Of a stretch of DNA of 64,000 bases, positions 1 through 64,000 are shown one piece after another (within the stretch, counting starts at the first letter, position 1; each line of letters opens with the position of its first letter). Source of the stretch: an uncultured bacterium. GTDB taxonomy: Bacteria > Actinomycetota > Actinomycetes > S36-B12 > CAIYMF01. The notes under the pieces are model-generated. The model was not told the DNA's origin and made no database searches. It was given only the letters and a program-made list of their open reading frames with translations. A program made the position numbers and the translations under genes. Location of the stretch: positions 47 to 64,046 of the forward strand of contig CAIYMF010000102.1 in NCBI GenBank assembly GCA_903927265.1. The letters run 5' to 3'.

Positions 1-483
1 ACACAGCGCGAGGAGCGCATCGGCGAGCTCCCGCATCTTGCTGAGGTACTCCCCAACGAGCGGCTCGAAGTCGGGCAACTCCGCAGGCCACACATTCGCA
101 CCGAAAAACTCTGCGAAGGGATGCTCCGCAGCGATCACGGATCCTGCCTCCGAGCCCACGACGTACGACTCCTTGAGGTCCGGCGGCGTTTCGGTCCCTT
201 CTGAGTAGCCATTGGCCTCAGCGCCGATGGCCAGCCAGCCGCGTCCCGCCACCTGTGTCCGGTAGCGCTCCTTGGCTTCAGAGGGCAGTGCGAAGAAGTC
301 GCTGCCTGTGGCGCGCACGCGCTCAACAAGTTCGGCTGGCACACCGTGGCCCACAAGTACGAGAAAGCCCACACGGCTGAGATCTCGATCGATCTCGGCG
401 GCCAACGCATCACGCGCCGCTTCGTCGCCCGTGAACCACGGCGAGAGATCAATCAGTGGGATACCGGAATCATTGCCAGCCAT
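1..483 (-). CDS. 2OG-Fe(II) oxygenase family protein (N-terminal ~160 aa; gene runs off the left edge)
   Basis: Manual translation of the minus strand from ATG at 483: MAGNDSGIPLIDLSPWFTGDEAARDALAAEIDRDLSRVGFLVLVGHGVP... This is the typical N-terminal 'IPxIDLS ... GFFxxxxHGV' region of isopenicillin-N-synthase-like 2OG oxygenases. It is absent from the ORF track because no stop lies in the window. Confidence 0.6.
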   Translation of the reverse strand, partial: MAGNDSGIPLIDLSPWFTGDEAARDALAAEIDRDLSRVGFLVLVGHGVPAELVERVRATGSDFFALPSEAKERYRTQVAGRGWLAIGAEANGYSEGTETPPDLKESYVVGSEAGSVIAAEHPFAEFFGANVWPAELPDFEPLVGEYLSKMRELADALLALC

Positions 484-506
484 CAGACCTCCACTCAACG
501 CCCCCG

Positions 507-1295
507 ATGGAGCGAAAGCGTAGCGTGGGGTCCGTGAATGACGCAGGGTTATGCGCCGTCGTACTCGCCGCGGGCTATGGCACGCGGCTTCGACCGCTCA
601 CCGAGATTCGACCCAAATCGTTGTGCCCCATCAACAATGTTCCACTGCTCGATCTGGCCCTCGACTCGGTGCGGCCATTCGCGACCGACATCGCTGTCAA
701 CGTTCACTACCTCGCCGAACAAGTGATCGCTCACCTTGACGGAGTGGCCGTCACCATCTCCGACGAGCGAGCGCGCATTCTCGGCAGTGCGGGGGCTCTC
801 GGCGCCCTGCGCGAGTGGATCGATGGCCGCGCGGTTCTCGTGCGCAACAGCGACGCCTACCTCACCGCCGGGCTCGACGAGCTGGTTAACGGTTGGGATG
901 GTGAGCGACCACGACTCTTGGGACGTCAACTCGAAAGCGCGAGCGACTTCGGCAACGTGCAGTACATCGGCGCGTGCTTACTGCCTGCCGATTCGGCACT
1001 GACGCTTGCCGCAGAGCCGGCCAGTCTTTACGACCTCATCTGGAAGCCGGCGTGGGATGACGGGTCACTCGAGTTGGTGATGACATCGGGCGAATTCGTC
1101 GATTGCGGAACTCCACGCGACTACCTCGCGGCCAACATGCTGGCGAGCGACGGCAACAATGTGATCGGTGCGGGCTCTGTTGTTGGGGGCTCACTTACAC
1201 AGGTCGTTGTGTGGCCCCGTGGAATAGTCGCCACCAACGAAACTCTCAGCAATTGCATTCGAGTAGGCCGAGATCTCACCGTTGACGCGCATTGA
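507..1295 (+). CDS. sugar-phosphate nucleotidyltransferase (NTP_transferase family)
   Basis: AVVLAAGYGTRLRPLTEIRPKSLCPINNVPLLD is the GxGxR nucleotidyltransferase signature. The ORF track starts at 456; ATG 507 (alternatives GTG 525/534) avoids overlap with the divergent gene. Confidence 0.75.
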   Translation: MERKRSVGSVNDAGLCAVVLAAGYGTRLRPLTEIRPKSLCPINNVPLLDLALDSVRPFATDIAVNVHYLAEQVIAHLDGVAVTISDERARILGSAGALGALREWIDGRAVLVRNSDAYLTAGLDELVNGWDGERPRLLGRQLESASDFGNVQYIGACLLPADSALTLAAEPASLYDLIWKPAWDDGSLELVMTSGEFVDCGTPRDYLAANMLASDGNNVIGAGSVVGGSLTQVVVWPRGIVATNETLSNCIRVGRDLTVDAH

Positions 1296-1303
1296 ACAAC
1301 GCG

Positions 1304-1945
1304 CTACTTGAAGATGCCTTCACGTTCGGCCCACAGCGCAGCTTGCGTGCGGTCTTGAACTCCCAACCTCGCGAAGATGCGCGTCAGGTGTGCCTTCACG
1401 GTCTTCTCAGAAATGCCGAGCCTGCGAGCAATTTCCTTATTGAGACGACCTTCTGTCACCAACCGCAACACCTCAAGCTCACGCTCTGACAGCGGCGATT
1501 GTTCTGCCGGCCTGCGATCACTGCGTTCAGCAAGTACCAACGCACCAATGCGCGCGTCAATCGGAGATCCACCAACGGCTGCCGCCCTGACTCCGGCGAT
1601 GATGTCGGTCGGCTCGGCGTCTTTGAGGAGATACCCACAGGCGCCCGCATCGAGTGCCTGAGCGACTCGGGCTCGATCACCGAACGAGGTCAAAATGACC
1701 ACTCGAGCCGACGGATCGTCACGAGTGATGCGCGCCGTTGCTTCGACGCCGTCTACTCCAGGCATTGACAAATCCATCAGGACCACGTGCGGCGAATGGG
1801 TCGTGTACGAGGCAACAGCTGCCTCGCCGTCGCCCACACTGTCAACAACGCGAATACCGCCGGCACCGTCAAGCAACGCTTGTAGCCCCGAACGAATCAC
1901 GTGATGGTCATCGACAAGCAGCACGGTGACATCGTCGACGGTCAT
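1304..1945 (-). CDS. NarL/LuxR-family two-component response regulator
   Basis: Receiver domain (LLVDDHHVIRSGL...VVLMDLSMPGVDG) plus a C-terminal LuxR HTH (LSERELEVLRLVTEGRLNKEIARRLGISEKTVKAHLTRIF). 4-nt overlap with the upstream kinase. Confidence 0.9.
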   Translation of the reverse strand: MTVDDVTVLLVDDHHVIRSGLQALLDGAGGIRVVDSVGDGEAAVASYTTHSPHVVLMDLSMPGVDGVEATARITRDDPSARVVILTSFGDRARVAQALDAGACGYLLKDAEPTDIIAGVRAAAVGGSPIDARIGALVLAERSDRRPAEQSPLSERELEVLRLVTEGRLNKEIARRLGISEKTVKAHLTRIFARLGVQDRTQAALWAEREGIFK

Positions 1946-3243
1946 CGCGCAACCTCCAAGGTCAGCACCACGCCCGACAGCGTGCCGTCGTCGACAGTCA
2001 GCGAACCGCCGTCACGTGCCGCGAGGTCGGCCAGAAGCCTCAAGCCTGCATGGCCCGAAGCAGGGGCTCGCCAATCTCCACCAGCGAGCCCCCGCCCATC
2101 GTCGGCCACAGTCAGTGTCACCGTGCGCTCGCTTTCGACTAAGGCAATGTCAACTCGCGTGGCCTGCGAATGTGTCACGACATTGCGCAGCGCCTCCTGC
2201 GCGGCTCGGTAGATCAGTGCCTCAGTCTCTTCGGGAAGTCTGGTGTCGGGATCGGCAGCGAGCGTCGCCGTGAGCCCTCTGCTTCGCGGTCCGGCGAGTA
2301 AACCATCGAGGGCCGCCGCAAGTCCGGCGTCGCGAAGGTTAGGCGGGTAGATCTCAATGAGGAGAGACCTCAGAGCACTGACCGCAGTGCGCGTGTGGGT
2401 CGCTGCTTCGTCAACGGATTCGGCCGCTCCCGAACCTTCCGCGCGCAACCGGCCGGCCGTCGCCACCAACGCATAGGAAACTCCGGTGAGGTCTTGAACG
2501 ACGCCGTCATGTAGGTCACTGGCGATGCGATGCCGCTCTGCTTCTGATGCATCGACGGCCGACTGCAGAAGTTCCTGCTTTTCGGCCTCATCGCGCTTGG
2601 CTCGGTTCACTAGCCACCAGGCAAGCGGAAGTTCAAGCAAGGCAAGTAGTAGCAAGCCACCGATGATGATCGGCGCGAAACGGGTCCAGATACGACGCGA
2701 CGCGTCAGTCAGCGCGTCGCCTCGGTAATAGACCTCAAAAAGAAGCCGCGTGCGGTCTTCCGTGGCAACGGGGAGGTACACCTCGAGCATGCGTCCGACT
2801 TCTTGCTCGTATTGATTCTCGGGTTTAGTCAGATCGCTCGGCTCAGCCTCAATTCCTCCGTACTGCAACACTTGCTGTTCTTCGGCTCCCAGCGGATAAG
2901 CGGTTCCGATGAGGCGCTGCTCGTCGGAGTAGAGAATCGTGCCGTCACCGCGCCAAATCTTTACTCGGGCAATGTCGGGGCGCAAGACAGAGGAGCGCAC
3001 CACTGCGTCGATCGCGGCGATTGCAGCGGGATCTCCCGTGAGCAATCCATTCGGAATCTCTGCCATCGTGGTCGCCGCGAGGACCTGCGTCGTTGAGCGC
3101 GCGTCAGACACCGCTTCCTGAGTTCCCACCTGCTGGCTCGCCCACAACGACAGCGCAATGACCACGAGTATTGCTGCAAGCGCCGCCACCGCATAGATGG
3201 CCAGCAGGCGGCCGCGGCGGATTCCGGGGGAACTCATTGGCAC
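1942..3243 (-). CDS. sensor histidine kinase (HisKA_3 type)
   Basis: N-terminal TM segment, a second TM segment, H-box ERHRIASDLHDGVVQDL, and a C-terminal HATPase region (DDGRGL...). Confidence 0.85.
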   Translation of the reverse strand: MPMSSPGIRRGRLLAIYAVAALAAILVVIALSLWASQQVGTQEAVSDARSTTQVLAATTMAEIPNGLLTGDPAAIAAIDAVVRSSVLRPDIARVKIWRGDGTILYSDEQRLIGTAYPLGAEEQQVLQYGGIEAEPSDLTKPENQYEQEVGRMLEVYLPVATEDRTRLLFEVYYRGDALTDASRRIWTRFAPIIIGGLLLLALLELPLAWWLVNRAKRDEAEKQELLQSAVDASEAERHRIASDLHDGVVQDLTGVSYALVATAGRLRAEGSGAAESVDEAATHTRTAVSALRSLLIEIYPPNLRDAGLAAALDGLLAGPRSRGLTATLAADPDTRLPEETEALIYRAAQEALRNVVTHSQATRVDIALVESERTVTLTVADDGRGLAGGDWRAPASGHAGLRLLADLAARDGGSLTVDDGTLSGVVLTLEVAR

Positions 3244-3277
3244 AGCCTAAGGTCGCTCGCCCGCTAGCGTTGACCCC

Positions 3278-4060
3278 ATGACACAACCCTTTTCACTCGC
3301 CGGTCGCCGAGCACTCCTCACGGGCGCCGGATCGGCCGACGGAATTGGCTTCGCATCTGCTCGACTCCTCGCCCGAATGGGAGCCCGCGTCGTCATTAGT
3401 TCGACCACCGACCGCATCCACACGCGTGTCTCGGAACTCCGGGCGGCTTCACTCGACGCCCATGGGCTCATCGCCGATCTCACCGATCGCGAGGCAGTGG
3501 CGGCGTTGGTCACGGCGGCCACCGAGCATCTTGGGGGCATCGACATCCTCGTCAACAACGCCGGCATGGCGCAGACCTCCGTGTCGATCGACAGCGGCAC
3601 ACTCACAGAGCAATCGCCGGATGACTGGGAACACCAACTGCAGATCACGTTGCTCACGGCTGTGAACTTGACTCGCGCCTGCATTCCGGTGATGCGCGCC
3701 CAGGGCGGCGGCCGCATTGTGATGGTCTCAAGCGTTACCGGACCGTTGGTTTCAGCCTCCGGTAGCAGCGCCTACTCAGCGGCCAAGGGTGCCATGGACG
3801 GGCTCATGCGCGCCGTGGCCATTGAGGAGGGACCCCATGCGATCACCTGCAACTCGGTGGCACCGGGGTGGATTCACACCGCATCCTCGGACGAGGACGA
3901 GTTGGTGGCCGGCCTCCATACCCCCACTGGTCGGCCCGGAACACCTGATGAAGTGGCCGCGGTGGTGGGATTTCTCGCAAGCAATGAAGCCTCCTACGTG
4001 ACCGGTCAGCCCTTCGTCGTCGATGGTGGCAACATCATTCAAGAAATCAAGGGCAGCTAG
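3278..4060 (+). CDS. SDR family oxidoreductase (FabG-like)
   Basis: TGAGSADGIGFA glycine-rich NAD(P) motif, NNAG, and the S...YSAAK catalytic motif. Confidence 0.85.
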   Translation: MTQPFSLAGRRALLTGAGSADGIGFASARLLARMGARVVISSTTDRIHTRVSELRAASLDAHGLIADLTDREAVAALVTAATEHLGGIDILVNNAGMAQTSVSIDSGTLTEQSPDDWEHQLQITLLTAVNLTRACIPVMRAQGGGRIVMVSSVTGPLVSASGSSAYSAAKGAMDGLMRAVAIEEGPHAITCNSVAPGWIHTASSDEDELVAGLHTPTGRPGTPDEVAAVVGFLASNEASYVTGQPFVVDGGNIIQEIKGS

Positions 4061-4106
4061 GTGGGTGCCCGATACGGCAAACCCCTGCCCCGTGCACAAT
4101 GTCTGC

Positions 4107-4769
4107 ATGGCCGTGACACTGACGCACCGCGACTCCGTTTCAATCCTTGACCTCGGCGACGACGAGAACCGATGGTCTCCCGAGTGGCTCGAAACCGTTG
4201 GAGCCCTCCTCGATGAGATTGCGAGTGGCAAGCCGACCGCATTGGTCACCACCGCGACCGGAAAGTTTTTTACCAACGGTCTCGACCTCGAGTGGTTGAC
4301 AGCCAACAGCGACAAGTGGGAGTGGTACGTCGAGCGTGTACACGGACTATTGGCGCGCATGCTCACCCTGCCCGTTCCGACCATTGCAGCAATGAACGGC
4401 CACGCGTTCGGTGCCGGCGCCATGCTGGCCATGGCCCACGACTTTCGGGTGATGCGCTCCGACCGCGGCTACCTCTGCTTCCCCGAAGTCGACATTCGCA
4501 TTCCGTTCACGCCAGGAATGGCCGCACTCATTCAGTCGAAGGTGAGTCAGCAAACGGCCGTCGCTTCAATGACAACGGGCAGGCGCTACGGAGGCGAAGA
4601 GGCGTTGGCCGTTGGACTTGTTGATTTCTCTTCCGATGAAGCCGGGCTCCTCGACACTGCCGTCGACACCGTGTCGCCACTGGTTGGCAAGGATGTCGAA
4701 ACCCTGTCGAAGATCAAGGAAACAATGTTCGCCACGGCGGCCGCCGCGCTTCGTTCATCTGCGAAGTAG
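4107..4769 (+). CDS. enoyl-CoA hydratase/isomerase (crotonase) family protein
   Basis: Crotonase-like pattern (FFTNGLDLEW..., AAMNGHAFGAGAMLAMAHDFRVM). ATG 4107 is preferred over the track start 4023, which overlaps the SDR gene. Confidence 0.75.
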   Translation: MAVTLTHRDSVSILDLGDDENRWSPEWLETVGALLDEIASGKPTALVTTATGKFFTNGLDLEWLTANSDKWEWYVERVHGLLARMLTLPVPTIAAMNGHAFGAGAMLAMAHDFRVMRSDRGYLCFPEVDIRIPFTPGMAALIQSKVSQQTAVASMTTGRRYGGEEALAVGLVDFSSDEAGLLDTAVDTVSPLVGKDVETLSKIKETMFATAAAALRSSAK

Positions 4770-4772
4770 TTG

Positions 4773-5633
4773 TCAGTCGGCGCTGAAGGCCGCCACCATA
4801 CGGTCGATCGCGACAGGCCCACCTTCAAGAAGGAACAGCGACGGCTCGACGAGTTCGACTTCGAGTACGCAGTAGCCACCCGAATCGTCACGCACTACGT
4901 CGATGCGACCGTAGAGCGGAATTCCGAAGCGCGCTGTCGCCTCCGCTATCGCCGCGGCGCCCACCTCAATCTGGGCGGCGGAGGCAGCATGGGGGGTGTT
5001 GGTTTCCTTGGCGTAGATTCCGCCAATTGACGTGGCCGCTGGAAGCGACACCCGCTTACTGGCCGAATGGCTGAACTCGCCGTTGAAGAACAACAACGGC
5101 CATTCGCCATCGACGGCAACTGATTCGAGCATCGGTTGCACCAACATCGACGCACCACGCGCGTGCAGACGCGCAATATGAGCGGCTGCTAGTTCCGTTT
5201 CGTGTGCGTGGTACGACGCTGCATCACGGCTACCTGCGCCGATCGCGGGTTTCACGACGAATGGACCGTCGGGAAAACGCGGCTCCGCACCCACTTCCAC
5301 GACCACCGTGGGAGTGATCGGAACACCAACCCGCTCGAGGTCGAGGAGGTAATGCTTGTCCATACTCCAGCGCATGAGATCGGGTGGATTGCGCAGGTCG
5401 GTCACCGCGTCGACGTGATCGACCCAGGCCAGGAATTCATCGATGCGTTCGGGGTAATCCCACGTCGAACGCGGCAACACCCGATCGAAGGAGGCCCAGT
5501 CAACCGAGGGGTCATCCCAATCGACCACGAAGACATCAACACCGGCAGCATGCAAGGCCGGCGGCCCGAAAGGTTCGTCGGGGTCATGCCCGCGCACGCT
5601 CTTCGCGGTCACCCAAGCCAAGCGAGTAATCAT
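4773..5633 (-). CDS. ATP-grasp domain protein (RimK/glutathione-synthetase-like)
   Basis: Overall pattern (FVVKPAIGAGSRDA..., LVQPMLES..., GRIDVV...LEVELVEPSLF) fits the ATP-grasp fold. Substrate unknown. Confidence 0.55.
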   Translation of the reverse strand: MITRLAWVTAKSVRGHDPDEPFGPPALHAAGVDVFVVDWDDPSVDWASFDRVLPRSTWDYPERIDEFLAWVDHVDAVTDLRNPPDLMRWSMDKHYLLDLERVGVPITPTVVVEVGAEPRFPDGPFVVKPAIGAGSRDAASYHAHETELAAAHIARLHARGASMLVQPMLESVAVDGEWPLLFFNGEFSHSASKRVSLPAATSIGGIYAKETNTPHAASAAQIEVGAAAIAEATARFGIPLYGRIDVVRDDSGGYCVLEVELVEPSLFLLEGGPVAIDRMVAAFSAD

Positions 5634-5656
5634 TGGATGATCTTAAGCGCCGCACT

Positions 5657-5716
5657 GACGTGCACGTCTCGTCACTTGCACACATCTTCAAGTGCAGTAG
5701 AGTCGAGGTACTCGAC
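5657..5716. promoter_or_regulatory. cluster of palindromes in the divergent ATP-grasp/ArsR promoter region
   Basis: Perfect 12-bp palindrome GACGTGCACGTC (5657-5668). CACTTG-N10-CAAGTG (5673-5694). GTCGAG-gta-CTCGAC (5702-5716). All lie between gene starts 5633(-) and 5747(+). Confidence 0.4.
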
Positions 5717-5746
5717 GGGGGTCGATCGCGCGGCAGGAGAACGGCG

Positions 5747-6082
5747 ATGGCTACTCCGCTCTATCAAGCAAAAGCGGAGTTCTTCCGCACCCTGGGTCAT
5801 CCGGTGCGCATTCGAGTTCTTGAGCTACTGTCCGAAAGAGATCACGCCGTACACGAGTTACTCGCTGCGATCGCGGTGGAGCCCAGCAACCTCTCGCAGC
5901 AACTCGCGGTCTTAAGGCGCGCGGGTCTGGTTCGACAGAGTCGCGAGGGCGGTCAGGTCGTCTACTCGGTCAGCGTTCCTGAAGTACGCGAACTGCTCGT
6001 TGTTGCTCGACGCATTCTCGTGGGAGTACTCGACGAACAAAGTGCGTTGAAGCAGGAACTGACACCCGGGTCTGCCGCGTGA
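5747..6082 (+). CDS. ArsR/SmtB family transcriptional regulator
   Basis: FFRTLGHPVRIRVLELLSERDHAVHELLAAIAVEPSNLSQQLAVLRRAGLV is a classic ArsR wHTH. Its stop overlaps the next start (GTGA). Confidence 0.85.
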   Translation: MATPLYQAKAEFFRTLGHPVRIRVLELLSERDHAVHELLAAIAVEPSNLSQQLAVLRRAGLVRQSREGGQVVYSVSVPEVRELLVVARRILVGVLDEQSALKQELTPGSAA

Positions 6083-6567
6083 GCGTACTGCGACTGCTGC
6101 AACTCATGCGTCGCACCGGTCGCGTTGCCGAGGCAGCCCCGGACCTTCCCGAGCAATGGGACGGCGTACCCGCGGCACTTTCTGGAAGCGTTCAGATTCG
6201 CCATGTCGACGCCGGCTCATGCAACGGCTGCGAGATTGAGATTGGCGCGGTCTTTGGTCCGGTCTACGACGCCGAGCGTTACGGTGCCCGACTTGTAGCC
6301 TCACCACGCCACGCCGATGTGTTGCTGGTGACGGGTGTAGTAACTCGCAACATGACCGAAGCGCTGGTGCGCACTGTCGAAGCCACACCTCGTCCGCGAT
6401 TGGTGATCGCTGTTGGCGACTGTGCACGCAACTGCGGTGTCTTTACTGATGGCCACGCCGTCGTGGGTTCGGTGAGTGATGTAGTCGACGTTGACCTTGA
6501 GGTGGCCGGCTGCCCACCTGAGCCAGACCACATCATTGCGGCACTGCGTTCGGTAACTGGCCGATGA
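6079..6567 (+). CDS. NuoB/HycG-like small subunit ([4Fe-4S] type) of an Ehr/group-4-hydrogenase-like complex
   Basis: GSCNGCEIE, GDCARNCGVF and GCPPEP match the conserved cluster-binding motifs of the NuoB/HycG family. Confidence 0.85.
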   Translation: MSVLRLLQLMRRTGRVAEAAPDLPEQWDGVPAALSGSVQIRHVDAGSCNGCEIEIGAVFGPVYDAERYGARLVASPRHADVLLVTGVVTRNMTEALVRTVEATPRPRLVIAVGDCARNCGVFTDGHAVVGSVSDVVDVDLEVAGCPPEPDHIIAALRSVTGR

Positions 6568-8561
6568 ATCCGCTCGAAGGGGCACTGACCGCCGAGTTGC
6601 TCATCGCGGCACTGGCATGCATCGTGGCGGCGCTTTCACCCGCTTCGATGCGTCGCTACCTCGCGGGAGTAGCAACGCTCGCGATGGCAGCGAGCGGAAT
6701 CGTCGCAGGAGGATTCGCACTGTCGGGTCACACTGGCACGCTTTCGGCACCCACCGCACTACCGGCGGTCGACCTGACGCTCGCACCCGACCGACTCGGC
6801 GGAGTATTCATCGTCATTGCCTCCGCCGTCACCTTGCTCGCGGCCCTGTACGCCATTGGTTACGTGCACGGCTCGGCCGACTCGCGCAGCGCCTGGCTCG
6901 CGTTCATCATTTTCACTCTTGGCCTTCAAATGGTGCCTGCAGCCGGCGACGTCATCACCTTCCTTCTCGCCTGGGAACTCATGGCGCTGGGGTCGGGTGT
7001 GCTCGTGCTGACCGACCATCGCACTCGCCCCCAGGCACGCTCGGCAGCGCTCTGGTACGCCGTGATGACTCAGCTGAGTTTTCTACTACTCCTCGCCGGA
7101 TTCGCAGTGCTCGCAACGGCAACAGGCTCGACCACCTTCGATGCACTTGTGACCGTGTCACCTACATCAACGACCGGTGCACTCGCATTCATCTTGCTCA
7201 CTCTCGGCTTCGCCACGAAGGCCGGACTTGTTCCACTGCACATCTGGCTGCCGCGCGCGCATCCCGAGGCTCCGAGTCACGCCTCGGCGGTGATGAGTGC
7301 GGCCATGGTGAAGATGGGCGTATACGGAACGCTGCTTGTAGTCCTGCGCTTTATGCCGGGAGGCCCTGCATGGTGGGGCATCGTCTTACTCGTACTTGGC
7401 GGAATTTCAGCTGTCTACGGAATCCTTCAGGCCTCCGTCACCAGTGATGTGAAGCGACTGCTCGCCTATTCAACGACAGAGAACATCGGCCTGATCTTCC
7501 TCGCGATCGGGGCATCGGTTCTACTAGCCGCGTACGGCATCACGGCCGCAAGCCAGGCGGCCCTGCTTGCCGCACTTCTTCTCGCAATCTCCCACGCCGC
7601 GTTCAAGTGCTCACTCTTCCTTGGCGCCGGGGCGATCGTGCACGCCACCGGCGAGCGCAATCTCGATCGCCTCGGCGGCCTGGGCGTACGCATGCCGTGG
7701 ACCGCCGCCGCATTCGGTGTGGCCGCACTCGGAGCCGCTGCGCTACCTGTGACGTCAGGCTTCGTCGCTGAGTGGACACTGTTCCAATCGTTCATCCACG
7801 GCGCTACTCGCGACGCAATCCCCCTCGCGGTTGCGTTGCCCGTTGCTGTTGCCGTTGTCGCTCTCACTGCCGGTCTAGCCCTCGTGACGTTCGTCAAACT
7901 CTACGGAATCGGTTTCCTCGCACGTCCACGCTCGACTGGCGCTGACGATGCTCATGAGGTGTCGCATCCGATGCGCTGGGCCGCACTGATCGGTGCCGCC
8001 GCCGTAATCGCGCTCGGAGTCTTTCCGGGACCTATCGCACAGGTTCTCGCAAGCGCAGTCGGCATTGGCGACGTCGCCACCATTGGTTTCGGCGGGCTGA
8101 GTCTGCCATCCCTCGGAGTACTGCTCGATCCGATGGCGTTGGCGATCACGGCGTTGGTATGCGCACTGCCCGTTGTTGTTGTCAGCGCACTGTCGGCACG
8201 ACGCCATCCGCGGCGCGCCACTGAACTTCCCTGGGGCTGCGGCGGGGTTCGCGTGAGTCCGCGTATGCAGTACACCGCGACGTCATACGCCGAACCGCTG
8301 ATGCGGGTTTTCGATGACACCTTGCGACCCGAACAAGACGTCGTCGTCACTCATGCCACTGAATCGCGCTACCTCGTCGCACAGGTGCGATACAGGCAGA
8401 AGCTTTCCGATGTCATCGAGGTGCGCGGCTACCGACCGCTCCTCGCGTTCGCTGACCGCCTCGGTGTGGTGAGTCGACGCCTGCAGAACGGCAGCCTGCA
8501 CCGCTACCTCACCTACTCATTTGTCGCGCTCATCGTGGTGTTAGTGGTGGTGTCGCTATGA
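6564..8561 (+). CDS. NuoL/HyfB-like proton-conducting antiporter subunit
   Basis: 665-aa polytopic membrane protein with Mrp/NuoL-type motifs (WELMALGS..., PLHIWLPRAHPEAPSHASAVMSA..., LAYSTTENIG). ATGA overlap with the previous gene. Confidence 0.85.
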   Translation: MNPLEGALTAELLIAALACIVAALSPASMRRYLAGVATLAMAASGIVAGGFALSGHTGTLSAPTALPAVDLTLAPDRLGGVFIVIASAVTLLAALYAIGYVHGSADSRSAWLAFIIFTLGLQMVPAAGDVITFLLAWELMALGSGVLVLTDHRTRPQARSAALWYAVMTQLSFLLLLAGFAVLATATGSTTFDALVTVSPTSTTGALAFILLTLGFATKAGLVPLHIWLPRAHPEAPSHASAVMSAAMVKMGVYGTLLVVLRFMPGGPAWWGIVLLVLGGISAVYGILQASVTSDVKRLLAYSTTENIGLIFLAIGASVLLAAYGITAASQAALLAALLLAISHAAFKCSLFLGAGAIVHATGERNLDRLGGLGVRMPWTAAAFGVAALGAAALPVTSGFVAEWTLFQSFIHGATRDAIPLAVALPVAVAVVALTAGLALVTFVKLYGIGFLARPRSTGADDAHEVSHPMRWAALIGAAAVIALGVFPGPIAQVLASAVGIGDVATIGFGGLSLPSLGVLLDPMALAITALVCALPVVVVSALSARRHPRRATELPWGCGGVRVSPRMQYTATSYAEPLMRVFDDTLRPEQDVVVTHATESRYLVAQVRYRQKLSDVIEVRGYRPLLAFADRLGVVSRRLQNGSLHRYLTYSFVALIVVLVVVSL

Positions 8562-9505
8562 ACTGGACCGCCACTGCCGTGGCCCTTTTCCAAGTACTCG
8601 TGGCAACGCTCGTTGCGCCCCTGGTGATTGGCATCACCCGCCAAACGCGAGCTCGTCTTGAAGGTCGCGCGGGCGCTGGCATTCTGCAGCCTTGGCGTGA
8701 CCTGCTCAAATTGCTGCGCAAAGAGACGCTGCAGGCCAATGGTGTGAGTTGGATTAGCTCGGTCGGGCCCATCATTGTGATGGCGTCCAGTCTCTTGGTG
8801 GCGGCGCTGCTTCCTCTGATCAGCACGATCACGTTGCCCTTGGTTCCCGACGACCTCTTCGTCGTCGTTTCGGTGCTCTTGATCGGCACGGTGGCAGTGG
8901 CCCTCATCGGGCTCGACGCCGGCTCGGCGTTCGGCGGCATGGGTTCCAGTCGCCACATGATGATTGCCGCACTCGTTGAACCTACTGTGCTCGTTGCGGT
9001 CTACGCGCTCTCGATTCCTGCCGGTTCGTCGCTGCTGTCGTCCATTGTCGCGACTCGACTTGACGCTCCTGCGGTGATCCTGTCACCAGTAAGCCTGCTA
9101 GCAGTCGTGGCGCTCTTCGTTGCTGTTCTTGCGGAAACCGGGCGACTACCTGTTGATAATCCGTCGACGCATCTCGAACTGACGATGGTGCACGAGGCCA
9201 TGATTCTCGAAAGTTCGGGGCGCGATCTCGCGTGGCTCGAACTCGGTTCGTGGTTGCGACTGTCAGCACTTCTCGGCCTCGTGGCGAACCTGATGATTCC
9301 GTGGGGACTGGCGACAGACGCCACCGTGCTGGCCCTCGTTATCGGAACTATCGCGCTACTGGTCAAGCTCACGGTGTTCGCCGCAGCGCTCGGCGCCGGC
9401 GAAGTGTTCCTCGCCAAATTGCGACTGTTTCGGGTGCCTGAACTTCTCGCCGGCTCATTCGTTCTGGCATTTCTTGCCGTCACCGCGTCGTATCTAGTCA
9501 CATGA
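8558..9505 (+). CDS. NuoH/HycD-like membrane subunit
   Basis: 315-aa membrane protein with RLPVDNPSTHLELTMVHEAMILESSGRDLA, the HycD/NuoH conserved loop. Confidence 0.85.
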   Translation: MNWTATAVALFQVLVATLVAPLVIGITRQTRARLEGRAGAGILQPWRDLLKLLRKETLQANGVSWISSVGPIIVMASSLLVAALLPLISTITLPLVPDDLFVVVSVLLIGTVAVALIGLDAGSAFGGMGSSRHMMIAALVEPTVLVAVYALSIPAGSSLLSSIVATRLDAPAVILSPVSLLAVVALFVAVLAETGRLPVDNPSTHLELTMVHEAMILESSGRDLAWLELGSWLRLSALLGLVANLMIPWGLATDATVLALVIGTIALLVKLTVFAAALGAGEVFLAKLRLFRVPELLAGSFVLAFLAVTASYLVT

Positions 9506-9515
9506 GGAGGGGAGC

Positions 9516-10172
9516 GTGAGCGAGAGCCTGTACGCACAGTTGATCAGCCTCACGGCTGGCACGTTGCTGCTCACCGCCGCCCTCATCGTGTGGCGTCGTT
9601 CGCTGCGCGCCTCAGTGCGCCTTCTCGCAATTCAAGGCATCGCTCTCGCCGGTCTGGTGGCAGTACTCGGATGGCATGAGCGCACAATCGAACTCGTTCT
9701 TGTCTCACTGCTCGTGCTCGGCCTCAAGGCCATCGTGCTTCCGCTGGTGCTCTCGCGCAACGTGCTCACCCACGATGACGACCGCGAGGTTCCGAGACTG
9801 AATCCAACGGCGTCGTTGATCTTTGCCGCGCTGCTGACGATGCTCGCGTACATCGTGTGCCGCCCGTGGATGGGTGACACTGACGATCCCACCTCCCGAG
9901 CGGTTCCCATCGGAATTGCGCTGGTACTCATCGGATTTCTTCTCTTAATCACCCGGCGCCGCGCCGCCTCGCAACTCATCGGCTTCCTCGTCCTCGATAA
10001 TGGCATCGCAACCGTTGCGTTTCTCACCGCAACGGGAGTTCCTCTCATCGTCGAACTCGGCGCCTCACTCGATGTGCTGCTGGTCGTGCTGATCTTGCAG
10101 GTTCTTACCGGGCGCATGCAGGTGAAGTTCGGCGGAACAGACCTCGACGACCTGACGGAGTTGAAGGACTGA
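9516..10172 (+). CDS. HyfE/HycP-like small membrane subunit
   Basis: 218-aa hydrophobic protein sitting in the position of hyfE/hycP. C-terminal part is NuoK-like (LDNGIATVAFL...). Confidence 0.7.
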   Translation: MSESLYAQLISLTAGTLLLTAALIVWRRSLRASVRLLAIQGIALAGLVAVLGWHERTIELVLVSLLVLGLKAIVLPLVLSRNVLTHDDDREVPRLNPTASLIFAALLTMLAYIVCRPWMGDTDDPTSRAVPIGIALVLIGFLLLITRRRAASQLIGFLVLDNGIATVAFLTATGVPLIVELGASLDVLLVVLILQVLTGRMQVKFGGTDLDDLTELKD

Positions 10173-11623
10173 TGGCCGCCTTTCTCTTCGTACCCCTCGT
10201 GGCCGCGCTAGTCGGCGCCGCCATCGGTTCGTTCAACCGACCCGCCGCATTCCGACGATTCACCGGCATCGGCACCAGCATCGCCATTCTGGTAAGCGGC
10301 ATCGCACTGTCGGCCGCGGCGCTTGCCTCGCACGTTGAATCCTCAGTGACGGGATTGCTTCGCGCCGATGCACTGTCGTCGTACATGTTGTGCGTTATCG
10401 GGGCTGTAGCGCTCACCGCCACGTGGGGTGGCATCAGAGGGTCGGGCAAAGCCGATGGAGGACGCGTCTACAACGCGCTCATCTGTGCATTTCTCGGCGC
10501 CATGTCGCTGGCAGTACTCGCCGACAATCTCGGCATCATGTGGGTCGCGATCGAACTCACCACCATCGCGACCGCATTCCTCGTCGGCCACGCGCGCACG
10601 GGGCGCGCCCTTGAAGCGGCGTGGAAGTACGTGATTCTCGGCTCGGTGGGCGTTGCCATCGCCTTCCTCGGGATCGTGTTGCTGTACGCGGCGACGCGCG
10701 AATCCGGCTCGCCAACGTTGTCGTGGCTCGAACTTGATCAAGGCAACCTTGCCCTCAATCCCGCGCTCGTGAAGGCCGCTGCAGCACTTGCCGTGCTTGG
10801 CTTCGCCACTAAAGCCGGTCTCGCGCCCATGCACTCGTGGTTACCCGACGCCCACAGTCAGGCCCCCGCCCCCGTTTCTGGGTTGATGTCGGGAGTGCTG
10901 CTCGCCGTGGCGTTCTACGCAGTGCTGCGCATTCAGTCGATCGCCGACGCAGTACTCGGCCCTGATCTCATGCGCGGAATGCTCGCAGTGGGTGGTCTGC
11001 TGTCTCTCGCCGTCGCCGCTGCGCTTCTTATCGGCCAGCGTGACTACAAACGAATGCTCGCCTACTCGTCGGTCGAACACATGGGGCTGATGGCACTCGG
11101 TGCCGCCGCCGGTGGCGTCATCGGCCTCACTGCCGTGTTGCTGCACATCCTCGGTCACGGCCTCACCAAGTCATCACTGTTCGTGGTATCGGGTCGCATT
11201 CAAGGCGCGGAAGGCACCACCACGATTTCCGATGTGCGCGGATTGCTAACCCGGCGCCCCGGGCTGGGTGTCCCATTCCTCATCGCGATGGTTGCTCTGC
11301 TCGGGTTTCCGCCGTTCAGTTTGTTCTTCAGCGAGGTCGGAATCTTGATTGCCGCGTGGACGCGCGGTATGGGGTGGGTTACGGGCATCGCGCTCGTGCT
11401 GCTTCTCGTTGTCTTCGCAGCACTGGCGCGACTCACCGCCCGGCTGGCCTTCGGCGCACCTGAAGAAGCGGAATCCTCCGAACCTCTCGTCGACACCTCA
11501 TCGCACGGGCCACGAACCCCGCTGATCATTGCGCTGTCGGTAACCGCCGTCATCGCGTTCGTCGCCGTTCCTCTTGGTTCACTGTTGTCGAGCGCCGTCG
11601 CGGTGCTAAGCGGTGGGTCATGA
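10172..11623 (+). CDS. NuoM/NuoN/HyfF-like antiporter subunit
   Basis: 483-aa membrane protein with PMHSWLPDAHSQAPAPVSGLMSGVLL and LAYSSVEHMG motifs. 1-nt TGATG junction upstream. Confidence 0.85.
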   Translation: MAAFLFVPLVAALVGAAIGSFNRPAAFRRFTGIGTSIAILVSGIALSAAALASHVESSVTGLLRADALSSYMLCVIGAVALTATWGGIRGSGKADGGRVYNALICAFLGAMSLAVLADNLGIMWVAIELTTIATAFLVGHARTGRALEAAWKYVILGSVGVAIAFLGIVLLYAATRESGSPTLSWLELDQGNLALNPALVKAAAALAVLGFATKAGLAPMHSWLPDAHSQAPAPVSGLMSGVLLAVAFYAVLRIQSIADAVLGPDLMRGMLAVGGLLSLAVAAALLIGQRDYKRMLAYSSVEHMGLMALGAAAGGVIGLTAVLLHILGHGLTKSSLFVVSGRIQGAEGTTTISDVRGLLTRRPGLGVPFLIAMVALLGFPPFSLFFSEVGILIAAWTRGMGWVTGIALVLLLVVFAALARLTARLAFGAPEEAESSEPLVDTSSHGPRTPLIIALSVTAVIAFVAVPLGSLLSSAVAVLSGGS

Positions 11624-13113
11624 CGATTCCCATTCCGCGCACCGACTCACGGCACGTTGATCGGTCGCGACTTGTCACTGAGGCCGAAGCCTTACTGGGT
11701 GCCGGGTTTCGAGTTGCGCTCGTCGCCTGTCACGACGACGGCGACTCACTGCGCGCGGTCTACGTGTTCACTGCCAGCCGCCCCGATCGGCGAGTCGAGT
11801 TGGTAGTCGCGGTTCCACGTGATGATGCGTGGGTGCCAACACTCGCAGGGCTCAACTACACGGCCGGTCGCTTCGAACGCGAGATGCGCGACATGTTCGG
11901 GCTTCGGCCAGAGGGTCACCCCCTTCCGCAGCGACTGGTGCGGCATGGTCACTGGCCCCAAGGCTGGTATCCGATGCTGCACGATGCTGATCCCGATCCC
12001 CAATTCGGAGCGCACCCCGGCACCTTCCCCTTCCTCGACGTTGAGGGCGACGGCGTCTACGAGATTCCAGTCGGCCCAGTTCACGCCGGATTGATTGAGC
12101 CTGGCCACTTCCGCTTCTACGTGGTGGGCGAAACCATCTTGCGCATGAAGGCGCGGCTGTGGTTCGTGCACCGCGGAGTTGAGCGCCTGTTCGAGGGCCG
12201 TGCGCCGACCGATGGCATCGAGATCGCCGAGCGGATCAGTGGCGACACGGCCGTCGGTCATTCAGTGGCGTATGCGATGGCAGTGGAATCGGCGGCTGGC
12301 ATTGAGGTCAGCCTCGTTGATCGACAACTTCGGGCGCTCCTGCTTGAACTCGAGCGTGCGTACAACCACGTTGGCGACATGGGCATGATCGCGAACGACG
12401 TCGGCTACGGAATTGCCAACGCACACGCACAGCGAATTCGTGAGTCGCTCTTACGCGTCAACCGTGCCGTAACCGGACACCGTCTACTGCGCGGCGCTGT
12501 TTCCATCGGTGGAACACAGGTGCGCGAACTTCCTGACGAAACGCTGCTGCTGAGCATCACCAACGACGTTGCCGAACTCGCAGCGATCACCCTCGGGCAG
12601 TCGATGGTGATGGATCGCCTGACCGGCACCGCCGTGCTATCGCAACACAAATCGCTCGACCTCGGCACGCTGGGCTACGTCGCTCGCGCTTCGGATGTAT
12701 CGATCGATGCTCGACTTGACCATCCCTTCGTCGATCTTGGCCCCGACTTCTCCGTCGTTACCGAGCAGACCGGCGATGTTCTGGCTCGCTACATGCTTCG
12801 TGTGCGTGAGTTCGAAGTGTCGATGAAGGTGACAGCTCACCTCCTGCGCGAACTCAACGGCTCGCTCGGAAGCGGCACTCGCGCAGCGCCTTACTCAGCC
12901 GGAAGTGGACTGGGAATCGTCGAAGCCTGGCGCGGAACTCTCGTGCACCGAGTGGAGTTGGGTGACATTGGTCAGGTGACTCGGGTGAAAGTCGTCGATC
13001 CGTCATTCGTTAATTGGCCGGCGTTGTCGATGTCACTCGCCGACACGATCGTGCCGGACTTTCCCCTGGTCAATAAGAGCTTCAACCAGTCGTACGCCGG
13101 CAACGACCTGTAG
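11620..13113 (+). CDS. fused NuoC-NuoD/HycE-like 'large subunit' lacking all [NiFe] cysteine ligands
   Basis: GPVHAGLIEPGHFRF and LWFVHRGVE are large-subunit signatures. The ligand motifs read ERISGDTAVGH (expected RxCGxCxxxH) and NKSFNQSYAGNDL at the C-terminus (expected DPCxxCxxR). There is one Cys in the whole protein (VACHDD, in the NuoC-like part). Confidence 0.85.
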   Translation: MTIPIPRTDSRHVDRSRLVTEAEALLGAGFRVALVACHDDGDSLRAVYVFTASRPDRRVELVVAVPRDDAWVPTLAGLNYTAGRFEREMRDMFGLRPEGHPLPQRLVRHGHWPQGWYPMLHDADPDPQFGAHPGTFPFLDVEGDGVYEIPVGPVHAGLIEPGHFRFYVVGETILRMKARLWFVHRGVERLFEGRAPTDGIEIAERISGDTAVGHSVAYAMAVESAAGIEVSLVDRQLRALLLELERAYNHVGDMGMIANDVGYGIANAHAQRIRESLLRVNRAVTGHRLLRGAVSIGGTQVRELPDETLLLSITNDVAELAAITLGQSMVMDRLTGTAVLSQHKSLDLGTLGYVARASDVSIDARLDHPFVDLGPDFSVVTEQTGDVLARYMLRVREFEVSMKVTAHLLRELNGSLGSGTRAAPYSAGSGLGIVEAWRGTLVHRVELGDIGQVTRVKVVDPSFVNWPALSMSLADTIVPDFPLVNKSFNQSYAGNDL

Positions 13114-13222
13114 TAATCGGCACCAACCTGCAGTACTATCGGGAGAATCGTGAGTCAGGCCCGCTCGTGACAGACGTCGGAATTGGGCTGCGAGCATTCC
13201 TGCCGAGCACGAGGAGACCCCC

Positions 13223-13474
13223 ATGTCGAACGAATTTGCCACCGCGGTCGACGCACTCATCGACCGAGCCAACAGCGACACCCGCCTGCGCGACCGACTC
13301 ATTAATGATCCAGCCGGGACGATCACTGCCATCACCTGCATGACAGTGCCCGATGACTGGAACATCGTGGCCATCGAGGCAGCCGACGGCTCAGTCAGTC
13401 TTGGGTTCGTCAACGACGAACTGCCGATGGAGTATCTCGAACTCCTCAGCGGTGGTTCTGGCTGTGCCCAGTAG
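13223..13474 (+). CDS. NHLP/Nif11-like leader-peptide family protein (possible RiPP precursor with a 5-aa tail after GG)
   Basis: Strong RBS GAGGAG 5-6 nt upstream of the ATG. ALIDRANSDTRLRDRLINDPAGTI...VPDDWNIVAIE...ELPMEYLELLSGG-SGCAQ follows the nitrile-hydratase-leader-peptide pattern (A..D....LL.DP ... P......V.E ... L.eLe..sGG). Confidence 0.5.
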   Translation: MSNEFATAVDALIDRANSDTRLRDRLINDPAGTITAITCMTVPDDWNIVAIEAADGSVSLGFVNDELPMEYLELLSGGSGCAQ

Positions 13475-13504
13475 TAACGGATGAGTGCCTAACCTCAGGT
13501 ACCT

Positions 13505-14209
13505 GTGTTGAATCACAATGCGGCACGGTCCCTCCAGATCCGTTGCACCCGCGCGGGGCGCTACGTCATTCGAGCGGAGAATCAACTCACCGACGTTGAC
13601 GCCATGCGGATCGAGATCCTGGCTGCCCTGGATGCCGACGGAGCGGATCCGGCTGAGATCGTAGAAGTCCATTACGTGGGCGATACAGCCCTTGATGAGC
13701 TGTTCAACTCCCAACCCACTCCCCCGGTGAGTCTGGGCTGGGAGGCGCTCATTCTGCCTGGCTCGAAGCGTCGACTATTTCGACTTCCCCAATCGACGCA
13801 GATCACGTTCGGCATTCGCGACGCCGAGCCAGAACACCTGCGCAACGTACACCGATGGAGTGCGCAGGATTACGATGACCCAACAGTCGACCACGATGAG
13901 TCGCTCCTGATTCGCCTCGAGGGTCAGGTGATCGGCTGGATTCCCGTGTGGCGGCTCACCTCACACACATCCCTCGTGCGCCACACCCGAATCGACCAGA
14001 AAGTCTTCGCTGACGATATAAGGCGCCATACGTTGCTGGCATTGGGCACCTACGCTCGCGCTGTGGAGCACCAACTCGAACAAGGGCGCGCAGTCATGAC
14101 GTGGCTACCTGACGACAACAATGAGGTGAACCACTTCAAAGTTCAGGTTGGCGGAGGCGTTCAGGCCACTCATTGGCTCAGCGTGCGCGTCAGACGCGAC
14201 CTGCAGTAA
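13505..14209 (+). CDS. hypothetical protein (no family recognised; weak GNAT-like C-terminal pattern)
   Basis: 234-aa ORF (GTG start) 30 nt after the leader-like gene on the same strand. Lower GC than the core. A small hairpin (TTGCGC-aca-GCGCAA, 14220-14234) follows the stop. Confidence 0.45.
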   Translation: MLNHNAARSLQIRCTRAGRYVIRAENQLTDVDAMRIEILAALDADGADPAEIVEVHYVGDTALDELFNSQPTPPVSLGWEALILPGSKRRLFRLPQSTQITFGIRDAEPEHLRNVHRWSAQDYDDPTVDHDESLLIRLEGQVIGWIPVWRLTSHTSLVRHTRIDQKVFADDIRRHTLLALGTYARAVEHQLEQGRAVMTWLPDDNNEVNHFKVQVGGGVQATHWLSVRVRRDLQ

Positions 14210-14385
14210 TACCTCGCCTTTGCGCACAGCGCAACGGACACGGGGAGTGACTGCACAGAAGGTGTGACGCCTACTACCGCGCCTCCCCTACGTTCGATGC
14301 TAAGGCGCCCCGAATGACAATGAAGAGGGACGATTGAGCCAATGGTGCACGGTGCAGCCAGCGTGGCGGTGATGTCGGTAGCAAC

Positions 14386-14538
14386 TTACGACATCACGCT
14401 GATACCGACACCTCGTGCCGCGTCAGCCAATCGCGCATCGAGCGTTGCCAAGGGCACACCCTCAGCCAGGCACAGCGCGAGGTAACTGCTGTCGTACACG
14501 CTCAGCGACAACTCTTTCGCGAGGTTCATGAGATGGGC
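14386..14538 (-). pseudogene. C-terminal remnant of a PIN-domain (VapC) toxin
   Basis: ...LAKELSLSVYDSSYLALCLAEGVPLATLDARLADAARGVGISVMS* is the conserved C-terminal third of VapC. The upstream part of the listed ORF (14386..14673) is Arg-rich out-of-family sequence overlapping another ORF. Confidence 0.5.
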
Positions 14539-14545
14539 ACCGGTG

Positions 14546-14962
14546 CTACGAAGCCACCTCACACGACGCCACAACAACGGCGATCGCACTGTCGCACGCT
14601 TCATGCCACTTGCGCGCCTGTGGACCGAAGCGAGGCGCTCCCATGTAAGTGATGGGACGCATGTAAGAGGCATTCGCTACTACTTGAGTTCCCCCCTCGA
14701 TCTCGTGAAACTGCACATCAACACTCACCGGATATTCAGCTGAGGGTGACGCGGCAAGTGCGACCGCAATGTCGCCGCTCACTGTTCCGTAAATGAAGAG
14801 TCCCGTGTTTCCATGCTCCGCCTTGATCTCGTTACTCAGATCATCAACGTTGTGATATCCATTCGCGTTCAGTGCTGCCAGTACTCGCTCGTGTGCCTGC
14901 GCGATCGGCATCTCAACTCCGAACGATTTGGCAACCGCAATGGCCGGGAAGAGCTTGCTCAT
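14546..14962 (-). CDS. hypothetical protein (138 aa)
   Basis: The internal ATG at 14962 is preceded by GGGGGG 6 nt upstream. The longer track ORF (to 15085) would run through the tRNA-derived repeat. No recognisable domain. Confidence 0.4.
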   Translation of the reverse strand: MSKLFPAIAVAKSFGVEMPIAQAHERVLAALNANGYHNVDDLSNEIKAEHGNTGLFIYGTVSGDIAVALAASPSAEYPVSVDVQFHEIEGGTQVVANASYMRPITYMGAPRFGPQARKWHEACDSAIAVVVASCEVAS

Positions 14963-15041
14963 CGTTGACCCCCCAGTGTCCGTTGCGGGCACACTGTGGC
15001 TGACCGCGACGATATCTGCCTCGTGCCCATACTTTACTGCC

Positions 15042-15086
15042 CAGAGCCGACGCCCGGACTTGAACCGGGAACCCCATGTTGACAAG
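15042..15086 (-). repeat. duplicated 3' end of tRNA-Thr (att-like direct repeat)
   Basis: 15042-15086 cagagccgacgcccggactTgaaccgggaaccCcAtgttGacaag versus 16419-16463 cagagccgacgcccggactCgaaccgggaaccAcCtgttTacaag. 41/45 identical, same orientation. Covers the acceptor 3' strand, the T-arm and part of the anticodon arm. Confidence 0.75.
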
Positions 15087-15167
15087 CCACTTGTGCGTTA
15101 GTTCGCCGTCGCTCGCGGTTCGTCACCGGAGTGCGTAGATCCGGTGCGCCGCAACGGACTACGCCCG

Positions 15168-15425
15168 TTAGTTGGCCGCTAACGTTCGCGGCCAACCGCT
15201 ACTAGTCGGAACCCGTAGTGACACGCGTAGTGACACCGGCGGCACCTCGCAAGAGTAGCTCCCCCGCCGCGCAGCATTCTGCAGGCGAGATGCTACTTCG
15301 TAGATCCACAAACTAGGCACCACCCGCCGAGTGATGACCACGTCCTCGCCCGACTCTGCTCGGACAAGGAGTTCGGAAAGCCTCGCCTTGGCTTGGAAAA
15401 CGCCGATTTCACTACACAAGTCCAA
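15168..15425 (-). pseudogene. chimeric remnant: Phd/YefM-VapB-type antitoxin N-terminus fused to an internal VapC fragment
   Basis: IGVFQAKARLSELLVRAESGEDVVITRR is antitoxin-like. It is directly followed by VVPSLWIYEVASRLQNAARRG (the PIN-domain 'P.L..EV...L' segment) and then nonsense. TTG start. Contains an 11-nt tandem repeat, cgtagtgacac, at 15214-15224 and 15226-15236. Confidence 0.45.
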
Positions 15426-15521
15426 CAGGCCAGCGTGTTGGACAGATGGGGGGCTAACCTCCTATTCCCTAGTATGTAAGTGGGCTTGATATCCACGGTC
15501 TCGGAGTGGCACAGTCGTGTC

Positions 15522-16373
15522 ATGACCTCGACCACCGCCTTCACCCTCACTCGCCAATCACCCCACTTCGGTGCTCACGTCACCGGTATCGATCTGAGTT
15601 CGGTCGACACGTCGACGGCAGCGGAGATTCGCGCCGCCCTTCTCGAGCACAAGGTGCTGTTCTTCACCGATCAGTCACTCGACGCCGAGCGACACATTGA
15701 GTTTGCGAACTACTTCGGAGAGACGACGTCGTCCCACCCGGTGATGCCCGCACTCGATTCCGAGCACCCACAGATTTGGGAAATCGACAGCACCGATCCC
15801 ACCGCACGCAATGACGCCTGGCACACCGACGTCACGTTCGTGGCTCGTCCTCCGATGGGTGCGGTGTTGAGAGCAGTGCAGGTTCCTGACGTGGGCGGTG
15901 ACACTTTGTGGGCCGACCTTGAGCAGGCGTACTGGTCACTATCCAAGCCGGTACGCGACCTCGTCGATCAGCTCGATGCCGAGCATGACGGAAGCCACGA
16001 GTTCGGTGATTACCTCGCCCAATACGGCGGCAACGACTGGGACGGAGCCACTGTGAAGCGACTCGACCCCGTCGTTCACCCGGTGGTCAGGGTGCATCCT
16101 GAAACGGGACGCCCCGCACTATTCGTGAGTCCCTGGTTCACCAAACGAATCATCGGCGTCTCGGAGGCCGAAAGTCGGGGAATCCTTGATCTACTTTTCG
16201 CGCACCTCACTAAGCCCGAGCACATCGTGCGTCACCGATGGCAGCAAGGAGACGTCGCGATGTGGGACAACCGCAACACCATGCACTACGCGACCTTGAA
16301 CTACGGCGACTTTCATCGAGTGATGCATCGCGTCACCATCGCGGGAGACGTGCCGATAGGCATTGGACGCTGA
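15522..16373 (+). CDS. TauD/TfdA family Fe(II)/2OG dioxygenase
   Basis: FGAHVTGIDLS..., WHTDVTFVARPPMGAVLRAVQVPDVGGDTLWADL (HxD facial triad), and ...MWDNRNTMHYA. ATG 15522 is preferred over the track start 15480. Confidence 0.85.
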   Translation: MTSTTAFTLTRQSPHFGAHVTGIDLSSVDTSTAAEIRAALLEHKVLFFTDQSLDAERHIEFANYFGETTSSHPVMPALDSEHPQIWEIDSTDPTARNDAWHTDVTFVARPPMGAVLRAVQVPDVGGDTLWADLEQAYWSLSKPVRDLVDQLDAEHDGSHEFGDYLAQYGGNDWDGATVKRLDPVVHPVVRVHPETGRPALFVSPWFTKRIIGVSEAESRGILDLLFAHLTKPEHIVRHRWQQGDVAMWDNRNTMHYATLNYGDFHRVMHRVTIAGDVPIGIGR

Positions 16374-16420
16374 GGGGCGACCGCGCTCACCTGGACTTAC
16401 TCACACACGTTGAACCTCAG

Positions 16421-16493
16421 AGCCGACGCCCGGACTCGAACCGGGAACCACCTGTTTACAAGACAGGTGCGCTGCCAATTGCGCCACGCCGGC
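16421..16493 (-). tRNA. tRNA-Thr (anticodon TGT)
   Basis: Reverse complement GCCGGCGTGGCGCAATTGGCAGCGCACCTGTCTTGTAAACAGGTGGTTCCCGGTTCGAGTCCGGGCGTCGGCT. It has a 7-bp acceptor stem (one G-U), the anticodon stem CCTGT/ACAGG with loop CTTGTAA, and the T-arm GGTTCGAGTCC. CCA is not encoded. Confidence 0.85.
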
Positions 16494-16521
16494 GGGCGGT
16501 GCCCTCAGAGCCTACCGACCC

Positions 16522-17127
16522 CTAAGGCACCCGCAGCACGGTCACCGCGAAGTCGGCGTCTGAACGCCACGGACGCAGATCCCACGTAGCGAAACGATGC
16601 TCGAGAGTCAGCCCCGCTTCGCCAATGTGCTGATCGAAAAGAGCCATGTCATAGCGATCAGTGTGGAAGCCGGTGACGATGAATCCATCGGAATGCACGT
16701 GTGCCGCAACGCGCTTCAGCACCTGTACCTCAGTCTGGGGCGCTACGAAAGCGAGCACATTGCCTGCCAACGCGGCCGCGTCGAAAAGTTCCGGCTCACC
16801 CATTGAGGCAAGATCGAGTTCGGCGAGGTCGGCCACCAGCCAGACCGGGCCGGGGTGGTCCTCGCGCGCCGCATCGATCAATTCCGGATCAACATCAACA
16901 CCCACGACCCTGTGGCCACGCGCGTTGAGTTCGCCGGCCAGCCGACCAGGGCCGCAGCCGCCGTCAAGCACTCGCGAACGGGGCGGGACCATCGCGTCAA
17001 TGAGACGTGCTTCGCCGGCCAAGTCGGCACCTTCTGCGGCGAGCCCGCGCATCCGCGCGATGTAGTTCTGGGAATGGTTGTCGCCGGTGTCGGAGAACCA
17101 CCGAGGGGTTGAGGTCACGATGTCCAC
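16522..17127 (-). CDS. class I SAM-dependent methyltransferase
   Basis: VLDGGCGPGRLAGELNARGHRVVGVDVDPELI is motif I. The track start (TTG 17172) lies inside a 14-bp inverted repeat, so GTG 17127 is preferred. Confidence 0.75.
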   Translation of the reverse strand: MDIVTSTPRWFSDTGDNHSQNYIARMRGLAAEGADLAGEARLIDAMVPPRSRVLDGGCGPGRLAGELNARGHRVVGVDVDPELIDAAREDHPGPVWLVADLAELDLASMGEPELFDAAALAGNVLAFVAPQTEVQVLKRVAAHVHSDGFIVTGFHTDRYDMALFDQHIGEAGLTLEHRFATWDLRPWRSDADFAVTVLRVP

Positions 17128-17160
17128 GCTATCGCGCGGCCGCGCCTCCCGATTCCCCTC

Positions 17161-17207
17161 TTCTATGAGCAAAATGCGCCGGATTCGGGCCGGTTTTGCT
17201 CATAGAA
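17161..17207. repeat. perfect 14-bp inverted repeat with 19-nt spacer in a divergent intergenic region
   Basis: TTCTATGAGCAAAA (17161-17174) ... TTTTGCTCATAGAA (17194-17207). AT-rich relative to its surroundings. Confidence 0.7.
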
Positions 17208-17356
17208 AGGGCGTCGGAGGTAGTTCACCCCCCATTCTGCGGAACTTGGGGACTGTCATTTACGTGACATAGACGGTGTTCGGACCCGATGTGCCGGGTT
17301 ATCGTGCCTTAGGAAGAAGTCAGCCGCTCTCGCGGCACGAGGAGTGGGAAGCCGCT

Positions 17357-19942
17357 ATGCGTGACAAGAGTCGGCACCGTGGAACTGGTGCCTTGCCGTG
17401 GCTGGCTGCTGCCCTCATGATCACCGGTGCCGCGATTGCGGCACCCGCTTCGGCAGTCTCCCCCACACTCACCCCGACATACAGTGCGACCAAGGGTGAC
17501 CTGAAGGTTGTGGTCAGCGGGATGCCTACCGGGGTGAAGGCCACGGTCACGGTCACGAAATCGGGGAAGGCCCTCGCCCCCACGGCCACCGCCACTCGCC
17601 TGTACTCGAATTTGGCGACCGGCACCTACACGGTCACGGCGTCCAACGTGCCGGTGGCCAAGGGCACGATGGTTCCTTCCCCGAAGATCCGCACCATCAC
17701 CGTGGTGAAGAACAAGGTCGTCAGCGCGCCGGTGAAATACGTGTTCGTCGGGCAACCCGTCAGCGTCACATCCAAGGTCAATGGGAAGACACCGGGCTGG
17801 GTCTTCACCTCGAGCGCAACCACAATGGCGCTCACGGTCACCAACAAATCCACGAAGCGGGCGCTCACCTCGTTCACCATCGTCGTCCCCACCGGGGTTG
17901 CTGCGCCGACAAGCGTCAAGGTTGCGGCCAGCAACTCCCGGAAGTGGACCGCCAGCGTGACCAGTTGTGGCACGGTTACCAAGTGCGTCAAGCGCATTGT
18001 GGTGACTGCCAAATCACCCCTTGCCACGAACCAACTGACTTACGGAAAGGTGGCCATCGTCACGCTGAAGTTCACGTCGCCGAGTGTGTCGGGCACGTCG
18101 CAATTCCTTCTGCGCGACATCGGCGCGGGCTACTTCACAGTCAGCGGAAGCCAGGCGTCCCTGCGCACCGTCAAGGGAACGAGCATTGCTGCCACACCCG
18201 GTACACCCATCACAGACGCCACTATTCAACTCGGCACCAACCCCGACAACACCGTCAGCACCACGCTCGACAACGGCGCCTACGGGCCAGTCAACCTCTA
18301 CTACGAACCCGCGACCTGCAGCAACGGCGCCGCACCGCCGTGCGCCACGGTGACCCTCGACGGCACATTCACCAACCCCGTCGCACCATTCGATGAGCTC
18401 TACAGCAACACCGCCCCGGCGAGCATCTCGTTCACCTGCGCCAATGCGACGTGCCCTCAAGCCCCGTGGGTCGGTCAGGTGAGCAGCGGTCGCAGCCACG
18501 CGTGCGCGGTGATGCGCGGCGGAACCTCAGCAACCGACACGCACGTTGAGTGTTGGGGTGACAACGATTACGGCCAACTGGGTCGTTCGACAAACTTCGG
18601 AACTCAGAATCCCAACCCGACGCCCACGGCTGTACCTGGTGTGACCGGCGTGACATCGGTGGCTGCCGGTTGGTATGACACGTGCGCCCTCAAGACCGAC
18701 ACGACTGTGGTGTGCTGGGGCGATAATTCCGACCTGCAGTTGGGTGCCCCCACCAGCGGCACTGAGTCGATCGTGCCCGTCGTGGTTCCTGACCCCGTGA
18801 GTCCTTCGCTACCGCTCAGCGGCGTGATTGCGATCGTGCCTGGCCCGTCTCACACATGCGCGGTGAAGAACGACAACACCGTGGTCTGTTGGGGAAGTAA
18901 CTGGCACGGCCAACTCGGCATCAGCGCCGGCAACGGGTTCCCTAGCCAACACCAGCCCCCTACCGTGGTGCCCCTCAGCGGCGTGACGAGTGTTGCGTTG
19001 GGAACCGATCACACCTGCGCCCTTCTCACCGACAACACCGTGAAGTGCTGGGGTAGCAATGCCAACGGGCAACTTGGAAATGCGGCAAACGCGGGTACCG
19101 CGACAACCACGATTCAGCCCCTCTCCGCACTTGATGCAAACGGCACGCCGATAGGCCCGATCTCATCCATCAGCTCGGGTGCCGAGTTCACCTGCGCCGC
19201 GATGACCGACACAAGCCACACCGTCCAATGCTGGGGTAATAACGCAACCGGACAGCTTGGTGTGACTCCGTTCACGAGCGGTCCTGCATGGACAAACATC
19301 CCTGTGAGCGTGATGGCCGAGGCGGGCGACTTCTTAAATGGAGTGCAGGAAATCTCGGCGAACAGTGCCGCGGTTGGCGAAGGCCAGGTGTGCGCGCGCG
19401 TCACCGGCGGAACTCTTGCGTGCTGGGGCGCGAACGACGCCGGACAACTCGCCCAGGATGCGACAGTCGCAATCCTCCCCGCAGCTCGCCCACTTTCCAC
19501 CCCCACTGGCGTGACCCAACTGTCGATGGGGGGTTCGTTCGCCTGCACCACTCTGCTGACACTCGGTATCTCGTGCTGGGGTCTCAACGACTTCGGCCAA
19601 CTTGGTCGAATTAGTGGCGCCGGTTCGATGACACCGAATCCGACCCCCACCGTGATTCCCGGTTGGGCGAGCGAACCACGGTTGGCCGACTACTACGCCT
19701 ACCCGATTAGCGTGTCGCTGAAAGTCGGCGGAAGTTACCACCCCTTCGCCACGACACCTGCGTGTGCGCCGATCGATGGAACGAGTAACCAAACAGGTCA
19801 GCTGTTCACAACGGCCGCGCAGTCGGCCCACTTCTGCGCCGACGTGTGGAACTCGAGCCGCAATTACCAGACGCAGGAGGGAACACTTTCGCGCACGATT
19901 CTCTTCGTTGAAGACCCGAAGTTCACGCCGATTTCGCGCTGA
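17357..19942 (+). CDS. secreted RCC1-repeat (seven-blade beta-propeller) protein with N-terminal Ig-like region
   Basis: Signal peptide MRDKSRHRGTGALPWLAAALMITGAAIAAPASA. Seven repeats of the xCWGxNxxGQLG motif (VECWGDNDYGQLG, VVCWGDNSDLQLG, VVCWGSNWHGQLG, VKCWGSNANGQLG, VQCWGNNATGQLG, LACWGANDAGQLA, ISCWGLNDFGQLG). No sortase or TM anchor seen. Confidence 0.8.
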   Translation: MRDKSRHRGTGALPWLAAALMITGAAIAAPASAVSPTLTPTYSATKGDLKVVVSGMPTGVKATVTVTKSGKALAPTATATRLYSNLATGTYTVTASNVPVAKGTMVPSPKIRTITVVKNKVVSAPVKYVFVGQPVSVTSKVNGKTPGWVFTSSATTMALTVTNKSTKRALTSFTIVVPTGVAAPTSVKVAASNSRKWTASVTSCGTVTKCVKRIVVTAKSPLATNQLTYGKVAIVTLKFTSPSVSGTSQFLLRDIGAGYFTVSGSQASLRTVKGTSIAATPGTPITDATIQLGTNPDNTVSTTLDNGAYGPVNLYYEPATCSNGAAPPCATVTLDGTFTNPVAPFDELYSNTAPASISFTCANATCPQAPWVGQVSSGRSHACAVMRGGTSATDTHVECWGDNDYGQLGRSTNFGTQNPNPTPTAVPGVTGVTSVAAGWYDTCALKTDTTVVCWGDNSDLQLGAPTSGTESIVPVVVPDPVSPSLPLSGVIAIVPGPSHTCAVKNDNTVVCWGSNWHGQLGISAGNGFPSQHQPPTVVPLSGVTSVALGTDHTCALLTDNTVKCWGSNANGQLGNAANAGTATTTIQPLSALDANGTPIGPISSISSGAEFTCAAMTDTSHTVQCWGNNATGQLGVTPFTSGPAWTNIPVSVMAEAGDFLNGVQEISANSAAVGEGQVCARVTGGTLACWGANDAGQLAQDATVAILPAARPLSTPTGVTQLSMGGSFACTTLLTLGISCWGLNDFGQLGRISGAGSMTPNPTPTVIPGWASEPRLADYYAYPISVSLKVGGSYHPFATTPACAPIDGTSNQTGQLFTTAAQSAHFCADVWNSSRNYQTQEGTLSRTILFVEDPKFTPISR

Positions 19943-19945
19943 CTC

Positions 19946-22900
19946 TCACACCCGCGGATATCGAGGGGTTCCGACGAAGCCAAGCAAATCCCATGCCTGC
20001 TCACACTCACTCTCATAGTGAGTGGCGCGTTCGTCGTCACCGCCGAGCAGAGCAACTCGTGCGAGTTCGGCAAGGATGAAACCTCGCTCGACCACGGCAT
20101 CGCGTTCAGAAAGCTCAAGCGCCTGCTGCAACACGTCGCGTGCCTCGTCGACCTCGCCAAGGTCTGCTCGGGCAGCCCCCTCAATTCGCAACACCATGGG
20201 CAGCAGATGCCCCGCACCGATGCGCTTGGCCCGCACTGCGGCAGCGTGGGCGATCTCGGCGCCCCGCTGTGGCGATCCTTCAACGACATGGAGGAACGCC
20301 GTCACCGCGTCGGTCTCCACCATTTCGTCAGGCTCACCAAGCCGCTCCTGACTCTCTCGCGCACGAACCAACTGAGCCCTCGCTGACTCGAATGCGTCTC
20401 GTTGCCCCTGCGCTAAGGCCAGCCCCCTGCGGGCCACGGCTTCAAATGACTCCGCGCACAGGGCTTGAAGATCGGGTAGCAGTTCTGTCAGCACTACCTC
20501 CGCCTCCGCGAGGTGCCCTTGTCGAAGTAACACATCCCCGACATTCGCCGCTGTGGCTGCCGTTTGAAAAGCATCGCCGGCCGATGCTGCGAGGTCATGC
20601 GCACGGCGGAATTCGTCGAGCGCTTCAACACCACGTCCCTCAGTCCACGACATCAGGGCCAGATTGTTGAGCGCTTCGGACTGACGCAGGCGATCACCCG
20701 CGGCTTCATATCGCTCAAGCGCCAATTCGCCGTACCGACGATCGGGAGTTCCGAGCATGAGTAGGGCCACGTGCATCATGGCCGCTGCATGAGCGCCCGC
20801 CTCGACGTCGTGCGCTCGGGTGGCTTCGACATCAGCTTGCCGCGCCCACTCCAGCGCCTCGCCGTAACGACTCTGCGTCGCACGAACTCCCGAGCAGATC
20901 ATGTCGAGTTCACTTCTCACCAGGGCGCTGGCTGCACTGTCGGAATCCACTAGAAGCTTCAACCCGCGCCCCGCCGAGCGCATTGCAGAGACGTAGCTGC
21001 CAAGCCGACGTTGCACACTTGCCTCGCGCGCCAACACTCCCGCCTGCGCTGTGGGATCTCCGGCCAACTTCACGCGCGCGGCCCGAAACGACTCAAGCGC
21101 CTCCTCGCCACGACCAACTCGTCGTCGGGCCTCCCCCAACGCGATCAGCACGTCCGCGCGGTCGCGGTCGTTAACGGTACGCAGGCGCGATGCCGCAATG
21201 AGCGCTCGGCTGTACATCTCCTCAGCCGATCCATAGGCGTACTTCTCAGCCGCGCGCTCACCGGCCTTTCGCGCATACGACCACGCCGACTCCGGGCGGC
21301 CCGCTTCCAGGAAGTGCAGTGACAACAATTCAGCGACATCATGCGGATCGGTCGCAGTGCGTTCGAGCAGATCGCCCGCGCGGCCGTGCAATTCACGTCG
21401 CAGCCGATAGGGCAGCCCCTCATACGCTGTGTCTCGAATCAACTGATGATCGAAGCGGTATCCGTCCCCCTCACGTCGAACGAAGTAGCCCAAGTACGCA
21501 ACAACCGAGGCCTCCGATTGCACGCGACTGCCCTCAAGAAGTTCCGCGAGTTCAACCTCGCGGAAGCTCATTCCCAGCACGGACGCGAACCGCAGCACCG
21601 CCCGCTCCTCTGGCGCAAGTCGATCAATCTGGCTGGTCACCAACGCCTCCACCGTCTCCGGAAGTGAATCGACTGCCTCACCAGAACGCGCGGCCTGCAC
21701 CAGCCCACGCAGGAAGAGCGGGTTTCCACCGGCGCGACGCACCAGGTTGACAATGTCGTGCGGAGTGAGTGCACGATCGTCGAGCTCGTGGCGGAGAAGT
21801 GCTCGTGACGCCGCGTCGTCGAGTGGCGTGGGTCGAATCTCGAGGGCCACCACTTCGGGCTCGGGCCGGAACCCCGAATCGAGCTCCCGTCGCGTGGCAA
21901 TGATCAGCAATGCGTGGTCGGCGCTATCGCGAGCGAGACGCGCGAGAAGAGATGCCGAAGCATCATCCAGCAGATGTACGTCATCGAACACCATCACGCA
22001 GCCAGGCTCAGCCAACGCCAGCATCAACTGGGTCGTAGCTTCTTCAAGGCGCTCACGCCGAAACTCTTCAGCGAGTGCGTCCACTTCCACAGTGGCCGGC
22101 ACCGACACGTTCATGACACTGGCGATCAGCGGAATCCACGGCATGAGTTGCGGTGCACGGCGAGTAGCGGATGCGTTCAATTCGGCCACGACGGTCGCAT
22201 CGTCGCTGTCGTACCCAACATCCAGTAAGTCACGTAACAGTGATCGGAACGGCCAGTAGGCAGTGGCAGTCTCGTAGACATCTCCGCGCGTGTGAAGCAC
22301 CCGAGCTTCAACCTCGCGCAAAGACTCGACTACCAAGCGCGACTTGCCGATTCCCGGTTCACCCGACACGAGAACGAGTCGACCGTGGCCACCTTGGGCA
22401 TGCTCGAGCTGCTCTCGCACCATGCGCAATTCGTTCTCGCGGCCAACAAGGGGCGACTCCGTGGTCTGCGAGCCAAGCGCCTTGATCTGCTCGCCGACTC
22501 GCACGGCTTCCACGAGTTCAGACTTTCCCTTCACGGTGAAGGGCTCAATGGCATCGAGCCTGAACTGAGCCGTCGACCGATCGACAACCACGCGCGTCGC
22601 TACAACCTGCCCGGCCTCGGCCTTGCCCAACAGTCGCGCTGCAAGATTGACTGCGTCGCCCTTCACCGAATAGGTACGCCGAAACTCAGGTCCGAAATCG
22701 CCCGCGAACACCGGGCCGCGATTCACGCCGACCTTCATCGCAATTCTCGCCCCCGCCTCCACGATGCTGCGAGCCGCGCGCAGCATGCGCTCTTCGTCAC
22801 CGTGCGCACTTACGGGCGCGCCAGCCGTCAGCATGATCTTGCCGCCATCGCGGTCAATGTCGCTTTCGAAGAAGGTCACGCCCGTGCGTTGCGTCGCTGC

Positions 22901-23743
22901 CTGTACAGCGCGCACCGCTTCATCGAGGGCCGCTGCCAGCGCCGCTGGCCCAGCGTCGACGTAGAGCTGATCGGTTCCCGTGAATGCCACGAACGCCACC
23001 GTGATACGTCGATGTTCGGATACACCGCGCGCCGCCACGAGGTGCCTGCGAATGGCAGGTGGCACCACCTGCTCAAGATCTAGCCCGGCCGATGATGGCC
23101 GCGCAATGCGATGGTCACTCTCCACTGACGGCGCCGACACCAGCAGAAAGCCACTACCCACCGCGACACCGACACACTCGACCGGAAGAAGGGCAGCGGT
23201 TTCGGAACTCACGACGACCTCATCAGCCGACGCGACCACTTCCATTTCGGCAGTACGAGTGGCCGCCGGCCCCGCCACGATCAGTTCGCGGTGCACTGCT
23301 GGATCGCCCACCAGCGAGAAATGGAACGACCCACAGTGAATCCCGACCGACATTCGCAGCACCACGCGGCCTCGACCCGCGCCGAAAGTGCCGATGCGCC
23401 CCAATTCCTCGCGCATGCGCACCGCAGCGTGGGCGGCACGCACCGCATGCCCTTCGCCCTCAAACAGCAGCAACATCGCGTCACCGCCCCACTTCACTAA
23501 GCCCGCTCCGTCGGCGTACGCGTGCTCGAGAAGGGCCGTGAAAGTCGCGTTGAGAATGTCGCTTAGTTCCTCGGCTCCGACCTTGCCCTTGCGAGCCAGT
23601 CGTTCAGTGAGTGCCGTAAAGCCGGAGATATCAACGAATGCCAGACTGCCTTCAACCTCACGCCAGACCGCAGCAGGATCGTCTCGCAACCACTCGACCA
23701 CGAGGCGCGGAACGTACGGCTCGAGCGCCCGATCTGCTGTCAC
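19946..23743 (-). CDS. tandem class III adenylate/guanylate cyclase domains + P-loop (AAA/STAND-like) NTPase + TPR repeats
   Basis: CHD1 has FVDISGFTALTE...GGDAMLLLF. CHD2 has RTYSVKGDAVNLAARL. Walker A is LVSGEPGIGKSRL. The long C-terminal region is helical and TPR-like. GTG 23743 gives a GTGA overlap with the antiporter stop; the track start 23806 overlaps it by 67 nt. Confidence 0.8.
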   Translation of the reverse strand: MTADRALEPYVPRLVVEWLRDDPAAVWREVEGSLAFVDISGFTALTERLARKGKVGAEELSDILNATFTALLEHAYADGAGLVKWGGDAMLLLFEGEGHAVRAAHAAVRMREELGRIGTFGAGRGRVVLRMSVGIHCGSFHFSLVGDPAVHRELIVAGPAATRTAEMEVVASADEVVVSSETAALLPVECVGVAVGSGFLLVSAPSVESDHRIARPSSAGLDLEQVVPPAIRRHLVAARGVSEHRRITVAFVAFTGTDQLYVDAGPAALAAALDEAVRAVQAATQRTGVTFFESDIDRDGGKIMLTAGAPVSAHGDEERMLRAARSIVEAGARIAMKVGVNRGPVFAGDFGPEFRRTYSVKGDAVNLAARLLGKAEAGQVVATRVVVDRSTAQFRLDAIEPFTVKGKSELVEAVRVGEQIKALGSQTTESPLVGRENELRMVREQLEHAQGGHGRLVLVSGEPGIGKSRLVVESLREVEARVLHTRGDVYETATAYWPFRSLLRDLLDVGYDSDDATVVAELNASATRRAPQLMPWIPLIASVMNVSVPATVEVDALAEEFRRERLEEATTQLMLALAEPGCVMVFDDVHLLDDASASLLARLARDSADHALLIIATRRELDSGFRPEPEVVALEIRPTPLDDAASRALLRHELDDRALTPHDIVNLVRRAGGNPLFLRGLVQAARSGEAVDSLPETVEALVTSQIDRLAPEERAVLRFASVLGMSFREVELAELLEGSRVQSEASVVAYLGYFVRREGDGYRFDHQLIRDTAYEGLPYRLRRELHGRAGDLLERTATDPHDVAELLSLHFLEAGRPESAWSYARKAGERAAEKYAYGSAEEMYSRALIAASRLRTVNDRDRADVLIALGEARRRVGRGEEALESFRAARVKLAGDPTAQAGVLAREASVQRRLGSYVSAMRSAGRGLKLLVDSDSAASALVRSELDMICSGVRATQSRYGEALEWARQADVEATRAHDVEAGAHAAAMMHVALLMLGTPDRRYGELALERYEAAGDRLRQSEALNNLALMSWTEGRGVEALDEFRRAHDLAASAGDAFQTAATAANVGDVLLRQGHLAEAEVVLTELLPDLQALCAESFEAVARRGLALAQGQRDAFESARAQLVRARESQERLGEPDEMVETDAVTAFLHVVEGSPQRGAEIAHAAAVRAKRIGAGHLLPMVLRIEGAARADLGEVDEARDVLQQALELSERDAVVERGFILAELARVALLGGDDERATHYESECEQAWDLLGFVGTPRYPRV

Positions 23744-24960
23744 GGCTCTGCCATTTCCGCCACCGGCGACGTTCTCTGCACCCACCGCCCATATGCCGAG
23801 GCCCATGGAGTCCCCGTGATTCCATGGGCGATCACGCTCAACAGCACCGTGACTCCCACGACACCCGTGGCATCACGCAGCACTCCCACACCACCGAGTT
23901 CCTCGAATGCGATCAGCGCGAACACCACGCTGGCCAAACCGCGTGGACCAAACCAGCCGATGAAACCCTTCGTCACAGAGGCGAATCCGGTACCCCACAA
24001 CACCAACCAGACCGGAAGGATGCGGAACACCGTCAGGGCCAACAACGCGAAGACAAGTGAATGCCAGGTGAGGTACTCGCCGAGGTGGGCCACGAAGATG
24101 ACCCCGAAAAGACCCCACACCGCGTAACCCAAGAGTGTCGATACCGACTCCGTTGTCACGAGATCTTCTTCATGGTGCGCCGAACCCACTGCTGCAAGGG
24201 CTGTACCCGCGACGAACGCCGCGATGAATCCATTTCCATGGAGAAGGGACGCGCCAAAGTAGGCAACAATCGGAATCACGGCGACACTGACAGGCACCAG
24301 TGCAGGAATCGCCCACTGTCGATTGCGGGCGCGCTTCATCAGCCACCCGGCACCGAAACCTGCGGCCACTCCGATGACACCGCCGATCGCGATTTCGAGC
24401 GATGCTTCCCCGACTGCGTGCCACACGTCGGAAGCGGCCGGCGCGTTGGCAGAGGCCGCTAGCGCGAAGAGCACAATCGGGGTGGCCAGTCCATCGTTCA
24501 AACCACTCTCGCCATTGAGAATGCGACGGATGCGCGCGGGCACGACGGGGTTGAGAACCGTCGCTGCACCAAGACCGGCATCCGTCGGCGCCAGCGCCGA
24601 GGCGACGAACAGTGCGAGCCATACGCCCGCTTCCGGAAAGAGCAGGCGCGCCACGACCCAACCCAGGGCAATCGTGAGGGGTAGGCCGATCAGCAGCAGG
24701 CGAAGTAACACACCTTTGTCTGCGACGAGTTGACGCGGATGTAGTTGGGCCGCATCGTGAAACAGGATCATGGCGAGCGTGGCTTCGGCGATCGTTCTCA
24801 CCATGCCCGCATCGATCCCCAGCGGGATGTGTCCAATTCCGAAGAGTGTCCCGGCGGCCGTAAAGAGAATCGCCGCGCTGAGATTCCACGAAGCAAAACG
24901 CCGAGAAAAAGCCGTGTACATCACCACGACCAACGCAAAGACTGCGATTCCCGCCATCAC
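23740..24960 (-). CDS. cation:proton antiporter (Na+/H+ exchanger, CPA1-like)
   Basis: 406-aa polytopic membrane protein with LAPTDAGLGAATV and NGESGLNDGLATP, which are Na+/H+ exchanger family motifs. Confidence 0.8.
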   Translation of the reverse strand: MMAGIAVFALVVVMYTAFSRRFASWNLSAAILFTAAGTLFGIGHIPLGIDAGMVRTIAEATLAMILFHDAAQLHPRQLVADKGVLLRLLLIGLPLTIALGWVVARLLFPEAGVWLALFVASALAPTDAGLGAATVLNPVVPARIRRILNGESGLNDGLATPIVLFALAASANAPAASDVWHAVGEASLEIAIGGVIGVAAGFGAGWLMKRARNRQWAIPALVPVSVAVIPIVAYFGASLLHGNGFIAAFVAGTALAAVGSAHHEEDLVTTESVSTLLGYAVWGLFGVIFVAHLGEYLTWHSLVFALLALTVFRILPVWLVLWGTGFASVTKGFIGWFGPRGLASVVFALIAFEELGGVGVLRDATGVVGVTVLLSVIAHGITGTPWASAYGRWVQRTSPVAEMAEP

Positions 24961-25007
24961 ACCTCCTTGATGCGACCTCGAGTCTACGCAGGCCGCGGTA
25001 TCGCAGG

Positions 25008-25181
25008 TCAGACGACGAGTGGAGTGATCTCGACCTCAACGCCAAGCGACTCAGGTACGCCACTGGCGCAGCTTCCCTTGAGCGGAGGATCGTGGACTTC
25101 ACGCCCTCGCGCCACCACGACGTGTTCGGATCGCACGGTTCGGTCGTTGGTGGTTTCGCCGCTCACGGTGCGGCCCGACAT
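25008..25181 (-). CDS. possible small protein (57 aa), unassigned
   Basis: Manually found ORF below the track cutoff: MSGRTVSGETTNDRTVRSEHVVVARGREVHDPPLKGSCASGVPESLGVEVEITPLVV*. About 70% GC3 and a weak GAAGAAG upstream. It sits in the 260-bp gap between the two antiporter genes. Confidence 0.25.
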   Translation of the reverse strand: MSGRTVSGETTNDRTVRSEHVVVARGREVHDPPLKGSCASGVPESLGVEVEITPLVV

Positions 25182-25219
25182 CACTTCTTCGTCACGCGGT
25201 TAACCGCTACAGTCGGCGC

Positions 25220-26470
25220 ATGTCTGTCGCCGTAGTCCTCGCTGACGCAGTACTCACCAACGACCTCGAGTCACTTCTGTGGGTCACCCTCGTCGCTGCT
25301 GGCATTCCTCTGCTTGTGGGGTTACTCAATCTGCGCGTAGCGGAAATTGTCTTCCTGATTGGCTTTGGAATCCTGCTCGGCCCCCAGGTGTTCAATAAGG
25401 TCGATCTGACTGACTCGATCAGTCTGCTCGCCGATATTGGCCTAGGCTTCCTATTCTTCTTTGCGGGATACGAACTCGACCGTGCCGTACTCAAGGGCAC
25501 CACGGGCAAACTCGCCGGCATCGGCTGGATTGCCTCAGTCATTCTCGCCGTCGTCGCCGTGATGATTCTTTACTCCGCTGGAATCATTCACGACACTCTG
25601 GGCGTCGCGATCGCACTGACAAGCACGGCACTCGGAACCTTGCTTCCGGTGATCCGCGACAGTGGTCGACTCGACAGTCCGTTTGGGCGAAGTTTCATGG
25701 CGGCCGGTGCAATCGGTGAGTTTGGTCCGATCGTCGCCATCTCGCTGTTGCTCGGAACGCGCTCGTCATGGCTGTCGTTCCTCGTTCTGGTTGCCTTTTT
25801 CATCATCGCCGTCATCATCGCCTTTTTGCCCAGCAAGTTCCGCAGCAACCGCGTCTTGGCCGTCATCGAGCGAGGTCACAGCACCAGCGCTCAGACCGCC
25901 GTGCGCATCGTAATTTTGCTACTGGTCGGGCTTCTTGCCATCGCGAGCGCGTTCGGGCTCGACCTGGTGCTCGGCGCTTTCGCGGCCGGAATCATCGTGC
26001 GCCTCTACGTGCCGCACGGATCAGTGCCGGTGGTCGAACACAAACTCGAAGCCATCGCATTCGGCTTCTTCATTCCGCTGTTCTTCGTGATCACCGGAGT
26101 CAAACTCGACATCCAGTCGATCATCGACAACCCCGGCCGACTCGTGATCTTCTTCCTACTGCTTGCAATCGTGCGTGGATTGCCGCAGTTCTTCATCTAC
26201 CGCAAGGCCATTCCGCTTTGGCGACCTCGAGCCGAACTGAGTCTGTACATCGCCACGGCCTTGCCAATTATCGTGGCTGTGACAACGGTTCAAGTCGACG
26301 CTGGAATCATGCTGCCCGAGAACGCCGCGGCCCTCGTGGGAGCCGGAGCGCTGTCGGTCTTGGTGTTCCCCCTCGTCGCTGCCAGACTCGCGGCCAAAGC
26401 AAGCGATTCAGACCCGCAGGGTACTGATTCCGTAGAGAGCAATGCCGGCGGCGATCCCAGCATTGAGTGA
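25220..26470 (+). CDS. cation:proton antiporter (CPA2/Kef-like)
   Basis: 416-aa membrane protein. IGFGILLGPQVF..., FFFAGYELD and FAAGIIV match the sodium/hydrogen exchanger family. Confidence 0.8.
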   Translation: MSVAVVLADAVLTNDLESLLWVTLVAAGIPLLVGLLNLRVAEIVFLIGFGILLGPQVFNKVDLTDSISLLADIGLGFLFFFAGYELDRAVLKGTTGKLAGIGWIASVILAVVAVMILYSAGIIHDTLGVAIALTSTALGTLLPVIRDSGRLDSPFGRSFMAAGAIGEFGPIVAISLLLGTRSSWLSFLVLVAFFIIAVIIAFLPSKFRSNRVLAVIERGHSTSAQTAVRIVILLLVGLLAIASAFGLDLVLGAFAAGIIVRLYVPHGSVPVVEHKLEAIAFGFFIPLFFVITGVKLDIQSIIDNPGRLVIFFLLLAIVRGLPQFFIYRKAIPLWRPRAELSLYIATALPIIVAVTTVQVDAGIMLPENAAALVGAGALSVLVFPLVAARLAAKASDSDPQGTDSVESNAGGDPSIE

Positions 26471-27361
26471 TTCGGTGTCAGCAGTGATCGCAATAGACAA
26501 CGTCTGATCGCACGCCTCGGTGACAAGACGCGACAGTCCTTTACCCTCAGATCCCACCACAACGACGAGCGGACCGGCCGCCAAGTCGGCATCGAGTTCG
26601 GCGAGGTCGACATCACCGTCGGCATCGAGGCCGAGAACGAAGCAACCTGCCTTCTGGTACGCCTGCAGCGCGCGCGTGAGGTTGGTAGTGCGGGCAACCG
26701 GAACTCGGGCGGCAGCACCGGCCGACGTCTTCCAGGCGGAGGCAGTCATGCCAGCGCTTCGCCTCTCGGGCACCAGGACGCCGTGCGCGCCGAACGCAGC
26801 AGCCGAACGCACGATGGCGCCGAGATTGCGCGGATCGGTGACTCCGTCGAGGGCCACGATCAAGGGCGACTGCCCCGCATCAACGGCGCGCTCCAGGAGA
26901 TCGGCCGGCTCGGCGTACTGGTACGCCGGAATCTTCAGGGCCAGACCCTGGTGATTGGCACCTTCGCACAGTCGATCGAGGTCAGCGCGCGACGTCTCCA
27001 TGATCGCAAGGCCACGATTACCCGCAATACGCAAGGCCTCACGCACTCGATCGTCAGCGTCGATGTTGAGCGCCACATAGAGCGCAACAACAGGAATGCG
27101 GGCGTTAAGCGAATCGACCACCGAGTTGCGACCGACGACAAACTCAGCGGCGCGGTTGGTACGCCTCGGAGCGCGCGTTGGCGCTGCCTTCTCTGCACGC
27201 TTGGCAGCCTTGTGCGCCTTGTGCTTGGGCCGGTCTTGGGCTTTGGGTGTCGGGCCTCTGCCTTCGAGGGCCTGACGACGTTGACCACCGCTTCCGGCCG
27301 TGGGGCCTTTCTTCGATCCGGTCTTGCGCATGGCGCCCTTGCGCTGCGAGTTACCCGCCAT
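26408..27361 (-). CDS. rlmB: 23S rRNA (guanosine-2'-O)-methyltransferase RlmB (SpoU/TrmH family) with basic N-terminal extension
   Basis: The SpoU methylase C-terminus has LVVVVGSEGKGLSRLV and ESLNAGIAAGIALY. Position after cysS is conserved in actinobacteria. Confidence 0.85.
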   Translation of the reverse strand: MAGNSQRKGAMRKTGSKKGPTAGSGGQRRQALEGRGPTPKAQDRPKHKAHKAAKRAEKAAPTRAPRRTNRAAEFVVGRNSVVDSLNARIPVVALYVALNIDADDRVREALRIAGNRGLAIMETSRADLDRLCEGANHQGLALKIPAYQYAEPADLLERAVDAGQSPLIVALDGVTDPRNLGAIVRSAAAFGAHGVLVPERRSAGMTASAWKTSAGAAARVPVARTTNLTRALQAYQKAGCFVLGLDADGDVDLAELDADLAAGPLVVVVGSEGKGLSRLVTEACDQTLSIAITADTESLNAGIAAGIALYGISTLRV

Positions 27362-28776
27362 TAGAAACCGCCCTCAAGTGACCAGCGTGCTCCGCCGGGT
27401 GTGTCTTCGAGGGCGATACCCGCCTCGCGAAGTCGATCGCGAATTGCATCTGCTGCATCGAAATCGCGACGCTCACGGGCACTCGCCCGATCGCCGATCG
27501 CAACCTGCACCAGTGCATCCAGTGCGCCCAGCGCCCGCGCATCACCACCCGATGACTCGCGTGACGCCCACAGCTCAGCAAGCGGATCGACACCAAGTAC
27601 GTCAAGCATCGCTCGCACCGCACCCAGCACCCCGGCAATCGCTGAGCGGTCGGTGCCGTCAGCGAGCAACGTGTTGCCGTCGGTCACCATCTGGTGCAGC
27701 GATGCGAGTGCCGCTGGCACTCCGAGGTCATCATCCATGGCTGCAACGAAATCGGCACAGAGCATTCCGGTGCTCGGAGCATCGGCGCCCAGCACTTCGG
27801 TTGCACGACGCACGAAGTTCTCAAGTCGGCGGAAACCAGTGGCCGACTCTTCCAATGCCTCGAAGGAAAACTCGATCATCGATCGGTAGTGCGCTGAGGC
27901 GAGGTAGTAGCGCAGTTCGATGGGACGCACTCGCTTGACGACTTCGCGCACGAGCAGTGAGTTACCTAGCGACTTGCTCATTTTTTCGCCGCTGGTGGTG
28001 ACCCATGCGTTGTGCACCCAATAGCGAGCGAAACCATCACCGGCCGCGTGCGATTGGGCGATCTCGTTTTCGTGGTGGGGAAAAATCAGGTCGAGTCCGC
28101 CGCCGTGAATATCGAACTCAGGGCCGAGGTACTTGCCCGCCATGGCTGAGCACTCCAAGTGCCACCCGGGCCGACCGTCGCCCCACGGAGTTGGCCACGA
28201 GGGCTCGCCGGGCTTCGCCGACTTCCACAAGGCGAAGTCGCGCGGGTCGTGTTTGAGATCATCACCTTCAGAATCGCCAGCAGGCAACAGGTCGTCGACT
28301 TTCTGACCCGACAATGCGCCATAGTCAGGCAACGACCGCACGTCGAAGTACACGTCGCCGCCCGAGGCGTAGGCGTGACCGGAATCAATAAGCCGCTGCA
28401 TGAGCACGATCATTTCGGGAACGTGCCCCGTAGCCCGAGGCTCGATCGTGGGTGGCGTGCAACCCAGCACGTCGTAGGCCCAGGCAAATTCGCGTTCGTA
28501 CTGCATTGCCACCGCCCACCACGGACGCTCTTCATCGCGACCACGGGCAATGATCTTGTCGTCGATGTCGGTGACGTTGCGGCAGAAGGTCACCTCGTAG
28601 CCGCTGATACGCAGCCAGCGACCCAAGACGTCAAAGCACACGCCTGACCTGATGTGGCCTACGTGAGGCGCAGCCTGAACCGTCGCGCCGCACAGGTAGA
28701 GCGAGGCCTGGCCTTCGCGCAGAGGTACGAAATCACGCACCGATCTCGTGGCGGTGTCGTGCAGTCGGAGTGCCAC
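27361..28776 (-). CDS. cysS: cysteine--tRNA ligase
   Basis: [19 protein letters not shown] (HIGH), KMSKSLGN (KMSKS), and the Zn-site Cys/His context. Confidence 0.95.
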
Positions 28777-28862
28777 CGCGCTACCTCGTCACGAGGTGGG
28801 GGGCAGGAATTACAGCGGACATGTGCTCAGTCTAGTGGGCGAGGAAGCGTTGCTATTCCTCA

Positions 28863-29348
28863 CTACTCGCGGCCCACAAGCGCCGTTGCGACCGCGGCCA
28901 CACCCTCACGTCGCCCGAGGAAGCCGAGGTGGTCGGTCGTCGTCGCCGCCAGCGCGACCTGCACACCGCCCAATGCTGCTGAAAGAGCCGCCTGCGCCTC
29001 GTCGCGTCGAGCCGAGAGGCGCGGTACTTCGGCGACCACTTGAACGGCCACGCTCATGATGCGCCAGCCAGCCTCGGCGACCAATCGCGCGGTCTCACCG
29101 AGCAAGGCTGACCCTGACGCTCCCGCCCACTCGGGCCGATCGGTTCCAAAAACTACTCCCAGATCACCCAAGCCTGTCGCGGTCAGGAGGGCATCGCACA
29201 CCGCATGTGCCGCGACATCTGCGTCGGAGTGCCCCTCGGGGCCAACGCCAACCTCGGGCCATTCCAGACACGCGAGCACCATGGGACGGCCTTGCACCAA
29301 AGGATGCACATCGACACCGATTCCGGTGCGCAGTTCAGGCCATGACAC
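28863..29348 (-). CDS. ispF: 2-C-methyl-D-erythritol 2,4-cyclodiphosphate synthase
   Basis: GIGVDVHPL...[17 protein letters not shown] is the IspF signature. Confidence 0.9.
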
Positions 29349-30051
29349 CGGCAGACCTCCGTCGCGCCAGAACTGCCTCAGCGATCACTAAATCAAAGGG
29401 ACGAGTGACCTTGAACGCTTCCTCGTGGCCGGGCACGACGACCACCGTATGCCCGATGCGCTCAACGAGTCCCGCGTCGTCGGTGAGATCGTCAATTCCC
29501 TCAGCTGCCGCCTTCCGATGGGCCTCGACAAGTAGTTCGCGGTCGAACCCCTGGGGAGTCTGTACGGCCCGTAACACCGAGCGATCAATAGTGCGCACGA
29601 CCCGACCACCGGGATCGATTTCCTTGACGGTGTCGTAGACGGGCAACACTGGAATCACGGCACCTGCACCTGCGCGCACAGCCGACGTGACCGCGTCGAT
29701 GAGTTCTACCGGCACGAGCGGTCGGGCAGCGTCGTGCACGAGCACCACATCGACGGTGATGGGCAAGTGATCGAGCGCGAGTGCGACCGACTGTTGCCGT
29801 GACGAGCCGCCCGGCACGATGACGACATTCGCCATCGGAACGTGGTCGGCCAGCAAGAGACGCACTTCATCCACTCCGCCATCGTCAGGCGGAGCAGCAA
29901 CCACCACCAAGTCAACCGAACGCGCGGAAACCAGGGCGCGGACGGCGTGCACGAGGATGGGCAGGCCACCGAGATCGCGAAGCGCTTTGGGGGTTCCGGG
30001 GCCGAGCCGTTCACCGCGGCCGGCTGCAGGAACAACGGCAGCCGTGGTCAC
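29335..30051 (-). CDS. ispD: 2-C-methyl-D-erythritol 4-phosphate cytidylyltransferase
   Basis: [13 protein letters not shown]...[15 protein letters not shown], and VQTPQGF. Confidence 0.9.
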
Positions 30052-30060
30052 TGATGAAAC

Positions 30061-30543
30061 CTAGGAAGCCAAAACCTCGTCGAGGATGGTCTCTGCCTTG
30101 TCCTCGTTGGTGTGCTCGGCAAGTGCCAGTTCAGAAACGAGAATCTGGCGGGCCTTGGAGAGCATGCGCTTCTCGCCGGCTGACAGTCCCCGCTCCTTAT
30201 CGCGGCGCCACAGGTCGCGCACCACTTCAGCAACCTTGATGACGTCACCAGAAGCAAGCTTCTCAAGATTCGCCTTGTATCGACGAGACCAGTTCGTGGG
30301 CTCCTCGGTATAGGGCTGACGCAGCACATCGAAAACCTTCTCAAGGCCTTCGGCATTGACCACGTCGCGGACACCGACGAGTTCAACATTGTCGGAGGGC
30401 ACCCGCACGGTGAGATCGCCTTGGGCGACCCGCAGTACGAGGTACTCCGTGTCGACTCCCTTGATGGACCGCATCTCTACGGCCTCAATTTTGGCTGCCC
30501 CGTGATGTGGGTAGACAACTGTCTCGCCAACCTTGAACGCCAT
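30061..30543 (-). CDS. carD: CarD family transcriptional regulator
   Basis: [23 protein letters not shown]...YLVLRV... is the RNAP-interacting Tudor-like domain. Confidence 0.9.
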
Positions 30544-30670
30544 ATGAGATGACCCCTTTCCAGAAGATTCAGTTTATCACGGGAATCGGACGCCCCTCCC
30601 GCCGAGTTTCCCGGCGCGAAAAAGGCCCGGGGCCTCGGCACAGAGCGTGGGGATTCGATACCCTGCCTGC

Positions 30671-31210
30671 ATGACCCGTTCTGCTGTGGCCCGACCCTCA
30701 GTCCCCCGCCGCTCCCGCCGAGTGGCCGCTGGCCTACTCGCGGTGGCTGTCATCGGCAGTATGAGCGCCTGCGGCACCGGCAAGGACTGGGTCGAGGAAG
30801 GCCTGAACCCCTCTGGAAACGGGCAGTTTGTCACCGTCGGGACAATTCAGGCTCAGAACGTCACCTTGGTTCAGGGCCCGCAGGGCTCGAAGTCACTCAC
30901 CCTGGTCGCCCGCCTGTTCAACACCGGCACCACGCCCGACGCTCTCATCGGAGCCAGCATGGGCGCCACCCCGGGCACCGACGCGAAAATCACCAACAGT
31001 TCGGTACCGATCGCGCCCGGGCCCGACGCAGCGTCTGTGGGTTTCAACAGCACCAACTTCGTCAACTTCTACAGCGTCGATGTGCCCACGGCCACCTATG
31101 TGCCGGTCACTCTGAAGTTCAAGGACGCCGGACAGACCACTGTGCAGGTTCTCGTGGTGCCACCCGTTGGTTACTACGAGGGCATTGCGCCCACGCCGCC
31201 TACTGCGTAG
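30671..31210 (+). CDS. putative lipoprotein
   Basis: Signal plus lipobox (LLAVAVIGSMSAC|G). No catalytic motif recognised. Confidence 0.55.
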   Translation: MTRSAVARPSVPRRSRRVAAGLLAVAVIGSMSACGTGKDWVEEGLNPSGNGQFVTVGTIQAQNVTLVQGPQGSKSLTLVARLFNTGTTPDALIGASMGATPGTDAKITNSSVPIAPGPDAASVGFNSTNFVNFYSVDVPTATYVPVTLKFKDAGQTTVQVLVVPPVGYYEGIAPTPPTA

Positions 31211-31227
31211 CGTTTGCGCAGGTCAAA

Positions 31228-31911
31228 TCAACTATCGAATTTGTAACCCAACCCACGCACCGTCACGATGTGCACGGGGTTGGCTGGGTCGGACTCGATC
31301 TTGGATCGAAGTCGCTTCACGTGGACGTCAAGCGTCTTGGTGTCGCCTACATAGTCGCTACCCCACACGCGATCGATCAGCTGCGATCGAGTGAGCACGC
31401 GACCGACATTGCGCATCAGAAGTTCGAGCAGGTCGAATTCCTTCAGCGGCATCGCCACCGACTCGCCCCGAACAGCCACCACGTGGCGATCGACATCCAT
31501 GCGCACAGGTCCGGCTTCGATGATGGTGCTCATGAGTTCGCCCTCGTCATCACCTTGTCGACGCAATACCGCTCTGATGCGCGCAACAAGTTCGCGTGAC
31601 GAGAACGGCTTGGTGACGTAGTCATCAGCTCCAAGTTCGAGGCCAACAACCTTGTCGATCTCGCCATCCTTGGCTGACACCATGATGATCGGAACCGCTG
31701 ACTTCGCTCTCAGCGCACGACAGACCTCAGTTCCTGAGAGGCCGGGCAACATGATGTCGAGCAGCACGATGTCGGCCCCGTTGCGATCAAATTCTTCGAG
31801 TGCGACATTGCCATCGGCAGCGATGCCGACCTCAAAACCTTCCTTGCGAAGCATGAACGACAGTGCATCACTGAAGGACTCTTCGTCCTCCACAACGAGC
31901 ACACGGGTCAC
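31228..31911 (-). CDS. regX3: OmpR-family response regulator (RegX3/PhoP type)
   Basis: Receiver plus winged helix (LTRSQLIDRVWGSDYVGDTKTLDVHVKRLRSKIE). Paired with a SenX3-like kinase near gpmA/mshA, as in mycobacteria. Confidence 0.8.
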   Translation of the reverse strand: MTRVLVVEDEESFSDALSFMLRKEGFEVGIAADGNVALEEFDRNGADIVLLDIMLPGLSGTEVCRALRAKSAVPIIMVSAKDGEIDKVVGLELGADDYVTKPFSSRELVARIRAVLRRQGDDEGELMSTIIEAGPVRMDVDRHVVAVRGESVAMPLKEFDLLELLMRNVGRVLTRSQLIDRVWGSDYVGDTKTLDVHVKRLRSKIESDPANPVHIVTVRGLGYKFDS

Positions 31912-33137
31912 GATGCCGCCTCAATGGTTGGCTCAGTGTGCATGACACCCTCCTCGAGGGGGTTCGCGAGATGCGTCGATTCGTCTGTTTCGGGAACGAG
32001 CGACAGTGACGTCGGGTGCGCCGGAATGCGCATGGTGAACGTGGAACCTTCACCCGGAAGCGACCAGACACTAATACTTCCGCCGTGGTTGGTACACACG
32101 TGCTTAACGATGGCCAATCCTAGGCCAGTGCCTCCGGTGTCACGGGAGCGCGCCTGATCGACGCGGTAAAAGCGTTCGAAGATTCGTACTTGGTCCTCGA
32201 CGGCGATGCCGATTCCTTGGTCAGAGACGCTGATCTCGACCGTGCCGTCAAAGAGCCGAGTTCCGATGGCCACACGCGTGCTCTGAGGCGAATACTTGAT
32301 CGCATTGCCGATGAGATTGCGCAGCGCGGTCAGTAGGTGGTTCTCTTCACCAAACACCACAAGTCCCGCCGTGCCACCTCTGACCACATCAATCGCGCCC
32401 GCGTCGGCTGACATCCGCAACGAGTCGACGGCCTCCGCGATAACAGCATCGATCGACACCGGTCGCGCGTGTTCAAGTGGATCATCACCCTGAAGTCGCG
32501 AGAGGTCGACAATGTCGGCGACAAGAGCCGCGAGTCGCGCGGATTCAATGCGCATGCGACGCGCAAAATGAAGTACCTGCCCGGGATCATCGCTGGCCGC
32601 CTCAACCGCTTCGGCGAGCAAGCCCAGCGCGCCCACTGGAGTCTTGAGTTCATGGCTGACATTGGCGACGAAATCGCGGCGCACCGCTTCAATACGGCGC
32701 GATTCCGACAGGTCTTCGATGAGAACCAAGGTGATATCGGATGTGAGCGGAGCTACCCGAAAGCGCATATCTCTCGGCGAGCGTCCCGACGGTGACCGAT
32801 GGAGGTCGATATCGCGCTCCATTGAAATTCCGGTGCGGGCCACTTCACTGAGTAAGCGGGCCACCTCCCTGTTGCCAATTCGGTCGCCCACGACGACTCC
32901 GAGTGCCTGCGCCTCGGCGGTGGACTGCACCACCAAACCCGACGAATCGACCAGCACCGTACTCTGCGGCAACACCTCGAGCAGGGCTGTCAGACTACGA
33001 GGAATCGCCCCTGCGGAGCGGTCGATGACGGGTGCCGGAGGGTCAACGGATCGCCGACGCATCAGCAGGGCCAGGGTGCCGGCACCGAGTCCCGCTCCGA
33101 TGAGAAGGGCCACAAGGGCAACAATCCAAGAGCTCAC
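31908..33137 (-). CDS. senX3: sensor histidine kinase (SenX3 type: TM-PAS-HisKA-HATPase)
   Basis: FVANVSHELKTPVGAL is the H-box; GTGLGLAIVKH is the G2 box. Confidence 0.8.
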   Translation of the reverse strand: MSSWIVALVALLIGAGLGAGTLALLMRRRSVDPPAPVIDRSAGAIPRSLTALLEVLPQSTVLVDSSGLVVQSTAEAQALGVVVGDRIGNREVARLLSEVARTGISMERDIDLHRSPSGRSPRDMRFRVAPLTSDITLVLIEDLSESRRIEAVRRDFVANVSHELKTPVGALGLLAEAVEAASDDPGQVLHFARRMRIESARLAALVADIVDLSRLQGDDPLEHARPVSIDAVIAEAVDSLRMSADAGAIDVVRGGTAGLVVFGEENHLLTALRNLIGNAIKYSPQSTRVAIGTRLFDGTVEISVSDQGIGIAVEDQVRIFERFYRVDQARSRDTGGTGLGLAIVKHVCTNHGGSISVWSLPGEGSTFTMRIPAHPTSLSLVPETDESTHLANPLEEGVMHTEPTIEAAS

Positions 33138-33229
33138 AGCACAAGAATAGGAGCATTTTCAACGACCCAACGCCTGCGCCGTGCCGAAGGGCTGATCGTT
33201 AGGTCAGATTTCAGCGTGGGGAACTTGGT

Positions 33230-33262
33230 GTTCATCAATCTGTTGTGTCCCATTCATGTTGC
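33230..33262 (+). promoter_or_regulatory. candidate PHO box (three 11-nt direct repeat units) upstream of phoU
   Basis: GTTCATCAATC / TGTTGTGTCCC / ATTCATGTTGC are in 11-nt phase, about 40 nt upstream of ATG 33301. Confidence 0.35.
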
Positions 33263-33300
33263 GGTGTGCCTCCGGTACTCGACGGATCTATTGTGGAGGG

Positions 33301-33966
33301 ATGAGGGCTAACTACCGAGAGCAACTTGACACCATTTCGGCCGAACTCATTGAGATGAGTAACCTCGTGGGCACCGCGATGGCGCTTGCGACTCAGTCTC
33401 TCCTTGATGCAGATATCTCACTCGCAGAGCAGGTCATCAACAACGACGAGGCAGTCGATCACCTCAATCAAGAACTCGAGGACAAGTGCTTTAACGTCAC
33501 GGCACTCCAGCAACCGGTCGCCACTGATCTGCGCACCACGATGAGCGGGCTGCGCATCTCGGCCTCCCTCGAACGCATGGGTGACCTTGCCGCGCACGTG
33601 GCCAAGCAGGCGCGACTGCGTTACCCGAACCAGTCAGTTCCTGCCGAACTGCGTGCCACGTTCGCGCGGCTAGGAAGTTTGTGTCAGGAAGTGGTGGCCA
33701 AGGTCGCTGCGGTCATCGAGACCCGCGATGTCACCCTCGCCGCTGACATCCGGCGATACGACGACGAAATCGATCGACTCCACCGCGAACTCTTCACCGT
33801 GGTTCTTTCTCCCACCTGGAGTCACGGAGTTGAGGCTGCCATCGACGTCACGCTCCTGTCGCGCTACTACGAGCGATTCGCCGACCACGGAGTCACTATC
33901 TCCAGACGAGTCATTCACATCGTCACAGGCGAACCGTACGGCGAAATCGACATCGACCTCCTCTGA
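33301..33966 (+). CDS. phoU: phosphate signalling complex protein PhoU
   Basis: Two PhoU repeats (E.MGDLA.H.A / ERFADHG). Confidence 0.9.
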
Positions 33967-34016
33967 ACCTCACTGCCACACCAGAGGGCAGGCTCAACGT
34001 CGCAGTTCACCGTGCG

Positions 34017-35318
34017 ATGGGGCACACTCAAGGCATGTCAGCGCGGCGGCTTCCCCATCGGGTTGCCCTGCTCTCAGTTCACACCTCCCCCCTCGATCAG
34101 CCTGGTACAGGTGACGCTGGCGGCCTGAACGTGTACGTCGTCGAGACCTCACGTCGCCTCGCGGAGGCAGGTGTTGAAGTCGAGATCTTCACCCGCGCAA
34201 CCTCAAGCGATCAGCCACTGACAGTCGAACTTCACCCGGGTGTGCTCGTGCGACACGTCACGGCCGGTCCCTTCGAGGGAATGCTGAAAGAGGATCTTCC
34301 CGCTCAACTGTGTGCGGTCACTGCGGGAGTGATGCGCACCGAAGCAAGTCGCGACGAGGGTTGGTATGACCTCGTGCACTCGCACTATTGGCTTTCGGGC
34401 CAAGTCGGGTGGCTCGCAGCTGATCGCTGGGATGTTCCGCTGGTGCACACGATGCACACCATGGCGCGAGTCAAGAACCTTTCTCTGGCCGCAGACGACA
34501 CCGCCGAACCTGAGTTACGCATCATCGGTGAACAGCAAGTTGTCGAAGCGGCCTCACGGCTGATCGCCAACACCGACACCGAAGCCGCCGAACTCATCAC
34601 GTTGTACGGCGCCGACCCCGAGCGCGTACGGGTCGTGCACCCCGGAGTTGATCTCGACCTTTTCCACCCCGGCGACAAGAGTGCGGCGCGGCGCGCACTC
34701 GATGTCGCCGACGACGCCGTTGTACTGCTGTTCGTGGGGCGTATCCAGCCGCTCAAAGCTCCTGATGTGCTGGTGCGAGCCGCTGCTGAAATGGTCAACT
34801 CCGACCCCGCACTGCGTGCCCGGCTACTGGTGGTCATCAACGGCGGTCCCTCCGGAAACGGAATGGCACGACCGGACGCTCTCGTGGAACTCGCGGCCGA
34901 ACTTGGAATTGCCGATCTCATGCGCTTCGAGCCTCCGAGCAATCGCGCACGACTCACCCAGTGGTACCGGGCCGCCGACCTGTCGGTTGTCCCCTCGTAT
35001 TCCGAATCCTTCGGGCTGGTCGCTATCGAGGCCCAAGCGTCAGGAACACCGGTGGTGGCCGCCGCAGTTGGCGGACTTCACACCGCTGTGGCCGACCAAA
35101 TCAGCGGAGTGCTTGTCGACGGACACGACCCGCGCGAATGGTCACATGTCCTTGCGCGCCTCGTGGCCGACCCCGACGAACTCGCGCGACTGTCACTCGG
35201 CGCACGTACGCATGCCGAAAACTTCGGTTGGCAGGCAACGACTGACAAGATGCTCGAGGTGTACGGCGAGGCCATGACCGCCTACCAACACTGGCGGCAT
35301 GTCGGAAGTACGCCATGA
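34017..35318 (+). CDS. mshA: D-inositol-3-phosphate glycosyltransferase (mycothiol biosynthesis)
   Basis: [26 protein letters not shown] is the MshA N-terminal signature. GT4 C-terminal half has [22 protein letters not shown]. Confidence 0.85.
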
Positions 35319-35851
35319 CGGGCACGACGGGCAGTGCCGCAGACGCCGTTCGTGAATGGCTCGACGACTCGGGCCTCGAATGGGAACAGCCCTCACCTCA
35401 CGCCTTCGTCGTGGTGTTGCCGGGCGAACGCAAACAGCGCACCACCACCTCGATCACCATCGGAACTCACTACGTCACGATCCAGGCCTTCGTCGCGCGC
35501 CATCCAGATGAGAACGCCGACGGATTGCACAAGTGGTTGCTCGAGCGCAATCGCCGCATGTACGCCGTCGCCTACTGCATCGATCCACTTGGCGACATCT
35601 ATCTGTCCGGGCGCCTGCCCTTGAGTTCCATCACACCTGACGAACTAGATCGAATCCTGGGCTCAGTGCTCGACAACGCTGACGGTTCGTTCAACACCAT
35701 TCTTGAAATCGGCTTTTCGTCGGCTATTTCACGCGAGTGGGCCTGGCGACTCTCGCGAGGCGAACCCACCGGCAATCTGCAAGCGTTCCGTCACCTCGCC
35801 GATCCCGAAGCACTGCGAAGGTCAGAGGGTGGCAGCGAACCGGTCACCTGA
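35315..35851 (+). CDS. YbjN-domain protein
   Basis: Family-level pattern, plus the conserved position between mshA and gpmA. Confidence 0.6.
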
Positions 35852-35868
35852 TCGGGCAGGATGGACCT

Positions 35869-36627
35869 ATGAGCGATGCACCCCACACCCTGATCCTGCT
35901 CCGCCACGGCGAGAGCGAGTGGAACGCGATGAACCTGTTCACCGGCTGGGTCGATGTCGACCTCACGCCCAAGGGTGAAGGCGAAGCGCGACGAGGCGGA
36001 CAGTTGCTGGCCGAGAACGGCCTGCTTCCCGATGTCGTGCACACCTCGCTTCTTCGACGCGCGATTCGTACGGCGAACTTGGCCCTGGATGAGTGCGACC
36101 GCCACTGGATTCCCGTCGTGCGCAACTGGCGACTCAACGAGCGTCACTACGGAGCTCTGCAGGGAAAGAACAAGAAGCAGACACTTGACGAGTACGGCGA
36201 GGAACAGTTCATGCTGTGGCGTCGTTCGTACGACACGCCTCCCCCGCCCATCGATCCCGACGACGAGTGGGCGCAGACGTACGAAACGCGCTACGCACCG
36301 CTACCCCCTCAATCACGCCCCACCACTGAATGTCTCGCCGATGTCGTACGTCGCCTCATTCCGTATTGGGAAGACGTCATCGTGAGCGACAGCCTGCGAG
36401 CGGGTCGCACCACTCTGGTAGCCGCGCACGGCAACTCACTGCGCGCCCTCGTGAAGCACCTCGACGGAATCTCCGACGACGACATCGCAGGTCTGAACAT
36501 CCCCACCGGTATCCCGCTGGTCTACCGACTCGATGACTCCATGCGACCCCTCGTGCCCGGTGGCGAGTACCTCGACCCCGACGCTGCTGCGACCGCGTCC
36601 GCGGCCGTGGCCAACCAAGGACGCTGA
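35869..36627 (+). CDS. gpmA: 2,3-bisphosphoglycerate-dependent phosphoglycerate mutase
   Basis: [12 protein letters not shown] (RHG motif)...[11 protein letters not shown]...[10 protein letters not shown]. Confidence 0.9.
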
Positions 36628-37355
36628 TGTCGACCCAGCGACTCGAACTCGCTGACTCGTCACTGCGCGAGTGGGACGCCACCGTACTCGCAGCTTTCGG
36701 GCCTCCCGACGACGAGCCCGGCATCGTGCTCGACCGCTCAGCCTTCTACCCCGGCGGCGGCGGTCAACCGCCCGATCACGGAGTGCTGCTCTGGGGCGGA
36801 GTGCAAACGCGCATCGTCGGAGTTCGCCGCGGCAACGAACCGGTGCTCATCCCCGCCGAGGGAGACCCCATTCCCCCAGCCGGAACCACGGTGCGAGGCG
36901 CCATCGAAGACGAACGTCGAACCGCGCTCATGCGCACGCATTCGGCTCTCCACTTGCTCTCGGGCGTCGTGTTTCGAGATTTCGGCGCGCTGGTCACTGG
37001 GTCGAATATGGAACCGCTCGAAGGCCGACTCGATTTCAATCTCGAGTCAGTACCTGAGGGTTTCAAGGAAACGATTGAGGCAGCCTGCAACGCGGAGGTC
37101 GGGGCCGATCGCGCGATCGAGGCCTACGAACTCAGTCGCGAAGAAGCGTTCGCAATTCCCGACGTCATTCGCACGGCGACCAACCTGCTGCCACCCGAAA
37201 TCGAAATCGTGCGCATCGTCGACATCCGCGGACTTGATGTTCAGGCAGACGGCGGAACACATGTGGCCGCGACGGCGATGATTGGCGAGATGCGCGTGGT
37301 CAAGGTCGAGAACAAGGGCAAGGGCTTTCGACGCGTTCGCATCGTCCTGGGCTGA
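36627..37355 (+). CDS. AlaX-type alanyl-tRNA editing protein
   Basis: The HSALHLLSGV (HxxxH) motif and the ...ADGGTHV motif of the tRNA_SAD editing domain. Confidence 0.75.
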   Translation: MSTQRLELADSSLREWDATVLAAFGPPDDEPGIVLDRSAFYPGGGGQPPDHGVLLWGGVQTRIVGVRRGNEPVLIPAEGDPIPPAGTTVRGAIEDERRTALMRTHSALHLLSGVVFRDFGALVTGSNMEPLEGRLDFNLESVPEGFKETIEAACNAEVGADRAIEAYELSREEAFAIPDVIRTATNLLPPEIEIVRIVDIRGLDVQADGGTHVAATAMIGEMRVVKVENKGKGFRRVRIVLG

Positions 37356-37368
37356 TCGTTGAGCGCAC

Positions 37369-37656
37369 TCAGCGCTTGCCCGTGATTGCGCGGATCTTGG
37401 GCCGCACATCAACGAGGTACATCAGCACCGCAACTGCAGCGAAGAGCCCGAAAAGTCCGAGCACCCCGAAACCCACTCCGATCACCAGAAAACACAGTCC
37501 CAAGATGATGAGCCAGAACACCTTCGTCTGGCGATCGATGGCTGGGAAGGCCTGACTGGGTCGGATGGCGGCGTCGATGAAGCAGATCAAAGCACTGACC
37601 GCGATCAACAGGTTCAGGCCCGAAACGAGGGTGGCGATCAGCGGTGGCATGCGCAC
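37369..37656 (-). CDS. DUF2516-like small membrane protein
   Basis: 95 aa with 3 TM segments. The FIDAAIRPSQAFPAIDRQTK pattern fits. Confidence 0.55.
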   Translation of the reverse strand: MRMPPLIATLVSGLNLLIAVSALICFIDAAIRPSQAFPAIDRQTKVFWLIILGLCFLVIGVGFGVLGLFGLFAAVAVLMYLVDVRPKIRAITGKR

Positions 37657-37700
37657 AGCCTAGGCGACGGTCGTGTGCGCAGCTGTCGGCAGACATGAAA

Positions 37701-37733
37701 CTGGCCCGCCCGCGGATCGCGCGGACGGGCCAG
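37701..37733 (-). terminator. GC-rich stem-loop after the Lys-rich protein gene
   Basis: CTGGCCCGCCCGCG-gatcg-CGCGGACGGGCCAG (13/14 pairing). On the minus strand it is followed by TTTCATG. Confidence 0.5.
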
Positions 37734-37753
37734 TAGGTCAGGCGATGAGGCGA

Positions 37754-38293
37754 TCAGACGCCAACGGCCTCACGCACGAGGGTGACACCGTGGTTGACCG
37801 AGGAGTACGCCTCGGAACCACGCTTGGCCAGATCGGTCGCCACGTCGGTGGCAAACTCGGTGACGATGCCCGATGCCTTCGCCGGCAACGCAACCACGTC
37901 AGCGAACACCTTGTGCATGTCGAATTCGGCAACGGCCTTCTGAACATCAAAGCCGGGAATCTCCACTGCCGGGAGGTTGAGTTCGCGCAGATCAAGCTTG
38001 CCGAGGTCTTCTACCAGGGAAGCGATGAACGACGGAGCGGCAGCGACAACGGCCGGGGCGGCCGCCAACGTGCGGTTGCCCGTGAGTCTGCGTGCGCCTG
38101 AGGGCTTGGCAGCAACCGGCTTGCGCGCGGACGAAGTCGCAGGTGTGACCTTCTTCGCCGTGGTCTTACGGGCGGTGGTCTTCTTGGGGGCTGCCTTCTT
38201 CGCCGTGGTCGTGCGCACGGTCGTCTTCTTCACAGGAGCCTTCTTCGCCGTCGTCTTACGCGCGGCGGTCTTCTTGGTGGTCGTGGTAGCCAT
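37754..38293 (-). CDS. basic protein with N-terminal KKTTA-type Lys/Thr/Ala repeats (HbhA/histone-H1-tail-like)
   Basis: MATTTTKKTAARKTTAKKAPVKKTTVRTTTAKKAAPKKTTARKTTAKK... precedes an acidic helical C-terminal domain. AAGGA lies 6 nt before ATG 38293. The neighbouring XRE gene mirrors the Rv0474/hbhA neighbourhood, as recalled. Confidence 0.6.
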   Translation of the reverse strand: MATTTTKKTAARKTTAKKAPVKKTTVRTTTAKKAAPKKTTARKTTAKKVTPATSSARKPVAAKPSGARRLTGNRTLAAAPAVVAAAPSFIASLVEDLGKLDLRELNLPAVEIPGFDVQKAVAEFDMHKVFADVVALPAKASGIVTEFATDVATDLAKRGSEAYSSVNHGVTLVREAVGV

Positions 38294-38353
38294 GGGCATT
38301 CCTTTCACGTGGGCCAGCCGGGTTGCTGGCTGGGGCGGGTGTGTCACCCGGCC

Positions 38354-38770
38354 CTACTGTGCGGCGGCGGACGTGGTGGTTCGCCGCGGTGTTGACCGTC
38401 GCTTCGGGGTTTCCGTCGCTCGGCTTGCTGCGTTTTCGGCCTGGAAGGAGCTGTAGATCTCCAACAGCACACCGCGTTGTCTATCGGTGAGCAGCGGGTC
38501 GGCAACAATCGCCTCACCCACGGAGATGATGGCCGGATGTTCGTCGAGCAGCCCTGCCCGTACATAGAGAGTCTCAGCGGAAATGCGCAGCGCCTTCGCG
38601 ATCTGACCGAGAATCTCGGCGCTGGGATTGCGCAGGCCCCGCTCGACCTGCGACAGATAGGGGTTCGAGACCCCGCTGGACTTGGCCAACTGTCGCAGCG
38701 ACACCTCCGCCGCCTCCCGCTGTTCGCGGATATAGGCACCAAGGGTGGCGACGTCGATTCGTGAACTCAC
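38354..38770 (-). CDS. XRE-family HTH transcriptional regulator
   Basis: SLRQLAKSSGVSNPYLSQVERGLRNPSAEILGQIAKAL. Confidence 0.8.
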   Translation of the reverse strand: MSSRIDVATLGAYIREQREAAEVSLRQLAKSSGVSNPYLSQVERGLRNPSAEILGQIAKALRISAETLYVRAGLLDEHPAIISVGEAIVADPLLTDRQRGVLLEIYSSFQAENAASRATETPKRRSTPRRTTTSAAAQ

Positions 38771-38787
38771 ACCTCAATGATAACCCG

Positions 38788-38819
38788 AGAGTGCTTGCAA
38801 TTGCAAACAGAGTGCTTGC
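38788..38819. promoter_or_regulatory. operator-like element upstream of the XRE gene
   Basis: Perfect 12-bp palindrome TTGCAATTGCAA (38795-38806), flanked by the direct repeat AGAGTGCTTGC (38788-38798 and 38809-38819). Confidence 0.45.
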
Positions 38820-38832
38820 TGCAGCGAGCGGG

Positions 38833-39396
38833 CTACTGGATCGTCGGGGGTTGTACTCGCGCCAGCACGTCGTCAACGGACACGAGGCCTTCGCGGTAGC
38901 GACGGGCCAACTCAGTCGCGCAGGCATCGGCAACCTGCTGCACTTCGCGCCGTACGTCAGAGACCTCGGCCTCGTGCGCCCTCAACGCGACGAGCGACTC
39001 AACGAGTTCCTCGTCACTGCGATTGCTGACATCAGAAACCACCGCATCGGCAATTGCTTGCTCGACAAGGCGGCGGTGCTCGTCGACGCGACTGGGCTGC
39101 ACCGTGATGTGACGGCCGGCGCCGTGCGTCGTGCGCTGAGGATCGGCCAAAATTTCGGCCAATCGGCTGACGAGGTCACCCTCACCTGGAGTGGTTCGCC
39201 GCTCGATCTCGGCGCGCACAATGTCCATGCGGCCATGCAGCATGCGCCGCAGGTAGGACAGGTCGGCCTCTTCTTGCTCCGCCTCATGTCGTCGTGCCCG
39301 TAGTTCGTCGATTGGCAGCTCAGTGAGGTCATTGAGGTAGTCGTCGGCCAGCACCTTGTCGACGCGGCGCTGACCACCGGACTGTGGGCGGGTCAT
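38833..39396 (-). CDS. RsiG-like anti-sigma factor homologue (c-di-GMP-binding coiled-coil family)
   Basis: Two ExxxSxxRxxx(Q/H)xxxD motifs: EADLSYLRRMLHGRMD and EAEVSDVRREVQQVAD. Confidence 0.55.
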   Translation of the reverse strand: MTRPQSGGQRRVDKVLADDYLNDLTELPIDELRARRHEAEQEEADLSYLRRMLHGRMDIVRAEIERRTTPGEGDLVSRLAEILADPQRTTHGAGRHITVQPSRVDEHRRLVEQAIADAVVSDVSNRSDEELVESLVALRAHEAEVSDVRREVQQVADACATELARRYREGLVSVDDVLARVQPPTIQ

Positions 39397-40247
39397 CGCG
39401 TACGACCCGAACGACGATCGACGATGCCGAGCATTGCTCGCGCCTCCTCGGGAGTCAGTGCCGGCCTCATGGCCGTGTCAGCAAGGCTAGCCGCTCGAGC
39501 AACTAATTCGGAGTTATCCACGACCGGCCGCCCGGCCGCAAACGTGAGCGTGTCTTCCATCCCGACTCGAAGGTGCCCACCAGCGGCGAGCGAACCGAGC
39601 ATCACGGGCATGCTCCAGCGTCCCACACCGGTGGCTGACCACGTGGCCCCTTCGGGAAGGGCCTGAACGGCGGCCACCATCGCCTCAAGCGTGGCTGGCA
39701 TCCCGCCGGGAACGCCCATCACGAGGTCAGCGTGCACCGAGCCGCCCGCTGGCGGACCGTACTTGTCGAGCAACCGCTTCATCGAGGTGACCTGCCCGAG
39801 GTCGAAGATTTCGAACTCAGGCACGATCTGTCGCTGCTGCGTCTGCTGATACAGCTCGACCATGAAAGGCCACGGATTGAGAAACACGTCATCGCCGAAA
39901 TTTACGGTGCCACACGACAGCGAGCAGGAATCAGGATTGGCATCAAGAACTGCCAGTCGAGCCTCAAGAGAGTCGTGCACCGAGCCGCCCGTCGACACCT
40001 GAACCACCAGATCCGTGGCCTCACGCAGGCCATCAACCGCGGCAGTCACGCGCCCGAGATCAAGGGTTGGCTGACCCTGGCCGTCACGAACATGCACGTG
40101 GATGAGCCCCGCTCCCGCGCTCTGGCAGGCTCGTCCCGTCTCGATCAGCGATTCAACGGTCACCGGCAGGCCTGGAGCCTGCGAGGGGTCGCTCTCTGCC
40201 CCTGTGGGGGCTACGGTGATGAGGGTCCCTTGCGCCATGGCCACCAT
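39393..40247 (-). CDS. 3-keto-5-aminohexanoate cleavage enzyme family (BKACE/DUF849)
   Basis: ITVAPTGAES..., IHVHVRD..., and the CGTVNFGD pattern. ATGA overlap with the downstream RsiG-like gene. Confidence 0.75.
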   Translation of the reverse strand: MVAMAQGTLITVAPTGAESDPSQAPGLPVTVESLIETGRACQSAGAGLIHVHVRDGQGQPTLDLGRVTAAVDGLREATDLVVQVSTGGSVHDSLEARLAVLDANPDSCSLSCGTVNFGDDVFLNPWPFMVELYQQTQQRQIVPEFEIFDLGQVTSMKRLLDKYGPPAGGSVHADLVMGVPGGMPATLEAMVAAVQALPEGATWSATGVGRWSMPVMLGSLAAGGHLRVGMEDTLTFAAGRPVVDNSELVARAASLADTAMRPALTPEEARAMLGIVDRRSGRTR

Positions 40248-40425
40248 CGTGTCACGCGGTGGCGCGAACGCAAGGGGTGGGCAGTGACCTGTCGGTTTCG
40301 ACGGATTACCGCACGGGGAAGATTCTCAGGGTGATGGACTTAACTCCCTCGAGCGGAGTGCCGAAAGACTGTAATGACGGGGTTTCCGTCGGCAGACGGT
40401 GACACGATGAGGGAGGGACGGTGCG

Positions 40426-41712
40426 GTGTACGACACTCAGGCTCAAACCGCGCCGTGGCCAGAAGACGAGCAACCGATGAGCGATTCTCACGCCGGGCCT
40501 CCGGCCGAGCATGCTGACGCCCCCGACCCCGGGTTCGATGGCGTCACAGTTGACGCTGCCCAAGCGCACGCGGCCCCCTCGGATGCTGAAGGAATCATCC
40601 TCGGATTTGCGGCCCAAGAAGCCAGCGGTTGTCTGACCATCAGCAACGCATCCGGTGACGAAGGTCTGGTGTGGTTCCGCGACGGACAGGTGTACGCAGC
40701 CTCCGTACCCGGCCGTCGCCCACTGCTGGGCGTGCGACTGGTGACGGCTGGAGCCATCAGCCCTGATCAACTCAATGCCGCCCTTGAACTGCAGCGCAGC
40801 GAAATGCATGCCGCCCGCCTCGGTGAAGTACTCGTGCATCTACACCTAGTCAATCGTCGCGTCATCGAAGCGTTCGCACTTGAGCAGCAGCGCGACATGC
40901 TCGCCGACCTCTTGGGCTGGAACGTCACGAACCACTGGTTCCGCAATGGCGCTCGCACCCGCACCGATCTCGCACCGTTTACCGATGTTGCTGAATTGAT
41001 CGAACAGGCACATGCGCGCCAACGCCAGTGGCCATTGGTGGTCGACGAAATCGGCGGCGCCGACGTCGTGCCACTGCCAACGGGAACTCCGCCCCACGCC
41101 ACGTTGAGCTCCAGCGAGCGCACCGTACTCGGGCATGTCGACGGTGTTCGCACCTTGGTCGACATCGCCGACGACTGTGGTTACACCCTGTTTGAAGCTG
41201 CTGACGTCATTCTCGGCTTGGCGGCCGCGGGGCTCGTGACGACCGCTACTGACCTTCTGCACGACCCTCGACCCACCGGTTTTCCTTCGCTGGTCGATGA
41301 CCCCTTCGAGCCGTTGGCTGAAGTACTTCCACTGCATCTGGTCACTGAGGGGTCAGAGGAACCTGCACCGGTCTACGACGAATCCCCCAGTTTCATGGAG
41401 GCCGAGCCCACTTCCGCCGCGTTCATCGATGCACCAGTCGACGAAGCACCCGCGTACGAGGCGCCGCACGAGCCGATCGTCGAAGCCCCCCTCATCGAGT
41501 CGATTCCGCTGGCTCCTGAGCCTGCCTTGACCTTCGAACCCGCGGTGACCGCCGAGCCGATTCCTTCGACTTTCAGCGAACTACCCCCGCCGAGCGCAGC
41601 ACCCTTCCAATCGGCCGACGACGATCAGAACGACGAGCACAACGTCGAACCTGCCGACACTGCAGCCCTGATGCGCGAACTCACCAGTATGGGTCTGCGC
41701 GACGAAAACTGA
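40426..41712 (+). CDS. DUF4388-domain protein with acidic/Pro-rich C-terminal tail
   Basis: GCLTISNASGDEGLVWFRDGQVYAAS is a DUF4388-like N-terminus. The tail is low-complexity (PAP/EAP-rich). Confidence 0.55.
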   Translation: MYDTQAQTAPWPEDEQPMSDSHAGPPAEHADAPDPGFDGVTVDAAQAHAAPSDAEGIILGFAAQEASGCLTISNASGDEGLVWFRDGQVYAASVPGRRPLLGVRLVTAGAISPDQLNAALELQRSEMHAARLGEVLVHLHLVNRRVIEAFALEQQRDMLADLLGWNVTNHWFRNGARTRTDLAPFTDVAELIEQAHARQRQWPLVVDEIGGADVVPLPTGTPPHATLSSSERTVLGHVDGVRTLVDIADDCGYTLFEAADVILGLAAAGLVTTATDLLHDPRPTGFPSLVDDPFEPLAEVLPLHLVTEGSEEPAPVYDESPSFMEAEPTSAAFIDAPVDEAPAYEAPHEPIVEAPLIESIPLAPEPALTFEPAVTAEPIPSTFSELPPPSAAPFQSADDDQNDEHNVEPADTAALMRELTSMGLRDEN

Positions 41713-41714
41713 CG

Positions 41715-42734
41715 TCAGCCGATAATGATCGGCTGCTGCGATGCACTGATTCCGTCGGCCACAAGCACGGCCTCGATCGGAATCGACCTCTTGACCAATG
41801 CCAAGGCGATGGGACCCAGTTCGTGGTGTCGCGCCGCAGAACCCACCGTGCCCACACCCTTATCGCCAAGGGTCACCAAAGAACCCTGCGCCGGTAGCCG
41901 CTCCTCGGTGCCGTCGAGGTGCAGCAGCACCAGTCGCCGCGGTGGACGGCCCAGGTTGTGGGTACGGGCTACCGTTTCCTGACCTCGGTAGCACCCCTTA
42001 CTCAAGTGCACCGCCGACCCCAGCCACCCCACTTCGTTCGGGATCGTGCGCGTGTCGGTATCGAGTCCCACCCTCGGAACCCCGGCGGCAATGCGCAGCG
42101 CTTCAAGCGCCCACGTGCCAGCGGGCGGTCCGGCACTGTCAAGAAAGGCGTCGAGTTCAGCACGACCGACGATGACTTCGCGGCCCACCAGAAGTGCAGG
42201 GCGCTCGGCTAACAGGCGATTCCACTCGCCCCCCGCATCGGGCGTCGGCAGACCCGCGAATGCTTCAGGAACCAGCCAGGTGGGGTGGTTGTCGTCGACG
42301 ACCCGCACAGGCTGCCACACCACGGAGTAGTCGGCGGAGACATCACTCACCTCAACCCGCAGCATGAAGCGCATGGAGTCTAGGAACGAATGCACCTGCT
42401 GAGTGGCGTTCGACTCGGTAGTAATCCAGGTGACCTCGCCGTCATCAACGATGTGCAGCTCGTGCTCAACGCGACCATGCGGATCGAGAAGCAACGACAG
42501 GACCGACTCGCCCGGCTGCAGGTGTTCAATGGCTTGACTGAGCAACGAGTGCAGCCAACTCAGTCGGTCGGCGCCAGCCACCGTCAGCACGCCACGTTGA
42601 GACAGGTCGACGTACCCAACACCCGCCTCCAGACGGCGCTGTTCACGATGCGGATCGCCGTAGTGCCACGCGACTGCGGCATCAGGGTGGTTCGGGTCCG
42701 GATGCGGAATACCCTGACTCAGCAAGGCGGTCAT
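41715..42734 (-). CDS. ygfZ: folate-binding protein YgfZ (GcvT-like)
   Basis: KGCYRGQETVARTHNLGRPPRRLVLLHLDG is the YgfZ signature. ATG 42734 gives an ATGA overlap with the fur-family stop. Confidence 0.8.
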   Translation of the reverse strand: MTALLSQGIPHPDPNHPDAAVAWHYGDPHREQRRLEAGVGYVDLSQRGVLTVAGADRLSWLHSLLSQAIEHLQPGESVLSLLLDPHGRVEHELHIVDDGEVTWITTESNATQQVHSFLDSMRFMLRVEVSDVSADYSVVWQPVRVVDDNHPTWLVPEAFAGLPTPDAGGEWNRLLAERPALLVGREVIVGRAELDAFLDSAGPPAGTWALEALRIAAGVPRVGLDTDTRTIPNEVGWLGSAVHLSKGCYRGQETVARTHNLGRPPRRLVLLHLDGTEERLPAQGSLVTLGDKGVGTVGSAARHHELGPIALALVKRSIPIEAVLVADGISASQQPIIIG

Positions 42735-43204
42735 GACAGCGTCGTCGCCGCGCGGCAATCGGCGCACCGACCGTGCACTGAGAAGTGGGTGATGTCGGTG
42801 TCGAAGCCCACCTGCTCGTTCAGTACGCGCACAAAGGGCTCAGCGACATCGACGTGAATGCTGATGACTTCTCCACACGCATCGCACACCAAATGAATGT
42901 GTGCTTCCTCTTCAACTGCGTGGTAGGTCGGAGCACCGTGACCGATGTGCGCGTGGCTGACGAGGCCGACTTCTTCGAGCACTTCTAGAGTTCGGTAAAT
43001 CGTTGAAAGATTCACGCCCGCAGCTGTGCGCTGCACTTCGACGAGAAGTTCATCCGGTGTTGCGTGACGCAGCGTCTCGACTGCTTCGAGCACCAATTGC
43101 CGCTGCGGAGTGATGCGGTACCCGCGTGCACGCAGACGCCGCTCCCACTCACCTGAGTCGGTCGAGGGTCGCGCATGGTCGTGTGTGTGCACGTGCTCTG
43201 TCAT
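42731..43204 (-). CDS. Fur family transcriptional repressor
   Basis: RITPQRQLVLE..., H.H...HG..., and the paired Cys motifs CDACG / HGRCADC. ATG 43204 is preferred (ATGA overlap upstream). Confidence 0.85.
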   Translation of the reverse strand: MTEHVHTHDHARPSTDSGEWERRLRARGYRITPQRQLVLEAVETLRHATPDELLVEVQRTAAGVNLSTIYRTLEVLEEVGLVSHAHIGHGAPTYHAVEEEAHIHLVCDACGEVISIHVDVAEPFVRVLNEQVGFDTDITHFSVHGRCADCRAATTLS

Positions 43205-43734
43205 GACACCGCCTTCAGTGTGGCCGAGAGGTGCGAGGTGAGGGGATGGCCGACCGCCGCCATGTCGAAAGCCCACAGCAAGTCGCCATCGACCAATCCG
43301 TACAGTCGCTGACCGGCCGTGTAGTCCTTCGCGGTCGCGGTGCGCGCCACCACATCACTGCGCAGTTCAACTTTCGCACCGGTGATGCGCGCATCCTGAA
43401 TCGAATTGACGGTGACTTCGCCAACCCACACTTCGGCATAACCGGTGGGGTGCGCGAGCAACAGTTCGACTCGGTTATCGGGTGCCGGGCGCCAGAAGCC
43501 GGTCTCGGTTGCCAGCGGGCGCACCTGATTTCCGTCGTCGTCAAGCAACCACGAGCGTGACCAGTAGGTCAGGAACGGGCGACCATCGTGAGTCACGATG
43601 ATCTCTTGGCCGAAACGAAACTCCGGAACCGTCGGGTAACCGCCCACGCCGACTCCCGCCCAGCGGCCGATCAGCCACGACAGCGGTACGAGCGAGTCGG
43701 CAACCTTGGGAGTTGCTTCTTCCGTCATTCCCAC
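43201..43734 (-). CDS. nitrobindin/FABP-like (DUF1794) beta-barrel protein
   Basis: LSWLIGRWAGVGVGGYPTVPEFRFGQEI is the nitrobindin N-terminal signature. Confidence 0.7.
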   Translation of the reverse strand: MGMTEEATPKVADSLVPLSWLIGRWAGVGVGGYPTVPEFRFGQEIIVTHDGRPFLTYWSRSWLLDDDGNQVRPLATETGFWRPAPDNRVELLLAHPTGYAEVWVGEVTVNSIQDARITGAKVELRSDVVARTATAKDYTAGQRLYGLVDGDLLWAFDMAAVGHPLTSHLSATLKAVS

Positions 43735-43764
43735 AGGGTACCGACCTCGCCCTCACGTCATGCG

Positions 43765-44130
43765 TTAGTAGATGAGTGCTTGCGCACCTTCGGCAAGTGC
43801 TTCCTCGACGAACGTGGGGGCACCGGCGATGCGCACACCCTCGATCAGGTCTGACTGTTCGAGTTTGCGTCGCAGTGCACATTGCGTGCACACCGTGAGG
43901 CTTCCCATGGCCAGCACTGCGTCCCGGAGTTCGGCGAACGGCGCTCCACCCTCCAGCACCACTGCCTCGGCGCGGCCCGGTACCGCAAGCCACACTGCGT
44001 CACCGGTGAGCCACACCGAGACGGGTGCCCCCGCGGATGCCGCGGTGACGGCCACCGTGAACGCCTGCGACGCGCGCTCAACGTTCTCGTCGGTGCCAGT
44101 GGTGCACTTGATAACAAGGGATCTAGTCAT
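43765..44130 (-). CDS. DsrE/DsrF-like sulfur-relay family protein
   Basis: 121 aa. The pattern LVIKCTTG...VSVWLTGDAVWL...CTQC fits the DsrE fold. Confidence 0.6.
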   Translation of the reverse strand: MTRSLVIKCTTGTDENVERASQAFTVAVTAASAGAPVSVWLTGDAVWLAVPGRAEAVVLEGGAPFAELRDAVLAMGSLTVCTQCALRRKLEQSDLIEGVRIAGAPTFVEEALAEGAQALIY

Positions 44131-44612
44131 GCACGCAATCTACGCGCTAGTAAGTAGATCTCACACCCGAGGCAGAAGTTGAAAGCCGCATTAAGGAACG
44201 CGGCTGCGAGCGCGAGCCCGATTGCCACCTGCCCCACCAGTGTGGCTCCCAGCAGGTACGAGATCAGGCCGACGACAGCGAAGAGGAAGCCGACGAGCTG
44301 CGCGAAACGCGGCGGTGCTGGATCTTCGAGTTCGGCGGGCGGTCCAAGTCGCGGCCGCACCACCTTGCGGTAGAGCACCCCGTACGGCTGCGCACCGAGG
44401 CCGACGAAAGCACCGAGGCCGAAGACGACGGTTTGCCAGGCGATGACGGCAGTGCCCAGGAGGCTGGATCCGGCCAGCAGGGCGACCGCAAGGGCGATCA
44501 CGGTAATCGCGGCACCGAAACGCGGGCCACGCGGATCGATTCCAGTCGGTGTGGTGACCGAGGCAGTAGTGGATGTTGCGGTAGTCATGGGGGTCTCCTG
44601 TCGGGTGGGCAC
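44127..44612 (-). CDS. DUF4395 membrane protein
   Basis: GIDPRGPRFGAAIT... with 4 TM segments and the C-terminal NAAFNFCLGCEIY motif. Confidence 0.6.
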   Translation of the reverse strand: MPTRQETPMTTATSTTASVTTPTGIDPRGPRFGAAITVIALAVALLAGSSLLGTAVIAWQTVVFGLGAFVGLGAQPYGVLYRKVVRPRLGPPAELEDPAPPRFAQLVGFLFAVVGLISYLLGATLVGQVAIGLALAAAFLNAAFNFCLGCEIYLLARRLRA

Positions 44613-44768
44613 GAACGGACGCCCACCGAGCGGTGGGCACGCGGTCAGCGCAGGTGACAGGAACCGGACGCAAGGCGCCCGAAGTCGACAGTGCGGCGCT
44701 TAGTAAGCGCGGGCTGGCGACTGATCATGGACAAAACGATAGGTGAGAACGACTACGTCTCACAGGTC

Positions 44769-44785
44769 TGTCCACATTGTGGACA
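44769..44785. promoter_or_regulatory. 17-bp perfect palindrome upstream of the DUF4395-DsrE-nitrobindin-fur gene string
   Basis: TGTCCACA-T-TGTGGACA lies in the 225-bp lower-GC gap between 44612 and 44838. Confidence 0.4.
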
Positions 44786-44837
44786 TGGGCTGCGTCGGTC
44801 ATGCAAGTGCGGGGGATTACCCGCGAACGGCCGTCAC

Positions 44838-45275
44838 CTAGTCGATGACGTCGCCAAGCGCGGCGACCACGTCAGCGGTTCGGGGTGCACCAACAGCCCG
44901 CCGACGAATGCGCCCGGTTGAATCGAGCACCACAATCGTGGGCGTGCGCATCACATCAAGGCGGCGAACAAGATCAAGATGCGACTCAGCGTCGATCTCG
45001 ACGTGCGTGACCCCCTCAACCATTCCGGTGACTTCGCCGAGGGTGCGACGGGCAGCACGACACGGTTGGCAGAAGGCGGTGGAAAACTGAACGAGAGTCG
45101 CGCGTTCGCCGAGCGGCTCGCCGATATCGGCAGCGCTCAACACCTCGCCGTCGTGGGTCGGCGCGTCGGATACCGGATCAACGCCCTTGATATGACCATC
45201 AGTGAACCGGCGATACAGCCCGAAAGCAGTGGCGGCGATCAGCACCACCACGAGAATTCCAAGTCCGGTGGTCAC
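44838..45275 (-). CDS. membrane-anchored thioredoxin-fold protein
   Basis: N-terminal TM segment. FSTAFCQPCR is a CxxC motif. Confidence 0.75.
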   Translation of the reverse strand: MTTGLGILVVVLIAATAFGLYRRFTDGHIKGVDPVSDAPTHDGEVLSAADIGEPLGERATLVQFSTAFCQPCRAARRTLGEVTGMVEGVTHVEIDAESHLDLVRRLDVMRTPTIVVLDSTGRIRRRAVGAPRTADVVAALGDVID

Positions 45276-46135
45276 GAGGTTTCACCACCGGCCATTGACA
45301 GTGCCCACGCGCAGATACGGTCGAGTAACTCGTCGTCGACCGCAGCCTCCGCATGCGCGAAACCTGGTTCGATCCACAGATCGATTGCCGGCTCAAACCC
45401 TCGGTCACGAGCACCTTGAACAGCGCCCCGATGCACCGCTTCTGGGTGTTCCAACGGAAAGTAGGTATCGGCATCACCGTGCACCAGCAGGAAGGGAATC
45501 GGGGCAAGGTACGCGGCCGCTTCTTCCGGGCTGTAGCCGAGTTCGTCTGCTTCCCAGTCGCCGACGTCGACGCGTGTGTGTGAGACGCGCGCCAGCACCG
45601 CGCGACCGACGGGAGTTGATACTGCGCGATGCACCAGTCGCATCGGCGCCGTTCCACGGTAGAACCAGAACGCCGTGCCGCTCACTGACACCACCGCGTC
45701 AGGGGCGTTCTCGGCGGTGAGCGCCAACGGCCCTCGGTCAGTCGTGCGAGTGAGTGCTGCCTGGCGCACCGCGATGGCCGATCCCATCGAAAAGCCTAGG
45801 CTCACCACTTTCCGATGCCCTTGATCACGTGCCCACGCAATGGCCGCATCGAGGTCGAGCACCTCGCGCATACCGAGCGAACTGGTACCCCCCGATGAAC
45901 CGTGGCCGCGATAGTCCAGGTCGACTACAGCGAGATGCTGATTGAGTCGTTCAGCAACGCGCAGATTGTCAGCCTTCGCGCGGAATCCAGTGAATCCATG
46001 ACCAACAACGATCACCGGTTCGCACGGGGCACCCTGCGGAGATGGTCGATATGTCACACAAATATCGACTCCGTCAGTGGTCAGCAGGCGCCCCTCGCGA
46101 GGGCTCGCGGGAACACCGGCGGCTGGGGACTTCAC
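45272..46135 (-). CDS. alpha/beta hydrolase
   Basis: HGFTG..., GFSMGSA nucleophile elbow, and LVHGDAD. Confidence 0.75.
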   Translation of the reverse strand: MKSPAAGVPASPREGRLLTTDGVDICVTYRPSPQGAPCEPVIVVGHGFTGFRAKADNLRVAERLNQHLAVVDLDYRGHGSSGGTSSLGMREVLDLDAAIAWARDQGHRKVVSLGFSMGSAIAVRQAALTRTTDRGPLALTAENAPDAVVSVSGTAFWFYRGTAPMRLVHRAVSTPVGRAVLARVSHTRVDVGDWEADELGYSPEEAAAYLAPIPFLLVHGDADTYFPLEHPEAVHRGAVQGARDRGFEPAIDLWIEPGFAHAEAAVDDELLDRICAWALSMAGGETS

Positions 46136-46182
46136 AGTGAACTATCCTGTCACCACAGAGATTGGTGTTTTGAGGAGGTGCA

Positions 46183-46923
46183 ATGTCGACGCTTCTACTG
46201 CTCACGTCAACCCTTGACGCCTCCACCACGGTGGTTCCTTCGCTTGGTCTGCTCAACCACCACGTACGCGTGCTGCCAGCTGAGGCAAGTGCACTCCTCG
46301 ATGCTCCCTCAGCCGACGTGCTACTCGTTGACGGTCGTCGCGACTTGGCCAGCGCGCGCAGTCTGTGCCGGCTGATTCGCACCACCGGAATTGACATTCC
46401 CCTGCTACTCGTCACCACCGAGGGTGGCCTTGTCGGCGTCTCCTCCGACTGGGGCATCGATGACTTTGTCCTTGAGTCGGCCGGCCCGGCCGAACTCGAC
46501 GCGCGGCTGCGGCTGGCCATCGGACGTCTGGTTGTCGACGAGGAAGCAAGTGGTGAGATTCGCAGCGGCGATGTGGTGATCGACGAGCACAGTTACACCG
46601 CACGCCTACGCGGTCGGGCGCTCGATCTCACCTTCAAGGAATTTGAACTACTCAAATTCCTGGCTCAGCACCCCGGACGAGTGTTCTCGCGAGCGCAGCT
46701 GTTGCAGGAGGTGTGGGGTTACGACTACTTCGGAGGTACGCGCACCGTCGACGTTCATGTGCGACGACTGCGCGCCAAACTCGGAGTCGAACACGAGTCG
46801 CTCATTGGCACCGTGCGCAACGTGGGCTACCGGTTCGTTCCGCAGAAGCCAGATGAGGCAACCCTCGCGACGCTCGACGATGGCGAGCACCTCGAAGCGT
46901 CCACGACGGCGTCACGGTTGTGA
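46183..46923 (+). CDS. glnR: GlnR-type orphan OmpR-family regulator
   Basis: MSTLLLLTS...[10 protein letters not shown]...[10 protein letters not shown]...[21 protein letters not shown] closely follows the actinobacterial GlnR pattern. Located directly upstream of mshD, as in Mtb Rv0818/Rv0819 (recalled). Confidence 0.7.
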
Positions 46924-47891
46924 CGATGGCCGGCGACGAACGCTGGCTCGACGACGTCTCTGACCTCGAGCACGACGACGTGCACGCGGTGCTTCATCTA
47001 ATCGATCAGGTCACTGACGCCGATGGTGTGAGGCCGTTGGATGAGCACGCACTGCTACACATCCGGCGCGGTGGAGACGTGGGGGCACGCCACCTGCTTG
47101 AGTGGAACCGATCAACTTCCGATGAACCAGCGCAGCTCGTGGGGTACCTCCACCTCGATTCCACCGACGAGGTCGCAGGGCCGGTTGCCGAACTCGCCGT
47201 GCATCCAGAGTTTCGTCGGCACGGAATCGGTCGGAATCTGGTGCAGGCGATCATTGATCAAAGTTCCGACGGCCAGATGCGGTTGTGGGCTCACGGTGAG
47301 AGCACGGCATCGGCCCATTTGGCGGGCTCGATGGGGTTCACGTCGACTCGCGTGCTCTGGCAGATGCGGCGTTCACTGTCAGCGGCGCTTCCACGACTGG
47401 TACTTCCCGACGGCGTACGCATTCGCGCATTCAATCCCGGCCACGACGACGACGCGTGGGTGGCGGTCAATGCCCGCGCGTTCGAAAACCACCCCGATCA
47501 GGGTCGCTGGACCATCGACGATCTCCGTTTGCGCATGCGCGAACCGTGGTTCGATCCGACGGGTTTCTTACTGGCTGTGACGGGTGCCGGAGCTGACGAG
47601 CAGATCGTCGCGTTCCACTGGACCAAGGTGCACGGAAGTAATGACCACGGGCACGGACACGGACACGCACAACTCGGAGAGGTGTTTGTGGTGGGAGTCG
47701 ACCCCGAGTGGCAGCGCAAGAGCCTCGGGCGGTCGCTGACGGTCGCGGGTCTGGCGCACCTGCGATCGCGCGGCCTCGACCAAGCAATGCTCTACGTCGA
47801 CGCGCGCAACACCAACGCCATCAAGGTGTACGAGTCACTGGGGTTTGCGCGATGGGACACCGACGTTCTGTTTACTCGCGTCCCCTCGTAG
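46920..47891 (+). CDS. mshD: mycothiol synthase (tandem GNAT)
   Basis: Two GNAT halves ([14 protein letters not shown] and [14 protein letters not shown]). The C-terminus is ...[11 protein letters not shown]. Confidence 0.85.
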
Positions 47892-47906
47892 CACACCCCT
47901 TCTTTT

Positions 47907-47944
47907 CGCATGGGGGGACATTGAGCACGCATAGAGGCAGTTTT
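47907..47944. repeat. left arm of a perfect 38-bp inverted repeat
   Basis: cgcatggggggacattgagcacgcatagaggcagtttt. Its exact reverse complement occurs at 48729-48766. Similarity extends about 8 nt further inward (one indel, one mismatch). Confidence 0.95.
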
Positions 47945-47964
47945 TCTACCCCATCATTCCGCGG

Positions 47965-48675
47965 TCAGGGCGTTTCGAGCATCTCACCGGCTCGCACCTC
48001 ACGCCGCGATCCGTGTCCGAGAACCCACGCCGACTGACGGCCTTCAACCCGCCACTCATGTGGCCCGCCGACGACCGCGGTGTCCTCGTCAATTCCAAGC
48101 ACGGTGACACCCTCGGGGGCGTGGAGTAGAACGCGCGTGATCATGTCGGGCATCCAGCCGGCCATCTTGTCAAAATGCGGAATGACTCGTAGATGCGGAA
48201 GAACTCCGAGGCCCGGATCTGGGCTAAGCCCTAGGCGCTTGACCGAAGGAACCCACGAGGTCATGGCCATCGCACCCGCGCTGCACCCCGCGAGCGCCGC
48301 CCCAGCGCGCCACGCTCCCTCGATGCGCTCCCACAGCAGGGTGCCGCGCAGCGTGCCTGCCAGGAAATGCGGGTCACCACCCGACAGGTAGATCAGGCCC
48401 GCGCCATCAACGAGATCGGCGATTGCCGGGTCATCTGCTTCCTCTCGATTGCGCGCAATGACCGGCACCGATTCAACCCCCAGCCGCTCTGCCTGTGCCC
48501 GCCCGAGGGCAACCCAACGGTCAAGAGAACTCTGATCCTCTTGACCAGCGGCGGTCGGAATCTGCACGTAGCGCCCCGCGCGTCCGTCGAGGAGTGCTCG
48601 CTCGATTTCCAGCATCTGAGGCAGGTACTCGCCCGATCCGACGAGAGCTAGCGGACCGGGCAGCGAGGTGGTCAT
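47965..48675 (-). CDS. peptidase S51 / cyanophycinase-like (class I GATase-fold) protein
   Basis: LVGSGEY..., YLSGGDPHFL, GCSAGAMAM (nucleophile Ser context), and VIPHFD. Confidence 0.7.
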   Translation of the reverse strand: MTTSLPGPLALVGSGEYLPQMLEIERALLDGRAGRYVQIPTAAGQEDQSSLDRWVALGRAQAERLGVESVPVIARNREEADDPAIADLVDGAGLIYLSGGDPHFLAGTLRGTLLWERIEGAWRAGAALAGCSAGAMAMTSWVPSVKRLGLSPDPGLGVLPHLRVIPHFDKMAGWMPDMITRVLLHAPEGVTVLGIDEDTAVVGGPHEWRVEGRQSAWVLGHGSRREVRAGEMLETP

Positions 48676-48728
48676 TCACACATGATCACAGACGCCAGCA
48701 CAAAAACTGCGCTAGGTGCTGGGGGAAG

Positions 48729-48766
48729 AAAACTGCCTCTATGCGTGCTCAATGTCCCCCCATGCG
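48729..48766. repeat. right arm of the perfect 38-bp inverted repeat
   Basis: aaaactgcctctatgcgtgctcaatgtccccccatgcg is the reverse complement of 47907-47944. It lies 27 nt after the stop of the 395-aa gene and 53 nt before the start of the S51 gene. Confidence 0.95.
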
Positions 48767-48792
48767 GAATTGGGGGTCGGGGGGGGTCGGAA

Positions 48793-49980
48793 TTAGGTGA
48801 GGTCCCATTCGGGGCCGGTCGGAGTGTCGCGAATGGTCACGCCAGCCTCGGCAAGTCGATCGCGAATGAGATCGGAATCGGCAAATCGCTTCTCAGCACG
48901 TGCTGCCATCCGCATCTCCAGCAGCAGTGCGACGTACGGACCAACGATCGACTCGCGATCAACCGGCGCGTTAGCCGCGCGCTCGCCCAACGCCGCAATC
49001 AGCGCACCCACCGATCGCGAGTCAGCCTCAGGGTCGGCCTGAAGCAGGAGCAACCCCGTCACCGCTGCCTCGACATCGCCCGCCGCCAGACTCGCCGCGA
49101 TCCCTGCCGCATCGACGCCATCGGAAGGAACGGTCACCGAGACAGCCCGCTCGCCCGAGCCCGCAATCTCAGCGATTCGCGTCACCGTCAACGCATCACC
49201 GGACCGGAACTCCGTTGACGACGAATGCGTGCGCACGGTGACTCGCCCGCGACCCACGATTTCGACATCGCCCGATTCGACATCAATGACCACACCGGTG
49301 TGCTCATCAATGCCCAACACGAATGCATCGTCGGGCAGCTGGTCGATCAACGAAGCCAGTCGACGTTCACCCATGTAGCAAAAGCGCGTGTCGTGGGTGC
49401 CACCCTCGGCGTTGTCGAAGTGGGGAACAACAGCTGCCCGCAACCCCGTGGCACGGCCCAGCACGTCAAGCCCCTCGAGCCACCGAGGCTCCTGACCCAC
49501 CTTGTAGACCTCGTACACCGGAATCGTGAACGCCCCCAGTGTCAGTGCCGCCGCTGAGGCAAACACCACGGCGCCACCCGACCGCAGCCGCTCGTCGAGC
49601 AGGCCAACGACAGGCGTGCCGCTCCACTGTTCAAGCGCGTAACTGGGTGACCCTGGCCCCGCAAAAACCCAACGTGCCTGTCCCAACGCCGCCAACGCAC
49701 GCGCCGCCGCAGCCGGATCGGCCTGTGTTGCCACTCGGGAGCGTAGCGACGCCACTCCGACCGTACGGCCGACCGAGTCGCGAAAGTATGTCTGGATGCG
49801 CTCAGTGAGTTCATCGGCATTCTCTTGGAATCCGAAGGGCGTATCGAGAAGAACCGCTGGAACCTCGCCGGGCGCGCCGAGGCGCGAAAACACGCGCTGA
49901 TGGGGAGTGACCATCGTCGGACTGGTCTCCCCCGAGCCAAGCACCATGAGCAATCGCGGCAGAGGAAGTGGGGTCACCAT
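48793..49980 (-). CDS. S51-like paralogue fused to a CysRS C-terminal-like domain
   Basis: The N-terminal ~250 aa parallels the neighbouring S51 protein (LGSGETS / FAGPGSPSY / FASAAALTLG / VVPHFDN / LGIDEHTGVV). The C-terminus MAARAEKRFADSDLIRDRLAEAGVTIRDTPTGPEWDL is about 50% identical to the CysS C-terminus in this window. Confidence 0.7.
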   Translation of the reverse strand: MVTPLPLPRLLMVLGSGETSPTMVTPHQRVFSRLGAPGEVPAVLLDTPFGFQENADELTERIQTYFRDSVGRTVGVASLRSRVATQADPAAAARALAALGQARWVFAGPGSPSYALEQWSGTPVVGLLDERLRSGGAVVFASAAALTLGAFTIPVYEVYKVGQEPRWLEGLDVLGRATGLRAAVVPHFDNAEGGTHDTRFCYMGERRLASLIDQLPDDAFVLGIDEHTGVVIDVESGDVEIVGRGRVTVRTHSSSTEFRSGDALTVTRIAEIAGSGERAVSVTVPSDGVDAAGIAASLAAGDVEAAVTGLLLLQADPEADSRSVGALIAALGERAANAPVDRESIVGPYVALLLEMRMAARAEKRFADSDLIRDRLAEAGVTIRDTPTGPEWDLT

Positions 49981-50056
49981 CCGATGATGTCAGGGTTCGG
50001 CGATGTCAGCACCATGAGGAGCCCACCACCGCCCCGCCTCTATCTGCCAGACTGGA

Positions 50057-52213
50057 GTGATGGACGAGACTGACTCATTTGCGCCAATTACCAGTGACGA
50101 CACCAACGAAAATGTGTCCTCACCGGAGGCGCCCGTCCTCCTCGCCCTCCCCGACGACCGCTTCATCGACCGCGAACTGTCGTGGCTGGCCTTCAACACT
50201 CGGGTTCTTGAACTCGCCGAAGACGCCAATAACCCGCTACTCGAGCGAGCGAAGTTCCTCGCAATTTTCGCCAGCAACCTCGATGAATTCTTCATGGTGC
50301 GCATCGCCGGCCTCAAGCGCCGACTCGCGGCAGGAATCGCCACCCGAGCCGCAAGCGGCATGCTGCCCCGCGAAGTACACGAGGCAGCGCTCGGCCACGC
50401 TCACGAGTTGATGCTGCGCCAATCGGAGTGCTTCCATCGCGACGTTCTACCCAGCTTGGTCAGCGAGGGAATCGAACTCGTGCGTTGGCCCGAACTCAGT
50501 GACAGCGAACAAGAAGGCATCGCGAAGGTCTTTAGCGACCAGATCTTCCCGGTGCTCACACCGCTGGCCGTTGACCCTGCCCACCCCTTCCCGTACATCT
50601 CCGGGCTTTCACTCAACCTCGCCGTCGTCGTGCGCAATCCCGACACCGGAACCGAGTTGTTCGCCCGCGTCAAAGTTCCGCCGGTACTCCCCCGGTTCCT
50701 CAATGTGCGCGGCGCTCGCTTCGTTCCGCTGGAAGATGTCATCGCCGCTCATTTGCACGAGTTGTTCCCCGGCATGGAAATGGTGCAGCAGCACACGTTC
50801 CGCGTCACTCGCAATGAAGACCTCGAAGTTGAGGAAGACGACGCCGAGAACTTGTTGCAGGCACTCGAACGCGAACTCATGCGTCGAAGGTTTGGCCCCG
50901 CTGTGCGCCTCGAAGTCGAAGACTCGATGGACCCACACGTTCTCGACCTCCTGATGCGCGAACTAGGTGTCAGCGAATCTGAAGTCTTCCGACTGCAAGG
51001 TCCGCTCGATCTTCGCGGTCTCTGGGGAATCGTCGACCTCAACCGCGATGAACTCAAGTACCCGGCATTCGTTCCCAAGACGAGTTACGCCCTCGCCGAG
51101 GTTGAAACGTCACTCGCACCCGACGTTCTCGAAGTCATGCGAACAAAAGATGTGCTCGTTCATCACCCGTACGACTCGTTCTCTACCAGCGTGCAACTCT
51201 TTCTTGAGCAGTCAGCCAACGACCCGAATGTGTTGGCTATCAAGCAAACCCTCTACCGCACTAGCGGTGACTCACCAATCGTCGATGCACTCATTGACGC
51301 GGCCGAATCAGGCAAGCAGGTGCTGGCACTTGTCGAACTCAAGGCACGCTTCGACGAACAGGCCAACATCAGTTGGGCACGCAAACTTGAGCAGGCGGGC
51401 GTACATGTCGTGTACGGCCTCGTTGGCCTGAAGACTCACTGCAAACTGTCGATGGTGGTACGCAACGACGGTGGCAAATTGCGACGTTACTGCCACATCG
51501 GAACTGGTAATTACCACCCCAAGACGGCACGTCTCTACGAAGACCTCGGCCTGCTCACAAGTGACCCCGATGTCGGCGCCGACGTAGCGAACTTGTTCAA
51601 CCAACTCTCGGGCTACGCGATGAACACGTCGTACCAGCGACTCCTCGTGGCACCGCACTCAGTGCGCAGCGGACTGATCGAGCGCATCGATCGCGAGGTT
51701 GAGCACCACCGAGCGGGCCGCGAATCGCGCATCCGGTTCAAGTGCAACTCGATCGTCGACGAAGCCATCATTGACGCTCTGTACCGCGCAGGGCAGGCGG
51801 GCGTACCCGTTGACCTGGTCGTTCGTGGAATCTGCGCGATGCGCGCTGGAGTTCCAGGACTGTCCGACAATGTCCGCGCCGTGTCGATTCTGGGCCGATT
51901 CCTCGAGCACAGCCGGATCTTTGAATTCACCAATGGCGGTGAGCGCGAGGTGTGGATCGGCTCCGCCGACCTCATGCATCGCAACCTCGACCGGCGCGTT
52001 GAAACGCTCGTGCGTCTTGATGCCCCCGAGCAAGTAACGGAAGTGGGCGACCTCCTCGACCTCGCACTCGACCCTGAAACGGCAGCATGGGATCTCATGC
52101 CCGACAGCCGTTGGGTGCGTCGCACGCACGATGCGGCGGGCAACCCGTTGCGCGACTATCAGGCCAATTTGATTATCACCAAGCACCGACGACCGACGGC
52201 GGCCATGCCATGA
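50057..52213 (+). CDS. ppk1: polyphosphate kinase 1
   Basis: [17 protein letters not shown], and the two PLD-like HKD regions (...HCKLSMVVR..., ...FLEHSRIF). Confidence 0.95.
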
Positions 52214-53880
52214 GCGAACCCACTGAGTTCGAAGCCCACATTGACGAGTCACCGGAAGAAGTGCCGCACGACGTTGCCTTCCAGACCGCCGATGCGGACT
52301 CGGAGCCGATCGTCGCGGAATCTGAGGAGACCTCGATTCCCAAGGAGCCCACGAAGCCGCGCACTGATCGAGAGATCGAACGCAAACTGCGAGTTCCGCC
52401 TCTCTTCACGCTGCCGCCCATCACCGGCGACGACACCGGAGTAGCGCGTGTGGTTGCGCGCCCGCCCTTCGTGCTGACTGCCGCCTACTACGACACCGAC
52501 GACCTGCGCCTGGCCCGTTGGGGCGTTACCTTCAGGCGGCGTGAAGGTGGGTCCGACGCCGGTTGGCACCTGAAATTGCCCGTCGCCGGCGGCCACCCTG
52601 GCGACCGCGACGAGGTTACCCTTCCCCTTGACGCAGGTGAGCCGGGCCATCCCCCGAGCGAACTCGTCGAACTTGTCTCGGCACTGGTGCGGGGCGCGGC
52701 CTTGCGTGAAGTCGCCACCTTGCGCACCGAACGCACCCCCTTCCTGCTGCGCGATCACGACGATCGACTCATCGCCGAACTCGTTGATGATGTCGTCTCT
52801 GTACTCGATGGCGAGCGCGTGGCCGGACGTTTCCGCGAGATCGAAGTTGAGGCCCGGGAAGGTGACACCGACGACCTCGACCGCGTACTCACCGTGCTTC
52901 TCGCGGCCGGCGCCGAACCTGGCACAACGAGCAAGGCGGCTCACGCACTTGGCCCGCGGGCCACTGCGCCTCCCGACGTTCCTGCACCCGCAGCCACTCC
53001 CGGGCCGCGCGACCCAGCGTCAGTCGCGGTTCACGTGCACCTGCTCGCGCAGGCGCGCAGACTGCTGCTCAACGACGTGCGCATGCGCCGAGACCTTCCC
53101 GATGCCGTACACCAAATGCGGGTTGCTGCTCGACGGCTGCGCAGTTCACTTCGCACGTTCCGTCCACTCGTCGACCGCGAGTGGGCCGATCACTTGCGCG
53201 ACGAACTCGGTTGGCTGGCAGGCGAACTCGGCGCTATCCGTGACACCGAGGTACTGCTCAAGCGGCTTGATGCACACTGCGATCTCATCGATGACGAAGC
53301 GGGCCGTGAGGCGGCGCGTGGTGTTGTTGACCGAGCCTTGGGCGCCCAACTGATCACCGCCCGCGCTTCCGCACTCGAGGCATTGCGCTCCGAGCGCTAC
53401 CGCACACTGCTCGACGAACTTGTCGTTGCCGTGCGCGAACCCGCCTTTACCGATGAGGCGTCCCGTCCGGCGCGCGCCGTCCTACCTGCACTGTCTTGGG
53501 AAGCATGGAAGAGGCTCAAACACGAGGCGGAGTGGCTGACACACGACACCGCGGCCGAACACTGGCACCGCACTCGCATCATCGCCAAACGTGCGCGGTA
53601 CGCAGCCGAGGCCCTCGAACCTGTATTTGGATCCGACGCTCAAATTCTGGCTCAGTCGTTGGAAGCAGTCACCGAGTTACTGGGTGAGCATCAAGATGCG
53701 TCCGTCGCCCAAGATGCCATCCGACTGATGGCCAGCGATCCCGCTCTGGCCGGAGTCGAAGGATGGGGCCTCGGCCTACTGCACGGAGTTGAGATCGAGA
53801 GTGAGCAGCGCTCGCGCGTAGAGTTCATCCCCGTGTGGGCGGTCGCTGTGAAGGCGCACCGACGTTCACGGCTACGGTGA
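52210..53880 (+). CDS. CYTH and CHAD domain protein
   Basis: EIERKLRV is the CYTH ExExK start. The helical CHAD region has [13 protein letters not shown] and [16 protein letters not shown] overlap with ppk1. Confidence 0.8.
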
Positions 53881-54824
53881 ATTCCGTGGCCCCCGACAAC
53901 GACATCATCCGCGCTGCAGGAGTGGTGTGTTTGCGTGAACGCCCAGGCGGTCACACACACGATGAACCACCGGGCACCGAAGTCCTCCTCATTCATCGCA
54001 CGCAAATCCGCGACTGGTCGCTACCCAAAGGCAAACTCGATCGCGGCGAGCACGTAGCTGTTGCCGCCGTGCGCGAGGCAGCGGAGGAAACCGGCTTCGA
54101 TGTGGTGCTCGGAATGCCACTCAAGACCCAGCGGTACTCGATCGGTGACAAGACCAAGGAAGTGTCGTATTGGCTGGCTCGAGTCGTCGGCCAGAGTGCG
54201 TGGGAGCCTAATCGTGAGGTCGACGAGGTGCGTTGGGTCGACGTAGGCGAGGCCGCTGAACTTCTCAGCTACCCGCGCGATGCCGATCTGGTGAAGTCGG
54301 CAGTTAAGAAGCGTCGAGGTACTTCTCCACTGATCATTCTGCGCCACGGCCAAGCCGAGAAGCGGCGCGAGTTCGCCCGTCGACACGAGGTAGTCCTGCC
54401 TGACGCATTCCGACCCCTTTCACGAGTCGGCGAACGCCAGGCCGAAGACCTCACCCCGGTTCTCGCGGCATTCGGTGTCACCAGTTCACATTCCTCACCG
54501 TCGGTGCGCTGCCACGAAACGGTTCTGCCCTACTGCACTGTGTCGGGCGTCGACATCGTCGAAGAACCCTTGTTGTCGGAAGAGGGTTTCAACGAGTCGC
54601 GCAAGAAAGCCATGAAGCGGGTTACCGAACTGCTCAACGACCCCTCCCCCATGGTCGTGTGCACTCACCGCCCCGTGCTACCCGCCCTGTTTGAGCAACT
54701 GCGCCGCGACCTCGGCGGTATGGATATCGACCCGGAACTACCCGCGGGCGGGTTCGTCATCATCCACCGCGACTTCAGTTCAGGTCTGGTCAAAGCAGTC
54801 GCCGCAGAGCGCCACGCTCCCTGA
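53877..54824 (+). CDS. NUDIX hydrolase fused to histidine-phosphatase domain (MutT1-like)
   Basis: Nudix box GKLDRGEHVAVAAVREAAEETGF, then LIILRHGQAEKR (RHG motif). GTGA overlap with the previous stop. Confidence 0.8.
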   Translation: MNSVAPDNDIIRAAGVVCLRERPGGHTHDEPPGTEVLLIHRTQIRDWSLPKGKLDRGEHVAVAAVREAAEETGFDVVLGMPLKTQRYSIGDKTKEVSYWLARVVGQSAWEPNREVDEVRWVDVGEAAELLSYPRDADLVKSAVKKRRGTSPLIILRHGQAEKRREFARRHEVVLPDAFRPLSRVGERQAEDLTPVLAAFGVTSSHSSPSVRCHETVLPYCTVSGVDIVEEPLLSEEGFNESRKKAMKRVTELLNDPSPMVVCTHRPVLPALFEQLRRDLGGMDIDPELPAGGFVIIHRDFSSGLVKAVAAERHAP

Positions 54825-54841
54825 CCGGTCACGCACTGTTT

Positions 54842-54874
54842 CGTCATTCGCCGTTCATCTTCCGTTCATGTGGG
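54842..54874 (+). promoter_or_regulatory. candidate PHO box (three 11-nt direct repeat units) upstream of pstS
   Basis: CGTCATTCGCC / GTTCATCTTCC / GTTCATGTGGG are in 11-nt phase, about 70 nt upstream of the pstS start. Confidence 0.45.
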
Positions 54875-54943
54875 CGGAGAGGTTCAGACACCCCACTTGC
54901 TTAGTGTTCTACTCACAGACACCCACACCACGGAGGATTCTCG

Positions 54944-56038
54944 GTGACCATTTCACGCACCGCCCGCTTCACCTTCATCGCCGCTGCCGGCGCCCTCGCA
55001 CTCGCAGCCTGCGGCTCATCATCAGGTGGCGGATCGTCCACCAGCGCCAGCGCCAGCGTCAACTGCGCCACCGGCTCGATCAAGGCTTCGGGCTCAAGCG
55101 CCCAGAAGAACGCCATGACCGACTGGATCAATGCCTACCAGCAGGCCTGCCCCGGCACCACGATCGATTACCAGGCCAACGGCTCGGGCGCAGGTGTTCA
55201 GGACTTCACCAACGCTCAGACCGCGTTCGCTGGCTCTGACTCGGCCCTCAAGGACACTGAGCAGCCCCTGGCTGACAAGCGGTGCGCGAGTGGCCCCGCC
55301 ATCAACATTCCCATGGTCGGCGGCGCCATCGCCGTTGCCTACAACCTCACCGGTGTCGACAAGTTGATCTTGAACCCCGCCGTGACCGCTGGAATCTTCA
55401 GCAACACGATCACCAAGTGGAACGACCCGAAGATCGCCGCACTCAACCCCGGCGTCACACTGCCCGACGCGACCATCGCTCAGTTCCACCGCAGCGATGC
55501 TTCCGGAACCACGGCGAACTTCACCGCGTGGCTCAAGGACACCGCCGGAGCTGACTGGACTGCCGACACCGGCAAGGAGTGGAAGGCACCCGGAGGTCAA
55601 GGCTCCAAGGGATCTGACCAGGTGCTCGCTTCAGTGAAGTCGACCCCGAACTCAATCGGTTACGTTGAATTGTCATTCGTGCAGGACGCCCAGGGCGTCG
55701 GAGCTGCGTGGATCGACAACGGCGGAGGCGCGGTTGAGCCCACCTCGGCCAACGCGGCAGCCACCATCGCAGCGGCAACCGTCACCGGCACAGGCAACAA
55801 CCTCTCGCTCAAGATCGACCGCACCACCAAGACGCCCAACAACTACCCGGCGGTTCTGGTGACCTACGAGATCACCTGCGAAAAGGGCCTTGCCGCCGAC
55901 CAGTCGGCGCTGGTGAAGTCGTTCCTGACCTACACCGCCAGCGATGCTGGTCAGGGTGGTCTGACTGACAGCGGCTACGTGCCGATCACCGGCGACCTTC
56001 TGACGAAGGTGCGCACGGCTGTTTCGTCAATCTCCTAG
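54944..56038 (+). CDS. pstS: phosphate ABC transporter substrate-binding lipoprotein
   Basis: Lipobox LALAAC|G, and GSSAQ...GSGAG...ASGTT phosphate-binding motifs. GGAGGA RBS lies before GTG 54944. Confidence 0.9.
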   Translation: MTISRTARFTFIAAAGALALAACGSSSGGGSSTSASASVNCATGSIKASGSSAQKNAMTDWINAYQQACPGTTIDYQANGSGAGVQDFTNAQTAFAGSDSALKDTEQPLADKRCASGPAINIPMVGGAIAVAYNLTGVDKLILNPAVTAGIFSNTITKWNDPKIAALNPGVTLPDATIAQFHRSDASGTTANFTAWLKDTAGADWTADTGKEWKAPGGQGSKGSDQVLASVKSTPNSIGYVELSFVQDAQGVGAAWIDNGGGAVEPTSANAAATIAAATVTGTGNNLSLKIDRTTKTPNNYPAVLVTYEITCEKGLAADQSALVKSFLTYTASDAGQGGLTDSGYVPITGDLLTKVRTAVSSIS

Positions 56039-56045
56039 CGTTTCC

Positions 56046-56093
56046 CAGGTGACCCTGACCCCGGCTCGCATACGTCAGGGTCAGGGTCACCTG
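56046..56093 (+). promoter_or_regulatory. intercistronic pstS-pstC stem-loop (perfect 16-bp stem)
   Basis: CAGGTGACCCTGACCC (56046-56061) pairs with GGGTCAGGGTCACCTG (56078-56093) around a 16-nt loop. No U-tract follows. Confidence 0.6.
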
Positions 56094-56141
56094 TATGACC
56101 AGCCGATTCCCACGCACGCCACCTCGCGGTAAGAAGGGCCC

Positions 56142-57125
56142 ATGAGTAACACGGCTACCGAGAATGAGCACGATCCACTCATTCCCCACGGCCACAAACA
56201 AACTGGTCGGGTCGGCGACCGAGTTTTCCGTGGTTTCGCAAGTGGCGCTGGAATCTTCGTCCTCGTCATCATGGGCGCGATCGGAGCCTTCCTGGTCTGG
56301 AAGTCGATTCCGTCGCTGCAAGCGGACTCAACAAACTTCTTCACCACCACCGAATGGTTTCCAGACGACAACCCCGCCGTGTTCGGTATTGCTGCCCTGC
56401 TTTTCGGCACGGTGATCAGTGCCGCGATTGCCATGGTGCTGGCGTTGCCTGTCGGAATCGGAATCGCGCTGTTTATCGCGTTCTACGCGCCGCGTCCGGT
56501 GGCTTCCACGCTTGCCTTCATCACTGACCTCCTCGCTGCCGTGCCGTCGATCATCTTCGGCCTGTGGGGTCTGGCAGTGCTGATGCCGAACATGCAAGGA
56601 ACAGCCCAGTGGCTCAATGACTACCTCGGCTGGATTCCCATCTTTAGCAACAGTTTGGGGATCTACTCCAAGAGCCTGTTCATCGCCGGAGTCGTACTCG
56701 CGATCATGGTGCTCCCCACCGTGTCTGCCGTCACGCGCGAAGTGTTCATTCAAGTACCCTCGGCGCACATCGAAGGTGCGCTGGCGCTCGGCGCCACCCG
56801 CTGGGAAATGGTGCGGATGGCAGTCTTCCCATTCGCGCGACCGGGCATGATCTCGGCCGCCATGCTGGGCTTGGGCCGCGCGCTTGGCGAGACGATCGCC
56901 GTGGCGCTCATCCTCTCGGCCGCCTTCACCATCAACTGGCACATCACCGAACCCGGTGGAAACAGTTTCGCCGCCAACATCGCCCTGAAGTGGAATGAAG
57001 CGGGTCCGATCGGACTCTCGGCATTGATTGCCTCCGGACTCGTGCTGTTCCTCATCACCTTGGCCGTCAACATGCTCGCGCGCTGGATCGTGTCGCGCCG
57101 CAAGGATTTCTCGGGGGCTAACTGA
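56142..57125 (+). CDS. pstC: phosphate ABC transporter permease PstC
   Basis: EAALALGATRWE is the EAA loop. 6 TM segments. Confidence 0.9.
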   Translation: MSNTATENEHDPLIPHGHKQTGRVGDRVFRGFASGAGIFVLVIMGAIGAFLVWKSIPSLQADSTNFFTTTEWFPDDNPAVFGIAALLFGTVISAAIAMVLALPVGIGIALFIAFYAPRPVASTLAFITDLLAAVPSIIFGLWGLAVLMPNMQGTAQWLNDYLGWIPIFSNSLGIYSKSLFIAGVVLAIMVLPTVSAVTREVFIQVPSAHIEGALALGATRWEMVRMAVFPFARPGMISAAMLGLGRALGETIAVALILSAAFTINWHITEPGGNSFAANIALKWNEAGPIGLSALIASGLVLFLITLAVNMLARWIVSRRKDFSGAN

Positions 57126-57126
57126 C

Positions 57127-58209
57127 ATGGCGATCCTCACCCCTGAGCCCACACGCTCACCCGAGAGCCGGTCGATCGGTGAGACGCTAGCCGGCAAGAG
57201 GCTGCCGCGTTGGGCACCCCTCGCGACTGCCGTTGCCGCCATCGTCGTTGGCTACGGCATCGGCGCTGCGGGCAGCATTTTCGGACTCGCGTGGTTCGTG
57301 GTCGCAGCGCTGCTCTTCTTGATCGCACAAACGGCGTGGTCGTTCGCTGTCGAGGGTCGTCGCCACGCGGTCGATCGATTGGCGACCACGCTGATCTACG
57401 CCTGCTTCATCGTCGCGCTGGCACCGCTTCTTTCGGTCCTCCTTTCGGTCATCGCTAAGGGTGCCGGAGTTGTCTTCACCGACTTTCCTAGTTTCTTCAC
57501 CGAGACCATGCGCAATGTCAGCCCCCGTAAACCCGGTGGTGGTGTCGCGCACGCCATTGTGGGCACGATCGAGCAGGTCGCAATCTCGTCTTTGATCGCG
57601 GTACCTGTCGGCATCATGGCTGCGGTCTACCTCGTCGAGTACGGGCGCGGACGCTTGGCCAAGTGGGTGTCGTTCTTCGTTGACGTCATGACCGGTGTGC
57701 CATCCATCGTCGCCGGTTTGTTCATCTACACCTTTTGGATTCTCGTCCTGGGCTTCGAACGATCGGGCTTTGCGGCCGCACTGTCACTGGTCATTCTGAT
57801 GATCCCCGTGATCGTGCGCACCACCGAAGAAATGCTCAAGATCGTGCCCAACGATCTTCGTGAGGCGTCCTATGCCCTCGGGATTCCCAAGTGGAAGACC
57901 ATCGCGCGTATTGTGCTACCCACCGCACTGTCGGGAATCATTACCGGCGTGATGCTCGCGGTCGCACGCGTGGCTGGCGAAACTGCCCCACTGCTGCTCA
58001 CGACCTTTCTGTCGCAGAGCATGAACTGGGACCCCTTCAGCGGACCGCAGGCAGCACTTCCCACTTTCGTCTGGGACCAGATCTCTAACGGAACAGACGC
58101 GTCTGTGGCTCGCGCATGGGGCGGCGCCTTCGTGCTCATCCTGTTTGTCATGATTTTCTACATCGGAGCACGCCTGCTTGCGCGAGTGTTTGCTCCCAAG
58201 GCACGCTAG
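57127..58209 (+). CDS. pstA: phosphate ABC transporter permease PstA
   Basis: [14 protein letters not shown] is the EAA-type loop. ATG 57127 lies immediately after the pstC stop. Confidence 0.9.
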
Positions 58210-58238
58210 TACCCACCCTTCACACTGAAAGTAGACCC

Positions 58239-59027
58239 ATGGCCAAGCGAATTGATGTCAGTGACCTCGACATCTACTACAGCAAGTTCCTCGCGGTCGA
58301 GGGCGTCACTTTCAGCGTCGAACCACGAACAGTCACGGCCTTCATCGGCCCCTCGGGTTGTGGCAAGTCAACGGTGCTGCGCACTCTCAACCGCATGCAC
58401 GAAGTGATTCCGGGCGCCTACGTCAATGGCAAGGTGTTGCTTGACGGCGAGAACATCTACGACGCTGACGTCGACCCTGTCAACGTGCGGCGCACCATCG
58501 GCATGGTGTTCCAGCGCCCCAACCCATTTCCCACCATGTCGATCTACGAGAACGTGATTGCCGGGCTCAAGCTTGAGCGCACCAAGGGTGTGAAGCGCGA
58601 CAAGGCGTCGATGGACGCCGTGGTTGAAAAGTCACTGCGGGGCGCCAACCTGTGGGAAGAGGTGAAAGACCGCCTCAACCGACCGGGCTCAGGCCTGTCA
58701 GGTGGTCAGCAGCAGCGACTGTGTATCGCCCGTGCCATCGCCGTCGAACCTCAGGTTCTGCTCATGGATGAGCCATGCTCGGCACTTGACCCCATCTCAA
58801 CGCTCGCGATCGAGGACCTCATCGAGGACTTGAAAGAGCGCTACACGATCGTGATTGTCACGCACAACATGCAGCAGGCGGCCCGGGTGAGCTCCACCAC
58901 CGCCTTCTTCAACCTCGCGGGAATCGGTCAGCCCGGACGCATGGTCGAAATGGGGCCGACGGCCAAGATCTTCTCCACCCCCACGGAGAAGGCGACCGAA
59001 GACTACGTGTCAGGCCGATTCGGCTGA
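58239..59027 (+). CDS. pstB: phosphate ABC transporter ATP-binding protein
   Basis: GPSGCGKST (Walker A), [14 protein letters not shown] (signature), LLMDEP (Walker B). Confidence 0.95.
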
Positions 59028-59037
59028 GCCGACTTCC

Positions 59038-59835
59038 TTACTGACCGCGCGACGACAAAAGCTCGCGCACCTTGGCTTGCTGGGCGAGTCCCATTCGGCG
59101 GAAGAGCGGCAGCGCTCGCACTCCGAACTCGGGAACAACTCCGAGGAGTCGCACCTGAGCCCCGCGCCATCGAGGCACGGAGGCGATCAGGCGAGGGCGC
59201 TCGAGTAAACGAACGAGCCGAGCGGAGACTTCCTCAACGGTGGTGAGTCGCGGGGCCGAGAAACTCAGCGCGATAGCAGGGTCATCAATGACCTCGCTGA
59301 TCATCGGCGTCAGCATTCCGTCGGGGCAGATCGCGCTGATATGAATGCCGACGCCTTGAGAGCGCAATTCGGCCTGAAGACCCAACGAGAACGACAACAC
59401 CCCGGCCTTCGTTGCTGCGTACACGCACTCGCCCGGAACGGGTACCCACGAAGCCAGGGATGCGATGTTGATGACGTGACCGCGGCCTCCATTGGCGCGC
59501 ATCACTTCCACTGCTGCTCGAGTTCCGTTCATGACTCCGAGCAGATTGACCATCACAACGCGCTCGACAAGATCGTCGTCCTGCGTCGCCGCATCACCGG
59601 CGCCAAGAATGCCTGCGCAGTTGACCCACACGGAGGGTCGCACTTCGTCGGCTAAGGCGCGGCATTGCGCAGCGCTGCGGACATCGAGTTCGCGGCACTC
59701 GTCAGTCGCCACGACATCAGTGGCCACCACGTCGTAACCCTGCGAACGTAGATCGGAAACGATCTGCTGACCGAGCCCACCAGCGGCACCAGTCACTACA
59801 GCAACGCGTGACGATGAACTGCCCAACGCTGTCAC
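59038..59835 (-). CDS. SDR family oxidoreductase
   Basis: [10 protein letters not shown]..., NCAG, and the S...YAATK catalytic motif. Confidence 0.8.
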
Positions 59836-61049
59836 AGGATGGTGCCCTTGCCGATGGCGACAATGCCACCTGGACTGACCGTGAAGCGCTCGCGATCGAC
59901 ATTGAGGTCAACTCCGATGGTGGCACCATCGGGCACGATGACGTTCTTATCCAGAATTGCGTTACGCACCACGGCATTTCGGCCAATGCGCGAACCCGGC
60001 AAGAGCACCGCGCCCTCGACGTACGAACCTTCACGGACCTGAACGTCGAAGGACACCACACTGTTGCGCACGTGACCACCCGCCACGATTGAGCCCAGAC
60101 CGATCATCGATTCGTGAGCGTTACCACCTTCAACGAACTTTGCCGGCGGCAGCGACGGGGCATCGGACAGGATCGGCCAATGCCGGTTGTACAGGTTGAA
60201 GATCGGGTGCACTGACACAAGATCCATGTGGGCTTCGTAATACGAGTCAAGCGTTCCAACATCGCGCCAGTAGCCCTTGTCGCGATCGGTTTCGCCCGGA
60301 ACATGATTGGTGTCGAAGTCGTAGACGTGTGTGAGCCCCTGCTCGGTGAGCATCGGCAAGATGTTTCCACCCATATCGTGCAGCGAGGTTTCATCGGCCG
60401 CGTCGATACGCAGCGCCTCAATGAGCACGTCGGTGGTGAAGACGTAGTTACCCATCGACACAAATGCTTGATCAGGTGAGCCAGGAACTGCGGGCGGGTC
60501 GGCGGGCTTTTCGTGAAATGCCAGCACCTTGGTGTCGTTGGGGCTTTGCTCGATGACACCGAACGACGAGGCACCCTCGCGCGCCATACGAATACCCGCG
60601 ACAGTGACTCCCGCACCGGTCGCCAGATGCTGCTCGACCATGTCGCGCGGGTCCATGCGGTACACGTGGTCGGCACCAAAGACCACGATGTAGTCAGGCT
60701 TCTCGTCGTAGACCAAGTTCAGGCTCTGGAAGATGGCGTCGGCCGATCCGGTGTACCAGCGCGGTCCGAGTCGCTGCTGGGCAGGAACTGCCGTGATGTA
60801 GTCGCCAAGGATTCCTGACATGCGCCACGTCGTGGTGATGTGCCGGTCAAGCGAGTGCGACTTGTACTGCGTCAGCACGCAAATACGTTTGTACGACGCA
60901 TTCACCAGGTTCGACAGTACGAAGTCGACCAGTCGATAGGCCCCCCCGAACGGGACAGCAGGCTTGGCGCGGTCGGCGGTGAGCGGCATGAGTCGCTTGC
61001 CCTCGCCTCCGGCGAGGACAATTCCGAGCACGCTTGGCTGTGCAGTCAC
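59832..61049 (-). CDS. glgC: glucose-1-phosphate adenylyltransferase
   Basis: [26 protein letters not shown]..., followed by a C-terminal left-handed beta-helix. Confidence 0.9.
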
Positions 61050-61083
61050 ATCACCACACTAGCCCGCCACTACTGTGTGGCGT

Positions 61084-62256
61084 ATGAGAGTGGCAATCCT
61101 GACCCGTGAATGGCCTCCGGATGTGTACGGCGGGGCCGGCGTTCACGTAGAGCACCTCGTTCCGCAATTGAGGCGACTGGTCGATGTCGACGTGCATTGC
61201 TTTGGCCAGGACCGCCTCGATGCCACCGCCCACGCGGTTCCGGTCGAACTCAGCGACGCCAACGCCGCCCTGCAGACGCTCGGAGTCGACCTCGAAATGG
61301 TTCAGGCCACCGACACTGTCGATGTCGTGCACTCTCACACCTGGTACACGAATATGGGCGGTCACCTCGCCGGTCTGATGCACGGTATTCCGCACATCAT
61401 CACTGCACACTCCCTCGAACCCCGCCGACCCTGGAAGGCCGAGCAACTCGGAGGCGGTTACCGTATCTCGAGTTGGGTTGAGTCAACCGCCTACGCCGCT
61501 GCCGATGCGATCATCGCCGTCAGCGACGGAATGCGCCGCGATGTGCTCGACTGCTACCCCTTCATCGACCCAGCCCGAGTGCATGTCGTGCACAACGGTA
61601 TCGATATGGCGGCGTACGCGCCGCCTGCACAGGAAATCGATATCGCCGAGCTCGGAGTCGATCCAAGCCGCCCGTTCGCCCTCTTCGTCGGTCGCATCAC
61701 TCGTCAGAAGGGCATCGGCCACTTCTGTCGAGCCGCAGCCCTGTTCGACCCTGAGGTACAGATTGTGGTGTGCGCATCGGGGCCCGATGAACCTAAAATC
61801 GGCGACGAGACCACCCAGGCCATTACCGAACTGCAGGCCAGCAGGTCCGCCGGAGTGGTCTGGATCGACCGCATGCTCGACCGACCTTCGGTGGCCGCTC
61901 TCTATCGCGCGGCCGCCGTGTTCGTCTGTCCCTCGGTGTACGAGCCCCTCGGCATCGTCAACCTCGAAGCGATGGCCAGTTCCACCGCGGTGGTGGCAAG
62001 CGACGTCGGCGGCATTCCCGAAGTTGTCGTCGATGGAAGCACCGGGTACCTCGTGCACTATGACGTCGATCAGCCCGAGGCATTCGAAGCCGGCCTAGCT
62101 GCACGGGTCAACGAGGTCGTGTCTCATCCTGGGTTGGCCACCACTCTCGGAGCAGCAGGTCGCGATCGCGCCGAGAGCCACTTCAGTTGGAACTCGATTG
62201 CCCAGCAAACGGTGGACGTTTACCACAGCGCCCAGCAGGTTCACCGTTCGACGTGA
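61084..62256 (+). CDS. glgA: GT4 glycogen synthase / alpha-maltose-1-phosphate synthase (GlgA/GlgM type)
   Basis: MRVAILTREWPPDVYGGAGVHV..., and PSVYEPLGIVNLEAMA. Divergent from glgC, as in mycobacteria. Confidence 0.85.
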   Translation: MRVAILTREWPPDVYGGAGVHVEHLVPQLRRLVDVDVHCFGQDRLDATAHAVPVELSDANAALQTLGVDLEMVQATDTVDVVHSHTWYTNMGGHLAGLMHGIPHIITAHSLEPRRPWKAEQLGGGYRISSWVESTAYAAADAIIAVSDGMRRDVLDCYPFIDPARVHVVHNGIDMAAYAPPAQEIDIAELGVDPSRPFALFVGRITRQKGIGHFCRAAALFDPEVQIVVCASGPDEPKIGDETTQAITELQASRSAGVVWIDRMLDRPSVAALYRAAAVFVCPSVYEPLGIVNLEAMASSTAVVASDVGGIPEVVVDGSTGYLVHYDVDQPEAFEAGLAARVNEVVSHPGLATTLGAAGRDRAESHFSWNSIAQQTVDVYHSAQQVHRST

Positions 62257-63215
62257 ACCGAAAGAGCACTGCACACTCGGTCGGTGAGGCTCGCCAATTC
62301 ACCCGCCGACCGATCGTCGGGTACGCGCTGTACGTCACCGCGGCAACGCTGTTTGCTCTCAACGGTTCGGTGGCGAAGGTTCTGCTTGAGTCAGGTATTC
62401 CAGCAGCACGACTGTCTGAACTTCGTGTCACTGCCGCGATGATCATTCTGGTGGTGATTGTCGCCCTCACGAACCGGCCGGCATTTCGACTACGCCGCAG
62501 CGAGATACGCCGCCTCGTGGTGTACGGCGTGCTCGGAATTGTGATGACCCAGTGGCTGTATTTCGTGGCTCTCGATCGTGGTCTTGCCGTCGGAGTGACC
62601 CTTCTCATCGAGTTCACCGCGCCGATCATGGTTGCCCTGTGGTTCCGATTTGGTTTGAAGGAGCCGGTCGGGGGCCGGGTGTGGTGGGCACTGATTCTGG
62701 CACTGGTCGGTTTAGCGATGGTGGCGCAGATCTGGCAAGGATTCACTCTCGACGTCATCGGAGTGGCTGCGGCATTCGCGGCCGCAGTGGCCCTCGTCGT
62801 CTACTACGTCACTGGCGAAAAGGCAGTCAACGGTCGGTCTGCCCGCGATCCTGTGTCACTCACCATGTGGGGGTTCGTCGCGGCCGCGCTGTTCTGGGCC
62901 GTCGTACAACCCTGGTGGACATTTCCATGGAATGTGCTCGGCGGCGAGTCAACCAGCACCGGCATCTTGGCGTCCGTTCAACAGCCGCTCTTGCTCACGT
63001 ACATGGTGGTGCTCGGAACTGTGGTGCCGTTTTGGCTCGTCGTCGCGTCGATGCGCCACTTGCGCGCATCGCAAGCATCGACGGTCGGCATGAGCGAGCC
63101 AGTCATCGCGTCATTCTTTGCCTTCGTGCTGCTCGGCGAGGTACTCACACCTGTGCAACTCCTCGGCGGTGCCGTGGTGCTGCTGGGTGTGTACCTCGCC
63201 GAGCGTGCGCGCTAA
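62253..63215 (+). CDS. EamA/DMT family transporter
   Basis: 10-TM pattern with two EamA halves. GTG 62253 gives a GTGA overlap with the glgA stop; the track start 62187 overlaps glgA by 70 nt. Confidence 0.7.
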   Translation: MNRKSTAHSVGEARQFTRRPIVGYALYVTAATLFALNGSVAKVLLESGIPAARLSELRVTAAMIILVVIVALTNRPAFRLRRSEIRRLVVYGVLGIVMTQWLYFVALDRGLAVGVTLLIEFTAPIMVALWFRFGLKEPVGGRVWWALILALVGLAMVAQIWQGFTLDVIGVAAAFAAAVALVVYYVTGEKAVNGRSARDPVSLTMWGFVAAALFWAVVQPWWTFPWNVLGGESTSTGILASVQQPLLLTYMVVLGTVVPFWLVVASMRHLRASQASTVGMSEPVIASFFAFVLLGEVLTPVQLLGGAVVLLGVYLAERAR

Positions 63216-63218
63216 GAA

Positions 63219-63635
63219 CTACTTCGAACCACCGAAGAGCCCGCCCAGGATGCTGCTGAGATCGTCAGCGCTGGGAAGTTCACCGTTGGGTGAAAGCTGG
63301 TCGACAAGGCCCGGAAGCATGGTGCTGAGATCGGTGCTGACCTGCTCGGGTGAGACGCCCGCTTCGCTGGCCATCTGCGCGACATTGTCGGCACCTAGCG
63401 CCTGCGACAGCTGGTCGGGGCTGACGGGCGCGTTAGCACCCTGACCCAACCACGAACTCACGAGGTCGCCCAGACCACCGGACTGCAACTTGGCCAGAAT
63501 GCCTTCGAGGCCACCATTCTGGTTCACCATCTCCATCAGCGGACCGGCCATGCTCTGCAGTTGACCCAGATCCATGCCACCGGCGCCGCCCTGGCCGCCG
63601 GTGAGTCCACCCAGAATGTCTTCAATTCCTGCCAT
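63219..63635 (-). CDS. YidB/DUF937 family protein
   Basis: GGLGDLVSSWLGQGANAPVSPDQLSQALG...VSTDLSTMLPGLVDQLSPNG is the DUF937 signature. Confidence 0.7.
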   Translation of the reverse strand: MAGIEDILGGLTGGQGGAGGMDLGQLQSMAGPLMEMVNQNGGLEGILAKLQSGGLGDLVSSWLGQGANAPVSPDQLSQALGADNVAQMASEAGVSPEQVSTDLSTMLPGLVDQLSPNGELPSADDLSSILGGLFGGSK

Positions 63636-63725
63636 TGCCGAACTCCTTTGATTCTGTCGGGACGTTCGCCCGTCAGGCCGACAGTACCCGCCAGCACGAT
63701 GGGATTTCGCGCTGAAACGAGTCGG

Positions 63726-64000
63726 TTAGCGAGAGGTCGAGGCGAGCGTTTCGACCGCTGCCCGACGCATCGAGTCGATGCCCTTGCGCACCTGACGCTC
63801 AACGACGGCAGGAACCAGTCGGTTCGCTAACGCGGCAACGCGCGCCGATCTCGGGGCGATGACTAGCCTGCGATTGCGGTCGATTCCTTCGAGAATGTCG
63901 AGCGCGAGCAAGTCTGCGTCATACAGGCCACCCGGCAACGCGGCCGCGAGTTCGCGGCCGCGACCTGACGCCGACGTGGGCGGAAGTCCGGGCATCACCG
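63726..64000 (-). CDS. C-terminal part of an SDR-like oxidoreductase (5' end beyond the window edge)
   Basis: The reading frame is open to the right edge. The tail resembles SDR C-termini. Weak call. Confidence 0.4.
   Translation of the reverse strand, partial: VMPGLPPTSASGRGRELAAALPGGLYDADLLALDILEGIDRNRRLVIAPRSARVAALANRLVPAVVERQVRKGIDSMRRAAVETLASTSR

Follow-up and report, generated by a model that had tools for sequence, protein, structure and literature searches.

Complexes of the energy-converting-hydrogenase-related (Ehr) type (Coppi 2005 and Marreiros et al. 2013, as cited in later literature) are defined in the literature by, among other features, a large subunit without metal ligands, and are placed adjacent to the group 4f hydrogenases. 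Examples include Geobacter sulfurreducens GSU0739-45 and clusters of Nitrospira, ammonia-oxidising archaea and CPR bacteria. The Mycobacterium tuberculosis (Mtb) locus Rv0081-Rv0087, published as Rv0081, Rv0082, Rv0083, hycD, hycP, hycQ and hycE, is named there as an Ehr homologue, and is described as very unlikely to be a hydrogenase. Reviews up to 2025 call the function of Ehr unknown, and electron transfer or ion pumping has been shown for no Ehr complex.

Operon layout and closest relatives

The DNA analysed here is a 64-kb stretch (the window) from an uncultured Actinomycetes MAG. An ORF check recovered seven ORFs, all on the + strand, at the coordinates claimed in a first-pass annotation of the sequence, and the subunit assignments made there agree with Pfam and NCBIfam for every product (for the HyfE-like subunit with NCBIfam only, the Pfam scan giving no match).

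5657-5716, no strand: three short palindromes, candidate operators, upstream of the ArsR gene in a divergent intergenic region of 113 bp
5747-6082, + strand: ArsR/SmtB-family regulator, 111 aa (Pfam HTH_5 3.5e-11; NCBIfam HTH_metalloreg 2.8e-22)
6079-6567, + strand: NuoB/HycG-like small subunit, 162 aa (Pfam Oxidored_q6 2.5e-30)
6564-8561, + strand: HyfB/HycC/NuoL-like antiporter-type subunit, 665 aa, with a C-terminal extension (Pfam Proton_antipo_M; NCBIfam HyfB 6.7e-162, a match below the cut-off)
8558-9505, + strand: HycD/NuoH-like subunit, 315 aa (Pfam NADHdh 3.6e-34)
9516-10172, + strand: HyfE-like small membrane subunit, 218 aa (NCBIfam PRK11492 HyfE 1.4e-22)
10172-11623, + strand: HyfF/NuoN-like antiporter-type subunit, 483 aa (Pfam Proton_antipo_M; NCBIfam HyfF 4.1e-92)
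11620-13113, + strand: fused NuoC-NuoD/HycE-like large subunit, 497 aa (Pfam Complex1_30kDa, Complex1_49kDa and NiFeSe_Hases)

The genes had been described as chained throughout by start-stop overlaps. This is the case at five junctions, which read GTGA, ATGA, ATGA, TGATG and ATGA in gene order, but the HycD-like and HyfE-like genes are separated by a 10-nt spacer containing GGAGG. The locus is a genuine seven-gene operon for a membrane complex derived from hydrogen-producing enzymes, with the nickel-iron site lost. Its peripheral module consists of two proteins, the NuoB-like subunit with one [4Fe-4S] cluster and the fused NuoC-NuoD-like large subunit, and its membrane part of four: the HycD/NuoH-like, the HyfE-like and two antiporter-like subunits.

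In common with Ehr complexes, the operon encodes a group-4-hydrogenase-like large subunit without CxxC metal ligands, a NuoB-like small subunit, and NuoH-like, HyfE-like and NuoL/M/N-like membrane subunits; it differs in belonging to a NuoB-first subtype without a ferredoxin subunit. The ligand loss, the Rv0081-type regulator, the synteny with Mycobacterium and the literature equating the Mtb locus with Ehr bear out the class proposed in the first pass, and the locus is very probably an Ehr-type complex of the actinobacterial Rv0082-Rv0087 kind. The proposed correspondence to Rv0081-Rv0087 also stands: the seven-gene order is identical, regulator first, as judged from the match to Rv0081 (the only Mtb sequence compared directly), loci of other Mycobacterium species and the published Mtb list. 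The large-subunit orthologue in Mycobacterium persicum shows 56% identity, its ligand positions reading S/S/S/G. Unlike the Mtb locus, the window comes from a non-mycobacterial host and its flanks are unrelated, with no equivalents of Rv0079/Rv0080 or Rv0088 seen.

E. coli formate hydrogenlyase (Hyc, 7Z0S) is the top solved relative of four subunits (HycE 6.9e-57, HycG 4.7e-32, HycC 1.2e-51, HycD 3.9e-36), and the HyfB/E/F-type subunit set resembles that of E. coli hydrogenase 4 (Hyf). In contrast to both, the window has no NiFe ligands, HycF/HyfH, HycB/HyfA ferredoxins, FdhF, HycI or hyp genes, and its large subunit has no cleavable C-terminal extension. Complex I/NDH-1 and Pyrococcus MBS (Mbx) share the modular set of NuoB, C, D, H, K-like and L/M/N-like subunits, whereas the window operon is without NuoI, NuoA/J and NuoEFG. 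MBS and complex I have, like Ehr, given up H2 chemistry; MBS keeps two of the four Cys.

Homologues are numerous, with >7,800 proteins found and at least 599 related stretches in a genome scan, covering Actinomycetota, Rokubacteria, Chloroflexi, Nitrospirota, CPR bacteria and archaea. Among 80 loci from many phyla, almost every one that holds the whole operon has the six-gene core in collinear order, and the members retrieved from Nitrospirota, Thaumarchaeota and CPR bacteria (the latter L051, L055, L058 and L067) share the motifs of the window operon and this core. In Actinomycetota, Rokubacteria and Chloroflexi the NuoB-first subtype usually goes with an ArsR gene, and no ferredoxin subunit was found in NuoB-first loci. 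In many non-actinobacterial members NuoB follows the large subunit, and some carry a 2x[4Fe-4S] domain fused to NuoB.

A Pfam scan of 49 window ORFs (nearly all the large ones) and a six-frame motif scan agree with the earlier claim that the 64-kb window holds no ferredoxin/HycF/NuoI, hyp, hycI, formate dehydrogenase or NuoEFG genes. It had been suggested that genes co-occurring with the operon would point to an electron-input module; the survey, run over the 80 loci, yielded no recurrent operon partner, no other gene family recurring in >12 loci.

The former metal site

The large subunit contains GPVHAGLIEPGHFRF at residue 152, FVHRGVE at 182, ERISGDTAVGH at 204 and SFNQSYAGNDL at 487-497, and its sole Cys is Cys37 in the NuoC-like part, all as first reported. 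When aligned to E. coli HycE (7z0s_E), RISGDTAVGHS faces RVCGICGFAHS and NQSYAG faces DPCYSC: the [NiFe] Cys positions are occupied by Ser207, Thr210, Ser491 and Gly494, all four being non-Cys in an in-frame, conserved ORF. The protein ends where the C-terminus of a mature hydrogenase lies. Judged from this alignment, the complex cannot bind Ni-Fe, and would therefore neither produce nor oxidize H2.

Many annotations and tuberculosis papers take the Mtb homologue for a working [NiFe]-hydrogenase of group 4 or a formate hydrogenlyase. The best sequence and fold matches are indeed E. coli HycE, HycG, HycC and HycD, homologues are labelled 'Ni,Fe-hydrogenase III large subunit' or 'formate hydrogenase', and Rv0082-87 is termed a putative [NiFe]-hydrogenase. 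However, an active hydrogenase is refuted at the sequence level by the replacement of all four ligand Cys, the single Cys lying in the NuoC-like part, and no in-frame TGA is available for Sec because the ORF is continuous. HycF, hyp, hycI and FDH genes were not found in the 64-kb window, and Mtb is itself reported to be without maturation genes; we give this reading practically no credence.

Positions 207, 210, 491 and 494 are S, T/S, S and G in 73, 70, 75 and 75 of 77 family members, respectively, and the C-terminus is NKSFN[Q/L]SYAGNDL in 120/120 of the closest homologues (the Q variant in 119/120). The former metal site forms a conserved polar, acidic pocket of Ser207, Gly208, Asp209, Thr/Ser210, Asp460, Ser491, Tyr492 and Gly494. 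Ehr-specificity is confined to S207, D209, D460, S491 and G494, whereas true hydrogenases share another 51 invariant positions, and elsewhere the machine keeps the proton-path residues Glu160 and Arg438 and the antiporter Glu/Lys residues. An AF2 model predicts the fused NuoC-NuoD fold (pTM 0.78; best fold match 7z0s_E (HycE), TM 0.76), although the monomer is unreliable at 130-184 and 464-497, precisely the pocket regions.

The nearest true hydrogenases are two uncharacterised relatives, in Thermincola (L063) and a Peptococcaceae member (L079), which share the six-gene core and the conserved motifs IEPGHFRF and NKS..SY..D, and whose membrane subunits show no residues distinguishing them from those of Ehr. 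They differ in keeping CCCC at the metal site and in a Fer4-NuoB fusion. In a rough NJ tree both sit close to the base, together with the most divergent Ehr members of bacteria and archaea, and they are probably 'group 4f' hydrogenases.

The small subunit has the expected cluster motifs SCNGCE at 47, GDCARNC at 113 and GCPP at 144, confirming the first-pass annotation, and no ferredoxin domain. In the alignment Cys48, 51, 115 and 145 fall on the cluster Cys of HycG (7z0s_G) and MbhJ (6cfw_J), and each is kept in 45-47 of 48 family members; judged by this, all four Cys for the proximal [4Fe-4S] cluster are retained in the subunit.

A hydrogenase operon that has lost its active site might also be a functionless, decaying relic, given the missing catalytic ligands, the empty neighbourhood survey and a literature that demonstrates function for no member. 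This seems very improbable: every ORF is intact and translationally coupled, the replacement residues are near-invariant across a range that spans Actinomycetota and archaea, with overall identities of 36-95%, and the cluster ligands and antiporter residues are conserved. Moreover, the Mtb genes are regulated, hycP/hycQ are reported to be necessary for optimal growth, and every Ehr subunit of Geobacter has been detected as an abundant protein. From its conservation, the Cys-free pocket is judged to be under selection, not decaying.

Membrane subunits and proposed mechanism

In the HyfB-like subunit (best PDB match HycC 7z0s_C), TM5 Glu138, TM7 Lys219 and TM12 Lys348 are invariant (57/57), and TM8 Lys250 is present in 33/57. 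The HyfF-like subunit, with best PDB matches MbsH, MbhH, MrpD and NuoN, has invariant Glu128, Lys214 and Lys333 (47/47). The HycD-like subunit (best PDB match HycD 7z0s_D) has invariant E141, E193, D200, E207, E213, E218 and E282, and connects the peripheral module with the membrane arm. In the HyfE-like subunit E180 and D186 are conserved; its family profile gave a weak PDB match to MbhG alone (E = 0.13), and its C-terminal half is probably NuoK/MrpC/MbhG-like.

The best explanation, taken whole, is an Ehr-type complex performing redox-coupled ion translocation (probability about 0.85); for the ion translocation without H2 taken by itself, the balance tips slightly in favour. A soluble one-electron, ferredoxin-like donor would dock on the NuoB face that is covered by HycF/NuoI in related enzymes and reduce the single [4Fe-4S] cluster. 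The electron would then pass to an acceptor sitting in the remodelled pocket, where NuoB, NuoD and NuoH meet, most plausibly menaquinone in the window's actinobacterium, and the charge change would drive H+ or Na+ by way of the HycD-like channel and both antiporter-like subunits. This specific ferredoxin-to-menaquinone route is tentative, as donor and acceptor are both inferred: no NuoI/HycF subunit or conserved neighbour gene identifies the donor, and two findings speak against an obligatory quinone acceptor: the family occurs in CPR bacteria, and Margulisbacteria relatives are reported in genomes without quinone biosynthesis.

Two further observations count against this explanation. The TM8 Lys is missing family-wide from the HyfF-like subunit (Ala245 in the window, S/N/A in the family), and the complex I quinone-headgroup ligands are absent from the large subunit, Nqo4 Tyr87 aligning with invariant Gly208 and His38 with Ile159.

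The complex could instead be an Mrp-like cation/proton antiporter or ion channel with no net redox, its hydrogenase-derived head sensing redox state or charge through the [4Fe-4S] cluster and gating it under hypoxia or reductive stress. Both antiporter-like subunits are nearest to MbhH, MrpD and MrpA with the Glu/Lys set kept, no donor or acceptor module is encoded, and the gained carboxylates Asp209 and Asp460 and hydroxyls of the pocket are a better fit to cation/proton binding than to organic redox chemistry. Members are also found in CPR bacteria, which are not known to have respiratory chains. Mrp antiporters, however, function without a NuoB/NuoD module, and the entire proton path and the surroundings of the cluster are shared with true hydrogenases, suggesting that catalysis-like chemistry persists. 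The 2x[4Fe-4S] ferredoxin domain fused to NuoB in some members implies real electron input, and we consider the antiporter improbable, though worth keeping in view.

Redox-coupled translocation might also run in reverse, with proton-motive force lifting electrons from the quinol pool or a mid-potential donor to a low-potential carrier such as ferredoxin. The exposed single cluster and two antiporter modules would suit this, and the analogous Ech- and Rnf-type enzymes are reversible. Lineages with an aerobic or microaerobic life often carry the family (Actinomycetota, ammonia-oxidising archaea and, among Nitrospirales, about half of the genomes); such carriers need reduced ferredoxin, for instance Nitrospira, which uses the reductive TCA cycle to fix CO2. 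If so, the complex would supply reduced ferredoxin in aerobes without another source. The same quinone-site objections apply, however, and the family is also found in CPR bacteria and strict anaerobes, making reverse operation unlikely.

Regulation and place in the family

The best PDB match of the ArsR protein is Mtb Rv0081 (6jmi; 7e-33 over residues 3-110, with the runner-up at 1.7e-8), which identifies the gene as an Rv0081 orthologue. It contains no Cys, and the canonical alpha3N and alpha5 metal-site residues are absent. AGGAG lies 8 nt upstream of its ATG, and its stop forms the GTGA overlap with the NuoB-like start. Rv0081 orthologues with 76-82% identity directly precede these six genes, in collinear order, in Mycobacterium loci (L013, L016) and actinobacterial MAG loci (L018, L032). 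The operon is co-transcribed with this regulator without metal-sensing residues and probably auto-repressed by it.

The three palindromes noted upstream are present: GACGTGCACGTC (5657-5668), CACTTG-N10-CAAGTG (5673-5694) and GTCGAG-GTA-CTCGAC (5702-5716), compared with a chance expectation that we estimate at ~0.4 per 160 bp. Related loci have different, AT-rich palindromes at the same place. These are candidate operator sites to which the Rv0081-type repressor may bind.

The locus is neither a new kind nor a rarity: the Ehr class is widespread and already described, and the Mtb locus has already been called an Ehr homologue. The suggestion that this copy would be a tractable model fails for the window itself, which comes from an uncultured MAG; the same operon or its large subunit is present in cultured Streptomyces, Nonomuraea, Arthrobacter and Cryobacterium, and Streptomyces or Arthrobacter carriers are therefore better models. 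What is added here is the strong conservation of the Cys-free pocket itself, with the cluster ligands and the antiporter Glu/Lys residues likewise retained.

Operon organization and genomic context

ORF positions confirmed the seven-gene operon that the first-pass annotation had placed at 5747-13113 on the plus strand. Its gene-by-gene assignments agreed with both Pfam and NCBIfam, and the motifs quoted for the encoded proteins were all located. GC3-based gene calling was uninformative at 62% GC and was replaced by greedy longest-ORF selection.

Genes of the operon, with length and supporting family matches
5747-6082 (+): ArsR/SmtB helix-turn-helix regulator, 111 aa (Pfam, NCBIfam)
6079-6567 (+): NuoB-like small subunit, 162 aa (Oxidored_q6)
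6564-8561 (+): HyfB-like membrane subunit, 665 aa (Proton_antipo_M; best NCBIfam model HyfB)
8558-9505 (+): NuoH/HycD-like subunit, 315 aa (NADHdh)
9516-10172 (+): HyfE-like subunit, 218 aa (HyfE, by NCBIfam only)
10172-11623 (+): HyfF-like membrane subunit, 483 aa (Proton_antipo_M; best model HyfF)
11620-13113 (+): fused NuoC-NuoD/HycE-like large subunit, 497 aa (Complex1_30kDa, Complex1_49kDa and a short NiFeSe_Hases match)

The genes had been described as chained throughout by start-stop overlaps. The junctions read from the DNA are, in order, GTGA, ATGA, ATGA, a 10-nt spacer with GGAGG, TGATG and ATGA; the description holds for five of the six and fails at the spacer, between the HycD-like and HyfE-like genes. 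Through its GTGA overlap the regulator gene is tied to the structural genes that follow. When compared with the PDB (phmmer and family profile), the HyfE-like subunit gave a weak MbhG match alone (E = 0.13). Two ORFs adjoining the operon on its 3' side, 13223-13474 (+, 83 aa) and 13505-14209 (+, 234 aa), are called as genes in the public assembly, but were rejected as extra subunits because they have no Pfam or NCBIfam match and none of the 80 related loci considered below has a homologue.

Pfam searches of 49 ORFs (nearly all the large ORFs of the 64-kb window), together with a six-frame motif scan, bore out the reported absence from the window of a HycF/NuoI-type ferredoxin subunit, hyp/hycI maturation genes, formate dehydrogenase and NuoEFG. 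The CxxCxxCxxxC motif is missing from all frames, and neither the operon nor the window contains NuoI, NuoA, NuoJ or an input module (NuoEFG or an NdhS/ferredoxin site). The operon differs from complex I (NDH-1) in lacking NuoI, NuoA and NuoJ, and its HyfE-like subunit is at most weakly NuoK/MbhG-like. The neighbouring genes are of actinobacterial housekeeping type (cysS, ispF, ispD, carD, a SenX3/RegX3-like pair, phoU, GT4 glycosyltransferases, ppk, pst, glgC and glgA), the G+C content is even at about 0.60-0.65, and an uncultured Actinomycetes MAG encodes the exact operon proteins on a 71-kb contig. An Rfam scan of the window returned only a tRNA.

Other features observed in the window
4773-5633 (-): ATP-grasp protein resembling the D-cycloserine synthetase DcsG, divergent from the ArsR gene
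16420-16493 (-): tRNA-Thr (anticodon TGT), the sole RNA gene in the 64 kb (Rfam, ARAGORN)
17276-19942 (+): 888-aa RCC1-repeat (WD40_RLD) protein, adjoining the following gene
19946-23806 (-): 1286-aa protein with an adenylate/guanylate cyclase domain, an AAA_16 ATPase and TPR repeats
25220-26470 (+): single-subunit Na+/H+ exchanger (Pfam Na_H_Exchanger, 2.3e-37), 12 kb from the operon
27361-28776 (-) and 48793-49980 (-): a full CysS and a second, divergent 395-aa protein
34017-35318 (+): GT4 glycosyltransferase
37754-38347 (-): 197-aa protein with a sub-threshold match to the histone H1-like HC2 family

The ATP-grasp protein matches NCBIfam DcsG at 4.3e-69, under the curated cut-off, and carries Pfam DcsG_N in the public annotation; its gene is not conserved beside the operon in the other loci. 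The divergent 395-aa protein matches the C-terminal domain of CysS only and may be MshC, and the GT4 glycosyltransferase may be MshA; the two candidates would fit a mycothiol-producing actinobacterium. The 197-aa protein is probably a Lys/Ala-rich actinobacterial nucleoid protein. The Na+/H+ exchanger is a reminder that the organism owns other cation/proton antiporters, and has no further relevance here.

The large subunit and its remodelled pocket

The large subunit is homologous to its counterpart in group 4 [NiFe]-hydrogenases and to NuoD (Pfam Complex1_49kDa, 6e-27; NiFeSe_Hases, 2.6e-10), and its nearest solved relative is E. coli HycE in the formate hydrogenlyase structure (7z0s_E, E = 6.9e-57). 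In the HycE alignment RISGDTAVGHS stands opposite RVCGICGFAHS, and NQSYAG opposite DPCYSC, which places Ser207, Thr210, Ser491 and Gly494 at the positions of the four metal-binding Cys. Both CxxC pairs are thus absent, as had been proposed, and the Ser/Thr/Ser/Gly set is kept family-wide. The single Cys of the protein is Cys37, in the NuoC-like part as noted previously, and the four Cys (or Sec) ligands were sought by alignment of the large subunit and not found; selenocysteine is excluded by the continuous ORF. An out-of-frame RGCGSC at 12152, within the gene, was considered as a frameshift-hidden ligand motif and rejected, as the in-frame protein is conserved there. The protein ends just past Gly494, where the C-terminus of a mature hydrogenase falls, leaving nothing for a HycI-type protease to cut. 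Among the 120 closest homologues, every one ends in NKSFN(Q/L)SYAGNDL, with Q in 119.

An AlphaFold2 monomer model of the large subunit (pTM 0.78) has a mean pLDDT of 71.9, with values below 50 in residues 130-184 and 464-497, the pocket and interface regions, where the pocket geometry is not readable. Foldseek matched the model first to HycE (7z0s_E, TM 0.76) and then to the fused NuoCD of E. coli complex I; no Ehr-type (energy-converting-hydrogenase-related) structure was among its PDB matches.

As judged from the sequence, the complex cannot bind Ni-Fe, and the missing ligands imply that it would neither produce nor consume H2. That it might be a true hydrogenase is excluded by the loss of all four ligand Cys and the lack of a HycF/NuoI-type subunit in the window. 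A position was called Ehr-specific if its conservation among 75 Ehr sequences reached at least 93% and each of the four true-hydrogenase references (HycE, MbhL and the loci L063 and L079 described below) had another residue. Only five large-subunit positions qualified: Ser207, Asp209, Asp460, Ser491 and Gly494. A further 51 invariant positions are common to the true hydrogenases, including Glu160 (GPxHxxxxEP), His214, Arg438 (RG..H), Tyr492 and Asp496. The comparison indicates that the metal site was exchanged for a defined hydroxyl/carboxylate set with the remainder of the machine the same, which is the signature of a changed function rather than of decay. The alternative of a decaying relic is excluded by this conserved pocket set together with the kept machinery.

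The small subunit has Cys at 48, 51, 115, 119 and 145. Cys48, Cys51, Cys115 and Cys145 align with the proximal [4Fe-4S] ligands of HycG and MbhJ and are conserved in 45-47 of 48 family members, in agreement with the annotated cluster motifs; Ser47 is the one Ehr-specific position of this subunit. In the HyfB-like subunit the TM5 Glu (E138), TM7 Lys (K219) and TM12 Lys (K348) are invariant (57/57); the TM8 Lys (K250), which this protein has, occurs in 33/57 across the family. E128, K214 and K333 of the HyfF-like subunit are likewise invariant (47/47). Its TM8 Lys, conserved in MbhH, MrpD, NuoM and NuoN, is replaced in every family member by S, N, A or T (Ala245 here), a pattern suggesting that only one of the two antiporter modules may be fully active. 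In the HycD-like subunit a series of acidic residues is invariant, and no position is Ehr-specific relative to the true-hydrogenase references; the invariant His205 and His212 in one of its loops were rejected as an Ehr-specific His site, as at least one reference has both. The conservation of the cluster Cys, the antiporter Glu and Lys residues and the HycD-like acids argues that ion translocation and the Fe-S cluster are still needed.

Regulator, synteny and distribution of the family

The best solved relative of the ArsR protein is M. tuberculosis Rv0081 (6jmi, E = 7e-33 over residues 3-110), the next PDB match being at 1.7e-8. In the alignment it resembles Rv0081 in having no Cys and neither the canonical alpha3N nor alpha5 metal ligands. 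The 113-bp divergent intergenic region contains three short palindromes (5657-5668, 5673-5694 and 5702-5716), recovered by a direct script at the site first reported, against a chance expectation that we estimate at ~0.4 per 160 bp; a generic inverted-repeat search upstream of the ArsR gene reported none. An operator upstream of the ArsR gene is therefore plausible as a prediction, but the palindromes found at the same position in related loci are different and mostly AT-rich (for example the TCAATTG type in Mycobacterium loci), so the operator sequence is too poorly conserved to define here. A scan for sigma-70 and terminator consensus sequences gave nothing above shuffled expectation.

A protein search scored 8,000 candidates, of which 7,854 matched at E <= 1e-10; the closest named proteins are from Microbacteriaceae and Micrococcaceae (Lacisediminihabitans, Cryobacterium and Arthrobacter livingstonensis). 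Species-representative genomes were scanned with the peptide patterns I(E/D)PGHFRF and NKSFNQSY, at least 599 stretches were found to encode a relative, and 80 loci were kept. These include Actinomycetota (Mycobacterium, Streptomyces, Nonomuraea, Acidimicrobiia), Rokubacteria, Chloroflexi, Nitrospirota, Acidobacteriota, Methylococcales, several CPR lineages, Thaumarchaeota and Methanomassiliicoccales. NuoH-like and Mrp/NuoL-M-N-like membrane subunits lie in the same cluster, and the six-gene core is collinear in nearly all kept loci with the whole operon. The large subunit, its CxxC loss, the small-subunit [4Fe-4S] Cys and the membrane subunits all support the proposed membership in the Ehr class. 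Complexes of this kind have been named Ehr in papers on Geobacter, Nitrospira, ammonia-oxidising archaea, CPR bacteria and Margulisbacteria, with function unassigned up to 2025.

The resemblance to the M. tuberculosis Rv0081-Rv0087 locus, proposed in the first-pass annotation, is correct in both gene order and ArsR leader, given the Rv0081 match, the synteny in Mycobacterium and the published M. tuberculosis gene table. The table lists the Rv0081 regulator, the oxidoreductases Rv0082 and Rv0083, hycD, hycP, hycQ and hycE, the order found in the window; the comparison was made through this table and other Mycobacterium loci, as M. tuberculosis DNA is not among the 80 kept. Four Mycobacterium and Mycolicibacter loci (L005, L008, L013 and L016) have the operon order seen here with Rv0081 orthologues upstream. 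Orthologues with 76-82% identity directly precede the six core genes, again collinear, in L013 (Mycobacterium persicum), L016 (Mycobacterium sp.) and two loci from actinobacterial MAGs (L018 and L032), and the M. persicum large subunit has Ser/Ser/Ser/Gly at the ligand positions. According to the literature the M. tuberculosis locus is induced by hypoxia, controlled by DosR, MprA and Rv0081, and associated with hypoxia and macrophages; many papers and annotations still call it a hydrogenase. The idea that it is Ehr-type is already published.

In Actinomycetota, Rokubacteria and Chloroflexi the operon comes with ArsR genes of the Rv0081 type. An ArsR gene also lies directly downstream of the large-subunit gene in six loci (L003 at ~11650, L016 at ~11540, L020 at ~11504, L022 at ~11583, L024 at ~11584 and L032 at ~11590) from several Mycobacterium, Acidimicrobiia and other actinobacteria; in L003, L016 and L032 it is a second, more divergent paralogue beside the upstream Rv0081 orthologue. 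The co-occurrence survey that had been suggested for finding an electron-input module was run on the 80 loci, and no partner enzyme travels with the operon: when the other ORFs were clustered, ArsR and antisense shadow ORFs were the only families to exceed 12 loci.

The NuoB-first arrangement, without a ferredoxin domain or HycF/NuoI-type subunit, occurs in Actinomycetota, Rokubacteria, Chloroflexi, CPR bacteria and a few other lineages, usually with an Rv0081-type regulator in the first three. In most other lineages the NuoB-like gene follows the large subunit, and these loci often have an N-terminal 8-Cys domain on NuoB or a ~110-aa ferredoxin ORF before it. Two Firmicutes loci, L063 (Thermincola ferriacetica) and L079 (Peptococcaceae), have the six-gene core with all four NiFe Cys kept.

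Loci with a Fer4 (2x[4Fe-4S])-NuoB fusion
L063, 9914-12273: fusion locus (Fer4-Oxidored_q6 by Pfam)
L079, 10001-11380: large subunit
L079, ~11401-12111: small subunit

A rough neighbour-joining tree places both close to its base and E. coli HycE outside all other members, in keeping with the published placement of Ehr beside group 4f. Of the true hydrogenases these two lie closest to the Ehr family, for which they would be a natural experimental comparator.

Predicted function and significance

The sequences describe a complex with one cluster and no ferredoxin subunit, and we infer, with a probability of about 55%, that it translocates ions in a redox-coupled manner. The cluster of the NuoB-like subunit would take its electron straight from a soluble one-electron donor, on the surface occupied by HycF/NuoI in related enzymes, and would hand it on to an acceptor in the remodelled pocket where NuoB, NuoD and NuoH meet, most plausibly menaquinone in an actinobacterium; the resulting changes in pocket charge would drive the membrane arm. 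The specific route from ferredoxin to menaquinone is tentative, and the odds are against it. In an HMMER alignment to T. thermophilus Nqo4 (2fug_4), Tyr87 stands opposite Gly208, which is invariant (77/77), and His38 opposite Ile159, the alignment being less certain in the loop around His38; from these pairings the complex lacks the quinone ligands of complex I. The occurrence of the family in CPR bacteria also counts against a quinone, as do Ehr-bearing Margulisbacteria reported to have no quinone biosynthesis.

Translocation could also proceed as in an Mrp-like transporter, redox-gated or purely ion-exchanging. The pair of carboxylates gained in the pocket would lend itself to binding cations or protons; we consider such a transporter unlikely. 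Reverse electron flow to a low-potential carrier, driven by the proton motive force, seems quite improbable.

Beyond redox-coupled translocation as such, the Cys-free pocket (Ser207-Gly-Asp209-Thr/Ser210, Asp460 and Ser491-Tyr-x-Gly494) might be a new kind of catalytic or ion-coupling centre, a speculative reading that we regard as rather doubtful. The pocket adjoins the kept [4Fe-4S] cluster and the kept hydrogenase proton path, and its conservation extends from Actinomycetota to Thaumarchaeota and CPR bacteria. If such a centre exists, Ehr complexes would carry out chemistry of a third kind within the complex I superfamily, distinct from both H2 and canonical quinone chemistry. This reading concerns the whole Ehr family, of which the window is one example, with nothing unique to the locus.

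The initial observation is real and its interpretation right: the system is a further member of a very widespread, already named class, adds nothing new in kind and would not surprise a specialist. The suggestion that this copy offers a tractable model does not hold, since the organism is uncultured and cultured carriers exist in Streptomyces, Nonomuraea, Arthrobacter and Cryobacterium, so the question is no more testable here than in those. Within the complex I and membrane-hydrogenase superfamily, few groups lacking an assigned function are as widespread as Ehr complexes, and the comparison sharpens the question: the metal site has given way to a conserved Ser/Asp/Thr/Ser/Gly plus Asp set with the remainder like that of the closest true hydrogenases, the operon has no constant companion gene, and the NuoB-first subtype has no ferredoxin subunit. 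The lasting value lies in these family-level constraints on pocket, cluster, antiporter residues and synteny, which give concrete mutagenesis targets and favour cultured carriers such as Streptomyces and Arthrobacter over M. tuberculosis or the MAG for establishing function.

What the first reader, a model, noticed from the sequence alone, without database searches (positions are those of the whole stretch)
47907..48766. Perfect 38-bp inverted repeat precisely bracketing a single S51-peptidase-like gene
cgcatggggggacattgagcacgcatagaggcagtttt (47907-47944) is the exact reverse complement of 48729-48766, and about 8 further nt are similar. The arms sit 20 nt beyond the stop and 53 nt before the start of the 236-aa gene, so the repeat encloses one ORF and nothing else. 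Perfect identity over 38 bp in non-coding DNA suggests recent duplication or continuing homogenisation. I see three non-exclusive readings. (a) An invertible gene cassette: in the present orientation the gene is co-directional with the upstream 395-aa paralogue, and flipped it would be antisense, although no invertase is adjacent. (b) A long-range 38-bp RNA duplex closing the whole ORF into a loop in the polycistronic transcript, making an RNase III or translation-control target. (c) Terminal inverted repeats of a mobilised cassette or MITE pair. In each location the same-sense copy also follows a convergent gene end (mshD on the plus strand, the 395-aa gene on the minus strand).
Basis: seen in the sequence. 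Interest (0 to 1): 0.75.

Follow-up and report, generated by a model that had tools for sequence, protein, structure and literature searches.

The report
Two dispersed-repeat copies flanking a resident gene
The perfect inverted repeat around the peptidase gene is real, but its arms are two copies of a short repeat scattered at about 45 sites in this bacterial lineage's genome that landed either side of a gene already there, so it is not a flip-switch or a mobile gene cassette.

Summary
The 38-mer at 47907-47944 is the exact reverse complement of 48729-48766, and the similarity extends to 53 nt at 91%. The interpretation needs changing. Each arm is one copy of a lineage-specific dispersed repeat ("family A"). 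It has a core of about 50 nt, CGCATGGGGGGACAyTnAGCACGCATAGAsGCAGTTTT...CCCCA, preceded by a variable C-rich tail. A genome scan found 24 strict matches, all in one related MAG. Profile searches give about 43-45 distinct sites, nearly all intergenic, and also reveal a sister family B.

The S51 gene is ancestral. Outgroup relatives without the repeat keep the same gene order, and in them the two S51-like genes overlap. No inverted junction appeared in 12 junctions from 9 assemblies of three lineages, and no recombinase lies nearby. A perfect 38-nt match is not unusual within the family, since 6.9% of unrelated copy pairs share one.

The finding is therefore an ordinary by-product of a REP/REPIN/MITE-like family. 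Two properties of the family remain unexplained. Neighbouring copies less than 3.5 kb apart are almost always head-to-head (13 of 14 loci). The core is almost invariant between orthologues, with 1 change in 476 site-comparisons against 9% divergence in the flanks.

The parts
47898..47957 (+). Family-A repeat unit, copy 1 (the left arm). A short C-rich tail is followed by the core, and the perfect 38-mer is 47907-47944. It fills almost the whole 73-nt gap between the mshD stop and the S51 stop.
   Evidence: nhmmer profile hit E 1.5e-19; repeat finder; pattern search. Orthologous copies are present in L027, L003, L048, L103 and L104.
48716..48775 (-). Family-A repeat unit, copy 2 (the right arm). 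The perfect 38-mer is 48729-48766. It lies between the stop of the 395-aa gene and the start of S51, in the same sense as both genes.
   Evidence: nhmmer hit E 1.2e-19. Orthologous copies are present in L027, L104 and L105.
48776..48792 (-). C-rich tail of copy 2 (TTCCGACCCCCCCCGACCC...). It begins directly after, and overlaps, the TAA stop of the 395-aa gene. It repeats the unit's own 5' motif AATTCCG.
   Evidence: Sequence. Comparable C-rich or tandem tails occur at every family copy.
47965..48675 (-). 236-aa S51 (cyanophycinase/PepE-like) peptidase gene. It is a resident, vertically inherited gene and not cargo.
   Evidence: Pfam PF03575 E 2e-16. The same position and orientation are seen in outgroups L004 and L008 at 76-77% amino-acid identity, without repeats.
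48676..48715 (-). Spacer between unit copy 2 and the S51 start. It contains TGTGATCAT (48682-48690) 6 nt before the ATG and has no Shine-Dalgarno sequence. This is a candidate extended -10 box of a leaderless promoter.
   Evidence: GGCGTCTGTGATCATG is invariant in W, L027, L103 and L104, while the 20-30 nt upstream differ strongly. The promoter role is an inference and is untested.
48793..49980 (-). 395-aa S51-like paralogue with a CysS_C-like C-terminal domain. In outgroups it overlaps the S51 gene by 4 or 16 nt; here the unit insertion separates them by 117 nt.
   Evidence: gene coordinates in L004 and L008.
46920..47891 (+). mshD (mycothiol synthase). Its 3' end faces the tail of unit copy 1.
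   Evidence: NCBIfam TIGR03448 E 8.7e-96.

Best explanation
The two arms are independent members of a lineage-specific family of small dispersed intergenic repeats, here called family A. Each unit has a variable C-rich tail, often a short tandem repeat, followed by a core of about 50 nt: TTCCGCATGGGGGGACAyTnAGCACGCATAGAsGCAGTTTT(4-6 nt)CCCCA.

One copy sits in each of the two intergenic gaps that flank an ancestral S51 peptidase gene, and the two copies are oriented head-to-head. Seen locally, that arrangement looks like a perfect inverted repeat bracketing one ORF.

The copy upstream of S51 was inserted at the junction of two formerly overlapping, co-directional genes. It now separates them by 117 nt, and S51 probably uses its own leaderless promoter there (inferred).

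Both copies predate the split of at least three lineages that are about 88% identical in DNA. The gene has stayed in its ancestral orientation throughout.

The family behaves like REP/REPIN- or MITE-type elements. It is extragenic and lies tight against gene ends. It forms head-to-head doublets, including hybrid doublets with a sister family B. One copy is tolerated in frame inside the repair gene mutM. How the family spreads is inferred and not shown; the most likely route is non-autonomous mobilisation in the past, followed by retention under constraint or homogenisation.
For: Dispersal: the genome scan gave 24 exact matches on 13 contigs of a single MAG (JAPLAU01) and none in any of the other roughly 185,000 species representatives. 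The metagenome scan gave 73 matches in one sample series. Profile search plus flank clustering gave about 43 distinct sites.

Defined unit: conservation begins and ends sharply.

Context: the copies are nearly all intergenic, 7-30 nt from gene ends, in all four intergenic configurations, with no bias relative to transcription.

Resident gene: outgroups L004 and L008 keep the order ppk / 375-388 aa / S51 / mshD / glnR with overlapping S51-like genes and no unit. S51 is as diverged as its neighbours.

A second, independent case shows the same history: the DUF8010 gene in L033 is bracketed by two A units but is syntenic and unbracketed in outgroups.

Orientation: 8 left junctions and 4 right junctions all have the ancestral orientation.

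Perfect identity is unremarkable: 62 of 902 unrelated copy pairs share a perfect run of at least 38 nt.

REP-like traits: there are five tight head-to-head doublets, including B/A hybrids, and an in-frame copy in mutM. These parallel published REP behaviour: HH dimers, hybrid dimers, singletons as dimer remnants, and copies inside repair genes (PMC3733652; PMC3116915).
Against: The unit is not a palindrome and does not fold better than shuffled sequence (z from -0.7 to +0.4). It has no terminal GTAG/CGTC tag and only a short imperfect terminal inverted repeat (roughly CATGGGG...CCCCATG). It therefore fails the structural definition of REP and fits MITEs only loosely.

No mobilising enzyme, target-site duplication or empty site was found, so mobility is not demonstrated.

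Orthologous copies are far too conserved for dead mobile DNA: 1 substitution in 476 core site-comparisons against 9% flank divergence.

The head-to-head bias of neighbouring copies extends to gaps of 3.3 kb (13 of 14 loci). Chance insertion does not explain this. The pairing around S51 may therefore not be accidental.
Confidence: 0.85

Rival explanations
1. Paired boundary element. The head-to-head pair is a selected functional unit. Examples would be orientation-dependent transcription stops or insulators that shield the bracketed gene from read-through on both sides, or sites for a protein that pairs convergent copies. On this view, bracketing of S51 is not an accident of insertion.
For: Neighbouring A/B units less than 3.5 kb apart are head-to-head in 13 distinct loci, direct in 1 and tail-to-tail in 0. 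Beyond 3.5 kb the bias vanishes. Several pairs enclose exactly one unrelated resident gene: S51, DUF8010, an alpha/beta hydrolase and a DUF559-like gene. The core is under strong constraint or homogenisation, with three free positions. In the window, both tails face the 3' end of an outer gene, and S51 has a conserved candidate promoter of its own.
Against: There are no expression data. Half of all units have their tail facing a gene start and not a gene end. The unit has no recognisable terminator or known RNA fold. The number of distinct pairs is small, and the sampling is limited to DNA within about 4-10 kb of known copies.
Confidence: 0.15
2. Long-range RNA duplex. In a transcript spanning both arms, the 38-53-nt complementary segments pair and close the S51 cistron into a loop. 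This would create an RNase III substrate or occlude translation.
For: The predicted duplex energy is -92.1 kcal/mol for the two arms in the S51-sense RNA. Both arms lie within about 55 nt of the ORF ends. REP dimers are proposed in the literature to act as RNA hairpins (PMC3733652).
Against: It is unknown whether one transcript contains both arms. In the sister species the orthologous arms share only a 20-nt perfect run, so perfect pairing is not conserved. Any two family copies would pair equally well, so complementarity follows from family membership alone.
Confidence: 0.12
3. Invertible gene cassette (inverton). Recombination between the arms flips the S51 gene on and off.
For: Inverted repeats of 38-53 bp flank one gene. 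Several metagenome contigs break at the right arm.
Against: None of the 12 recovered junctions shows the flipped state, across three lineages and nine assemblies. The contigs that break at the right arm still cross the left arm. Inversion heterogeneity would break both, so the adjacent poly-C tail is the likelier cause. No recombinase lies within about 6 kb. The same repeat occurs at about 45 sites, mostly as singletons.
Confidence: 0.03
4. Composite mobile cassette. The two repeat copies act as the ends of a transposon that brought in the S51 gene as cargo.
For: MITE-flanked or IS-flanked gene cassettes are a known type of structure (own knowledge). The arms face each other in inverted orientation.
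Against: S51 is at the same position and in the same orientation in outgroups that lack the repeats. Its divergence matches that of its neighbours. No direct repeat flanks the pair. The DUF8010 case gives the same result.
Confidence: 0.02

Closest known systems
REP elements and REPINs (REP doublets forming hairpins; RAYT-associated)
   Same: Short, high-copy and extragenic, lying tight against gene ends. Inverted head-to-head doublets with spacers of 3-100 nt are over-represented. Hybrid doublets form between sister families. Singletons coexist with dimers that have one degenerate partner. There is one copy inside a DNA-repair gene. Copies persist at orthologous sites across species. (PMC3116915; PMC3733652; compare.)
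   Different: The unit is about 50 nt and not palindromic, whereas REPs are 20-40-bp stem-loops. It has no terminal GTAG/CGTC tag. It carries a variable C-rich microsatellite tail. No RAYT was found (not searchable here). The head-to-head bias reaches gaps of up to 3.3 kb that contain whole resident genes. The host is an actinobacterium, a phylum the term search of PMC3733652 did not find mentioned.
MITEs and MITE-flanked gene modules
   Same: Small and non-coding, present in tens of copies, and restricted to one lineage. It has short imperfect terminal inverted repeats (CATGGGGGGAC...GT(A)CCCCATG). Two copies in inverted orientation flank a gene.
   Different: No target-site duplication or parent IS was identified. 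The flanked gene is ancestral and not cargo. Orthologous copies are conserved far more than decaying MITEs would be.
Rickettsia palindromic elements (RPE)
   Same: One copy (in mutM; L016 and L051) is inserted in frame and adds about 20 residues to a protein that otherwise remains intact.
   Different: Only one robust genic copy was found; the family is otherwise intergenic. The unit is not palindromic. The comparison with RPEs rests on my own knowledge and was not tested.
Invertons (phase-variable invertible segments)
   Same: Inverted repeats flank a short DNA segment.
   Different: No second orientation was found, no invertase lies nearby, and the repeats are dispersed genome-wide.

Membership tests
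REP / REPIN | The unit is a 20-40-bp imperfect palindrome that forms a stem-loop. | tested here: not met
   The 69-74-nt unit regions fold no better than shuffles on either strand (z from -0.73 to +0.41). Only a 5-8-bp G-run/C-run closing stem is present.
REP / REPIN | An unpaired GTAG or CGTC tag at one end (PMC3733652). | tested here: not met
   The consensus has no terminal GTAG. CGTC occurs only internally on the reverse strand, in the s=C variant.
REP / REPIN | Inverted doublets with short spacers are over-represented (PMC3116915). | tested here: met
   There are five tight head-to-head doublets with gaps of 3-92 nt, of types A/A, B/A and B/B.
REP / REPIN | A cognate RAYT (Y1/HUH transposase) gene flanked by the repeats. 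| not testable with these tools
   Only about 4-10 kb around each copy is held. The bracketed genes examined are an S51 peptidase and DUF8010/DUF8185, not transposases.
MITE | Terminal inverted repeats. | tested here: inconclusive
   A short imperfect match is seen: CATGGGGGGAC / GT(A)CCCCATG in some subfamilies and CCCCAGC in others. Family B has GCATCGGGGGCACC / GGCGCCCC.
MITE | A target-site duplication, shown by comparing filled and empty sites. | tested here: inconclusive
   No empty site was found among 837 kb of held sequence. Outgroups are too diverged to place the boundaries.
Inverton / invertible cassette | Both orientations are present in the population. | tested here: not met
   8 left and 4 right junctions from 9 assemblies all have the ancestral orientation. 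Read-level data were not available.
Inverton / invertible cassette | A site-specific recombinase is encoded nearby. | tested here: not met
   The neighbours within about 6 kb are an alpha/beta hydrolase, GlnR, MshD, two S51-like genes, PPK, thioredoxin, DUF4395, DsrE, FUR, CYTH/CHAD and NUDIX.
Composite transposon / mobilised cassette | The cargo gene is absent from the syntenic site in relatives that lack the flanking repeats. | tested here: not met
   S51 is present at the same place in L004-L011, which have no A or B units.
Known structured RNA (Rfam) | A match to a curated covariance model. | tested here: not met
   There were no hits at E<=10 over 47600-49100. Only a tRNA was found in the whole window. 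Nothing relevant was found in L022 or L025.

The most novel reading that the evidence does not exclude
The repeat is not junk but a selected, orientation-dependent element that works in convergent (head-to-head) pairs over distances from 3 nt to about 3 kb. The pair would mark off single resident genes or small gene groups such as S51. Possible mechanisms are blocking transcription that enters from either side, being bridged by a sequence-specific protein, or pairing as RNA. This would account for the near-invariant 34-position core across species, the 13:1:0 pair geometry and the bracketing of unrelated ancestral genes.
Probability: 0.12. Interest if true: 0.65.

Novelty: new member of a known kind. 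Interest (0 to 1): 0.3.

Why it matters
For the scan, this removes a false lead. A perfect inverted repeat around one gene looks like a switch or a cassette, but here it is the local footprint of a dispersed repeat family. The general lesson is to count copies in the genome before interpreting such a repeat.

The family itself appears to be undescribed. It has no Rfam match and occurs in only one of about 185,000 species representatives. It shows REP/REPIN-like behaviour in a freshwater actinobacterial lineage with a non-palindromic unit. Its strict head-to-head geometry and extreme conservation between orthologues bear on a long-standing question: whether such repeats persist because they are useful to the host or only because they spread.

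Tried and rejected
- **Rfam:** searches of the locus, the whole window and two related loci found nothing relevant.
- **Promoter and terminator scan:** the consensus scan found nothing at the arms.
- **Folding:** single-unit folding on both strands was no better than shuffled sequence.
- **Viral contigs:** the scan for the unit gave 0 hits, so there is no phage link.
- **Empty sites:** a search for empty sites to define insertion boundaries and target-site duplications found none.
- **RAYT hypothesis:** I tested whether the second bracketed gene (L033) is a RAYT-like transposase. It had no match in my Pfam scan and carries only DUF8010/DUF8185 in the precomputed domains, so this was rejected.
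- **Genic copies:** I tested whether many copies lie inside genes. Most such cases were ORF-extension artefacts of my own gene caller; only mutM is robust.
- **Coding constraint:** I considered that the variable triplet yTn reflects a coding constraint as a Leu codon. I rejected this because TTC, TCA and stop-creating variants occur and no consistent ORF spans the units.
- **Arm-to-arm gene conversion:** I considered this as the cause of the perfect identity. It is not required (6.9% background). However, both arms carry G at position s in two lineages and C in the third, so some concerted change is likely.
- **GC3-based gene calling:** this failed on a 62% GC genome and was replaced by a codon log-odds caller.
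- **Loose motif scan:** a scan allowing 4 edits was mostly noise, but it revealed family B.

Full report
**1. The observation**

The repeat is real and is at the stated coordinates. The 38-mer at 47907-47944 is the exact reverse complement of 48729-48766. The similarity extends to 53 nt at 91% (47904-47956 / 48717-48769) with 760 nt between the arms. No other copy exists in the 64-kb window, and no shuffle produced a match. The only gene between the arms is a 236-aa Peptidase_S51 ORF at 47965-48675 on the minus strand.

The flanking genes are:
- mshD, 46920-47891 on the plus strand (TIGR03448).
- A 395-aa gene, 48793-49980 on the minus strand. It is a genuine S51/cyanophycinase-like paralogue (31% identity over 160 aa) with a CysS_C-like tail.

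**2. The arms belong to a dispersed repeat family**

I scanned one genome from each of 185,579 species for ATGGGGGGACANNNAGCACGCATAGA. This gave 24 exact matches. All were in one MAG (JAPLAU01, Actinomycetota, Lac Pavin), spread over 13 contigs. One of these loci, L027, is the orthologue of the window locus and carries both arms.

A looser pattern found 73 matches in one JGI metagenome series and none in viral contigs. A profile built from the copies found 110 hits in 837 kb of held sequence, and these collapse to about 43 distinct genomic sites.

The unit has sharp limits:
- A C-rich tail of variable length comes first. It is often a short tandem repeat that echoes the unit's own 5' end, for example (TTTCCCGCAC)n in L028 and (CCCCTAA)n in L014.
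- The core follows: TTCCGCATGGGGGGACAyTnAGCACGCATAGAsGCAGTTTT, then 4-6 variable bases, then CCCCA.

The copies are almost all intergenic and lie 7-30 nt from gene ends. They occur in convergent, divergent and tandem contexts with no orientation bias relative to transcription. One copy sits in frame inside mutM and adds about 20 residues. The unit matches no Rfam family and does not fold better than shuffled sequence.

A sister family B has the same architecture but a different core, GCATCGGGGGCACCCAAGCGCGCACCTAGCGCG...GGCGCCCCA. It occurs at 10 or more sites in the same genomes and is absent from the window.

**3. The S51 gene is resident, not cargo**

Relatives at 76-77% protein identity (L004-L011) keep the order ppk / 375-388-aa paralogue / S51 / mshD / glnR. 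In them the two S51-like genes overlap by 4 or 16 nt and no A or B unit is present. S51 is as diverged from these relatives as its neighbours are.

The novelty in the window's clade is therefore the insertion of one unit into each gap next to S51. The upstream insertion split a formerly overlapping gene pair and created the 117-nt spacer. Within that spacer, GGCGTCTGTGATCATG lies immediately 5' of the start codon and is invariant across four lineages, while the DNA just upstream of it varies. There is no Shine-Dalgarno sequence. I read this as a candidate leaderless promoter; this is an inference.

A second locus, L033, repeats the whole story. Two A units lie head-to-head, 740 nt apart, around a DUF8010/DUF8185 gene. 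In outgroups this gene is syntenic, unbracketed and, in L101, overlaps its upstream neighbour.

**4. There is no evidence of inversion**

Nine independent assemblies from three lineages carry the locus (W, L001-L003, L027, L048 and L103-L105; 87-100% nucleotide identity to the window). Eight cross the mshD-side junction and four cross the junction on the 395-aa side. All 12 junctions have the ancestral orientation.

Contigs often break at the right arm. The same contigs cross the left arm, which argues against inversion heterogeneity. The break more likely reflects the adjacent poly-C tail. No recombinase is encoded within about 6 kb.

**5. The perfect identity is unremarkable**

Within family A, variation is confined to three core positions and the 3' variable block. 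Among 902 pairs of copies from unrelated sites, 62 (6.9%) share a perfect in-register run of at least 38 nt. The orthologous arms in the sister species share only 20 nt. The perfect 38-mer therefore needs no special mechanism.

Some concerted change is nevertheless likely. Both arms carry G at position s in two lineages and C in the third.

**6. What the family is like**

Its behaviour matches published REP/REPIN biology:
- Head-to-head dimers with spacers of 1-100 bp.
- Hybrid dimers between families.
- Singletons that are remnants of dimers.
- Copies inside repair genes.
- Long persistence in the genome.

These points come from PMC3116915 and PMC3733652. The family nonetheless fails the structural definition of REP, because the unit is neither a palindrome nor GTAG/CGTC-tagged. 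It fits MITEs only loosely, with short imperfect terminal repeats and no demonstrable target-site duplication. I therefore file it as a new family of a known kind, small dispersed intergenic repeats. I do not file it as a member of REP or of any named MITE family.

**7. Two properties remain unexplained**

*Pair geometry.* I combined families A and B and removed duplicate assemblies.

| Gap between adjacent units | Head-to-head | Direct | Tail-to-tail |
|---|---|---|---|
| Under 3.5 kb | 13 distinct loci | 1 | 0 |
| 3.5 kb or more | 0 | 3 | 2 |

The 13 head-to-head gaps are 3, 12, 22, 24, 92, 714, 740, 758, 782, 1091, 2061, 2397 and 3311 nt. Several of the wide pairs enclose a single unrelated resident gene. 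Gene orientation does not explain the bias, and cargo transposition is excluded for the two loci examined (section 3). I also see no reason for assembly to favour head-to-head over tail-to-tail pairs; this last point is my reasoning and was not tested.

*Conservation.* In 14 orthologous comparisons between lineages, the flanks differ by 9% on average. The 34 conserved core positions show 1 substitution in 476 site-comparisons. The three free positions differ in 12 of 42. This indicates either purifying selection on each copy or efficient homogenisation. These comparisons are not all independent and the sampling is centred on known copies, so the figures are indicative.

**8. Verdict**

The inverted repeat around the S51 gene is the local appearance of two copies of a dispersed repeat. 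It is neither a switch nor a mobile cassette. An RNA duplex between the arms is physically possible (-92 kcal/mol) but is a consequence of family membership and is untested. Interest in the finding as posed is low. Interest in the repeat family is moderate, because of its strict pair geometry and its conservation.

Noticed in passing
L016 5099-5150 and L051 5532-5579 (related genomes): A family-A unit is inserted in frame inside mutM/fpg. It lies between the RRGKFLWL and LVAHLGMSG motifs and adds about 20 residues (PISHGGTLSTHRRSFASPATAD). All three Fpg domains are still detected, and the insertion is conserved in two lineages.
   Followed up: partly
L022 6104-6162, L025 3734-3794, L075 1217-1359 and others: A sister repeat family B has the same architecture as family A: a C-rich tandem tail, GCAT, a G-run, about 35 nt, then CCCCA. 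It forms B/B doublets and hybrid B/A head-to-head doublets. No copy is present in the window.
   Followed up: partly
window 48682-48690 (minus strand): TGTGATCAT lies 6 nt before the S51 ATG, and there is no Shine-Dalgarno sequence. The 16-mer GGCGTCTGTGATCATG is invariant in four lineages while the adjacent upstream DNA is highly diverged. It may be an extended -10 box of a leaderless promoter.
   Followed up: partly
L033 1270-1326: The C-rich tandem tail of a unit, (CACCGC)n, runs into the 3' end of a thioesterase gene. It is translated as a C-terminal (Thr-Ala)n extension, giving 154 aa against 141 aa in the outgroup L098.
   Followed up: partly
window 48821-48867 and 27398-27444: These two 47-nt stretches are 72% identical. 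The first encodes the CysS_C-like tail of the 395-aa S51-like protein. The second probably belongs to a cysS/mshC-type ligase gene. This suggests that the unusual C-terminal domain of the 395-aa protein derives from a Cys-tRNA-ligase-like gene.
   Followed up: no
window 38149-38277: A 45-nt tandem repeat is present in 2.9 copies at 77% match. The reverse strand reads as a Lys/Thr/Ala-rich repeat, like the basic tails of actinobacterial HU/histone-like proteins.
   Followed up: no
window 15042-15096 and 16418-16472: Two 55-nt stretches are 85% alike. The second lies within a tRNA gene (Rfam tRNA, 16421-16493, minus strand). The first was not reported by Rfam at the gathering threshold.
   Followed up: no
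L078 9992-11553: Three consecutive intergenic gaps each hold a family-A unit (+, +, -). They bracket an 85-aa MoaD-like gene and then a gene of about 340 aa that looks like a DUF559/AbiEi type. Units therefore cluster locally.
   Followed up: no
L001, L002, L003, L048 and L103 (contig ends): Five of nine metagenome assemblies of this locus end within or next to the right arm and its poly-C tail, while four of those five cross the left arm. More generally, many metagenome contigs end at family-A copies. The family is thus a recurrent assembly breakpoint.
   Followed up: partly
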